NCBI RefSeq assembly: GCF_006345805.1
Contig: NC_043009.1
Coordinates: forward strand, 26,908,001 to 26,972,000
Source: Octopus sinensis
Lineage: Eukaryota
Direction of reading: 5' to 3'
DNA length: 64,000 nucleotides
The position numbers and the translations under genes were made by a program. Positions 1-64,000 of the stretch are shown here, piece after piece. The notes beneath the pieces are model-generated. The model was not told where the DNA came from and made no database searches. It was given only the letters and a program-made list of their open reading frames with translations. The number at the start of each line of letters is the position of its first letter. Position 1 is the first letter of the stretch.

Positions 1-923
1 CTACCTGGGTGACCAAGTTAGTAGCGGAGGTGGATGCACAGAGAGTATCACCACTAGAATACAAATAGCCTGGGCAAAGTTCAGAAAGCTCCTACCCCTA
101 CTGGCAACAAAAGGTCTCTCCCTCAGAGCAAAAGGTAGATTGTATGATGCATGTGTGCGAACTGCCATGCTTCACGGTAATGAAACATGGGCTGTGACTG
201 CAGAAGACATGCGTAGACTTGAAAGAAATGAAGCTAGCATGATCCGCTGGATGTGTAGTGTCAGTGTGCACGCAAGACAGAGTGTAAGCATCCTGAGAGA
301 AATGCTGGATATAAGAAGCATCAGATGTGGTGTGCAAGAGCGACGCTTGCGATGGTATGGTCATGTGCTGCGGATGGAAGAAGAGAGATGTGTGAAGAAG
401 TGCCACTCCCAAACAGTTGAAGGTATCAGGGGGAGAGGTAGACCCAGGAAGACATGGGATGAGGTAGTCAAGCATGACCTCAGAGCATTGGGCCTCACTG
501 AGGCAATGGCGAAGGACCGAGATCTCTGGAGATATGCTGTGACTACAAAGACCCGGGCTGCTTTCTGCAGCAATTCCACATACCCCCTACCCATTCAAGT
601 ACCCGGATCCCAAAGTACCCTGGATCCCCAAAGTACCCCGATCCCCAAAGTACCCCGGACCTCGTTGCCCCCGTGCTGCTGACACGTTAAAAGCTCGAAC
701 CGATTGTGACCGATGCCGGACCCTCCGGCCCCTGTGCAGGTGGCACGTAAAAAGCACCCAATCCACTCACGGAGTGGTTGGCGTTAGGAAGGGCATCCAG
801 CCGTAGAAACTCTGCCAGATTCAGACTGGAGCCTGGAGCGGCCCCTGGCTTCCCAGACCCGGTCGAACCGTCCAACCCGTGCTAGCGCGGAAAGCGGACG
901 TTAAACGATGATGATGATGATGA

Positions 924-927
<4 letters not shown>
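1..927 (+). mobile_element. RTE-clade LINE 3' portion (ORF C-terminus, 3' UTR, (GAT)n tail), upstream of the first visible SLC22 gene A exon
   Basis: ORF 140-682 has LHGNETW, RRLRWYGHVLRM, RGRGRPRKTW and DRDLWR, typical of RTE C-termini. The 3' UTR carries GGTTGGCGTTAGGAAGGGCATCCAGCCGTA and ends TTAAAC(GAT)n. Confidence 0.85.
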
Positions 928-959
<32 letters not shown>

Positions 960-1161
960 TCTTTTACTTGTTTCAGTCATTTGACTGCAGCCATGCTGGA
1001 GCACCATCTTCCGTCAAACAAATCGTCCCCAGGACTTATTTTTTGTAAGCCCAGTACTTATTCTATCAATCTGTTTTGCCAAACTGCTAAGTTATGGGGA
1101 CATAAACACACCAGCATTGGTTGCCAAGTGATGTTGGGGGAGCAAACACAGACACACAAAC

Positions 1162-1235
<74 letters not shown>

Positions 1236-1398
1236 GACAGGCTTCCTTTAATTTCTGTCTACCAAATCCACTCACAAGGCTTTGGTTAGCCCAAGGCTAT
1301 AGTAGAAGACATTTGCCCAAGGTGCCATGCATTTGGACTGAACCCAGAACCATGTGGTTGGTAAGCAAACTACTTACCACACAGCCACTCCTGCGCCT
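960..1398 (-). mobile_element. tRNA-derived SINE family 1, full length, with internal (CA)n
   Basis: Minus strand reads a tRNA-like head (GGCTGTGTGGTAAG...GGTTCAGTCC), then GGCACCTTGGGCAA, and a 3' GGTGCTCCAGCATGGC...GACTGAAAC end. The family recurs many times in the window. Confidence 0.8.
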
Positions 1399-3237
1399 AT
1401 GTATATACATATTATTATTAATTAAAAAAATGATAATATAATGGCTATAAAATAACCAAAATGGTAAAATTATTAATTTATGATCACGGTACAGGATAGT
1501 ACACAGCATTGCTAGAAATAGGAGTCAAACAGCTTACCAATATTAGTAAGATGGCTTTTTATATACTCATTTTCTTTGAATTCACCAGTGTGTAGAAGTG
1601 ACTTACTGTAGTTCTTGAGCTGTTTGACTCCTGTTTCTAGCAAACCACTCTATCAATATATTTTTGTTTTATCAAAAACTCAGCTAAAAATTGTTGAGTC
1701 GAATCAGCATGGCCAAGGGGAATTAACTGTGTTGGACTTCTAACATAGTTATGTCTTACTCCAGTCCATTGCAAATGTTTTGTTGTGTATTTTGAAGAAT
1801 TACATTTAATTTCACAATATTTGATTCATGTGTCAGGTATGAGTACCAAATCATTGGCAAATATTTACTAACTCATCCTATGATTGATGTTTTTTACTAG
1901 GAGAGCTTATTTCAGATCATAAAACCTTGAACTAAGTGTTATATCTCACAAAACATTTCAACCTGACAAGCAAATGAGAGACCTTCTTGCACAATTGCTC
2001 AACCTGCAAGAAATAGCAACCAAATCACACCTTATTGTCTTACAAAAAGGAAGGACACCACCATCGTTATCGTTATCATCTATGTTTTTCATGCTGATAT
2101 AAGTAAGACAAAGGTGTATGGCTTAGTAGTTGGGGTGTTACACTCATGCTGCTGTGATTGTGGTTTCAACTCTAGGACTGGGTGGTACATTGTGTTTTTG
2201 AGCAAAAACACTTAATTTCACATTGCTCCAGTCCACTCAGCTGTAAATAAATAGCTCTGATGGACTGGCGTCCTGTTCAGGGGAAATATTGTGTTCTCAG
2301 TCACATAGAAACTGGATAACAAGCCCTACGAGTCCCAGGACTCAAGACGGTAGTGTCTAGGCATTGGTGATGATGATGACAGTGATGATGATGATGATGA
2401 TGTTGGTAATGATGATGTTGATGATGATGATGATCAGGTTGGTCAGATTGTCACTGTCTGAATCCCTTTGTAGTGACACTACTGTGGAAGTTTCAGCGCG
2501 CATGCTCAGAATTGGATTACTTCCGCTAGGCCGCCGGAAATTCCTTCATGCGCATGCGCAGGGACTGCAACCTGAAAGCGTAACCGCTAAATCGGTTTTT
2601 GGGAAGAGCAGCCCTAATGAGCGGACGTGGCTGAAACTTCTCTCAGGGAAAACCCTACGCATAGAGAAGCTCTCTTCGAAGCGGGAACGGAGACCGTATC
2701 TTCTTGGCTCACCTGAGTGAACATTTGTAAACAGTCCTGTGGACTTGGCTGCTGGTTCACCAACAAGAAAAATATATGTATATATTTTACCTGTGAACCT
2801 GAGGAATAAAATACTATTTATTGTTATTGAAGACAGCCTGATTTTGTTTCCATTTCTTCGACTTGTATGTGACAAGATAAGACCAGACACCCCTCCAGTG
2901 TTCCTGAAATCTGATCTTGTTACTCATTGTTATTCAGAGTTACTGTCCCCCACTGACCTAGAAAGATCGCAGAATCACATCTTGTTTGTATGTTCCATTT
3001 TGGGCAGGGTTTCTATAGCTTGATGTCCTTTTTAACATCAACCACTTCAGTGTTTTTTTTTTTAATATTTTCATAAAGCTCTAAGATACATGGGACCAGC
3101 TACCCAGATTCCATGGCGTATAAATGACCAGGGTCACAACAGGATGCTGGTCTGTTTGTTGCTTTGCAGAATGTACTAAGTGTATTTATCCTGGTACGAG
3201 CACTTCAGAGGTTGTTATATGGTTGATATGAATAGGG

Positions 3238-3450
3238 TGGGAAGTTGGCAGAACTGTTAGCAGGCCAAGCAAAGTACTTAGTGGCACTTCTTCCGTCATT
3301 ATGATCTGAGTTCAAATTCTGCTGTGGTCACTTTACTTTTCATCATTTTGGGGATCGTTAAAATAAGTACCTGTTGAACACTAGGGGTGATGTAATAGAC
3401 TCATCCCCCCACCTCTCCAGAAATTGCTGGCCTTGTGCCAAAATCTGAAG
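3238..3450 (+). mobile_element. SINE family 2 (Nin-domain-like), degenerate
   Basis: TTGGCAGAACTGTTAGCA...TGAGTTCAAATTC...CTTTTCATC...AAATAAGTACC matches the better copies at 25535 and 46620. Confidence 0.6.
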
Positions 3451-4027
3451 CTGGTATTGTTGAATAAAAAGTTCCTCTCCACCCTGTGCTGCCCCCATGC
3501 GAGCACCAGCCTTGAGCAAGCATCTATTTTAGCCCTGAACTGACCAGTCTTGTGAGTGGATCTGTTAAGTGGAAACTGGAAGAAGCATGATGTGTGTTTA
3601 TGTGGGTGTTGTGTATGTATGTCCACTATTCCAAGTGTGCCTGAGTCAAATAAATTTATTAAGGTGGGTTTTCTACAGCCAGATGACCTTTTTATCACTG
3701 ATCCTCACCAGTTTCCAAGCAAGGTGATATTTCCCATGGCCAAACATGTTTGGCCAAGAGGAATAAGTAGGGGGGCTCTGAAAGGGGTCTCAGGGAGTAG
3801 TGTCCCTGCCTTCCTGAGCTAGTTTTCCACCACATTTCTTAAAAATCATGGTAGGGGCCTTGGTCTCAGGACCACTCATGTCTAGAAACTGAGGTTGGGG
3901 GTAAGCAAGGGCATGGTCCCCGTAGAAAATCCAGCTCCTAAAAAGCCTCATGATAGCAAAGGAGAATGGGCACCAGCCAGCCCAAAGGTTGGGGTGGGCT
4001 GCATCTGCCTACCTCGGTTGCTATGTC

Positions 4028-4079
<52 letters not shown>

Positions 4080-4509
4080 GCATATACATATAAACTATAC
4101 ATATCGTCTTTAAAGATATGTATAATTTATATACACCCATAAAGACAATAGTACAGTAAACCTTTGACTATCACGGGTGTTATTTTCCAAAACCTCCTGC
4201 GATAGGTGAAAATCCAAGAAGTAGAAACAGTACTGTATATATATATATATATATACACACACATGTACATAAAAAGGCTTCTGTACAGTTTCCATTTGTC
4301 AGCCTGAAGTTATAAAAGACACTTGTGTCCAAGTTGCTGTGCTGTAGGTTAGAACCTAAAACCACATGGTTATGAAGTGAACATGTTAACCACATAGCTG
4401 TGCCTTTGCCCAGGTCATATGAAATGGTTACATTAATATTTCTTTAAAAATAAAAAGGCAGCAACACCTGAATTGAATTGAATTGAAAATGAAATTCTTT
4501 TTATTTCAG

Positions 4510-4618
4510 ATCTTCATTGGTTGAAGCAAACTCTGGCAACTGTAGGAAAGTTTGGTTCCACAGCAGCTTTTGGTATTGTGTATATTTACAGCGCCGAATT
4601 ATTCCCAACTACTGTAAG
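4510..4618 (+). CDS. SLC22 gene A exon (TM10, AELFPTTVR)
   Basis: tttcag|ATCTTCATTGG ... ACTGTAAG|gtaagg; 109 nt, the same length as the equivalent exons of genes B and C. Confidence 0.9.
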
Positions 4619-5118
4619 GTAAGGTTTACCTATTTAATACTAACCTGTCTGAGATTCTTCCTGATTCTGCAATATAAACTTTCTGTTTTAAAGTGATCTA
4701 AGTTCAAACTTAGTGATCTAAGTTCCATGTTAATATATATTCCAAATTCCAACTTAAGAATGACAGTTATATCAGTAAATTCTTCATTATTTTAAAAGTT
4801 AATTGAAACAAAAACAGTGTGTTTCAACCAAAATATGGTAACAAAAGGGTTAAATTGATTTTAATTAAAACCTTCCATCAAGATTAATAGTAACAAAGAT
4901 AAATTCTTCAGTATTTTAAAAATTAATTAAAACAAAGGCAGGGTATTTCAGCTGAAATATGATAACAAAAGGGTTAATAAGATCAACGGTCAGGATAATC
5001 GAGCTTTGTCAAGAGAGTAACTGCAACACATCCATTGGGGTGGCATCCATGGTTGTGTAACCAGCTAAAGATTCGCCATGACTCAAGCTTCCAATTCAAA
5101 TTTGTAATAATGTAATTG

Positions 5119-5180
<62 letters not shown>

Positions 5181-8100
5181 TGGGAATGTGTGGAAGAAGT
5201 GCAAACTATCCTAGATGAACCAAGTAATGGTAGTATGAAGTGTAATGATCTAAAAGGGGTTTAAATGTTTTTGCGCAAGAACTGGTTGTCTAATACCTCA
5301 GTCCCTTTGTCAGTACTGAGAAGATAGACAGGATGAGCCAAAAATAGATGAAGTTCTCTTTTGCGTGCACTTAGCTGTGAGAAGACTTTGCACAAGTGGA
5401 TGGAATTCTCCTGTTAGACATGAGTAAAGACACAAAAAACAGTGGTGAGTGACATCAGTGGATTATAAGACATACGTGTTTCTGTGTTGTTTTCACTTCT
5501 TCGGCTATGAACAACAAATCTGTTATTCACAGCCTGGTAAAAATGAAATTATTCTTATTAAGACAGTACAGAGGACACGTGCTGATGTATGTAAAGTTTG
5601 ATTAAGCTAGAATTAAGTAAATAATGTCACATGAAACGACATTTACTGGAATATGTATTTGTGTAGTCATAGTCAACCCACTCAAGTGCACTTGAACATA
5701 AGAAACTTTTCCACTGGGGAGATGGGGGAGCTAAAAGTTTGATTATATATTGTAATCTGTGGGCATAATCTGGTGTCTTCCTGATTTTTGGCCCTCTTCA
5801 TACTTTCTCGATAGCTCTTCCCTCACAGAAAAATATTAAAAAATAAATTATTTGATTTGCTTCCTTTCTTTTTCAGAAACATTGCACTTGGAACAGCAAG
5901 TATATTTGCCAGTATTGGTGGAGCAATTTCTCCTTATATTCTGGAATTTCCAGGACCTTGGCCTTTGATTGTTCTTGGTCTTGTGTCAATATTATCAGGA
6001 GCTTTGAGTCTTTTACTTTATGAGACCAAAGGCAAAGCAATGCCTGATACCATAAACGAAAGTACAAAATATATAAGGTAAAATATTATATTGTTTGATG
6101 TTCAAAGTAAATACCGTAAATCCTCGAGTATAATTCGCATTTTTTCCCCAAAATTTAAAGGTCAAAATCCCTAGTGCGTACTATATCTGAGGTTAAAAAT
6201 GAAAAATATTTTCCAAGCAATGTCTGAATCACTATTTGTTGTCTGGCAATGTTTATTCAGGCACATTTTGTGATGTCGGGCTTGAAAATACCTTAAGCTA
6301 AGCCTGAAAGCAATGAAGTCATAAAGTGATTTATGGACTGAATGGATGTCGACTGGAGAAAAGTCATTCAATGAAGGTGAAAGGGTTCGCGCTCTTGACC
6401 TGACTTTGATAAGCAAATGGATCGTGTATGCATGGAATGAACTTGATCCCCAGATTATTGTGAAAAGTTTTATCAAATGTTGTATATCGTCTGCACTGGA
6501 TGGTACTCAAGATGTCGTTGTATGGAAAGATGAAATAAATGAAAGTGAATCTTCTGATGTTGACTATGAATCTGACGATGACGGAGATTTACACTACAAT
6601 GATGCTGACAAGTTTATGGAGGAACAAATGGAACAGTTATTTGATACTGAAAGTGACGTTGAATTTGAAGGATTTGAATAAATGTTTTTTCTTTTGCTTT
6701 TGCAACTGTTAGTGATAAATATGTAAAGGCAATTTACTTAATATTTATTTTTCACTGACGTTATTACTGTTATTTCTTTATTTTCTGCAAACAAAATGCA
6801 CAAAAAAGCTACACGTTTGCATTGTGTTATATATACAATAATAATAAAGGACGTTAACGTACACATTTTTACAAACCAAGGATGTTATATAGACCTCCTT
6901 GACTCAAGTTAGAGAAGGGGTGCATATTATACACAAGGTTTAGGTTTTTCAGAGGTACAGCCCCCTAAAAATCCCCTGCGTATTATACTCAAGGGCGGAT
7001 TATACTCGAGGATTTATGGTATATATGTGCAGGCATGGCTCTGTGGTTAGGGGTTTGTTTTCCAACCACATGGTTCTGAGATCAGTCCTACTGTGTGGCA
7101 CCTTGGCCAAGGGTCTTCTACTATGTCCTTCAGCTGACCAAAGCCATGTGAGTGGATTTGGTAGTTCTGTGTGTGTGCATGTGTGTGTGTGTGTGTGTGG
7201 TGTCTGTCTTTGTCCCCCCTCACTACCTCTGCTTGACAACTAGCAGTGGTGTGTTTATGCCCCTGTAACTTAGTTGTGCAGCAAAAGAGAATGATAGAAT
7301 AAGTACCAGACTTTACAGAAAAAAAAAATCCCTCACATAAAAAATTAAGGGTTAGGAACAGGGAGGGCATCCTTCCATAAAAACATCTCAATGATATGCA
7401 CCTGTCCTATCTGTGCTAACAGGAAAATGGAATATTTTCTAAAATGTTCTCTCTTATAGCCCCCTTGTACATTCAGGGGTCACCTAGACACCTCATCACC
7501 ACTATTTAAATTCCTTTCCAGTTCCATCCCAGTCACCCACCCCTCTCTAACAATATATGAGTAGTCATGTAGTTCCTGTACAACAAGACACCTGTTCTTC
7601 TCTGGTCCCTTTTTCATATTTTAACCTTTTTATCTCTTAATGTATGGCCACTCCCTTAGACTGCCATGAAAAAAAAGGTACCACCCAGTACAAGGTGTAA
7701 AGTGGTTGGTGTTAGGAAGGGCATCCAGATGTTGAAATCATGCCAAAGCAGACAGTAGAGCTTGATGCAGTCCTCAGACTCCTCAGATATTGTTAAACCT
7801 CTAACCCATGCCAGCACGAAAGATGGATGTTAAATGCTGTTAATGGTGATGGTGACACAATTCTATAGTTTTGAGGCGAGGAATTTATATTAGTTGGATG
7901 GTATCTTCATCTTGATTGTTGCTTTCACTATGTTTTGGCTGTTGTTTTCTCCAGCATTCTTCAGGTGTCTTGTGATTCACCATAATGCCTTACCTGGGAC
8001 TGAACTCAGGTTTATAAGCCTTAAAAATTCACTCTGTTACTGCCTATAGGAATTGCATAGATAAAGGTGTTGGGAATGCAGTGCAGTTACCTGGATGTTC

Positions 8101-8450
8101 TGGGTTCAATCCAAGGTAAGGCACTAAGGAGAATCATGAGACAGCTGAAGATGGCTGGAGTATACAACAGCCAAAACATAGTGAAAAGCAACAATGAAGT
8201 TGAGGACACCAGTTTGACTTATGTAAACAATATATTTGATGATGATGATGTTGGTGATATGGTTCGAATAAAGGGTTGTACATACCTTGATTGTTACCAA
8301 GGCTATGATTTTTTGAAGGTCTTAATGATTATGTCTTATATTTTACTTCTTTTCAGATCTGAACCTTGTAAAGAGGAAGGTGTTAAAATGATATCCAAGA
8401 AAAATGAGAAACCCAATTCTTCTTCAGATGAACAAGCCGACATGACTTAA
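4510..8450 (+). CDS. SLC22-family organic ion transporter gene A, 3' part (exons 4510-4618, 5877-6077, 8357-8450); upstream exons not found in the window
   Basis: The spliced frame reads [56 protein letters not shown]...[15 protein letters not shown]...[11 protein letters not shown]...DMT*. It has the SLC22 signatures ELFPT and ETKG..P.T, GT-AG boundaries and matching phases. Confidence 0.88.
5877..6077 (+). CDS. SLC22 gene A exon (TM11-TM12)
   Basis: tttcag|AAACATTGCA ... TATATAAG|gtaaaa; lies within ORF 5857-6081. Confidence 0.9.
6114..7019 (+). mobile_element. pogo/Tigger-like (Tc1-mariner superfamily) internally deleted DNA transposon
   Basis: TIRs CCGTAAATCCTCGAGTATAA / TTATACTCGAGGATTTATGG are each flanked by TA. 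Internal ORF 6346-6681 ([29 protein letters not shown] plus an acidic tail) resembles a pogo transposase C-terminus. Confidence 0.85.
7027..7320 (+). mobile_element. SINE family 1 copy (CpG-decayed)
   Basis: Matches the family 1 head and body: AACCACATGGTTC...GGCACCTTGGCCAAG...GATAGAATAAGTACCAG. Confidence 0.7.
7905..8210. repeat. Penelope-like inverted repeat with degenerate hammerhead relics, in the last intron of gene A
   Basis: Arms ~7905-8010 and ~8100-8210 are reverse complements. The right arm has CTGAAGA-TGGCTG...CAGCC-AAAAC, with G12 lost. Confidence 0.6.
8357..8450 (+). CDS. SLC22 gene A terminal coding exon
   Basis: A polypyrimidine tract and tttcag|A TCT GAA CCT; the phase matches the previous exon; ends in TAA at 8450. 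Confidence 0.75.
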
Positions 8451-8797
8451 ATTATTTCTAACATTTAAATTTTTATACTTAGTATTTTAATAAATTGTTT
8501 TCCCATTTTGTTAGAAATCTTTCTGTGACTGGTTTTCTTTTAAGCATCATTCTTTGTTTACTGATGTTTACATTTAGGTGCATGCATAGCTGTGTGGTTA
8601 AGAACTTTGCTCCCCAACCACACTGTTTCAGGTTCAGTCCCACTGCACAGCCCCATGGGCAAGTGTCTTCTACTATAGTCCTGGGTTGTCGAAAGCCTTG
8701 TGAGTGAATTTGGTAGACAGAAACTGAAAGAAGCCTGTCACATGTGTGTGTGTGTGTATATATATATATGATATATACATACATACATACATATATT

Positions 8798-8852
<55 letters not shown>

Positions 8853-9159
8853 ATTTATACCTACCTACCTACCTACCTACCTACCAACCCAAATCCTACC
8901 TACCTACCTACCTACATACATACATATGATGATTGCTTCATCTTGAGAGATGATATCTGTCCTATAAACATACACACCACACCTCATCACACAGCACAAT
9001 CCCTCCGTTGATGAGCCCTTAGATGACTTTTAAGACCAGCTGCTGACTGACAGGGTTTAATACACAAGTGACAAATATTATTCAAGTTTCTTATGTATGT
9101 ATGTATGTATGTATGTATGTATGTATGTATGTAGTAGGTAGGTAGGTAGGTAGGTAGGA

Positions 9160-9345
9160 CTCTGATTCTGAAGGAATGTTTTTGTGAACTAGCATATGTC
9201 TTTTAAGTCCAGATATTGTCTTACAAGTTTTTTGACAAGTCGTAATAGGTGGTTGGTGTCCAAGATCATCACCTATCTGGGCATTACGATTTTCATGTGA
9301 CTTCATATGTTTCATGTGTCCTGCTTCTGACAACAGAACACAGTC
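9160..9345 (-). mobile_element. LINE-like C-terminal fragment with two C2H2-type zinc-finger relics
   Basis: ORF 9091-9381 has CVICDCVLLSEAGHMKHMKSH and TCQKTCKTISGLKRHMLVH, then runs into a simple-repeat tail. Confidence 0.45.
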
Positions 9346-9699
9346 ACATATAACACATATCCATATATATGGTGAAGGCACATGGCCTAGTGGTTAGGCT
9401 GTTGCACTCGTGGTCACTAGATTGTGGGTTCAATTCCTAGGTCAGGCAGTGTATTCTGTTCATTGTATTCTTGAGCAAAACACTTAATTTCACATTGCTC
9501 CAGTCCCCCTTCGACCATGGGGGTGGGGAGGCTTGTTGACCTGCTCACCTTACCAGTGAGGTGGCATCATTTGAAGGCTAAAACAATACAAAGTGCATTG
9601 TGATCAGCAATGTGTAAGAACATCTGATAGACTAGCTGGTTACCTGCTTCTAAGTAAGGTGATATTTTCCCATGACTAGACATATTTTCACAGACATCT

Positions 9700-10060
9700 T
9701 TGCAACCATGTGGTTTTGGGTTCACTTCCACTGCACAGTACCATCTTGGGCAAGTTCCTTCTATAGTCCAGGACTAACCAATGCCATGTGAGTGAATTTG
9801 GCAGACAGAAGCTGCATAGAAGTCTGTTGTATATATGTGTATGTGTGTGTGTTGTGTGTGTATTTTTGTGTTTGTCCCCCACCTCCCACATTATTGCCCC
9901 TTGACAACCAGTGTTGGTTTGTTTACCTCCTCATAAAAGAAAATGACACTAAGTATCCAAACTTAAAAGATAAGTACCAGGGTTCATTTGTTTGACTAAA
10001 CCCTTCCAGGTGGTGCTCCAGCATGGCTGTGCTCCAGTGAATGAAACAAGTGGAAGATAA
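9700..10060 (+). mobile_element. SINE family 1 copy
   Basis: AACCATGTGGTT...CTTGGGCAAG...GGTGCTCCAGCATGGC...GAAACAAG. Confidence 0.65.
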
Positions 10061-11761
10061 AGCTATAAAATGACTGATACAAGTAAACCAAGTTTATTTT
10101 CACATTTTAAATAATTAAGAACATTTACAAAGAAATGGCAAGATCAGAATTAAGGAATTTGAGAATTACAATTAAAATGACAGAAAGATTGAGAAAATGT
10201 GATGCATGACAGATATGTCTAACCCATACCAGCATGGAGGCTGAACACTAAAACATTGCTGATGATGATTCATAAATTATGCCATCCATCATCATCATTT
10301 AAAGTCCATTTTCCATCCTGACCAGCTGAAGCACTAGCCAGGCTCCTTGTCTGTGTTAGTATGGCTTTTTACTGCTGGATGCCCTTCCTAACGCCAACCA
10401 CTTTACAGTGTGTACTGGGTGTGTTTATGTGGCACAATCACAGTTATATTAAATTTTAGGTTACATGGATACTTGCAAATTAACTCTTTTCCCTATTGGC
10501 AAAAGGCCTGAAATTTTGGCAGGAGGAGGATAGTTGATTTCATTGACCCCAATACTTTACTGGTACTTGTTTTATTTTCCCTGTAAGGATGAAAGGCAAA
10601 GTCGACCATGGCAGAATTTGAACTCAGAATATAACAGAACTGGAAGAAATGCCACTAACCATTACATCTGATATGGTAACAGTTCTGCTAGCTCTTCGTT
10701 TTACTCTTGTAAATTTACATTCAGCTTTACCATCAAGTCGTGCAGTGAATTTCGCTTAAAAATTAATGGTTTTCAACCATTTTTCTACGTATGAACCCCT
10801 TTTGATCCCTATTTTTAACGTGCTAACGCTTCTGCTAGCTCGTCGCCTTCATGAGTAAGGAGATTAGAAATTTTAACCCCAAAGAAGTAGCATAAGGCAA
10901 AAAATGTATTAGAAATGTCTGATGGAAAGGCACTGCTATGTTCGAATATCTTAATTCAAACATAAATAATATATACATAATAATATACACCTGAAGACGA
11001 TACCACAATATGCTGTTGTAATCAAAGTGGACTACAGCAAACGTTGATTCCTGTATTCCGGCTAACAATAAAGAATGCTATTTTTTAATATCGTTAATTA
11101 ATGGTTGTCTATATGGAAAATGTATTTCTTAAATATTATTTATAACCAGAGCAAAATGTTGGGAAAAAAATGAAAGTTAAGAGGGGAGGTAACTCTAAAC
11201 GCATTTTCTTAAACAGTTATTTTATTAGAAGCAGGAATTCCAACCATGTTTCGTGGTTCGTTACCTCAATAGCTCTTTTTTAGGATCCAGTGGCTAAAGA
11301 CATTATCAGGTGGAGCCACGTCCGTTTTTGGCCCCCTTCCGAGGTGTTTTCAGCTCTGGTGTTGAGTGGTTCTTTTTCTTTCTCCTTTTTTCTTTTGCTC
11401 TTTGGTGTCTTCGATGCAGCGTGGTCAAGAAATCTGTATTATTAAACAACAAATAAAAAATGAAAAGAAAATGTAGGAGAAATAAAAAAAAAATGAAATT
11501 TAAGAATACGGGGAGGTAACTCTAAATGTATTTTCTTCAACAGTTATTTTATTTCGGTCCCTTGTGCCTAGAATAGAAAAGTTTATTAATAACAATAATC
11601 CTTTCTACTATAGATACAAGGCCTGAAATTTTGGGGAAGGGGATGAGACGATTACTTCGACGCCAGTGCGTAACTGGTACTTAATTTATCGAACTCGAAA
11701 GGATGAAAGGCAAAGTCGACTCCGGCGGCATTTGAAATTATTATTATTATTATTAATAATG

Positions 11762-11801
<40 letters not shown>

Positions 11802-11817
11802 TAATAATAATAATAAT

Positions 11818-12371
11818 GCCCTGATGCAGTACCAGGCAGTGACTCTCATGGCTTCTGATCTTAACTGATTGGAAGTGTTATCATGTACATTGTTTTGTCT
11901 TGGTATAAAAGATGGGCTACAGCAAATATTCTGCTCAATACCACAGATTTGCTTGTCAGTTGTTTGACCGTAACCAGTTGAGCATGTCCTTTAGTGGCTG
12001 ACGATATGTGCATCTCTGATCACAAGCAGAAGTAGTGGGGGAGCATCATAGCCATGTGTTGAGAGGGATTCTTTGGGGTTTGAATAATTCACCTCTGGAA
12101 ACATGGGTGGTTCTTTCAACATCCTTAAACAACCCTTATTCAGGGACCTTTTGAGCGGGATGGGCTACTCAACCTGAAGAAAATTCTAACTGGGCCCCAC
12201 CTGCATGGTCATGTGCTGTTTATCTTGATATGAGATCACCATGTCGCGCACATATGGTTGTGATGCATGTGCCTGGTGTACCCTTATCAGGCGGGTGGTC
12301 ATGATGGGTATACTGGACTTCGTATATTTTACCCCAGTGTCACTTTGATGGCATGAACTGCTCTCTCACTC
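11818..12371. mobile_element. ~555-bp non-coding element embedded in (AAT)n
   Basis: A higher-GC unique block flanked by (AAT)n on both sides (11755-11817 and 12372-12393). Confidence 0.5.
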
Positions 12372-12869
12372 AATAATAATAATAATAATAATAACTGAAG
12401 TTTGGTAATAATATCTAAAGAGATTGAATGAGATAGTTGACAGAATATCGTATGAGAGAAGCATCCTATCCAGCGTCGTTAAAAGAGCGGTAAACATACT
12501 TTTGTAGATTCCTACATTCGTGGAAGTTGGTTTTCAACTCTGAATAATATAAGATTCACTGAATGGTGGTAGTTTAAGAGTGTAAATCAAAGAAATAGAG
12601 GAGTCTCTTTGAAGCATTACACATCGTAAGCACAACCTACATGTGGTAAGCACAGTTTTAGTTCGTTCAAGTTACTAAAAGTTATATCGCATAAATATTA
12701 TCCGACTAATTAAAATTTACGCAGCAGTTATTTTATGTAACAATTATTATTTAATTAATTTAAATTTATATAGATGTAATTATTAATGTTAATTATTTAT
12801 AATTGTTGCTGTACAATAGAAAACGGTGACATATCGATGTCATATTTTATTCAGACAAGCAAAAGTTGC

Positions 12870-12933
12870 ATTTTAGAAAGAAAATTCTGTTGCTCTCTTG
12901 CACACAGACACAACTTATGCATGTACATACACA

Positions 12934-13022
<89 letters not shown>

Positions 13023-13223
13023 GTCCGTCCGTCCGTCCGTCCGTCTGCCTGTCTGCCTGCCTGCCTGCCTGCCTGCCTGTCTGTCTGCCTGCCTGCCTGC
13101 CTGTCTGTCTTTCTGTCTGTCTGTCTGCCTGCATGTCTGTATGCTGCATGTCTGTCATTTAGAAAGAAAAGTCTGTTGCTCTCTTGCACACAGACACAAC
13201 TTATGCATGTACATACAAATATC

Positions 13224-13286
<63 letters not shown>

Positions 13287-13470
13287 ATCTATCTATCTCT
13301 ATCTATCTATTGTCGTCGTCCGTCCGTCCGTCTTGCTGTCTGCCTGCCTGCCTGCCTGCCTGCCTGTCTGTCTGCCTGCCTGCCTGCCTGTCTGTCTTTC
13401 TGTCTGTCTGTCTGCCTGCATGTCTGTCTTTCTGTCTGTCTGTCTGCCTGCCTGCCTGTCTGTCTGTCTG
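12870..13470. repeat. Tandem duplicated unit with compound (TATC)n/(GTCC)n/(GCCT)n microsatellites
   Basis: TTTAGAAAGAAAA.TCTGTTGCTCTCTTGCACACAGACACAACTTATGCATGTACATAC occurs at ~12871 and ~13158. Confidence 0.85.
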
Positions 13471-15192
13471 TTGATGCAGAAATACCGACCACATTGATCA
13501 TTGAACGTTGTCTCTTTTTCTGCGTTTGAATGAATGTGGTCGGTGTTTCTGCCACACCTTCGTTGGATACCGACCACACTCATCAAAGGTGCGGCAGATA
13601 TGCCGACCACATTCTGCAAGGTGCGGCAGAAATACCGACCACATTCATGCAAAGTGCGGCAGTAATACCGGTCACATTGCTCGTACGTGGGCAGAAATAC
13701 CGGCCACATTGCAACAGAAATACCGACTACAATGATCATCGGTGCGCTAGAAATACTGACCACATTGATTCTAGGTGCAGCAAAAATAGACATTCATCCA
13801 AGTTGCGGCAGAAAGCGACGACATACATTCACCATCCAAGGTCCGGCAGAAATACATACCACATTCCTCCAAAGTGCAAAGACAACATTCACTGAGCAAT
13901 GCGGTCGGTATTTCTGCCGCACCTTGCATGAATGTGGTCGCTATTTCTGCCGCACCTTCGATGAATACCGACCACATTTATCGAAGGGCCGGCAGAAATG
14001 CCGAATACATTCTGTAAGATGTGGCAGAAATACCGACCACATTCATGCATGGTGCGGCAGAAACACCGGCCACATTGATCGTAGGTGCGGCAGAAATACT
14101 GACGACATCCTTTCAAAGTGCTGCAGAAATAGACATAGGTATTTTGGCTGCGCCATGCATGAATGTCGGTATTTCTGCCGCACCTACGGTCAATGTGGCC
14201 GGTGTTTCTGCCGCACCATGCATGAATGTGGTCGGTATTTCTGCCGCACTTTACAGAATGTGGTCGGCATTTCTGCCGCACCTTCGATAAATGTGGTCGG
14301 TATTCATCGAAGGTGCGTCAGAAATACCGGCCACATTCATCAGTGAATGTCGTACCTTGCATGAATGTGGTCGCTATTTCTGCCGCACCTTCGATAAAAT
14401 ACCGACCACATCCATGCATGGTGCGGCAGAAATACCGATCACATTGAAAGGTCTATTTCTGCTGTACTTTGAAAGGATGTCGTCGGTATTTCTTCCGCAC
14501 CTACGATCAATGTGGCCGGTATTTCTGCCGCACCTGGCATTGATGTTAGTTGCCACAAAAATACCGACCACATTGATGTTACTTGCAAAACCGACCATAT
14601 TCTGTAAGGTGCGGCAGAAATACCAACCAATTCATGCAAGGTGCGGCAGAAATACGGACCACATTGCTCCCAAGTACTGCAGAAATACCGACCACATTGA
14701 TCATTGAACGTTGTCTCTATTCCTGCGTTTGAATGAATATTGTCGGTATTTCTGCTGCACTTTGGAAGAATGTTGTCGGTATTTCTCCCGCACCTTGGAT
14801 GAGTGTGGTCGGTGTTTCTGCCGCACCTTCGTTAAATACCGACCACACTCATCAAAGGTGCGGCAGATATACCGACCACATTCATGCAAAGTGCGGCAGA
14901 AATACCGGCCACATTGCTCTTACGTGGGCAGAAATACCGGCCACATTGCAACAGAAATACCGACCATATTGATCGTAGGTGCGGTAGAAATACTGACCAC
15001 ATTGATTCTAGGTGCAGCAGAAACATTCATCCAAGTTGCGGCAGAAATACCGACCATATTGAGTCTAGGTGCGGCAGAAATACGGACCACATTCATCCAA
15101 GGTGCGGCAGAAATAGAGACAACATTCATTCACAATGTGGTCGGTATTTCTGCCGCACCTACGATCAATGTGGTCGGTATTTCTGCCGCACA
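13470..15192. repeat. ~34-bp satellite array with repeated internal inversions
   Basis: Dozens of copies of GGTGCGGCAGAAATACCGACCACATT and of its reverse complement AATGTGGTCGGTATTTCTGCCGCACC. Confidence 0.9.
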
Positions 15193-15544
15193 TACAAATT
15201 TTGATGCCACTCCTCTACTCTGTACTATTTTCCTCCTCCATCCAGCTCTAATTCCATTTTTCTTCCCCTCCCTCCTTCAGCATTTTCTATCTGTCTCCCT
15301 CCTCTTCTCTCTCTTTCTCTCTCTCGGTGCTCACACGTGACCATCGTCCATCTTTTCCTCACGTGACCATCTTTCTTTTCCTGCACGGATGTTTAAACGA
15401 GCGGATGTATTTTTCTCTCTCTCTTCTAGCTTTCCTCTTTTCAAAATGATGTTTCTCCAAGCGTTCACTATTTTCCTCTCGTTCTGGTCTAACGACCCTC
15501 CATGTTTGTTTTCATTTAGTTTTCTTGTATGATTCTACTTTAGA

Positions 15545-15995
15545 GATTTCAAACTTAAAATCTTCAAAGCCACAGTCGAACCAATTCTACTATATGGCTC
15601 AGAAACCTGGACGTTATCAAAGAAGCTTGAGAGGCGGTTGGATTGAACTTACACTCGCCTCCTTATGAGAACTCAAAATCTCTCGTGGAAACGGCATCCA
15701 ACCAAAGTACACATATATGGGAAACTACCACCTGTATCATCTCTTGTGAAAGGTAGAAGAGTCCAGTTTGCTGGACATTGTTGTAGAGCTGAAAACGAGG
15801 TAATTTCTACTCTTCTCCCCTGGAAGCCATCTGCTCGCGATACCAGAGGCGCACACTCTCCTACCCTGATGTAATCTCCAGGGATACAGGCATCCAGCAA
15901 CAGGACCTCTGTAAAGCTATGATGGACTGTGAAGTCTGGCGTAACATAGTAAATTCCATTGTCTTGACCACGATCGAACAATGATGAATGATGAT
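15545..15995 (+). mobile_element. RTE/RTEX-like LINE 3' fragment
   Basis: Translates as KIFKATVEPILLYGSETWTLSKKLERRLD*TYTRLLMR...RRVQFAGHCCR and ends in a (TGA)n-like tail. Confidence 0.8.
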
Positions 15996-16293
15996 TATAT
16001 GTCTCCACTGTCATTTTTTGTTCCCAAATTTGACCCTCTATAAATCCTAAATTTTATTTTAGAATTTATGGGAACAACTGTCTTTGAAAACTCATACTGT
16101 CGTTGAATGCTCGAAATGAGGAGTAGATAAACAGCCGACAACTGATGAAGGGTCCTTTCTCTGTCTTAATTTGTCCTGTTTTCCATTTTATCTCGTTCTT
16201 TACGTATTTCACTCGCTTTTCATTCGTTTGATTACGTATTTCATAGTATTTGCACTGTTGGTAACGTCCTGCACACATATATGCATGCATGTA

Positions 16294-16364
<71 letters not shown>

Positions 16365-17034
16365 CACATATAAATATATATATATTATATATTACCTATA
16401 TATATATATATAAGTATATGTATATATATGTGTATGCACATGTGTCATATATGCATATAAATACATATATATATATACACATAGATACGTATATACATAT
16501 ACACACACACACACATACTCACACACACACATACACATATATATACAAACATACACACATACATCATAGAACAGAAGAATGGACCTCATATCAATAAACA
16601 CCACACAGATCATCGTTTGACAAGAACACAATAATACTAACCACTCCAAAATACTCACTGTAAACATTATCATTAAGATTAATATAAAGATAATCGCCAC
16701 AAAAAAGCCATCTCTACTCGTTCTTTCAAATATATATAATAGAGTACAAAGAACTTTCTCTTTATTATTCTACTATATATATATATATATGTATGTATTT
16801 ATATATCCTATATTTGCTGAAGAATTTGTCGTTGGGTCAGTTTAGCTTAATGATAAAGCACCAGACGCGTAATCTCAGGGACGTGAGTTCGAGTCTCATG
16901 GCTGGCCGCCGACAGGCTTTTCTGCAAGATATGGATAGTTTATCCTGTTTATGCTATATTTTCAACATTATTCTGCTTTGAGAAAAAATTATTTCCTTAT
17001 CTGTATCTTTCAACATATGTATTAATATATATAT

Positions 17035-17088
<54 letters not shown>

Positions 17089-17335
17089 TATATATATAAT
17101 ATATAATATATATATTATCAATATAAAAAACAAAGGGTAAAATTAATTAATTAACTAGTAATCAATTAGAATTTCGGCATGAAAAGGGACCATTTCTCGG
17201 AAAACATAAGTAATATTTTTATAATTAGGGAACCTTAGCTATTTCCTCTACTTTTAAAGTAGAGGAAATAGCTAAGTTCTCTGGCTGCTATTTCTAAACT
17301 TCGGAATGTGGTAAAGCAAATCTTTGCTGAACCTA

Positions 17336-17378
<43 letters not shown>

Positions 17379-17963
17379 TATATATATATATTATATATAA
17401 TTATATATATATATATATATAATATTATATATATATATATATATAATTATATATTATACATACATACACATATACAACACATATGTGAGAAAGAGAGAGA
17501 ACGATACATACACATACATGTATATATATACATACATATGTGTAATAAATAAAATTATATGCATACATACAAACATATATGTACGTAACCGACATCTACA
17601 TGTATATATACATGCATATATTAAATATATATACGTACAGGAACCACCACAAGAAGACGTAAAAATCAACAGAAACGAAAACGGAAAAGCCATTTTGTTA
17701 CAACAGAAGGACAGAGACGTGGAACAAGACGAAAACGAAAACGGGAAAAACATTATGTACAGGGTTAAAACGAGCAAGAAAAAAAATGTAACACAAAAAG
17801 GGACGTAACAAGAACTGCACAAAAAAATACAAGAAAAAAATACAAAATTAAAGATACATGTACAAGAAAATACAAACGAGAATTAAATTACAATACGAGA
17901 AATCAAAATAAACAAGAGAACAAACGAAAAAGACGAACGAAGGCCAATATGTAATATATATAT

Positions 17964-18143
<180 letters not shown>

Positions 18144-18412
18144 AAGAGTAAGAGGTGCCAGAGGCAAAGATTTGGGGCTAGGCATGTTTGTGTGTAGTAG
18201 GTTGAATGTATGTATCAAATATATTTAATTAGAAATATATATCTGAGAGGATCGGATTAAATCTGGGGAGGGTTAAGTTGTTTGTCAAGTAGTATACATT
18301 CATATATGTATGAATGCGTGTATGTATACAAACACACACATATACTTATATACACATACACTTCCAATCATATATAAGTATGGGAGCATGTGTCAACACA
18401 TACATACTTAGA

Positions 18413-18451
<39 letters not shown>

Positions 18452-18599
18452 AACGAGAAGGGAAAATGCATAGTTTCCATAGTTTTGACATATATTCTAT
18501 AAGTGAAACAATACTTTTTATATATATTAAAACTGTGTAAACTGCGTGTATTTTCCTTCTTTTATTTTATATTCTTTACTCTCCTACTCTTTAATCTTT

Positions 18600-19014
18600 A
18601 ACTTCTTTCAGTCATTTGACTGTGGCCATGCTGGAGCACCGTCTTTAGTCGAGCAAATCGACCCCAGAACTTATTCTTTGTAAACCTAGTACTTATTCTA
18701 TCGGTCTCTTTTGCCGAATCGTTAAATTACGGGGACGTAAACACACCAGCATAGATTGTCAAACGATGTGGGGGTGGTGGGGACAAACACAAATACACAA
18801 ACATATATACACACATACATATATGTATGCATATATGCATACATATATACGACAGGCTTCTTTCAGTTTCCGTCTACCAAATCCACTCACAAGGTTTTGG
18901 TCGGCCCGAGGCTATAGTAGTAGACACTTGCCCAAGATGCCACGCAGTGGGACTGAACCCGGAACCGTGTGGTTGGTAAGCAAGCAACTTATCACACAGC
19001 TACTCTTACGCCTA
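18600..19014 (-). mobile_element. SINE family 1, full length
   Basis: Head, body and 3' end are complete, as in 960-1398. Confidence 0.8.
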
Positions 19015-19810
19015 TGTATATATATACATTTTTTGCATTACATCTCACCATGTGGGGCTAATCGAAATTTTCCTCTTCCCTTTTTCAGAGGCGATGACCT
19101 CTTGGAGTTAGTCAACGGTAGCATTCGTCCTATTTTTCTGGACTACCATAGTAGCTTGGCGAGAACTATTAATATCCGGTACCGCTGCCGTAGTCTCCTT
19201 TAGAGAGACTTAGAACTATAATATTTCTCTCTCTTTCTCTCTCTGTATATATCTATCTATATATATATTATATATTATATATTTATATATTATATATATA
19301 TTATATAACACATAAATACATAATACATATATATACACATAAATACATACAAAATAAATATATATATATACACAAATACACAAATACACATACATACATA
19401 CATACATATATATACTAATATATATATCTAGCTGGATATTTTAGACTCTGGGAATTTTAACAGCATATCAAATGATATATAACTCACCAAAATATGAAGA
19501 AATTTGATATCGGTAGAATTTTAAATCTAAACCAATGGAACATAATTTGTATTTATGTTGGAGTTATGCAAAATTTAGATTAATTATATAGTGATGAAGA
19601 ATTAAATGTTTGCTAAGCTAACTATTTATAGACACGTCTCAGGTGTGAAAAATATCAACATCCGTCGTCATCATCATCATCATCATCATAACATCATCAT
19701 CATCATCATCATCATCATCAATTAGATTAATTATATAGTGATGAAGAATTAAATGTTTGCTAAGCTAACTATTTATAGACACGTCTCAGGTGTGAAAAAT
19801 ATCAACATCG

Positions 19811-19915
<105 letters not shown>

Positions 19916-20855
19916 GCAACAACAACAACACTTCCTCCTAAATCTAGATGAGAGGAGATTATGTGAGTATGCCTCGTTGATACATTTATCTAGAAGTTTC
20001 TTAGCTGTTACATTGCATTCTGTATAGCTTCCTTAATGTGGAGGTGGATGGCTTGGTGGTTAGGGTGTTGGACTCATGATCGCAAGATTGTGGTTCCGAT
20101 TCCTGGACTGCGGAAACACGTTGTGTTCTTGAGCAAAACACCTAATTTTACGTTGCTTCAGTTCACTCCGCGGGTAAAAACAAGTAACTCTGTGACGGAC
20201 TGTCGACCCTTCCAGGGAAGGATATACGCCAGAGAAATCGGGGAAGTGGTTCTATGTTCCTTACGGATCAATGTGGATTAACCATAACTTACCTAACGTG
20301 GACACGCCGTAGAAAACCAGAAAACTGCCGTATTTATCTGGAGAAAGCATCTCGTATAAGAGTGTAGTGCTAAAATGCCTAGAATTATATCATAGCAGAC
20401 GAAGTGTCCAGCAGTGGCGGTGAAATTGCTAAATCCAGATTTCTACTTCTTTGAGCCTCATCCATCTTAAAAATGTTCTGAGTTCAAATTCCACCGAGGG
20501 TTAACTTTGCTTTTCATCCTTTCAGGGTCGATTAAACAGTTATTCGAAATAAATATCATTTCTGTACTTGGTTTTTAGTTTTATCATTTTTGTTTAAATA
20601 AAATAAAACATTTAGAATAATTAACATTTCGCATAATTGTCCTTTTGAATAATTTTCATTCATACAATTTTCCATTCGAATAAATGTTTTTCGAATAATT
20701 GTTCTCGAACAACTTTCGAACAATATTCACATAATCAAACTTCATCAATTCTTCTTGTATCTATTTTTATTCTGGAAACGTGGTTGAAATATGAAAGCAA
20801 ATGACTTGTCGAATTCTCATATATATATACTAACCAATATAATTCTTGTTTTCAG

Positions 20856-21063
20856 AGCAAACGGAATAGGGATGGCTTCAATGTTTGCCCGTCTTGGTAG
20901 TAAGTGTGCACCCTTCATTCTTCAGCTCTCATCCTATGCCAAATGGCTTCCTCTGATTATCTACAGCGTTCTTGCAATTATATTCGGATTATTATTGCTG
21001 TTACTGTGAGAAACGAAGGATAAATACTTACCTCAAACATTTGAAGATTTGAGCAAATGGTAA
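20856..21063 (+). pseudogene. Orphan duplicate of the SLC22 gene B terminal exon, with premature TGA at 21007-21009
   Basis: Highly similar to 44996-45203, including the upstream acceptor. It reads [20 protein letters not shown]...LLLLL*ETKDKYLPQTFEDLSKW*. No sister exons were found nearby. Confidence 0.85.
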
Positions 21064-21088
21064 AAAAAATTGGCATTGTGTTTATGAG

Positions 21089-21119
<31 letters not shown>

Positions 21120-21166
21120 AAAAGAGAGATAGAAAGAGAGAGAAAGAGAGAGAGAGAGGAGAAAGG

Positions 21167-21215
<49 letters not shown>

Positions 21216-21232
21216 AAGAAAGAGTTTGGAAG

Positions 21233-21308
<76 letters not shown>

Positions 21309-21364
21309 GTCTGTCTGTCTGTCAGTCTCTCTCACTCCATCTTACACACACACACACACACACA

Positions 21365-21414
<50 letters not shown>

Positions 21415-22029
21415 GTATGCATGTATGTATGCATACACACATACAGACACCTCCCACATACATAGTTGGAATCTTTGTGGTTTTCGTCATTGTCCACAAT
21501 TTTCGTTTCAATCGTTTTCAAATTTGGTATATGGATTAAGTTTTGTATACTAATTATGAAAATGAAATTCATTTCCCTTATAAATCCATAATTAAAAAGT
21601 TATGAGCCTTTAAAATTTGCAAAATCTTGAGTACTTTAGCCAATCAGAAACGAGTATTTTACATATCACCGTCGCTAAGAACTCTGTTTCCATAGTAACC
21701 AAAGCAAAGAAGCACCACATGTTCCATAGCTGATTTCCATAATAACCAAAAATGCTGCGTATGCGCACAAGGAGTGTAACTACCACGTTTTGACTGTTAT
21801 TTCTAGCAACTCCTGTTAGTTTGCTCGTAGCTTTCAAATATTTACTTTGCTCGCGAATGTTTTAATGTTTTTCACTGTTTTCACAGTTAACTTTCCTCGT
21901 GTATATTTTAATGTTTTGACTGTTATTTCTAACAACTCCTGTTGGTTTGATCGTAGCTTTTAAATATTTAATTTGCTCGCGAATCTTTTAATGGTTTTCA
22001 ATGTTTATTGTAGCTAGTTTAATGTTTTG

Positions 22030-22532
22030 ACTGATAGGGCACAGAAAGTGTGTCTATAGCCAGCTGGAGGAGGTGTCTTCCTGGTGCTACAAACTACAGT
22101 AGCACCTACCCTTAGGGGTTAGCCATATTCAAATGGCAAATATACGTCACGATGTGTTGCTGCTACTGTTTATAACTCGCTCTGAGATTTATCATTGTTT
22201 GATTTCACTTTTTCAATATCAGTGTCTATCGATACTGGAAAAAGTATATGTATTTGTGAGGGGAACTGACTTCTCGTCGACAACTATGATTGTCACACGC
22301 CGATGATAGGTCAATACCTCGAAACTCGAGTCCGTGTGTATCATAAGTTGAAGACGGGAAGGATGAGTTCCCTTCACAAATACTGATAAGGCACAGAAAG
22401 TGTGTCTATAGCCAGCTGGAGGAGGTGTCTTCCTGGGGCTACAAACTACAGTAGCATCCACCCATATTCAAATGGCAAATATACGTCACGATGTGTTGCC
22501 GCTACTGTTTATAACTCGCTCTGAGATTTATC

Positions 22533-22537
<5 letters not shown>
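22030..22537. repeat. Direct duplicated ~160-bp repeat fragments (DNA element or Helitron-like)
   Basis: GGCACAGAAAGTGTGTCTATAGCCAGCTGGAGGAGG...CTCGCTCTGAGATTTATCATT occurs at ~22038 and ~22390. Confidence 0.7.
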
Positions 22538-22597
<60 letters not shown>

Positions 22598-22600
22598 TAT

Positions 22601-22801
22601 TATAATATTAATTAGAGACAAAACCACTATTATGCAAATCAAACAAAGAAAGACTTAATCCAATACATAAAAATAATATAATTAAGATATCCACGTGGAT
22701 ATCTTAATTATATTTAATTTATATAAAATGTTTTATGTATTGGATTAAGTCTTTCTTTGTTTATTTGCATAATAGTGGTTTTGTCTCTAATTGATATTAT
22801 A
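22601..22801. repeat. Long palindrome centred on CCACGTGG
   Basis: Arms of ~90-100 bp are reverse complementary around 22691-22698. Confidence 0.85.
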
Positions 22802-22877
22802 TTATATTTTACTATAAAATTGGATTCAATCCTAAATCTGATTTTCCCTGTAAATTTGGATTTATTCCCTAATATTT

Positions 22878-22908
<31 letters not shown>

Positions 22909-25534
22909 TATATATATATATATAATGTGTATGTGCATGTTATAGAGTTAAGCGATCTGTACCGTCGCATTTCACTTTTGCCAGCTGATATGATGACACA
23001 CTTCTCGTGCGAAACGTCACGTAATGATAATAATGCCATCATCCTCCTAAGCTGCTCCTGCCTATGATGAGGGATAACAGATTAACAACAGCTCAAAGTA
23101 GATATTCGTCCATTGTATATCTATATATGTGTGTGTATGTATAATTGTTGTGGTGAAATCCTGACACCCTTGTGGGATAGCAGGTGCCCTAAACCTTATA
23201 AAGGCGCTTGCGTACTGACAGTACGACGTACAGTGTGGTGTGTGCAGTCGCATTTATGAAGGCAATCGTAGAAGTCGTTGAGAAGAGATATAAATTGGTT
23301 ACGTGTTTGTTACTGATTTAGTTTTTGCAGTGTTATAACACGGTTACACTGTAGTCCATATCCAATCTCAAGGATAGAAGAATAATGTTGGTTAAGAACT
23401 TCACATGTAGGTGATAATGCTATTTATTGTCACTCAGACCTGTTTACGACAATGTGAAACTGTTGGCTAGCTTAGTGCATAGGTTCTAGGTTGTTTATTT
23501 ATTTGAGGAATGTGATCGCTGCAGCACTGTGCCTTTATCAACGCCAAGAAAACTCAATACGTTATGAGGAGTATCTATTTATGGATTAGAAGTTAATGAT
23601 TTCAACAGTTATTCCCGAGAGTTTTAAAGACGTGCAGCCACATTCCAAATTCTTCAGGTGAGCATCGAAAGGGAGTTGTTAACTGCTTTTAGCTTGAAAG
23701 ATGATTTCTTATTAGTCGTTGCTCAACTGGGCTTCCATTAGATGCGGTAGATCATGTGATGGGAAACGAAAAAGACTACTAAGTAAGTCACTGCAAGATG
23801 TTGATAAAAGCAGGGAAGATGACACTGCCGTGTTTAATTTTCGTTTGTAAGACATGTTACTCCTTGATTCTACTCGGAATTGTTTCAGGTTAATTGGTTA
23901 GAACTGAGGCATGGATAAAGATCGTTTGTGACGGTTAAAATATTTAATTTCAGCACTTTTAATGAGGGATAGCACATTCTGTATTGGGATGTGAAGTCTT
24001 TCAGCCAGAGAGAACTGGTAATTACAGGATCCACAGGAGTATAGAGAAGAGTTTTCAATAATGCTTCGGCGTATAGTAGAACTGATGTCTCTAAACCTAA
24101 AGAAGTTCTTTGAAGTCATTTGCTAACAAACTAAACGTGGACTCGTCGGGAATTGAGTCTGAGTCTGAGTTTTGCTTCCAGTTTTCGAATCAAGTCCAAT
24201 TATTTTGTCATGCCAATTCGCATAATATTTCTTACATTTTTTTGCCTACTCCTTCTCCTGCTTAAAAACATATGCTTTACCGATAAGACTGAAGCAATTC
24301 ACAATTTGTTTCACTGGAGCGTCTCAAAATTGAAAATGGCAATCGGTTAGACACTGTATATTATTTCAAATCAGATAATAAAATATTTGCTTTATATCAA
24401 CAAATCTTCACTGAATGACTTGAAAGCATTTTTTCCGCATGAATGATTTTCTTTAGCAGATGTGTCTGTGAATGTCTGGATAGTTGTTCGTTTTTATAAG
24501 TGACAAATTTATTGCTACGATGATAAAAAGAGTCCAGATAAAAGCATATTAAGGTAATATTACCGTATAATTCAATAAAGCACCTGTGATAAATAAGTAA
24601 TTGGAAGTATATATTTAAGAAAGAAGTCATTAGCCGGAGGACAAGTTGTGGAGCGGGTTACAACCCCACCACAAAAAAACCATGTTGATATCTGGATGAA
24701 AAGCAACATAGAGACTGTTGTATATTGTTGCAGAAGAGATTGGTAAATATATATCATTACTTTATTTTGGACAGACCTATGAGCTTCTTTTTATAGATAT
24801 TTATAATTTTAATCGGAGCCGTTTTGGTTAACATATTCATACATACACTTGCATCTCCTCTCTCTCTCTCTCTCTCTCTCTCAGTCTGTCTATCTATTTG
24901 CATATACATGTAGTAGTGTCGTTTATTTAGCACATTTATAATTTGCTGCTATGAATAACTTGTTCTATAAGTTGTTCGTATATTAGTATCAGACGTCTTC
25001 TAGTTAAGAACGAATATGTTTATTTTGTGTTGATCTTGTTTATTTCCATTCTAAAATCCTTACTATTTCACAGTTTGTCCACTTATAACCATGCAATATC
25101 CATGCAATGACTAGAACCGTCAAGGACAGTGTCCAGCGTGCAGGAGTTTTCGTTCCACTCCATTATTACAATATTTCTCGATGGTTTGCCTCGAACTCCT
25201 CGTCAGTTTCAACAGGTATGACCTAGAGCAAGGGTTCTCAACCATTTTTTTACCTATTGATTCCTTTGGTTGCTATTTTATTCTGGTGCACCCCCACATA
25301 GCCATTCAATGTTTAAAAACTAGTTTATAGAAACTTTTATCAAAATTCCTATTTTGTTTTTCACACATTAACTCGTACAGGTCGAACCATGTGAAACATT
25401 AAAGTAGCCAAAATGTTTCTTACTATACATACTCACACGTACATCTAAAACAGAATTTTTCAGAGGCCCTTAAAATACAATTGTGGATCCTTAATTTACT
25501 ATTCTGTGTGCCCCTCCCAATCTTACATGGGCCT

Positions 25535-25765
25535 TCAGGTGAGCTGGCAGAAACGTTAGCAAGCCGGGCGAAATGCTTAGCGGTATTTCGTCTGCCGTTA
25601 CGTTCTGAGTTCAAATTCCGTCGAGGTCGACTTTGCCTTTCATCCTTTCGGGGTCGATAAATATTGTACCAGTTACGCACTGGAGTCGATGTAATTGACT
25701 TAATCCCTTTGTCTGTTCTTGTTTGTCCCCTCTATGTTTAGCCCCTTGTGGGCAATAAAGAAATA
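25535..25765 (+). mobile_element. SINE family 2 (Nin-domain-like), inserted in an hAT-like MITE (~25230-25790)
   Basis: GAGCTGGCAGAAACGTTAGC...GAGTTCAAATTCC...CTTTGCCTTTCATCCTTTCGGGGTCGATAAA. The flanks GGGTTCTCAACC and GGTTGAGACC are TIR-like. Confidence 0.75.
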
Positions 25766-26183
25766 ATATGGACCCTGGTTGAGACCTAAAGGATAGTAAC
25801 CAAATCATTATTGAGTTCCGTCGTTGATACATGTTCACATTACCCTTTTTTATTAGTTTTAATGACGAAATCATTCCTGTTAAATGCATATTATGGGAAA
25901 ATGTTAATATATCTAACAAGAAACCCGAAACAACTAGGTCACTTGGTGTTGAGTTAGGTAGTCACTAACAGCTTGGATAAGATGTGGTGCAATATAGTGA
26001 TCCTTGCTGATATCTGGAGGAGAACCAGATGAGATTCTTATATACTGCAGTAGAAATTAGTTAACCTCATTACGTTTGGATGGAACTGGGTCATTTTTTT
26101 TAATGGAAACGAATATTTCTTGTTTTTGATGCGAACTAATTTTGCAGGCATATACACACATAGACCTACTTTCCTATCTACAA

Positions 26184-26241
<58 letters not shown>

Positions 26242-26459
26242 TATGCACAGCACGTGTACATATATTCGTGCGCACAAATACTCTCTCTCTCTCTCTCTCA
26301 CGTACCCACGCCACTGTAAAGTGTGCAGGATTATTCATACCTTCGCAGCACTGGTCTCTGGATACTCGGACGGATTGCGTTAAATACAGGTTAGTGTTTA
26401 AAAACATCGAACGCTAGCGATGAACTGATTGTAATATTAATGCATGAAATATAATGTTC

Positions 26460-26490
26460 CTTTACACGCACATGTGCGCATATAGCGTGC

Positions 26491-26521
<31 letters not shown>

Positions 26522-27340
26522 ATCTATATATATATACACGCCACCTACATACACACACGCACGCATACACACGCATACACACATACATTACACACGTACA
26601 CACACACCCACATACACATGCATACACACCACACACAAACACTGCACGGACACACCCAGACATACACACATACACCTATAACACACGCCCACACACCTAC
26701 ATACACACACATATACACACGCCCACACACCTACATACACACACATACATACACACACATACACGGACACACCCACACATACTTACATACATACACCTAT
26801 ACACACACGCCTACACACCTACATACACACACATGCATACACACACACACACATGTACGCACATACACACACATATACGCACATACATATATACCCACAC
26901 ACATGCACACACACACACACATACGCACATGCATGCATGCATGCACACGCGCACACCTACACGCATACACACACACACACACGCACGTACACATACATAC
27001 ATACACACACGCATGCATACACCCATACACATACATTCATCCGACACACACATACATACACACACACACATACATACACACACACACACTCACTCACACA
27101 CCTGTATGTACGCGCACACACATGCACATACACACACTTCCCCACACCCACACGTACATACATACACACTCACACAAATACACACACACACACACACACG
27201 GACATACATCTATGCACACACACATACATACACATACTCACATACATTCATCGGACACACTGCCACCCAGACATACACACAGACACACTCACACATCCAC
27301 ACACATACATACTTATGCGCATATCGCAGGCACGCCCACA
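26460..27340. repeat. Long degenerate (CA)n/(TACA)n low-complexity tract
   Basis: Visible directly; it gives rise to many spurious His/Thr and Val/Cys ORFs. Confidence 0.9.
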
Positions 27341-28082
27341 CACGCACTTGCGCCGGCTCGCGTTGCATACGCGCCGCATACACCTCGCCTTGGACCTGAC
27401 GAGACCCCTCCGCCGTTCCTGGGACCGTCGCGTGTCGTTGGGTTTTCCCACGCCTGTCTCCGCGGTACCACTCTTCCATCTCCCCTCAGCTGGAGTCCTT
27501 TTTCCTTAACCCCCCCCCTTTTTTCGTTACACACACGCGCACACATATACACACCTTGCCTATATATATACATCACTCTCACACACATTCAATCTACTCG
27601 CCATTAAACCACCACGACACTGCACACACACACACACTACTACTCAACACACGCTGGCACGCTACATACGCCCCCACCCCCTTCCCCTCCCTCCCTTCCT
27701 CTTCCTTCTTTTCTTACTACTGACCTCCCTTCCTCCTTCCTTCTTTTTCTCACTACTGACCTGTCTGCTAGCTGACCACTAGTCTCCCTACCCCACACGC
27801 CTACACACAGACGCACACACTAACACACACATATATTTTTTGTTTTTTCATCTCGCCTCACACACACACATACACACACGCAGGCGCACACACTCACACA
27901 AACACACACATCTGTTGGTTTACCAAACCTTGTCTCCACTCTTTTGCCTTTAAAAAACCCACTTTGCTCTTGTTTCGTCAACATCCGCCTTTCACCATGT
28001 GCAACTAGTAAACACCAGTCGTCTTTTTTCTCTTTCCCTGTTGCCGCTCTGGGATCTTTCTTTCCTATCTCTTCCTTCTTAT

Positions 28083-28117
28083 GTTTCCGACGAAGAGCTC
28101 CGCTCGAAACGTCATAC
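28083..28117 (+). ncRNA. Degenerate minimal hammerhead ribozyme motif (Penelope-type)
   Basis: GTTT-CCGACGA-A-GAGC TCC GCTC-GAAAC-GTC-ATAC. The core has U4>C and stem I has one mismatch. Confidence 0.55.
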
Positions 28118-28201
28118 CTCCCTGCTTCCATCTCCTGAGCGCCTATAAATATAATACTGTAATGTTCCTGTTGTTGTTGTTTTTTTGTTTCCCTTTGGAT
28201 T

Positions 28202-28232
<31 letters not shown>

Positions 28233-28467
28233 AACACACACACACACACATGAGGGAGGTGCTGAGAAGATCCTGGCTTTGGATAAAAGAAAGCACAGGA
28301 GGAATCGTTAATTATGATTGTATCCAACATATTTCTCTCTCAGATTCATACACTTATTGTAGCGGTCCTTCAGTTTTTGTAAACCCTGTTAAAGAACTCG
28401 GAAGGTTGGGATTCTAACCAGGCCTTTCGCGAAACCTTTAGAGCTAGGAACTTTTCACCACCCCTCG

Positions 28468-28522
<55 letters not shown>

Positions 28523-30410
28523 ATCTATCTATCTATCTGTCTATCTGTCTGTCTGTTGTCTGTCTATCTGTCTGTCTAGAGCGGATGTATGTAACGCATC
28601 ACTTCATACCTTACTTTTTTCAGGATAAATAATTTTTGTGCACCATAAAATTAATTATTGATAATTTTCACTGTACTCGTAATATTTTTTCGTATTTCAT
28701 ATTTCTTCATTTCATAGTATAAATCGTTTACAACCGGTATTATTAAATACGCCTAAGTAGAAAAAGACCTTTTGCTTAGCGATAAAAAAAAAAACAGGAT
28801 TAACTGCTCTCCTTTTCCCTTCAAGCAGGGATCATGAAAAGAAAAAAAAAAACGAGAGAAAGGCAGAGGTAAGCAAATGAAGGTTGCTTTCAGTTATAGC
28901 TAGGAAAATGGAGTGGTGTTATTTTGTCCGTATTCTGTTATTCTCTTTGTGAAGGGAGGTGAAAAACTGAGACAAGAAGAAAGCGTGGGAGGTCAAAGAG
29001 AGAAAGACACAAAAAGGCATTTCTTTAATTGCTTGCTTTCAAGCCAGCTGACACGTTAGCAACTAATTCTGGTTTAAGCACATCATAACTTTTTTATATT
29101 TTGGAATTTTCAGAATTTTTTTGTGAATTTGTGTTCTACACACCGAAATTAATACGATTATACAAATTCTTTTTTTTGTGTGTGGTTTAGGGACGATTTA
29201 GCTGCTGTTTTTAGCATATAGTACAACCACCTGATACCGTCCTCTTTTTTTGCCAATCTGACATATATCTATGTTTTTCAATATTTTTCATCCCATAAGC
29301 GCATTTAATAGAATGATGATGCACTCAAGGGCGGTCCATTGCTGGGATTTAAGCAAAACATTCGGACTGTCCCTATTTTAAACCCTGATTTAAAAAAAAA
29401 ATTCGGAAAACAGTGAAATTTTTAGGGTTTATGGGGTGGGGTGGGGTATTAAAGAATAAAAAAAAAATTTCTTTCACAATCGTATGAATTCATATGTTGA
29501 TATTTATTGAAAATATACATACATACACGTATGTTTTGACATGTATATATATATATATATATATAATATATATAATATATATAGTATATATATATTATAT
29601 ATTATATATATATATATACATGACAAAACATACATGTCAAAACATACATGTCAAAACATACATGTATGTATTAATATATATACATACATACATACATACA
29701 TACATACATACATACATACATGTTTTGACACTGCCGCTATGGCGCCGCTTATTTCGTGCCTTGGATTTGACGCCGATTGTTTGACATTAGGCATTTTAAT
29801 GCTCCTCTCGTTCTCTTCCTTCATTCTCTCTCTGTTTCTGTGTGTGAGCATATTTCCTTTTATTTGCAGAGAAAAATGTTTGTGACAATCGTGCTCAATT
29901 AACAAATTGTTACGTCTCTGTCTGTCTGTTTGCCCCCCCCTCTCTCTCTCTCTCTGTGTTTCTGTATATTTCGCACGTCATTGTGCGTTTCAATAATTAA
30001 GAGACTGTAATATTTTCGACTCTTACATCATATTTTTTTTATCAATACTCAGTTATTAATTAATTTGGTGGTATAGTTAAGAGAGAGAGAAAGGAAGTGC
30101 AGGTGATAAACGCGTTTGATACTAGTTAGAAGTTCGACTCAATTTTCGATTGAAAACGAATTTTAAACTGGCGCTAATGGGCTTGACCTTCATATAGCTT
30201 TTGTTTTTGCTGTTTGAGATCTAGAAATGTTATTTTTAGCAAACTTATAATGACTGATGCTCTTAAGAGTATCTTCTATATATATTCATTGTTAATATAT
30301 TTGAAAATTCTATTTATCTCAACGGTATTTCGTCCCCCTTTAAATAGGTTTTTAAGAGAACTGAATTGCAGAACAAAAAACAGATTCAAGGAAAACGTAA
30401 TTTTAAGAAC

Positions 30411-30462
30411 ATGGCTGAAAATGAGGAATATCGATTAAGATCAAACACAGGAATAACTACAG
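30411..30462 (+). CDS. SLC22 gene B putative first coding exon ([17 protein letters not shown])
   Basis: AACATGG start and ACAG|gtaaat donor; phase 1 joins exon 2 in frame. Confidence 0.7.
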
Positions 30463-31744
30463 GTAAATTATTTTTGTATATTTCATTTATAAAGTCTTGA
30501 GATTTTAATTATTATTGCAGTAATACATTTACTTCTTAACATTTTTTTTTGGTATTTTAATGTAAGGAATGTAGCATAGAAATTTTATTAATAATTTTTA
30601 TTAATACCATTATTATGTTATTAATATCATTATTATGTTCTCATTATGGGTATAATTTTAGTTGATTAAAATACAACGTGTATGATAGGTCACACATAAC
30701 TATACGACAGAATGCTGAAAATTTCCTGGTTTTAAGGATGTCGCGAAAGGCTTGGTTGGAGGCCCAAACTTCCGAGTTCTTTTACAGGGCTTAGAAAAAC
30801 TGAAATACCGTTGCAATAAGTATGTGAATCTGTTCGATAAAATCATTATTAACTGAGACTCATGTATTTTCTTTTACCAAAACCCAGGAACTTTTCAGCA
30901 GACCGTCGTATGTCCTTCAAAAGAAGGCGTCACTAGGAAAATTTTCAATGTTGTCGTAATAATTGCCTAATTAGCAAATTATCTTCGTACCAAAATTATA
31001 TACTCTTCAAGTCATCGTGTAGTTTGGTGCATATATGCTAGACTGTGCCTAACTGAAGAGGTTCAGCAAGAGTGAAACATATCTAGAGTTGTCTTCATAG
31101 CAACCAAAGTAATCACTGTCTTGAATATTTCTATTTAATAGTTAGTTGATTTAAGGCGGCGAGTTGGCAGGATCGTTAGCGCGCCGGGAAAAATGCTGAG
31201 TTCAAATTCCGCCGAGGTCGATTTTGTCTTTCATCCTTTTGGAGTCGGTAAAATAAGAACTAGTTGAACACTGGGGTCGATGTATCTGACCCAGCCCTTG
31301 TGCCTAAATTTGAAACGATTATTTAAATTAAACATCAAAATTCTCTCCATTTTATTTGAAAATGATTTTCATGCAGGTGCTGGTACGGCTATGCGGTTGA
31401 AAAGCGTGCGCCTCAACTTATTAGTACACGTGTCTTTGTATTTGTTTCCATATTGCTTGAGAATCGCTTTTAGTTTGTTTATTTGTTTCGGCCTCATAAT
31501 TTAATGGTTCGAAGAAAGTGGCCGATAAAACAAATGCCACACTTCAACAATAGCAAAAAAGAAAAAAAAAAAAACGAACTGGGATCGATTTATTCGACTT
31601 AACTCCCCAAAGTGATGCCCCAGCATGGCCGTAGTCAAATGACTGAAACGATTTCAAAAATAAACGAATAAAATACGACACTAGTCAATTCTCATCCTTT
31701 CTCTCATTACGATTACAAAATATGAATTGCTCAACAGTGGTTTT

Positions 31745-31782
<38 letters not shown>

Positions 31783-32695
31783 TAATAGTTATCGCCATAC
31801 TTATATGGCAGTCTTATAAATATAAGACTAAAGCTGTCGCTGATTAGCTCCAAGAGGCCACCGCCTCAAGCTAGCTATTTGACACACAACCTGCGTCCAT
31901 TATAAATCTTCGAACAGGGGAGGTCAGCCGCTTCATCCTGCCAGTCAGACAGCTGCAGACATGTTTCAGGGTATTTGCCCTTTATCAATGCAGCGTAGTC
32001 AGACCCAGCAGGTGTCGCTACTGATTGTCCCTGTTCGAATAATCTATTTACCTAGTTTCAGTGGAATACATCCACTTGTTTTCAATAATAGAAATATGGC
32101 GGGCTTATTCACAATGCATTTCGGTAACAAATTGCTTACTCGGAATAAAAATTCAGTATTGAACTATTCCGGTGAAAAATATAAATTAACAATTGAGGAT
32201 AAAATCTTTAAAAGAAATTATCAGTAGTTAGCGTGAAAAACCTCGTAAGAGAAAAAATCTGTAAATTTTTCCACTTTGAAATAATTTCTTATAAAGATTT
32301 TATCCTTAATTTTAAATTTTTCACCGGAATAGTTCAATACTGAATTTTTGTTCCGAATAGGCAAATTGTTACGAAAATGCATTGCGAATAAGCTCGCCAT
32401 TTTCATAGATATGTAAAGATAAACATTCGTACATGCTACGACGAATTCTACGGTTGGCTGTCGGGTATGCTATATTGTGTTTTTTCCTTATATGTCTTGA
32501 GTTCGTTGCACTGAAGAGCATAGAATGCATATTCTGCATTGATTGCGAAATCACAGGTGATATGTAACTAAATTCTGTTTTTAAGTGACTTGCTTTGAAG
32601 TTTTGCATTCGGTACAATTTGTTTATTTTAGTAGTTTTGACTGCAAGAGTCCCTCCTAGCGTGCGGTACCTATGAATAATAGTACCCTCTATATA

Positions 32696-32737
<42 letters not shown>

Positions 32738-32927
32738 ATTGCTACGTACAATCAAGATTCATAACTCTGCAAAGATGGTAACATTTTGGCAGCTAAGTCA
32801 TTACGAGAGGATTTGTTGGAATCAAGGTGCATTCGATACACAAGAGACTTAGATTAACTGCGAACGGAAGAAAAGATGTTTGCAGAAAAATGCTAAATGC
32901 CTCTGAGAAAGCAAGCCATTACATTTG

Positions 32928-33012
<85 letters not shown>

Positions 33013-33741
33013 GAAAGACAGGACGTGTGACACAGCAAAATTGGGCATTTAGGATAATGGAACCATCTGGCCCAGAGTCACAACTTCTGGCTCAATATAG
33101 GTGAGCGACCCCGGGCAGGTCTGATATCGGATTAGAAGAGGCTGCTGCTCTTTTAACGCATGGAACAGTGTCTAATGAAATTTGCAGAAAAAAATGTAGA
33201 AAACTCATAGAATTATTTTCAACACTAATTAGTGTGTGGTGGTGGTGGATCTCCGTCGTTCGACGATAAGGATTCATTTGTCCGATCAGCTGACTGTAAA
33301 TAGTTGAGTATTCTACAGACAAGCGTACCGTTATTGTAAGTTGCAGGTAGAATGAGCGTGGCATAGTGTATGGCAGAATTACTTTTTAACTTCGCGTAAA
33401 ATGCACCGGCTGCTTTCTATTCAGTTTCGTCTGCCCAGTTTCACTCACAAGATATGGGGTCATCCGACGCTATAGAAAATGGCATTTGCTTAAAGTGTCA
33501 TGAAGTGGAACGAAACTTGGTACTCTATTACTTGTTTCAGTCATTTGACTGCGGCCGTGCTGGAGCACTGCCTTTTAGTCGAGCAAATCGACCCCAGGAC
33601 TTATTCTTTGTAAGCCTAGTACTTATTCTATCGGTCTCTATTGCCGAACCGCTAAGTTACGGGGACGTAAACACACCAGCATCGGTTGTCAAGCGATGTT
33701 GGGGGGACAAACACAGACACACAAACACAGACACACAAATA

Positions 33742-33791
<50 letters not shown>

Positions 33792-35430
33792 TATATACGA
33801 CGGCCTTCTTTCAGTTTCCGCCTACCAAATGCACTCACAAGGCTTTGGTCGGCCCGAGGCTATAGTAGAAGATACTTGCCCAAGATGCCACGCAGTGGGA
33901 CTGAACCCGGAACCATGTGGCTGGTAAGCAAGCTACTTACCACACATCCAATCCTACTTCGTGATTATGAAACAAGCTTTTTAATCATTCAGCCATATTA
34001 CGCATACTCTTCCCCGAGTATTGCTATCATTGAACAAATGCCTATTAGCAAAACCATATCTTATTTTAGTTGTATGCTTTACCGTAATTCACAATAGGGG
34101 AATTCTCGTTTTGGTACTTGAAATTATTATACCTTTTAATTTTGTATAATTAAAACAAATATCACATATTTGATTACTACATTTATTTCTCTTATTTCAG
34201 ATATATCAGATAAAGACATTTCGCGTCTTTTTAAAAAATGTGGAACTTTTGGACGTTATCAGCGTTGGTTATACTCTTATCTTTTCATCACAAAGATACT
34301 AACGGGATCTTCAGGAATGAGTTTAACATTTAGTACTGCAAATGTTCCCTTCTTATGTTATCCTCCAAACTTTAATGCTTCGTTGATTCCTGCAAACCTT
34401 ACAGAGAATGAATATTTACAAATGCTTCAACCTGACGGCGACGATCAATGTTCTGTATATAACAATAGTTTCACTGGGACATATTATACAACACCATCAA
34501 GTAATTCATCTAAACTACAGTGTTCTTATGGACGGAAATTTCTGACGGAGAATTTTTCTACAATTGTAAGCGAGGTGAGTGTATCAATCAACCAATTGCG
34601 GTAAAAGGAGTAAGAATTAATCTGGGACTTAAACCCAACATTAAAAACTAGTTAAACAAGTCACCTGACAAATCTCTTGTGTACAGAAGCAATGAATATC
34701 CACTCTGATATATATTTATGTATCAGACGACATTATAGTGTTTTTGTTTTTACTTTGTATTATTATTTTTGTTGGATTGGGCTGGTGGAGGATGTGTCTA
34801 TGATCTTTTCTAGGCCCTCTGAGTTCGGTTAGAACAAACATGAGAGCTCCCAATTGTTAGACAAGTGCATGTACGTAAGGATATGCATTTACATTAGGAA
34901 TCGCTCTTGTTGTTAATGGAAAAACAGCAGATTCAGGCTTTAAGGTTTTCCAATGGCAATAACCATCCCGTTTTTCTACTTTTGGTTATTTGGACCGCAT
35001 ATTGTGTGTGTCATTTGATTTTTAAGACTGTAGATAGGGATTTGGAAGGAGTTTCGTTCCTAGATTAACGGGTCGATTGTTTGTCTCTAGAAGAGAACTG
35101 AAAATAAAGCACTATGAAAAGTGAGATGACTGAATTTAATGGAATAGTTTGTAATTGTTGTTATCGATCCTAATCGGGGAAGGTGCGAATTAGTGATTGT
35201 TTTGTTGTGAAAAAATATGGACTCGGCTGAATGGCTATTGAACGAGACTAAAAGAGATTTGAGAGGAATTGAAAGACGAATATTTTCTTGCTAGACTTCT
35301 CTGAACTTAGAACTTACAGTATTTTAAGAACCGTGCGACAATGAATACGAAGTATTTAAAGTTTGTGTCAATGATGTTAAATGATTGAAGAGTGAAGATG
35401 TTTGATTCAGAGCTGTAAAGTATAACGCAA

Positions 35431-35512
<82 letters not shown>

Positions 35513-36094
35513 AACGACAGAGACAGAATAAGAAAGAGAGACTGAAATAAAGGTGTTACGTGCATCACCATTAAGCAAAATTAAGCACTTTTCTTAACTG
35601 CACTGTCTTAACTATGTTAAATTTATTTTCCTTCAGTTCGATTTGGTGTGTGAAAGAAAATGGCTAAAATCCACTTTGCAGTCGGTTTATTTTGCTGGTT
35701 ATCTTGTTGGATCATTTGTAACTGGTATCTTAGCTGACAGGTAAGAGATATTTCAATAAATATATTTAACACTAGTGTGTTACCTGCTACACGCTATTTG
35801 AGAGTTAACTTTGGAAATATATTTTTGTTACCATGGGTAATACATACAATAATTAGAAGTTAACATTTTATCAGATTTCTTGGTGCTTATACAAAAAGAA
35901 GAAATAAATACTAATTTCCAAAAGAAAAGTATTTATTATTTTAAAATTAAATAAAACAAATTTCTTGCTTTCCAACGTCATGGTTCCGGATTCAGTTCCA
36001 TTGCGTGACACCCTGGGCAAGTGCCTTCTACTATGGCGTTGGGTTGCCCAAAGCCTTGCCACTGAGAGAAGCCCGTCGTATATATGTATGATTG

Positions 36095-36125
<31 letters not shown>

Positions 36126-37399
36126 TACAACGACGAGTGTTCTCGTTGGTCCGATCAATCGAACAGCCTGCTCGTGAAATTAACGCGCAAGTGGCTGAGC
36201 ACTTCACAGGCACACGTACCCTTAACGTGGTTCTAAGGGAGATTCAGCGTGATACAGAATCTGAAAAGCTGGCCCCTTTGAAATACAAGTACCACTCATT
36301 TTTGCGAGCTGACTAGATAGGAGCAACGTGAAATAAAGTGTCTTACTCAAGGACAAAACTCGCCACCTGGAATCGAACACACGACCTTACGATCATGAGC
36401 CGAATACCCTAACCATTAAACCACGCACCTTCACTCTAGTAGTGAAACGTATCCACACATACATAATCATTTAATGCATGCAAGTTAACATATATATAAA
36501 TGTATAAGGCGGCGAGCTGGCGGAATCGTTAAGACGCTGGTCAAAATCCATAGCGACATTTCATTCTAAGTTCAAATTCCGCCAAGATCGACTTTGCCTT
36601 TCATCCTTTCGGGGCGATAAAATGAATACCAGTTGAGTACTGGAGTTGATACAATTGACTTATCTCCTGCTCCGAAATTGCTGGCCTTGTGCCAACGTTT
36701 GAAATCAACTTATATATGTACATATACAAATGTAACTCTGTTCTATATTTTAGAGATGAGGAATTCTGTATATTATTTACATTGGACGGATATGTGTTGT
36801 TACCATAAGTTTCGTCTGATTTACTCTCCAGCCTTCGTTAGGTGTTCTGGTGGAATTTTGAACCCAACCCTTAGGAATAAGAATGCAGGGTTGGCTTCAG
36901 AATTCCACCAGAACACCTGATGAAGGCTGGAGAGTAAATCAGACGAAACGTTGCGGTAACAACAAACAAGATGAGGACACATATCCGTCCAATATAAATA
37001 ATAGATGTAACTGTTACCATTTGTGACAGGAAAAATCGATTCATTAGATTGGTTGTCTGTGTCCATAAGCATTTATTCATTCTATATTTTCTTTTAATTT
37101 AGAATTGGACGAAAACCTTGCTTCTTTCTAACAGCCACATGTATAACTGTTTGTGGAGTGATTAAAATCTTTGTATCATCACTCACCCTACTCACGGTCT
37201 TCTACTTTATGCAGGCTTTCGGTGTCTTAGGGTTTTTGGTCACTCTTTATTCCTTACGTAAGTTTATTGTGACAAATATATATTTTTCATGAATTATAGT
37301 AAGAGTAAGCAAAAACGCAAACATTTATACATAAATGAAATTAAAGTGTTTTAGCTACGACTGCGTACAAGACTAGGAAAGTTTGATATGTTTGTACAC

Positions 37400-37481
<82 letters not shown>

Positions 37482-37635
37482 CCTTCCGGGTTCTTTCACA
37501 GAGCTTAGAAAAACTGAAGGACCGCTGCAATAAGTGTGTGAATCTGAGAGGAGAATGTGTTGAATATAATCATAATTAACTGATCCTCCTATATTTTCTT
37601 TTACCCAAAGCTAGAAACTTTTCAACACCCCTCGC

Positions 37636-37692
<57 letters not shown>

Positions 37693-38325
37693 TTCGGTTG
37701 TGTCCTTTGATGCTGTACACTTTACTAGATATTTTTGACTCAGTGTCCGTGCTGCGTTATGACCATAGTATCTGAGCAGCGATAGATTTTTATAAACTTG
37801 AGTCACGTAAAATTGGAATAATTATAAAACCAGCTACTGATATTTCAAAGGCATTCAATGTTTTCATATCAAATAATTTTGTACCAAATTGCTATGTAGA
37901 TTTCATCCTTCCTAACCGTTACTAGCGTAGCGGAATTTGCATAACAATTATTTACGTAACCAACTGAAACGTACGTACTAAATGCATTCGAAATATCAGT
38001 AATTACTAATATATATATATATATCACGTGATCACATGACCGACCAGACTATCAATTGTTGTTACACATCGCTGGTCACAATGCGTTCGCATTGTTTTAG
38101 CCCTCGAATGACGCCACCCCGCTGGCTAAGCGAGCAGGCCAACAGAAGAAAGAGTGGGAGAAAGAGAGGTGAAAGAGTACAGCAGGGATCACCACCCCCT
38201 GCCGGAGCCTCGTGGAGCTTTTAGGTGTTTTCGCTCAATAAACACTCACAACGCCCGGTCTGGGAATCGAAACCGCGATCCTGCGACCGCGAGTCCGCTG
38301 CCCTAACCACTAGGCCATTGCGCCT

Positions 38326-38368
<43 letters not shown>

Positions 38369-38538
38369 GCTTCATAATATAAGGGAACGGTCGTATAATC
38401 ATGTACCTGCAAGCGTGGACAGCTACGTTGTGTAGAAACAATTTCAATAATTGCAAATAAACGTCCAACTGTACTCCTTGTTGACTCCAACTTTTTCTAT
38501 TACATATATGTACACATATACACACACATATATGTATG

Positions 38539-38592
<54 letters not shown>

Positions 38593-38906
38593 TATATATT
38601 TATTTATATATATGTATATACATATGTACACACACACACACATATATATCTATATATACATCTCCTCGAAAAAGAGTAATTACCTCCCTTGCTTTTAATA
38701 ATAACAATCATTTATTATCATATCCCCTTAAATATATTTAGCTACTGATTCATTTACAAAACAAATTTCCTGCTACTATCATGGACTGAAAACTTCTTAT
38801 GATACCATAAAATCGTAATATTTTCACTAATTTCTTAATCATGTTTAGCGTAAGCAAAACCGGTAGACTATGTAAATAATTTATCTTATAAAAGATATAT
38901 AAATTC

Positions 38907-38985
<79 letters not shown>

Positions 38986-39238
38986 CTGTATAAAAATATA
39001 TTTGTATGTATATAAATATATATATGTGTACCTTTTATACATTTTCAGTTATGGAGTTGACGTCGGTAAAGCTACGCACACCTGCTAATTTTATGTTAAT
39101 GGCGAGCTTCACTGTCGGTACAATGATGCTAACAGGGCTTGCTTATGTTATGCCTCATTGGAAAAATTTGGAATTAACAGTGTGTCTTTTACCTGTAATC
39201 AATTGTTTCTCTTGGAAGTGAGTGAGGTGTTCTCTATT

Positions 39239-39273
<35 letters not shown>

Positions 39274-39274
39274 T

Positions 39275-39315
<41 letters not shown>

Positions 39316-40182
39316 TATTATTATTATTTGCAATCTTCTAATTGTAAATTGGACTATTTTTCTGCAGTTATTTAGCAACTGTACTATACCTACTTATTGA
39401 GGAAATGTTTTTTATTAACAAAAATGTAATAAAAAGTCACAAAGGCACACACACATACGACGGGTTTTTTTCAGTTTCCATCTACCAAAACCACCCACAA
39501 GGCTTTGGTCAGCCTGAGGCTATAGTAGAAGACACTCGCCGAAGGTGACACGCAGTGGGACTGAACTCAGAACTCAGAATTGTGTGGTTAGGAAGCAAGC
39601 TTCTTACAATACCGCCACGACTACGCCTATAAGAAACATAATTGAAAAATCATTGTATGGATATAATTTATTAAATTTAAATTGCTAAATATAAATGAAA
39701 TTTGTACTCAGATAATCATGAAATATTACATCTAGAGTGTTAGGAATTAAAAAAAATAAACTGCACGATCTATTTTTATACAAATATTCCAGGTGGATCC
39801 CCGAATCTCCAAGATGGCTCATTGGTAGAAAACGGTTCGCAGAGGCACAAGCAATTTTTCGGAATATTATGAAGATAAATAAAAAACGTCACGTGGAAAT
39901 ATTAGATATTCTAAAAACCAACGAAGAGTTCTCACAAGAAAATAACTTTCAAGAAAATATGCTCGAGAAAACAATAAAACCGAAGCGAAAGAATTTTAGT
40001 TTTATCGATCTATTTAAAACATTCCGTCTAGCAATAATCACATGTAATATTTGCTTTAGTTGGTAAATATAAATCTTACCTATTCTCTTTTGTATTTTAT
40101 GTTGTTGATGTTATTCTTAGGGTGAGCTTGACAATATTCTAGGTAAATAAGTGTTGCATGAGAAAGATAGATAGATAGATAA

Positions 40183-40244
<62 letters not shown>

Positions 40245-43200
40245 TTCCTTGAAATGCATTTCTGGATATAGAATTTTGCCATAAAATATTAAATTACTAG
40301 ACATTCGCTGTTTATAGCGCTTTCAAATAACTACAACCACAAACTAACCCAAATGCCTATTTTGTATTATGTTCCACTGGTGTACTATTTTATATAGTTA
40401 CAATAATTTTCGAGATTTCATTTGGAGTACACTGGTTTACAAAGAATTAATAATATTGGCGTTTATGAACTGAATACTTTTATCAGATCACCTCTGTTTT
40501 GTAGTTCAAGTTTTTGTACCATTTAAATGCATTAATGTTTCTATATGACCACGTCTAGTTTTACTATACTTAATGAAGTAATATATAGTCTGAGAAATGT
40601 CAAACTATAGACACAATTTTTTTAACAAGTTTCTAAATTGAAAATAATTATGTAAAGTTCATGTGGTTAGTTTTGAATTTGCATGACAGATTGATGTTTT
40701 ACATGTAAATAAGCGGAGGAAAGTATAACCTATGTTGGTCAACATTCCAGAAACACAGGATGCCTCTTCGAAAAACTCCCTCAACTGTTGCTGGACCAAG
40801 ATGGATGGTGTGTGCGCGTTAAAAATGTTCAATCAAGCTTGACCAGATGATCCTGATAGCTACTAAGGTATCAGCGAGAATGTTCTTAAGAACATAGAGT
40901 AGTTACAGAAAGTTTAGATGTAGATAAAGCATTGTAGTAGAAGACAAAGTTAGAGAAATGAAAAACTTGAATGTGTAATAAAAAATGTGTAGTATTGATG
41001 GCTGATGGCGTGCTTTATGTGGATATCTCTACCTTAAGTGTCCGAAATGTGATCGACGCATGTCACAGATATTTGGATAGTATTCTAGTGCATGATATAT
41101 ATTTGTGGATTTGAAAGAATATGATGTGTAGAATATTTTCTGATGTCGTATGCTGCTTGATGGGACTGGGGTCATCCCAGGTTAGTGGTCCCAGAGGCAT
41201 CATGCCTAGAGCCGACTAGGTCCACCAGTGTTCTTCATCACTGGCGGTCCTACACCAACCACTCTCCATCCTCTAAGGTGACGTCGAACCTCTGGAGATT
41301 TTCCTTAATCGCGTCCAGCCATTTGGTTCGAGACCTGCCACGAGGCCTCTTCCAGGCCACTGCTGCTGCGTCGAATGAGAGTAAAGTCCTAGCAGGAGAC
41401 AGAAGACAAATTTACTATTTACAATAAAGATGTCAATAGCATGTTTTATTATGTGATACGTGGTTTTTGTTTTCCAGGTTTGCCATGAGTATGTTATACT
41501 ACGGAGTGATTCTGAATTCTGTTGACATGGCTGGCGACCGTTACATAAATTTTCTGTTAATGGCAACTGTGGAGTTACCCTGCTACTTGACATCTTATTA
41601 TTTATTCAACTGTATTGACCATCGGAAGCCTATTAGTTTTTTTATGATGTTTAGTGGAATAAATTGCATCGTCTCAAATTTTATAACGAAAGGTAACGTA
41701 GATATATATATGATACATTTTTATAATTCTTATACTTTGCAAATAAACTCGATCATTTTTGATTCTATGAAGTAAAAAAAAAATATATCGTAATTGAATT
41801 AGTTTGGGACATATTTCATGGGAAGAATATTACAATGCAGGAAAAACATTATTCAATGAATAATATTGTTGTTTTCAGTAAATGTTAACTTTTCACATTA
41901 TTTCTAATCGATTCCTCTTTGAAATAAAATTCGTGAAGGCGTGTAGTCTAGTGGTTAGAGTATTACTATCGAATCTTTTTTCTGTTTGGCTGCCAATTTT
42001 CAATTTCTTCAATTTTTGTTCCAATTGATTTCATATTTGGTGTAATAATGTAGATTTGTATGTAAAGTAATCTAAAGACAAAGTCTTCAACGATACCAAA
42101 GTGCCAACATATAATTATTTATATCATATTTTTTTCAAATCACTGGTTGTTTTAGAGATATAAAATGTAGCTAGTAAGAGTTCCAATAATTTAGCACCAA
42201 ATTATTATTACGGCAAAAACTTCGAAGAAATAAAATTTTGGATTAAATGTGCCAAAATATCAGAGATAGACGTACTGATAAAACACTGTTTTAAATCTAC
42301 ATAATGCGTAATGCAATGATTGCACTAATTAAATATTGATTTTATTGTGTTTAAGGTTCATTCTGGTTTCCTCTGATCCTGGTTATTCTAGGAAAATTTG
42401 GAGTCTCTGCAGCTTTTGCTTCAATTTTTCTTTTATCAGCAGAAATATTTCCGACAGTTGTTAGGTAAGTATGTTTGAGAGTTTTTTGTGAAAATGTGAG
42501 AATTTTAATTGACCATGTTGATACAGTTCTCCCTTGTTTGTGGTTTGAGGAATTTGATCACAGCAACATTGTGTCTTTGGCTGAGAAAATATAGCTCTTA
42601 GTTTGGCTGTGTGCCAAGATATCGGTCAGGTGAGGTGTTCGCGCATGCGCTGTTATAGCGCGTTGTTGCATTCACCATTTGTCGGTATATTTCTGGGTAT
42701 ATTCTTGGGTCTTCCTGGGCGAGCCGTCAAGCAGAGTCCCAGCCAGTTTCCATCTCCGCGAAATACTTCCTCATCTGCCAAAACCATGTGGCATGTGGTT
42801 GACCAACAAACACGAGGCGTCAACCCAACCAACTCTCAGTGAGGGGAATATGGTAAGCGGGGGTCTAACTCGGAAAATTGAACAACATGGCCAAACTGCT
42901 TGAGTGTCAGCTCAGACTGTATGAGACAGAGACAAATACAAACAATTATCTTTCACTTAATACATTGTAATACTCTAAAATTTATTTCCGAGATTATCAT
43001 CACATCAGGAGTACCGATCTCTGTTTTTACTCTGACAAATCTATAAAATGCCGATGAAAAAACGGTACTGGTTTGTTTGCATCCTCGTCTGTTAGCGGTT
43101 CATCAATAGAAACCGATAGAATAAGTACCAGACTTTAAAAAAGGTATCGAGGTCGATTTGTTCGAGTAAAACCCTTCAATGTGGTGTCCCAAGATGATCG

Positions 43201-45203
43201 CAGTCACATGACTAAAACAAGTAGAAGTTCAAAAGTATTTCGAAAGCCTTTATCTGTAAGACCATGGGACTGGTAGCGTGACAGATAGCTCTATGTGTTT
43301 GACCTTTCTTCAGTTTTCTCATACAAGGTAAACAATAAAAAAACAAAAGACATCAAAATCTGGAGCGTTTCGACCAAGAGAGGTGACAAAAGTACCTTAA
43401 CATTATTCCTCTTGAATTTTGCCCCAACTTTACCACTTCCACTATTCTCGGGCCATTGACATCAAGATTGCAGGCATAGCCGCAGCTTTAGAAGAATACT
43501 TTATATCTTTCTGCTTTGGATTCGATTCCTTTGAGAGGTTCATCGGATAAGTTTCTTGTAGTATAACTTCAGGTCGAACAAAGAACTGTAAGTGGAAAAT
43601 GCGAGGAAGCCCAGAATGATGGACTATATACTTCCTCATTAAAATTCATAAACCCTAAAACATGAGCCTGAGAAAATTAAAAGCATAATTCAGTTCTTCC
43701 TGAGCCCATCGAATGTGTTGCTGTCTACCCTCCCGATCGTGCCCATACAGGCGTCAGCTAGTTGAGGGAGATTTCTTACTAAGAGCATCTAGAAGAAAAA
43801 GACCTATAAGGTCACACTTCTCAGCGCTGTCGAATGCTCCCATTGCAACATCTAAGGAGCCTTTTGGATTAGTTCGCTTCATCCAGGTTTTTCTGGTTTG
43901 CATGATAACGCTTATGTTCTCATCGTAATTTTAGTATAGTTCTTAGTGAAGCCGAGTGCCCTATATAACAAATCTCGTAATAGGCTACTGCTTGATAAGG
44001 TAGTTCCTGGGGCTAAATATTAGTGACTTAAGTGTGATTCCTTCTGTTGTGACAAAGATAGAGGCCATCGTTACACGATAACATGGATATCACACATTGT
44101 CTCCAAGCGGAATAATTGTAAACTCAATGGTAGAGATTATCTAACAATAAATATATAACTGGTGGTCATACAGTTTACGGTTGTCGGCATGTGTAATAAA
44201 CGCCATTGCATCCTATCTACTGTACAGAGAGTTTATGGGAGCCATTTCAGTTTGATATTTGTAAGGTTAGTGAATAAAAGGAAAACACGATCGGGAGGTA
44301 GTTTTAGATGAATGCATTCTGGGAGATTGAGTAGTGTCCCGTGTATAATGTCAGTTATAATGATAAGAACAGGTTGACTAAAGGTAAGTGTAACAAATAC
44401 TTTAGTTATTGGTGGTATACGGTCAATAATTTCAAAAAAATGATATAACGGAATGATTACTTACGTTCATTGCGGTGCTTGTCATTGAAAGCATTCTATT
44501 AGAGCGGTTAGCTATCTTTGTATGTGGTCCCAGCTACAGGTTATTGAGACAGGTACACCAATTTAGATATGTAAGTATATCTTATGCAGGTCATGTGATC
44601 ACTGGAACGTTGATAATTTTTCAGAGGGAAAGTATTTCTATTCAATTGTTTTTCAATATTACAGATCAAAAAAGGCGACTGGCTGTCTGAACCGTTAGTA
44701 CGTCGGGCAAAATACTTAGCGGCATTTCGTCTGTCTTTATGTTCTGAGTTCAAATTCCACCGAGGCCGACTTTGCTTTTCATCCCTTCAGGGTCGATAAA
44801 ATAAGTACCATTCGAGTATTGGAATTGTACTTATTAACCCCTGAAATTGCTGATCTTGTGTCAAAATTTGGGACTAATATTACTGATCAAACAAATTTCA
44901 TAAATACCCCATGTATCAATTTTCATTTCTGGACACGTTGTCGAGTTCTCATAGAGCTACACGTATATACTAACCAATATAATTCTTGTTTTCAGAGCAA
45001 ACGGAATAGGGATGGCTTCAATGTTTGCCCGTCTTGGTAGTATGTGTGCACCCTTCATTCTTCAGCTCTCATCCTATGCCAAATGGCTTCCTCTGAGTAT
45101 TTACAGCGTTCTTTCGATTATATCCGGATTATTGTTGCTGTTACTTCCAGAAACGAAGGATAAAGACTTACCTCAAGAAATTGACGATTTGGATAAATGG
45201 TAG
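30411..45203 (+). CDS. SLC22-family organic cation/anion transporter-like gene B, complete, 9 coding exons, 551 aa
   Basis: Exons 30411-30462, 34201-34574, 35637-35740, 37103-37257, 39049-39217, 39793-40062, 41478-41692, 42356-42464 and 44996-45203 sum to 1656 nt, with all phases compatible and all introns GT-AG. Motifs: [52 protein letters not shown]. Confidence 0.93.
30705..30908. mobile_element. mariner-like MITE
   Basis: TIRs CGACAGAATGCTGAAAATTTCCTGG / CCAGGAACTTTTCAGCAGACCGTCG with TA flanks. Related fragments occur at ~28330-28447 and ~37480-37636. Confidence 0.75.
31952..31994 (-). ncRNA. Minimal type I hammerhead ribozyme motif, U3:A8 core variant
   Basis: Minus strand reads GCUGCA-UUGAUAA-AGGG CAAAUA CCCU-GAAAC AU GUC-UGCAGC. 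It has a perfect 6-bp stem I, a 4-bp stem II, a palindromic stem III (ACAUGU) and a GUC cleavage triplet. Confidence 0.75.
32093..32403. mobile_element. Fold-back MITE with ~125-bp arms, in intron 1 of gene B
   Basis: ATGGCGGGCTTATTCACAATGCATTT...GATAAAATCTTT is mirrored by AAAGATTTTATC...AAATGCATTGCGAATAAGCTCGCCAT. Confidence 0.8.
33525..33960 (-). mobile_element. SINE family 1, full length, CpG-rich
   Basis: A complete copy matching 960-1398. Confidence 0.8.
34201..34574 (+). CDS. SLC22 gene B exon 2 (TM1 and the large Cys-containing, N-glycosylation-rich loop)
   Basis: tttcag|ATATATCAG ... AGCGAG|gtgagt; within ORF 34170-34604. Confidence 0.92.
35637..35740 (+). CDS. SLC22 gene B exon 3
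   Basis: [35 protein letters not shown]; cttcag| and |gtaaga. Confidence 0.92.
36771..37003. repeat. Penelope-like inverted repeat carrying a hammerhead motif (36912-36957, + strand)
   Basis: Arms 36771-36871 and 36887-37003. The right arm reads AACAC-CTGATGA-AGGCTG...CAGAC-GAAAC-GTT-GCGGT; the left-arm core is mutated to CTAACGA. Confidence 0.8.
37103..37257 (+). CDS. SLC22 gene B exon 4
   Basis: [51 protein letters not shown]; tttag| and |gtaagt. Confidence 0.9.
38025..38327 (-). mobile_element. tRNA-derived SINE family 3
   Basis: Minus-strand head GGAGGCGCAATGGCCTAGTGGTTAGGGCAGCGGACTCGCGG...GGTTTCGATTCCC; 3' end in CACGTGAT-like repeats. Confidence 0.8.
39049..39217 (+). CDS. SLC22 gene B exon 5
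   Basis: [14 protein letters not shown]...PHWKNLEL...FSW; ttcag| and |gtgagt. Confidence 0.92.
39793..40062 (+). CDS. SLC22 gene B exon 6
   Basis: WIPESPRWL...[22 protein letters not shown]; ccag| and |gtaaat. Confidence 0.92.
41160..41400 (-). mobile_element. RTE-like LINE 3' fragment
   Basis: Minus frame reads [20 protein letters not shown]...DR, with stops. Confidence 0.65.
41478..41692 (+). CDS. SLC22 gene B exon 7
   Basis: [34 protein letters not shown]...; tccag| and |gtaacg. Confidence 0.92.
42356..42464 (+). CDS. SLC22 gene B exon 8
   Basis: [36 protein letters not shown]; ttaag| and |gtaagt. Confidence 0.92.
44996..45203 (+). CDS. SLC22 gene B exon 9 (terminal)
   Basis: [20 protein letters not shown]...[19 protein letters not shown]. 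Confidence 0.9.
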
Positions 45204-45480
45204 AAAATGACATCGTACTATAAGAAAGAGGGAGAAAGAGAAAGAATAAAAATGATTACAAAGGCAAACCATAGTATTTTAGTTTACTTTAGTAATTTTT
45301 AGTCTGTTTTTTTTTGTAATAGTTTTAACGTTATTTTATTTTTACCCTTGTCTTACGACGAACACTTCGAGCGATGGTTCCTTCTGACAAAGAACAATAT
45401 GAATTGTGTCGGTGTTGAGTCAGAATCAAAAACTCGATTCCCAGTAAATTACTGTCACATAATATATATGTATATGTATG

Positions 45481-45520
<40 letters not shown>

Positions 45521-46619
45521 ATTGCAATCTATAACTCAACTGCTTCAATAAAGTCACGGTTTTCTTCTTCTTCTTCTTCTTCTTCTTCTTCTTCTTCTTC
45601 TTCTTCTTCTTCTTCTTCTTCTTCCTTCTTCTTCTTCTTCTTCTTCTCCCTTCCCCTGCCTCCTTTTTTCTCCTCTTACTCTTTCCCACCGTCACCCTCA
45701 GCATCGTCGTTGTTGTCACCACAGCTGCTGCTGCCATTATCGTAGAAATTGTTATTATCATTATCATGACCATGATCATCATTATTATGACGATAATGAC
45801 CCTCCACCTCCTCCCACTCCTCATCCCTATCCAACTCCTCCCTCCACTCCCCTCCTCTTCGACCTCATCATCCCCCTCCTGTACCCCTCTTCTCCATCAC
45901 TTCTACCTCTGCTCACTCCGAAACGTATGTTAGACAACTCACGATATCTTTTGAGATTATGATGGCGTCCTCAGCGACTTACAATCACCTGTGGATGCTA
46001 ATAAGCTGGTCTAACGAAATTTCTATGAGTATTAATTAGTCTTACGAGTGTAGAGGACTGGATTCGAAAAGGGAGCCAAATCAGATCTCAGATATCAGTC
46101 TTCCTTGATACTTGGTGGACCAGGAACTACAACAGAAAAGAATGAATCTTGCTTCTACCATAAAACGAGACATCATTGGTGGGTATGCACCACAAAAACA
46201 TTCCTATTTAGGTTTTCGGTATTGTCAGTACGAGCATGAATCCTTCAGTTCGCTAACTAAAAATTGCTGAGTCGAAGAATGCTAACTTATCTTATACTCG
46301 AAAATGGTTCAACGAGGATTACTGCAGAGCACACTACAGTATTCAAGTTGTAAGAAACATGCACGCGTGTGTGAACCCTTCATTCATTTTTGTGGGCATG
46401 GTTACTGACGCACACACACAAACATTGGAATCATATCCTTGCGATCACACGAAGTATACTAAGATCGATTAAACATTGACCGCAAACGAAGTTTCTTAAA
46501 GAATTCATGTGACATAATGGCTTTTCCCTGATAATCTGGAAATTTTACGTAAGCAAAACAACTCAGTACTCTGTAAGATCTGCACCAGATGCTGTATTAT
46601 CATGTAATAATTTTGTAGT

Positions 46620-46830
46620 AAGGCGGCGAGCTGGCAGAAACGTTAGCCCGCCGCGCGAATTGCTTAGCGGTATTTAGTTTGTCTTTACGTTCTAAGTTCA
46701 AATTCCGTCGAGGTCTACTTTACCTTTCATCTTTTCGGAGTTGATAAATTAAGTACTACTTGCGTACCGGGGTTGGTATAATCGACTGGTCCCCTCCCCC
46801 AAAATTTCAGGCCTTGTGTCTAGAGTAGAA
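46620..46830 (+). mobile_element. SINE family 2 (Nin-domain-like)
   Basis: AAGGCGGCGAGCTGGCAGAAACGTTAGC...CTTTCATCTTTTCGGAGTTGATAAATTAAGTAC. Confidence 0.75.
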
Positions 46831-47029
46831 AAGAAACGTTAGGACGAAATACTTTCGCCTGGCGAAAATGCTTAGCGGTATTTCTCGTCTGTTTGTTACT
46901 GAAAATCTATTGTTGGAGTATGTTCGTAAAGTAAGATTGTTATATCATTACACCTCTTGTTGTGTATATTATTGGCCTTATTGTTTTAAAAATTGTATTA
47001 TAGTTTTCTTTCGAAAGCTATCTGTGGTT

Positions 47030-48928
47030 TTCCCCTGTGGGGGAAAACATTAATTGCCGGCAAGATGCCGAAAAGTGTGTCTTCGTCAGGTGAAGATTCA
47101 TCGACTGAGCGGGAAGTGAGGAAGATAGAAAGTTTAATTTTTGATAACGTTTCTGATGTTTCGGAAAGTGAATTCCCTGCATTACCAAAAGTTACGGGTA
47201 CCGAAAGAAATATAGAAGCAAAGACCATTCAAAATGGAGAAAGAAAAAGTTTTGCGTCAGCAGCTGGAAGTGGAACACGATAGCTGTCAACTGGCAAAAA
47301 AGAATTATTAAAATACAAGGAAATGATAACGGTACAAGATGGAGTGGTAAAAGTGGAAATAGCAGAAGAACACTTAACGGCTGAAAAAAGGAAAATTATA
47401 ATTTTAATACATTCTGCTTAAAAGCTCGAAAATTGACAAGATATGTGAGCAAAAGATTGAAAAATGTTTAAAACCCACCTGGCAGGACATTACATACCTA
47501 GCCAGAGGGATGAAGTTTGGAACCATCGAGGTGAGGTTCAAGAACGCAGAAACGGCACAACAACACTCTGTAAAATAATTAGAGTCGGAAGACACAATAT
47601 TAATCCCAATTTACATGGGAATGAGAACGTCTAAGGTTAGAATACCAAGAGTTCCACCAGGGGTAAACCCTATGTGTTTGATGGAGGCAGTCCTGGCAAA
47701 CAGGGAGGATAATATAAACCTCCTGCAGGCTACCGTCACAGAATATACATATTGGACTGGACAAATGCTCAACCTGCTACTGCAGGCAGAGCAGAAAATT
47801 TTGGAACAGCTCCCAGAAATAGTAGAAGTAGGGGAGGAAGTTCTGAATATCTTTGCTGAGGGGCGTAAGCCCCGATTTTTCCACTGTGGCCAACTGGGTC
47901 ACATTAAAAAATATTGTAAAGAAGGTGAAGAAGAATCGGACGTTGAGGAGGAAGAAAGAGAGAGAGAAACTGAAGGAAAAATAAATATAACAAAAGGAAA
48001 ATGGGAGGCTCGAACCAGCAAAAGCAGAGCGAGCAAAGACCAAAAAAAAAGACAGCCAAGAGGGACAGATCGAGGATGGCGGAGGGGGAGACGGACAGAG
48101 GAATAGTTGCACTACACAACAAAAACGAGGACTTAATGCGTGATATAAAAACGAAAAAATCAGCCACTAGGCTAATTGAACGATCAGAAAAATATAAAAA
48201 TTATGAATTTTACGAAGTGGACAAAAACCATATAATATCTTGTGTAGCACGCATAGAAAATCGGTCTCATCGTTGAGATTTGATTTTCATCAATCTATAC
48301 TTGAAGGCTTGCTACCTCCGATCCTAAGTCAAGAAAATGTGGAGAGTCCCTGTCCACAGGATGTCCTGATCTAAAAGGTAAGTCACGTCTATTCACATTG
48401 GTTGTATATATGTCCGTGGCCTGATGTTGAGTTGGAAGCAAGGGAGCTTCCTAAATGACATCAGGTCAAGAAATTTGGATGTAATTGTTGCAACGGAAAC
48501 CCGGATGACGGGGCCAAGAGATCTGCTCTCCCTCCTGAACGGCTACGAGAAATACGTTTCTCCAAGTCGGACGGGGGTGGTGTGTTGGTTCTACTAAAAC
48601 GAAACCGAGAAAAAGTGTTTTTTTCTGATCTAGTAGGCAGGCTGGTCGTTCAGTTGTGGTAAGACAATCAGGCTGGTTGCAATTTTTGCACCGAACGTTA
48701 TGGGTCCGCAAAGTGAATATTTTCGTGACCTGGACAAGTTCCTGGCCACGTCGTATTCGCTAGTATTGATAGGAGATTTTAACACTTTGCGGACCCATAA
48801 CGTTGGGTGTAAAAATTCCTCAGTATTACATATTTTTAATATGGAAATTTAAAGAGAAAATAATAATAATAATAATAATAATGATAATAATAATAATAAT
48901 AATAATGATAATAATAATAATAATAATG

Positions 48929-48998
<70 letters not shown>

Positions 48999-49320
48999 TG
49001 GCGCATTCCAAAATAGATAAATGCATAGTCAGCTACAGTGATCACAAGATGGTTACCTGTAAGCTGACAGTAGATAAGTTACATAGACAGAGATCTGGCT
49101 ACTGGAAACTCAATACGTCCCTTTTGACGATGGAGGAGTACATAAAGCAGATCAAGAAGTTAATTTAGAGGGCATTGACAGGTACCATCATTAATAATAA
49201 ATGGTGGTACGCCCTAAAAAGAGTAATGAAATATGAGTCTATAAGGTTTAACGTAAGTTTAGCTGAGAAGGGACGTAGAATAAGAAATGGTATAGTTAAG
49301 GAACTAGAAAAGCTTTGAGG
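47030..49320 (+). mobile_element. Tx1/L1-like LINE relic (ORF1 plus APE endonuclease of ORF2), 3'-truncated and degenerate
   Basis: ORF1 pieces end in a decayed zinc knuckle (RFFHCGQLGHIKKYC). ORF2 motifs: IGCIYVRGL, LDVIVATETR, VLIGDFN, YSDHKMV, SGYWKLNTSLL. Confidence 0.8.
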
Positions 49321-49546
49321 TCTGGTAATGCGGACCAAGCACACGGTTCCGGGTTCAGTTCCATTGCGTGGCACCTTGGGCAAGTGTCTTCTACTATGGC
49401 CTCGGGCAGACCAAAGCCTTGCGAGTGGATTTGGTAGACGGAAACTGAAAGAAGCCGTCGTATATATATATATATATATGTATGTATATTTGTTTGTATA
49501 TATATATGTATGCATGTATGTTTGTATATATATATGTATGTATGTT

Positions 49547-49589
<43 letters not shown>

Positions 49590-49604
49590 GTTTGTATATA
49601 TATA

Positions 49605-49998
49605 CTAGCAGTATCGCCCGGCGTTGCTCGGGTTTGTAAGGGAAATAATTATATAAGCATTTTTAGAGATGTAAAGTATAATAGCCATCTCAATATGGCT
49701 AACCACAAAGGGGGAGGGGTGTTACTGTAGCTTTTTACGTTCTGAGATTTAATAATAAATTTTAGAGAGTTACTTCCCTTATATATGTCAAAAATGGATT
49801 AAAAATGGGAAAAATTGATGGTAAATTTTTTTTAAATCGTAGACTCATCGTAGACGCGCGCTAATACCCAGACGGTCTCGATATGAATCACGACTATAAG
49901 ATACCCGGTTTTGGTTAAACTGCACCGCAAAATGTGGGAGTAGTTAGGAATCTAAATCGTAGGAGCCAGACACACAACCTCACTTTTATATATAAAGA
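49605..49998 (-). mobile_element. Non-autonomous Helitron
   Basis: Minus strand begins TC(TTTATATATAAAAG) and ends with the hairpin CCCGAGCAACGCCGGG followed by CTAG. It is inserted between A and T. Confidence 0.85.
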
Positions 49999-50163
49999 TT
50001 TCCTCTATTTACATAATATTGAGGTCTCTTTCTTTCTTTTGTTATCTTACTGTTTTTACCAATATACATATATATATATATATATAAATATATATATAGT
50101 TACAGAGATGTACTTGCATAGCAAGTGACTTGATCTGAGATCGTGTGCTGGAACGAAAACAGT

Positions 50164-50420
50164 TGCAGCGTTGAAGGTGTTTATAAGCCATTTAAGAAAC
50201 ACACAAAAACCGTTAGATTCACTTCAACATTTAAATTTAATTTGTCAAAATATTTTCGTCGCTTTGAGACCGCGACCTGTTAGCACGATATTTTTGTCAG
50301 TGAACAGGTCGCGGTCTCAAAGCGACGAAAATATTTTGGCAAATTAAATTTAAATGTTGAAGTGAATGTAACGGTTTTTGTGTGTTTCTTAAATGGCTTA
50401 CAAACATCTTCCACGCTGCA
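50164..50420. repeat. Penelope-like fold-back with ~118-bp arms
   Basis: TGCAGCGTTGAAGG...GACCGCGACCTGTT is mirrored by AACAGGTCGCGGTC...CTTCCACGCTGCA. Confidence 0.85.
50293..50343 (+). ncRNA. Minimal hammerhead-like motif, G3:C8 core variant
   Basis: UUUGUCA-GUGAACA-G-GUCGC GGUCUCAAA GCGAC-GAAA AUAUUU-UGGCAAA. It has a 7-bp stem I with one G-U pair, a 5-bp stem II and a palindromic stem III. Confidence 0.6.
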
Positions 50421-50774
50421 ATATATATATACACATATATATATATATGTATGTATGTATGTATGTGTGTATGCATGTATGTGTGTGTGTGCGTGTCTGT
50501 GCTTGTGATTGTCCTCCACCACTGCTTGACAACGAATGTTGGTTTGTTTACATCCCTGTCACCTAGTGGTTTGACAAAGGAAACAGATAGAATAAGTACA
50601 ATGCTTACAAAAATAAAACTGGAGTTGATTCATTAAACTACAATTCTTCAAGGCATTGCCCCAGCATGGCCACAGACCAATGGCTGGAAAAAGCAGAAGA
50701 ATAAAAGAATACATTCTCTGCTTTGGTCTTATGTTCAAGGCATGAGAAAGCTTGAGTTTACATGAGAAGGCCTA

Positions 50775-51040
50775 ACAGACCTGGTAGAAACAGCAGCCAA
50801 ATCTCCCTCAAATCACACCTTACTGTCTTATGTATATATATATATATGAGCCAATGAGGGGGACCTCTACATGGTAGCTAGACCTGGTAGAAATAGCAGC
50901 CAAATTTCCCCCAAATCACACCTTACTGTCTTATCTATGTATATATGTATGTATGAGCCTATGAGGGAGACCCCTACATGGCAGCTAGACATGGTAGAAA
51001 TAGCAGCCAAATCTCCCTCAAATCACACCTTACTGTCTTA
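50775..51040. repeat. Three tandem ~105-bp units
   Basis: AGACCTGGTAGAAA.AGCAGCCAAAT.TCCC.CAAATCACACCTTACTGTCTTA occurs three times. Confidence 0.8.
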
Positions 51041-51556
51041 TCTTTCTGCTACTTCGATATAGGTCTTATATTCGTCGTAAAAAACTTTCCTGTCACACAC
51101 TCACGCACACGCACACACACACACACACACGCACACGCACACACACACACTCACACACACGCACGTTAGCTTACAATTTTATTTATATATTTGCGTGTCT
51201 ATGTGTGGAAAGAGGAAGTGGGAGGCAGAGTGAAAGAATCACTCACTACAGTAAGTGAATTACTTTCATTTTATTCGTTGCCCACTGTGTGTGTGCGTTT
51301 GCGTGTGGTGTAAACCAGACTAAGAAAAGCATTTGACACACACGCCAGAATGTGAGTTTTCTGTAAATTTTGCTTAATTGGAGTTTAAATTTTAAAAACT
51401 GGACCTGGCATGACGCGATGCATTGTACTCTTAAAAATGCTAGGTAAATTGTAATTGAAGAAATCCTATATTGTAGATTTCTATAACTCCCAAAGGGAGG
51501 CAGATAAAATCTGCCTTTTATAATAAGAGATGTATGTATGTATGTATGTATGTTTG

Positions 51557-51594
<38 letters not shown>

Positions 51595-51609
51595 TATATA
51601 TATATACAC

Positions 51610-51692
<83 letters not shown>

Positions 51693-51876
51693 AATAAGAA
51701 AATGGAGAAACAAACTTGGTTTGTTCATCAACTTACGGATATTATAATGGATTATTTATTCATTTTACAAATGAGAACATCAAAAGCATACAAAAAATAT
51801 TATACCAACAGTATATTGGATAAATTATATCCCATAGTGGGTTACACCCATAACCCCTATCTTACTTTGTAATATG

Positions 51877-51909
<33 letters not shown>

Positions 51910-52321
51910 TTGTATGTATGTATTTGTGAGTGTGTGCCTCTGTTCGTCCCTCCACAATCGCTTGACAACCGATGCTGGTGTGTTTACATCTCCGTAAATT
52001 TGCGGTTCGGCAAAAGAAACTGATAGAATAAGTACCGGTTGAGTACTGGAGTCGATCTAATCGACTTAGCCCCTCCCCTCAAATTTCAGGCCTTGTGCCA
52101 ATAACAGAAGAGATACTTTTTCCGTCCCTTCGTGTCCTAAGTTCAAATTCCACACTTGTTGACTTTACCTTTCATAATTCCGAAGTCGATAAAATAAGTA
52201 CCAGTTGAGCACTGGAGTCAACCTAATTAACTATCCCGTTTCCACCAAAATTGCTGGCCTTGTACCAAAATTTGAAACTGTTATGTAAATTAGTAACTGA
52301 AGTTAATTTTGGAATGCGCCA

Positions 52322-52372
<51 letters not shown>

Positions 52373-53349
52373 CATTCCCTCCTCCTCCTCCTCCTCCTCC
52401 TCCTTTTCTCTCACTGTGTGTGTGTAACGCTCCTTTATTCGTTACTTGACACCAAACCGAGTATGTGCACTCATCCAGCACCTCTTTGGTTAATTTTTTT
52501 TCTCTATCTCTCTTTTACGTTCACTCGCCCATGTACGTTGTAATGTGTGACTGGAGAAATCATTCAACCAAGAAACCAACCGACCGACTTTCATATTGGC
52601 TATGGGTTGATTAACACTCCGTCGGTTACGACGATGAGGGTTCTAGTTGATCCGAACAACGGAACAGCCTGCTCGTGAAATTAACGTGCAAGTGGCTGAG
52701 CACTCCACAGACACGTGTACCCTTAACGCAGTTCTCGGGGGAGATTCAGCGTGACACAGAATGTGACATGGCTGGCCCTTTGAAATACACGTTCAACAGA
52801 AAGAGTGAGAGAAAGTTGTGGTGAAAGAGCACAGCAGGGTTCGCCACCACTCCCTGCCGGAGCCTCGTGGAGCTTTAGGTGTTTTCGCTCAATAAACACT
52901 CACAACGTCCGGTCTGGGGATCGAAAGCGCGATCCTACGACTGCAAGTTCGCTGCCCCAACCACTGGGCCATTGCGATATCGGCTATTATTAAATAGAGA
53001 TCATACAGTTTCGATGTGGTATTTAAAAGGTGACGTCTAGTTTCACTCTTAATACTCTGAGGACAACAAAATATTCAATGTACCTGATTTATTTCACTGG
53101 AATTTACTCCATAAAATTGTTTCAATGTACTGAGTCAACATCACTTAATACATGGAAATTTTCAAAACAAAAGATTTTAAAATTCGCATGAGATCATTTT
53201 ATTTTATTTTCAAGAACATTTATTGTAAAATATCAACGCTGGGAGTCCTTAAAACTGAAATTCTCCAATATATTCAGTCGAAAACATTATTTTTCTCCTT
53301 TTGGTTGTCATTAAAAACAGTTTCCGATTTTACTATACTTTCATGTTTT

Positions 53350-53554
53350 TCAGTTGTCCAAATCTTCAAGCGTCTGAGGTAAGTCTTTATCTTTCGTTTC
53401 TGGCAAGAATAGCAACAGTATACTGGACATAACCGAGAGAACACCGTAAATACTGAGAGGAAGCCATTTGGCATAAAATGAAAGTTGCAGTATAAAGGGT
53501 GAACTTATAGAACCGACGCAGGAAAAAACGGAAGATATACCCAACCCATTTGTT
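53350..53554 (-). CDS. SLC22 gene C terminal exon
   Basis: ttgcag|A ACA AAT GGG; TNGLGISSVFSCVGSISSPF...[18 protein letters not shown]. Confidence 0.9.
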
Positions 53555-55767
53555 CTGCAAACAAAAATAATATAGGTTAATATAATCTGGTAGGATTTAT
53601 TTCTTTCGTTTGTTTTAAGAATTCATTTCTACATAGAAACAAAAGAAAATAGCCGGAATGCTGAAGAAGTCTGATCAGCCAGTAGTATTGAGAAATTATT
53701 GAATACTAATATCTTTACACTGTAAAATGTACACTCTGTCGTGCTAAATAATCAGTGGTGCCAATCGCCTCATTCTTGTTTTGAGATTATCTGTAATTAT
53801 ATCATAGACTGATGTAATATATCCAGCAATGGACTTATGTCGCGTTTACTTGACGGCTCATTGTCTATTGGTAAACACAGTTCTCTACTATGTGCACCAT
53901 CCTTAATTAGTAACGGGATGTTAAAGTCCATCATCGATAGATGAGCAAAACATGCAATGAAATGAACTGACGTGATCACATAATATAAAAGATGAAAAGA
54001 TAGGTTCATGATGAGATGAATAACTCCTATAGTGACAGGTTCAAATATTAATTTGATGGTAAAACGATTAAAACATGCACTGAATCGGTGAAGCAGTGAA
54101 GTTATGGTGAGGTGGCGCGCAAGTTAGTAATAATTGGGTGAAATGTGAAATTGTTGCGCTTGATACAAGCATTGTGCCGCAACAACCAACATAGATAAAT
54201 AATTTGAAAATTTATCAACTTGGTTATATTGTAACAAACATTTTCACGTAGAAAGTCACAATAACACTTACCGAACAACTGTCGGGAATATTTCTGCTGA
54301 TAAGAGATAGTTTGAAGCAAAAGCTGCAGAGACTCCAAACTTTCCTAGCATAACCAGGATAAGAGGCAACCAGGATGAACCTAAAATATAAAATCGAAAT
54401 CCAATCCCAGGTATTATGAAATGTAAAAAATAAAAAAAAAAAAAATTCATTAGCGTGGAAGAAAAACATTGTCATGTAATCCTACATCGTATCTGACAAT
54501 AAATGATTTTTGTTAAGTCAAAGAATTTCGTGTCTAAAATAAATGCCAAATCTTCATCTTATTAAAGGAAAATTATTTCGAGTCTCTTATCATCCGGAAC
54601 ATATCGTAACAATTCGTATAATATAACTCAACCAAATAATTGCACAATGCAAGTAGTTTGATAACGATAACAAAGATCCTACGATTGTTGAGCAAATAAT
54701 TCAAAATCTGGTAAGAAACGGAAGATCTATCATTGACATATTGACTGTACAACAAATGTATGTAAACACATCGTATAATATTAGTTTCAAATTTTGGCAC
54801 AAGGCTAACGATTTCGAGGTCGGGGTGGGGTGGGTAAGTCAATTACATCAACCCAAGTACTCAACTGGTACTTATTTTATCGACTTCAAAAGGATGAAAG
54901 GCGAAACCAAGCTCGGCGGAGTTTTAACTCAGAACAAAAAGTGAGAAGAAATGTCGCTAAGCATTTTGTCTGGCGCGGCAACGATTCTGCCACCTCGCCA
55001 CTTTAATCACGTGGTATAAAATTAAAATCCAGTAAAAATATGGTGAATTCATTTTGTCGTTCCGCGTAAAGCTTTTCTTCGTAGTTCTTCATGAATTAAT
55101 AAATTTGTATCGAAAAGCATATTTGTAGTTCAGTATTAGTGAGTCATAACCAGGTGTTACAATATATTTGTGAATATTTTTTTGTTTTACACAACCTAAA
55201 AAATACTCATTACAAATTGATTCAAATATTGATTTTATATAAGTCAAACTCAATAATGATCTCCTTGAAAAATAATTAAAAGTGCATAAATTATAAAAAA
55301 TTGATATACATTACCTTCGGTGACAAAATTTGAGATGATGCAATTTAATCCACTAAACATCAGAAAGAAGCTAATAGGCTTGCGATGGTCAAAACGAGTA
55401 AACAAATAATAACAGAATAAAAGGGATGGGAATTCAACAACTATCAGCAACAGGTAGTTTAAATAGTGGTTTCCTGTCATATCAACGGAATTAAGAGTTA
55501 CTCCATAATATAACATACTGGTGACAAACCTGTAAAACAATAACTTTACATTACATCACCAAACTTATGTTGTTTACGATATGTATTACACATGCGTTAA
55601 AATATAAGAAAATATTTCATACGTAATTCTGTTTGAAACACAAAAATATATCCTACTCAACAATGCTATCCTTAAATCTACACCATGTTCCTATAATGGC
55701 CCAACATTCTACAGACTACATATAAAACAGAGATGTCCACCTTTGCCACATCTTTAGTTAATAATAG

Positions 55768-55856
<89 letters not shown>

Positions 55857-56110
55857 ACATACATACATACATACATACATACACACATACATACGTACGT
55901 ACATACATACATACATACATACGTACATACAAACATACATACATATATATACGATGGGCTTCTTTCAGTTTCCGTCTACCAAATCCACTCACAAGGCTTT
56001 GGTCGGCCGAGGCTATAGTAGAAGACACTTGCCCAAGGTGCCACGCAGTGAGACTGAACCCGGAACCATGTGGTTGGTAAGCAAGCTACTTACTACACAC
56101 ACACACACAC

Positions 56111-56171
<61 letters not shown>

Positions 56172-58820
56172 GAGGCGCAATGGCCCAGTGGTTAGGGCAG
56201 CGGACTCGCGGTCGTAGGATCGCGGTTTCGATTCCCAGACCAGGCGTTGTGAGTGTTTATTGAGCGAAAACACCTAAAGCTCCACGAGGCTCCGGCATGG
56301 GATGTTACTCCTTCTTTCACTCTTTCTTCTGTTGGCCTGCTCGCTTAGCCAGCGGAGTGGCGTCATTTGATGGCTAAAAAACAATTCGACGCGCATTGTG
56401 ACCAGCGATGTGTAGCAACATCTGATAGCCTGGTCGATCACGGTGATCACGGTCACACATATATATAAATATATACCTCCACATATAGAAAGACAGGGAG
56501 AGATAGGAGATAGATAGAGATAGTCAAATATATATATAGGGGGTGGTGATCCTTGCTGTACTCTTTCACCACTTCTTTCTTCCACTCTTTCTTCTGTTGG
56601 CCTGCTCGCTTAGCCAGCGGGGTGACGTCATTCGAAGGTTAAAACAATGCGAACGCATTGCGACCAGCTATGTGTAACAACATCTGATGGTCTGGTCGGT
56701 CACGTGATCACGTGAGAGAAAGCGAGAGAGAGAGAGCTGACATAAATACAGCGATTTCGACTTATTTGTATCTCATCAGATTCTACAGTATTACTTTCAG
56801 GTATTTTATTCTCACTTTTATATAGCCGATAATTATTTAATATTTATCCTCTAATGGTAATATTTAGCAATTCTTGTTTAATTTATGCCTTATAGATTAT
56901 TCTTGTAATTCTTATTCTAGATTATTCTTGTAATTCTTATTCTAGATTATTCTTAACCGTTTGGGATGTGAAACTATATCTTAGCATCACTTTATATTTC
57001 ATTCTTCACACGGCAATATTCCCGTATCAATAACGCTCATCTCCTGGTGATAGATGTCTTCACCAGTACATTATTACTTTGAATCGCTATAAGTATCGAT
57101 TGTTCTGTATATCTGCAATGACTATTATTTGAATGTGATATTTGAGTGTATAATCTCAGTGACTAACATAGATGATATTCCAATAAACAATTCAGTTATG
57201 TTTGTCTCCCGACTCCCTAATGCTATTTAATATTGGCCAATATTAATTTTATCTGAGAATTTAATGGCAACATAACATTAACATACAATTAACATACATT
57301 AGAAATTGTTAAAAGGATATTTACCAGCTAAAGCAAATATTAAGTGTGATTAATGCAATCCGCCATGTTTTAAATAGGTCAATAAAAGTATAATTCTTTA
57401 CTTTGGGTAAATCTTTTCCCTCGGATATATTTTCTTGAAAACTATTCTTCAATGAAGTCTCTTCTGCGTTATTTGTAAAAATATCTAACATCTCCAGATT
57501 TTCCTTTTTATTTTTCTTCATTATTTTTCGAAAAAGTGCTTTTGCTTCTGTTAACCGTTTTCTTTCAATCAGCCATCTTGGAGATTCAGGGAGAAACCTG
57601 AAGTTGTTCGATAAAAAGAGGCATAAAAGAATTATTGGTAATTAGGTATCAGTATAATCGTTGCTCTTGTATACAGCGATAATTTGAAAACGCATATATA
57701 TTCATACATATATAAGTATGTGTGTATGTTTGTACCACACATACATTAATTTAGCTCAGAAATGAGAGTAATGCAACGTTCTTTTCCTAAAAGATAGATT
57801 TGAGAAAAACACCAAGACAAAAGCTGATATTGTAGCGAATGCATATCAACACAGTGATCGTTGTAAACATAAGAAATATATTCTATCAGTTTTGATAGAA
57901 TATATTTATTGTAAACATAGATATTAAAACTGACAGATGTGAATCGAACAAATCTAAGGAAGAAGAATTAAGAAAAAAAACAAAGTAAAATATAGGATAT
58001 GGTTTATCGAGAAATGAAGCAAAAAAGAATTTCAGTTTTATTTCGGATATTTAATTTTCCGAGTTAGAAAATGAGCGTTGGTGAGAAATAAGGAAAATAT
58101 TCTTTCTTGCAATTAGAATTATGGACGGAAAAAACACTGGTTTCAAATTTTGGCACAAAGCCAGAAATTTTGAGAGAGGGGTTCAGTCCTAGTAAAATAT
58201 TCGTTTCTGCTCTAGGCACAAGGCCCGAAATGTTGGTGGGATGGGGGCCAGTCGATTAGATCGACCCCAGTACGCAACAGGTACTTAATTTATCGACCTC
58301 GAAAGGATAATAGGCAAAGTCGACCTTTGAACTCGGCGGAATTTGAACTCAGAACGTAACGGTAGACGAAATACTTATTTCTTTACTACCCTCAAGGGGC
58401 TAAAAACAGAAAGGAAAAATAAGGACAGATAAACGGATTAAGTCGATTATATCAACCCCAGTGCGTAACTGGTACTTGTTTAATCGACCCCGAAAGCATG
58501 AAAGGTAAAGTCGATTTCGGCGGAAGTTGAACTCAGAGAGTAGCGGCAGACGAAATACCGCTAAGCATTTCGCCCTGCGTGCTAACGTTTCTGCCAGCTC
58601 GCCGCCTTAGCCCTAGTAAAATGTTGTTAAATAAAAATATACTTAACTCACATCCAAACGAAAAAATTGAGTATAGGCAGGATACACATTGTCAGTTCTA
58701 AATAATGCCAGTCGGATATGGCATATGCAAGCCCTGTTACAATTAACCCTCCTGATGCATAGACGCCTCCATAGAAAAAACCAACAGGTGTACGATGTTT
58801 TACTGACGTAAATTCCAAAA
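53350..58820 (-). CDS. SLC22-family transporter gene C, 3' part (exons 58820-58652, 57597-57325, 55529-55315, 54380-54272, 53554-53350); 5' exons probably lie beyond the window
   Basis: Exon-by-exon paralog of gene B with the same 169/215/109-nt exons. Motifs [48 protein letters not shown] boundaries and compatible phases. Confidence 0.92.
54272..54380 (-). CDS. SLC22 gene C exon
   Basis: [36 protein letters not shown]. Confidence 0.92.
55315..55529 (-). CDS. SLC22 gene C exon
   Basis: FVTSMLYYGVTLNSVDMTGNHYLNYLLLIVVEFP...SNFVTE. Confidence 0.92.
56170..56713 (+). mobile_element. SINE family 3 with a duplicated 3' half
   Basis: A tRNA-like head at 56171, then two copies of the TCTTCTGTTGGCCTGCTCGCTTAGCCAGCGG...GATCAC block. 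Confidence 0.75.
57325..57597 (-). CDS. SLC22 gene C exon
   Basis: [18 protein letters not shown]...TFIDLFKTWRIALITLNICFSW. Confidence 0.92.
58140..58608 (-). mobile_element. SINE family 2 dimer (Nin-domain-like)
   Basis: Two tandem copies of the family 2 body on the minus strand. Confidence 0.7.
58652..58820 (-). CDS. SLC22 gene C exon
   Basis: LEFTSVKHRTPVGFFYGGVYASGGLIVTGLAYAISDWHYLELTMCILPILNFFVW. Confidence 0.92.
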
Positions 58821-59259
58821 CTGTAAAATTAAAAACATACATTAATATAATAGGAATTTTTTAGCAATGTATATATATATAAAAAAAGGGAGGCACAGTA
58901 AAGTACGATACACATCCAAAATCAGGTCCAGCAGGGGCTCCACAATTCATACGAGGCAAATATAAAAAGGAATAAGGAGAATGTAAGTGTGGTATCCACA
59001 CACACACAAATGCATGTGCACACACACACACATACACACACACACACAAATATATAATAACAATAATTCTAGGATGGAATTTATAAACATTCAAAAATTA
59101 TTGAATGAGAGGAATGAGAAGGTTTCGACCTGTCTACATGCACAAAAATACATATTTTCCAAATATCACTAATTGATTCCTAAATCATTATTATTAAATA
59201 GTAGATTGGATACGTTCTATATTAACCATAAAAATAATTTTTTATTTTATTTTATAGTA

Positions 59260-61994
59260 TTTTTTTGTAGCTTCAGCTCATAACTGTGGCCATGCTGGGG
59301 CACCGCCGTTTTGCTACACTGCTATTACTGAGAGCCTCCTCTAATATGTGGCATTTGGTGTAGAATGGAGTTTGATGTAGCTACCCTCATTTGCACCTCT
59401 TGCCGTGAGGTAGGTTCATCTGGGACTCTCAACAGGAAGAGGTCCAGCCTTGATTTAAAAACGCCTACATCTACTTTGTGTAGATTCCTCAGGCTCTTTG
59501 GGAGAATATTAAAAAGCTGTGGGCCCCCGAAACCCAGGCTGTTGCAGTAACTGGTCCTGAAGCGCAATGGCATTTCTAGGATCTTTGGCACTGTACAGTA
59601 TCGACCCGTTCTGGCATCGGTGTAGCTTTCAATGCCAAAATTTGGCACAATTCCTTCCAAGATCTTCCAGGTGTATATTACTGCATACCTCTACCGCTTT
59701 CGCTTCAGGGGTAGAGTCTTAGCTGTTTCAGCCTTTCCCAGTAGCTGAGGTGTTGCAAAGAGACGATCTTCTTTGTGAAGATTCGCTGGATTGCTTCAAG
59801 GTCTGCTGTTAATTTTACACTGTTGGATGACCATAGCTGGGAGCAGTAACTCAGGCGGCTGAGTACGTATGTCCTTCAGAGGATCATCGTAGTTTCCTTA
59901 TCTTTGGTTCTGAATGTTCTCAGGATCAATCCGGCCAATTGTTTGCACTTTGTCGCCATCCTGGTGACGTGCACTTGGAAACAGTTATCATCACTCATGT
60001 CGATGCCCAGGTCCCTCACTGATTTAGGCTCTGGGATTATAATTCCTCGTGGACCAGTTCACCCTGTAAGTTTCATATTCAGTTTTGGACACTGGTAGCG
60101 CAGAGATTGGAATTTTTCAGCATTATTATCCTCAGCCTATCTGTAAATTGAGTCCAAGTCCTGCTGCAGATGTGCAACATTGCTGGGGTTCTTTATTTTC
60201 TTCAAGACTTTTGTATAGTCTGCGTAGCTAACAAGAGTGGCATATCTGAGGGCATATCTGAGGGCATATCTGAGAGGGCCACTATGAAAAGCAGTGGTCT
60301 CAAGACAGTGCCCCGTGGAGCAGCGCTCACTATTTGTGTTTTCATTGTGGTGGCGCCATTAGCCACTACTGCTTGACCTCTATCTCTCAGAAAGTTACGT
60401 AACCACTCTTCAAGTTTTCCAGCTATGCCGAGATCACGCAGTTTGTGGCATATCATACCATGATCCACTTTGTCAAAAGCAGATGTGCAACATTGCTGGG
60501 GTTCTTTATTTTCTTCAAGACTTTTGTATAGTCTGCGTAGCTAACAAGAGTGGCATATCTGAGGGCATATCTGAGGGCATATCTGAGGGCATATCTGAGA
60601 GGGCCACTATGAAAAGCAGTGGTCTCAAGACAGTGCCCCGTGGAGCAGCGCTCACTATTTGTGTTTTCATTGTGGTGGCGCCATTAGCCACTACTGCTTG
60701 ACCTCTATCTCTCAGAAAGTTATGTAACCACTCTTCAAGTTTTCCAGCTATGCCGAGATCACGCAGTTTGTGGCATATCATACCATAATCCACTTTGTCA
60801 AAAGCTTTTGCAAAATCAATGTATATTACATCCACGTTTGAGTTGTTGAGTAACTGCCTCAACACCCAGTCATAATATTTTAAGAGCTGGGTCAGGCAGC
60901 TCCGACCTGGTCGAAAGCCATGCTGGGTATCACTCAGCAAATTATTTTCTTCAAGGAATGCGATTAGTTTCCCTCTGACTATCCATTCCATGACTTTGCT
61001 GATGTGTGTAGTCAGAGAGATAGGCCTATAGTTTTTTGCATCTGCTCTGCTTCCCCCTTTATGGGTTAGGCATATTATTCCCTCCTTCAGCTTGCTTAGC
61101 AGTGTGCCATTTGCAAGAAAGCTCTGGAGGGGTTTTGCCAAGGCATGCTGAAACGATTTGAGGAGGATTGCTTGGAAATCATCAGGCCCAGCAGTTGAGT
61201 TTGCGTCCACCTAATCTATGGCTAGTAGTATATCTTCTTCGCTAGTGTCAATGTATTCCATCGTAACTGCCTTGCTGATTATAGGTGAGGCGGCTAGGAA
61301 GTCCACTGGTTCGTTCATTTCTCTGTGTTCCAACGGGGTGGTAAAGACATTTTTGAAACTGGTCATTCAGTACCTCACTGATTCTAGTTGGACTATCTGT
61401 GAGGGAGCCATCCTTTTGGAAGAGGGGTCCTATCTTGCAGCGTGCTGATGCTGTTTCTTTGGCATAATGAAGGAAGGCATTTGGGGTTTACTTAATGTTT
61501 TTTATAACCCAGATTTCTTTGTCTGCTCTTTCCCTCATATAGGATTGTTGCAGGCTTTTTTCAATCTCCATCAGTGTTGTTTTTAGGTGGGACCTTTCGC
61601 TACTTTTGGGATGTTGATTGAGGCGATTTGCAACATTCAACCGTCGTCTCATGAGGATCTTCATCTCCCTTGGAATCTTGTTCCTATTTGTTGTGGCCTT
61701 GTGGTCTGGAACATATTTCTGGCATATGGCTTGCACAACAGACATGAAATATTTTAGTTTCATGTCAATGTCTGGTGTGGAGAGACATTTCGGACAGTTC
61801 TGTCGGCGGATCTATTTTTCGATCGATTTCCAGTCTGCTTTGTGGAAGTTCAGATTGGAGAGATTTCGGATGCTTCCTTTAGGCTGTATGTCGCTGGCTA
61901 CTTTCGGCCCAAACATAGACAGCTCTATTATGTTGTGATCCGAGACTAATGTCGGCGCCACTTTCACATCATGAATGATGTCTATATTGTTAAA
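59260..61994 (-). mobile_element. CR1/L2-group LINE, 5'-truncated ORF2 (APE C-terminus plus RT), frameshifted, in an intron of gene C
   Basis: Motifs LVSDHNIIEL, NYRPISLT, QHGFRPGRSCLTQL, VDVIYIDFAKAFDKV, PRGTVLRPLLF, GPQLFNILP and FKSRLDLFL. The 3' UTR is short and ends in an A-rich tail. Confidence 0.88.
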
Positions 61995-62469
61995 TTATTG
62001 ACTAATGTTTTGGTAAATGTCTGAATCATATATATCCTCTATGAATTATTATTATATACCCTTTATTTATCATTATAAAATAAAAATAAATTTATTGATA
62101 TATATCTGATTAGGTTAATAGTGTTGTATTATAGATATATTTCTATTAATAAACTATTAGATATTTTACCTTAATATACAAAACTATAACTTAAACATAA
62201 TACAAGTATATATATGTATGTTTGTTTTTTAGCTGCGCTTAAAACGGCAGACTTTGATGACGCATTAACAAAGTTTTGACATAGTTTCAATCTATGAAGT
62301 GGCGATGCTCGAGTTTGCTCTGAATTTGCTGCAAATGTGTAATGCCGACTTCAATTGTTGGTATTATTGGTTAATATTCCTTCTCTTAAAATTATGGAGA
62401 AAAACAATTACACGTACATTTAAAGCAAAATGAAGCTCAAGTTTCGAACTACACTGAAAATCTATTAAG

Positions 62470-62905
62470 AAGTTACGACTGCTACAGTATTCTTTCAGAA
62501 AAGTACAGGAAAATCCGTCGTTCGCTCAAAACCAATGACATCACAAAAAATACTTTTCGACCCTTTAGAATTGGAATTTATGAAAAGTAAAATTTTGTAT
62601 TATGTAGCTTGTTATTCTCTTTAAGTGAACATTTTTCTGGTTGAAATACACCGAAAAATGGCGACACAGCAGTCAATATCGTAAAAAATAGGGATTTTCA
62701 TAGAAAAAATAGCACCTTTTTGATGTAAATAGTTTTTGGTTTTAACATGGTCCGATTTGAATTTTTTCTTCTACGGAATGAAGAGCAAGCCTTCTATCAT
62801 ACTCTCAATTTTGGTCAACTTGCGCTGCAGGGTCTCGGAGAAGACAGTGTTAGCTGAAGGCTACCAAACCTGCCACACACACTGAGACAACTTCAGTTTT
62901 ATATA
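62470..62905 (-). mobile_element. Helitron-like fragment
   Basis: The end GACAACTTCAGTTTTATATATA resembles the 5' end of the Helitron at 49605-49998. Confidence 0.4.
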
Positions 62906-63300
62906 TATATTTTTATCTTAATTAATTGTATCCAGTTATATTAAAAATAGATAAATTTAAATAAATATTATATGTAAACAGTATAACTTTTAACAGCTGT
63001 ACAAATAATTAAGTTTTATATTAACTCCCAATAAGATATTTGAATGAACGAACAGGTCTATAAAATATACCGCTGGCCTTTTTCTTTAACTAAACACGAA
63101 TCAATGACGTAATACACATAGTACTTATCAGATAGATACGTAATACACATTTTCTGGGTATATAAATACATAGATATGTATTCTAAGGTTTCTATAAAAT
63201 ACAGATTATTATCTTATCTTAATCTTTAATTTATTCTACATATCCTATTTTACTTTATTTTATTTTATTTTATTTTCGCGTTTACCCTATTTTAGAACAA

Positions 63301-63357
<57 letters not shown>

Positions 63358-64000
63358 AAAGTAAGATAGGGGTCATGGGTGTAACCCACTATGGGATAGC
63401 ATCTATCCAATATACAGTTGGTAACGTTCCCAGATTTTTAATACATAAATATTTTTAATTGCAATGCAATTAACTCATTTATTGTATTAAATGGGTGAAG
63501 GTAAAGAATTATTTTTACCGTAAATTTATAATACAAATAAGAAAATGGAGAAACAAATTTAGTTTGTTCATCATCTTTCGGATATTATAATGTTGGATTA
63601 TTTATTCATTTAACAAAATGAAAACATCAATAGCATACATATAAATCTTATAATTCAATAAATATAAGATAAGAATACAAATTATAAACGTCATAACGTA
63701 AACATAAAAGTTATCCGAAACAATTTTCACAGTACTATATACTCCAATTTCAGGTTTATGTTACTTTCGGAGTATTTCCCCATTATGCGCCGTTTTGGCT
63801 ATTTATAAAGGTAACCCCTAAAAATCCGCGTATCTCGGGAATCCGTGGTCCGATTTACGTGAAACCTATTTTATACCGTTTGTATTCACGTTTCAGGGTT
63901 AACTTACTTTCAGCCGATTTGGTTGTATTAAATTACAGACATGCACACACACAAGCAAGCAATCACAGAGTTTTAGTATTAGTAGTAATATATATATATA

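What the first reader, a model, noticed from the sequence alone, without database searches (positions are those of the whole stretch)
31952..50343. Minimal hammerhead motifs with three different Watson-Crick pairs at core 3:8 (U:A, C:G, G:C) in one locus
Seen: three different repeat sequences each place a hammerhead-shaped motif (stem I, NUGANNA core, stem II, GAAA, palindromic stem III, NUH) in Penelope-like contexts. The cores are UUGAUAA (31952-31994, -), CUGAUGA (36912-36957, +) and GUGAACA (50293-50343, +). Known: positions 3 and 8 form a tertiary base pair in the active hammerhead, compensatory swaps preserve folding, and minimal hammerheads with palindromic stem III occur in Penelope-like retroelements, probably acting as dimers. 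Inference: the 3:8 covariation suggests selection for catalysis in the parent families, and CUGANGA-only screens would miss these variants.
Basis: partly seen in the sequence, partly recalled or inferred. Interest (0 to 1): 0.72.

Follow-up and report, generated by a model that had tools for sequence, protein, structure and literature searches.

The report
Octopus retroelement hammerhead with flipped pair
Three unrelated jumping-gene remnants in an octopus genome each carry a hammerhead-shaped RNA motif; two use core pairs already known, while the third family has that pair flipped (G-C instead of C-G) in most of its copies and in an older sister family, so it is likely a natural variant of this self-cutting RNA, though cutting is untested.

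Summary
All three motifs are at the stated places and are far above chance. They are independent insertions, not one system. (1) 31952-31994, U3:A8: a canonical-sized type I hammerhead in a 365-nt head-to-tail non-coding repeat (retrozyme-like); U3:A8 is published. (2) 36912-36957, C3:G8: an ordinary Penelope minimal hammerhead, decayed in this copy. (3) 50293-50343, G3:C8: family majority (87 of the first 100 of 1,115 core-blind matches; none C3:G8), tied to a Neptune/Nematis-type Penelope ORF (GIY-YIG end upstream in L110). An older sister family (80% alike in the flank) keeps G3:C8 and all 31 constrained positions while changing N7, loop II, the stem III palindrome and one stem I pair, which points to selection. 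I found no natural G3:C8 in print, but Lünse 2017 was unavailable. The window's G3:C8 copy is cargo in a 1.9-kb Helitron, inside a long hairpin, and probably inactive here. Genomic copies show no excess of ends at the cleavage site. No Rfam model hits any of the three. Cutting is untested. This scan noted the G3:C8 family at least seven times before on other DNA.

The parts
31952..31994 (-). Type I hammerhead motif, U3:A8 core (UUGAUAA, 31988-31982), helix I 6 bp, helix II 4 bp with no extra nucleotide, palindromic stem III ACAUGU, C17; predicted cut after 31958
   Evidence: 66 of 70 core-blind genome matches have the same core
31779..32097 (-). Partial unit (319 of 365 nt) of a non-coding head-to-tail repeat (retrozyme-like), 3' end joined to (TA)n
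   Evidence: period 364-365 nt in L035/L280, L285, L287, 43% GC, longest ATG frame 52 aa
32505..32568 (+).
   Evidence: the surrounding repeat has relatives in L244, L257, L318, and L257/L318 carry a hammerhead with a similar stem III
36914..36955 (+). Minimal Penelope hammerhead, C3:G8 core (36917-36923), extra A, stem II with one mismatch, ACGU stem III, U17, 3-bp stem I with one mismatch: a decayed copy
36739..37004 (.). Head-to-head double insertion of the C3:G8 family pLTR end (inverted arm 36741-36871 with broken core CUAACGA), flanked by an 8-bp direct repeat
   Evidence: ORF end of a Penelope/Poseidon-like element upstream of the same pLTR in L077 and L066
50293..50343 (+). Minimal hammerhead with G3:C8 core (GUGAACA, 50300-50306), extra G, stem II 5 bp, all-A/U palindromic stem III AAUAUU, U17; predicted cut after 50336
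50098..50422 (.). Head-to-head pair of G3:C8 family leader pieces: left arm 50098-50281 (-, core broken to GCUAACA, full tail), right arm 50282-50422 (+, intact motif, short tail)
   Evidence: folds as one long hairpin, hammerhead stem pairing probability 0.0
49605..51530 (-). Non-autonomous Helitron-type element (5' TC after A, GC-rich hairpin, 3' CTAG before T) carrying the G3:C8 palindrome, a SINE-like repeat and microsatellites as cargo
   Evidence: both flanks shared by the loci L001-L030; ends and two head-to-tail junctions; defining ends from PMC6544945 passages

Best explanation
The three motifs are remnants of three separate mobile repeats, and the one of interest is a Penelope-like retrotransposon family whose leader carries a hammerhead-shaped motif with the 3:8 pair flipped to G3:C8, likely kept by selection and predicted to cut slowly as a dimer or with help from the element's protein. 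Shown: the motif lies about 25 nt downstream of the point where most short copies begin and 54 nt upstream of an ATG that opens a frame related to RT plus GIY-YIG proteins; the same ORF's GIY-YIG end lies 1.1 kb upstream in L110; G3:C8 is the family majority and is shared with an older sister family. Inferred: two motifs in tandem pLTRs swap their palindromic stem III strands; C8 keeps the 2'-OH and G3:C8 keeps the pair geometry, so cleavage after U17 is possible; the cut would process tandem or read-through transcripts but is not needed for making short copies, which come from uncut RNA. The window's copy spread as DNA cargo of a Helitron and is predicted inactive when both arms are transcribed. 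The U3:A8 motif is a known variant in a retrozyme-like repeat; the C3:G8 motif is an ordinary decayed copy.
For: Core-blind pattern: 1,115 matches, reversed control 0; of the first 100 listed, 76 GUGAACA, 87 G3:C8, none another Watson-Crick pair (counted by hand). 22 of 30 of those loci are not Helitron-borne. Older sister family, 21 copies: G3 20/21, C8 18/21; majority bases match at 31 of 31 core and stem positions against 108 of 135 in the flank, with N7, loop II, stem III length (AAUU against AAUAUU, both palindromes) and one stem I pair (G-C against U-A) changed. Evenly spaced 1.4 Mb: 17 of 19 motifs Watson-Crick at 3:8, control 1 hit. ORF link: L110 upstream frame hits Pfam GIY-YIG above cut-off and P0013 at E 1e-13; the downstream frame matches Octopus proteins at 88-91% and leads through P0005 to 889-1,116-aa proteins with DKSG, YVDD, CxxxxCxxC and GIY-YIG-type motifs. 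An engineered C3G/G8C double mutant partly restores cleavage of a Penelope hammerhead, which needs the element's protein (PMC11167929 passages). U17 and A/U-rich stem III occur among published minimal motifs (PMC4209133 Fig. S3 text).
Against: No cleavage data. The dimer helix AAUAUU is predicted at only -0.2 kcal/mol, against -4.6 for the U3:A8 motif, and U17 in a UUU triplet is a slow site (recalled). No excess of 5' junctions at the predicted cut: 18 of 67 junction copies lack T at -1 and 9 of these are inversions through stem I homology; the C3:G8 family shows none either, so the test is blind to activity but shows copies come from uncut RNA. About 91 of the first 100 of 954 listed C3:G8-family junction hits share a 3-nt deletion at the cleavage triplet, which suggests that ribozyme-dead templates can amplify. 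Sister copies were found with a query that included the hammerhead and I took 20 of 39 non-self hits, favouring ones spanning it. No C3:G8 sister of the G3:C8 family was found here, so the swap is not shown on a tree. Published minimal motifs cleave poorly even as dimers.
Confidence: 0.66

Rival explanations
1. The G3:C8 fold is kept by selection for something other than cutting, such as a structure bound by the Penelope protein or a leader element for transcription or translation, and it no longer cleaves.
For: Very weak predicted dimer helix; copies retain both sides of the cut site; hammerhead mutants did not affect insertion in vitro for a Penelope element; published authors leave non-cleavage roles open.
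Against: Single-stranded catalytic positions and the palindromic nature of stem III are kept while their neighbours change, which is what catalysis as a dimer predicts; non-Watson-Crick 3:8 pairs appeared in the relaxed scan only as scattered mutant copies of known families.
Confidence: 0.2
2. The motif is dead: a chance double change was fixed in a successful master element and has been copied passively since.
For: Copies decay evenly over core positions with no compensation; a likely ribozyme-dead deletion form of the C3:G8 family has many copies; Helitron copying inflates G3:C8 counts (8 of 30 loci).
Against: 31 of 31 constrained positions identical between two families that differ at 20% of flank positions (about 0.001 by hand if independent) with a compensatory stem I change; several separate families use U3:A8 or C3:G8 but none a mismatch as majority.
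Confidence: 0.11
3. The three motifs act together, or for the host, at this locus.
For: They lie within 18.4 kb, one inside an intron of a transporter-like gene (exon at 39722 hits Pfam Sugar_tr).
Against: Different families, strands and palindromes, so they cannot swap stem III; the C3:G8 copy is decayed; the C3:G8 and G3:C8 copies sit in long inverted repeats that mask them; such motifs occur about once per 75 kb genome-wide (19 in 1.4 Mb).
Confidence: 0.03

Closest known systems
Minimal type I hammerheads in pLTRs of metazoan Penelope-like elements (Cervera and de la Pena 2014, PMC4209133)
   Same: Extra nucleotide between 9 and 10.1, G10.1-C11.1, palindromic stem III, short helix I, thousands of solo or inverted copies, few with an ORF; U3:A8 covariation already reported there (about 1,300 hits in Schistosoma mansoni).
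   Different: G3:C8 as family majority; none of the Fig. S3 rows read has it, and no cephalopod is listed there.
Natural core variants of Perreault et al. 2011 (PMC3088659)
   Same: C3:G8 to U3:A8 covariation in nature.
   Different: The passages seen name only U3:A8 for this pair; supplements not read.
Engineered C3G/G8C hammerheads (Poseidon PAc, Frangieh et al. 2024, PMC11167929; G3-C8 variant in PMC3884650)
   Same: Same flipped pair; partial rescue of cleavage; hammerhead at the start of the ORF region and a tail defined by two RT start sites, as the two 3' ends seen here suggest.
   Different: Laboratory mutants; here the pair is natural, in a Neptune/Nematis-type element, with an all-A/U stem III and U17.
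Non-LTR retrozymes (Cervera and de la Pena 2020, PMC7229834; Li et al. 2026 preprint 10.64898/2026.07.22.740005)
   Same: For the U3:A8 element: short non-coding head-to-tail units, under 45% GC, canonical-sized type I hammerhead.
   Different: U3:A8 core; only dimers and one trimer seen; circular RNA not tested.
Non-autonomous Helitrons with captured host DNA (features from PMC6544945)
   Same: 5' TC, 3' CTAG, subterminal hairpin, A|T target, captured internal sequence.
   Different: Cargo includes a retroelement hammerhead palindrome; no autonomous partner was sought.

Membership tests
Type I hammerhead ribozyme | Core U4 G5 A6, A9, G12 A13 A14, A15.1-U16.1, H17 | tested here: met
   All three motifs
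Type I hammerhead ribozyme | Watson-Crick pair between 3 and 8 | tested here: met
   U:A 68 of 70, G:C 87 of first 100, C:G in most C-family copies; the strict C3/G8 letters are not met by two families
Type I hammerhead ribozyme | Helices I and II closing the core | tested here: met
   Met for 31952 and 50293; the 36912 copy has one mismatch in each, its family majority does not
Type I hammerhead ribozyme | Site-specific self-cleavage after H17 | not testable with these tools
   No raw RNA reads listed; indirect junction test uninformative
Rfam hammerhead families | Covariance-model match | tested here: not met
   No hammerhead family at E up to 10 for any of the three stretches, including the C3:G8 one
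Penelope minimal hammerhead | Extra nucleotide after A9, G10.1-C11.1, palindromic stem III | tested here: met
   Met for C3:G8 and G3:C8 families; the U3:A8 motif lacks the extra nucleotide and has A10.1-U11.1
EN+ Penelope-like element (G3:C8 family) | pLTR downstream of an RT plus GIY-YIG ORF | tested here: met
   L110, ORF end shared by L320; frames of 608 and 597 aa hold the N-terminal peptide but were not fetched; RT seen only in relatives
EN+ Penelope-like element (G3:C8 family) | Inverted 5' partial copies, tail, (TA)n or A/T-rich targets | tested here: met
   features as described in PMC8557442 passages
Neptune/Nematis clades | CX2-5CxxC linker before GIY-YIG | tested here: inconclusive
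   Present in relatives P0013, P0015, P0018, degenerate in L110; no tree built, so clade not fixed
EN+ Penelope-like element (C3:G8 family) | ORF end upstream of the pLTR | tested here: inconclusive
   L077 and L066: RT piece with only a weak RVT_1 hit (E 0.044), endonuclease piece with no Pfam hit; identification rests partly on recalled motifs
Non-LTR retrozyme (U3:A8 family) | Short non-coding tandem units with a type I hammerhead in each | tested here: met
   364-365-nt period, dimers and a trimer, 43% GC, no frame over 52 aa
Non-LTR retrozyme (U3:A8 family) | Circular RNA intermediate | not testable with these tools
Helitron (49605-51530) | 5' TC, 3' CTRR, subterminal hairpin, A|T target, interspersed copies | tested here: met
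Helitron (49605-51530) | Autonomous RepHel partner | not tested
   Not searched

The most novel reading that the evidence does not exclude
A Penelope lineage in octopus has crossed from C3:G8 to G3:C8, a double transversion with inactive intermediates, and has kept an active, protein-assisted dimeric hammerhead with an all-A/U stem III and a UUU site across at least two families; descriptor screens fixed on CUGANGA or UUGANAA would have missed a class with thousands of copies.
Probability: 0.55. Interest if true: 0.55.

Novelty: new variant of a known kind. Interest (0 to 1): 0.44.

Why it matters
A natural G3:C8 core would add a third Watson-Crick pair to the hammerhead's natural range and confirm from evolution what engineered mutants showed. 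It gives a clean test of an open question: whether the weak minimal hammerheads of Penelope elements are selected to cut. One genome offers C:G, U:A and G:C families side by side for matched assays. It also warns that copy identity can mislead, because Helitrons copy these motifs as DNA. The mechanism class, the host element type and U3:A8 are known, which caps the interest.

Tried and rejected
Whole-window Rfam scan: microsatellite-driven miRNA hits, no hammerhead in the 150 of 194 rows shown; targeted scans also blank. First DNA search returned only 100%-identical copies, rejected as evidence of selection once shown to be Helitron cargo. Same-strand pairs 1.2-5.3 kb apart were duplications or Helitron copies, not full elements; the 3.2-kb array L317 likewise had no Penelope ORF. 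No ORF was detected upstream of 13 long copies with distant queries; closer queries later found ORF ends in L110, L320 and an inverted piece in L328. A Neptune-like piece beside a U3:A8 unit in L052 is separated by a microsatellite and was not taken as its parent. Cleavage-site junction test: no signal in either family. Sequencing runs: no RNA holder listed; four contig sets of guessed RNA cover the family and list no variant at core positions at 10% or more, but cannot show strand, ends or expression. One search used wrong coordinates and returned only itself. The L305 row was sliced one base off and is ignored. Atlas search of P0004 and one region search gave nothing; direct P0005 to L077 comparison was not significant. 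Lünse et al. 2017 and Martick and Scott 2006 are not held; one search fetched an unrelated paper.
Full report
Setting. The window lies in a 2.72-Gb animal genome. A peptide from the G3:C8 family matches Octopus bimaculoides and O. sinensis proteins at 88-91%, so the genome is an octopus. The window is microsatellite-rich and holds exons of transporter-like genes.

Observation. A scan with positions 3 and 8 free gave three hits in the window: U3:A8 at 31994-31952, G3:C8 at 50293-50343, and an unreported C3:G8 motif at 32505-32568. Sixty local dinucleotide shuffles gave 0.033 palindromic Watson-Crick hits per window. No Rfam hammerhead model matched any of the three.

U3:A8 family. A core-blind pattern found 70 copies, 66 with UUGAUAA and 68 with U3:A8. 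The unit is 364-365 nt, head to tail in L035/L280, L285 and L287, 43% GC, without a frame over 52 aa, ends in (TA)n and often has inverted 5' pieces. Helix I is 6 bp and helix II 4 bp with no extra nucleotide, the canonical sizes given in PMC4209133; its loop II letters resemble the Schistosoma motif (recalled, not tested). This fits a non-LTR retrozyme as defined in the introduction of PMC7229834. No parent ORF was found in the 60 loci fetched. U3:A8 is published. A separate U3:A8 family sits just behind a Penelope-like ORF in L328 (ORF type judged from recalled motifs, no Pfam support).

C3:G8 family. The window copy is a head-to-head double insertion with an 8-bp flanking repeat. L077 and L066 carry an ORF end upstream of the same pLTR. 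The family is abundant: 30 BLAST hits in 1.4 Mb. It is an ordinary minimal Penelope hammerhead.

G3:C8 family. The first search gave 40 identical 171-nt copies, but the 30 fetched loci share both flanks. The shared block is a 1,926-bp element, 49605-51530, with 5' TC, a GC-rich hairpin and 3' CTAG on the minus strand, an A|T target and two head-to-tail junctions, the features of a Helitron. These copies say nothing about selection on RNA, and in them the motif is buried in a long hairpin (pairing probability of its stems 0.0 with both arms, 0.94 for stem II with the right arm alone). A core-blind pattern then gave 1,115 matches with control 0; of the first 100 listed, 76 read GUGAACA, 87 keep G3:C8 and none has another Watson-Crick pair (hand count). 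Eight of the 30 fetched are Helitron-borne. The others are short copies of about 225 nt with a fixed start about 25 nt above the core (901 matches), two preferred 3' ends, and A/T-rich targets. 106 longer copies run upstream through ACTAAC...TTTCTCAG|ATG, which reads either as a 3' splice site, as at the Drosophila virilis Penelope hammerhead, or as a transcription start; I cannot tell which. L110 carries, 1.1 kb further up and in the same orientation, the end of an ORF with a Pfam GIY-YIG hit above cut-off. Downstream, rare copies pass the tail into a frame that starts 54 nt after the predicted cut and is related through P0003-P0005 to full-length RT plus GIY-YIG proteins with a CxxxxCxxC linker. 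The family is therefore the pLTR and leader of an EN+ Penelope-like element, probably of Neptune/Nematis type (PMC8557442 passages).

Selection. In 140 evenly spaced 10-kb stretches, 17 of 19 motifs had a Watson-Crick 3:8 pair (14 C:G, 2 U:A, 1 G:C); the reversed control gave 1 hit. These include several copies of the same families, so they are not 19 independent events. The sample also held a 70%-identical relative (L218). Twenty of its 39 non-self hits were fetched. In these 21 old copies G3 is in 20 and C8 in 18. Majority bases agree with the young family at all 11 core positions, 10 stem II and 10 stem I positions, against 108 of 135 in the downstream flank; N7 changed from A to C, loop II changed in length and sequence, stem III changed from AAUAUU to AAUU and stayed a palindrome, and the sixth stem I pair changed from U-A to G-C (G in 10 of 21). 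The query included the motif, which biases toward conservation. No C3:G8 sister was found here, so the swap is not placed on a tree.

Evidence against activity. The dimer helix is predicted at -0.2 kcal/mol. If cut RNA served as template, copies should start at the cut; among 67 junction copies, 18 lack T at -1 and 9 of those are inversions through stem I homology, near the roughly 15% expected from even truncation by my estimate. The C3:G8 family shows no excess either, and about 91 of the first 100 of 954 hits are instead a 3-nt deletion at the cleavage triplet, shared by both copies in L331 and in L333. This agrees with PMC11167929, where uncut RNA was the main substrate, cleavage needed the protein, and C3G/G8C partly rescued activity.

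Literature seen. PMC4209133: parts 1-2 of 4 of the text, supplement file 2 parts 1-2 of 3, file 1 not searchable. Preprint 10.64898/2026.07.22.740005: part 1 of 5. PMC7229834: passages and introduction. Passages only: PMC3088659, PMC3884650, PMC6765202, PMC11167929, PMC8557442, PMC6155905, PMC6544945. Searches for a natural G3:C8 and for octopus hammerheads found none in listings or passages; the library lacks most subscription papers. Lünse et al. 2017, the most likely place for such a variant, was not held, and unread supplements may bear on novelty.

Earlier notes. Seven unreviewed notes of this scan describe the same G3:C8 family on other DNA, three in this genome; one gave me the 'leader' reading, which I then tested. 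Sequence look-ups for the Helitron end and the U3:A8 unit returned nothing.

Verdict. Real motifs, three separate insertions, one likely new natural variant (G3:C8) of a known kind, with fair comparative evidence for selection and no evidence yet of cutting. Interest 0.44.

Noticed in passing
window 49605-51530 (-): Young non-autonomous Helitron that captured a Penelope palindrome, a SINE-like repeat and a 107-bp tandem repeat; an inner 5'-TC end near 50000 suggests a shorter ~400-bp core element extended by a new 5' end. 8 of 30 sampled G3:C8 loci are of this type.
   Followed up: partly
window 32505-32568 (+): Fourth hammerhead (C3:G8, 5-bp stem III, A17) in a repeat joined head-to-head to the U3:A8 unit; related motifs recur at about 475-nt spacing in L318 and in L257.
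   Followed up: partly
L331-L336, L137, L138; one search list: A 3-nt deletion at the cleavage triplet of the C3:G8 family makes up about nine tenths of 954 pattern hits and appears clustered on C1 (108-120 Mb, 197-212 Mb): either a ribozyme-dead subfamily that amplified or a slippage hotspot.
   Followed up: partly
L110:1550-1575 (-); one search list: Branch-point and polypyrimidine-like sequence ending in CAG exactly where most short G3:C8 copies begin; many short copies start with GAGATG, which could be a cap-templated G at a transcription start.
   Followed up: partly
L328:2631-2675 (+), L277, L182, L251: At least three further U3:A8 hammerhead families, one directly behind a Penelope-like ORF; no family with A3:U8 was seen in about 2.0 Mb.
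   Followed up: partly
L077:1600-1840, L063, L065, L086: The C3:G8 family pLTR contains a tRNA-like segment and an (AAT)n tract upstream of the hammerhead; L077 also has a short (TTAGGG)n run.
   Followed up: no
P0003 (Octopus sinensis LOC115227545): Annotated protein joins the Penelope N-terminal region to a methyltransferase domain; probably a gene-model chimera.
   Followed up: no
window 13500-15200: Array of 33-bp units in alternating orientation forming long inverted repeats.
   Followed up: no
window 34140-42500 (+) and 53350-57650 (-): Two facing copies of a transporter-like gene (one exon hits Pfam Sugar_tr; SLC22-like by recall); the C3:G8 insertion lies in an intron of the + copy.
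   Followed up: partly
window 59300-61900 (-): Decayed LINE reverse transcriptase (RVT_1, E 3e-17) with an internal 325-bp duplication.
   Followed up: partly
window 16836-16907 (+): Rfam tRNA hit above gathering score (35.5 bits), possibly a tRNA-derived repeat.
   Followed up: no
window 7883-8209 and 19088-19228: Older decayed pieces of the C3:G8 family (head-to-head pair) and of the U3:A8 unit.
   Followed up: no
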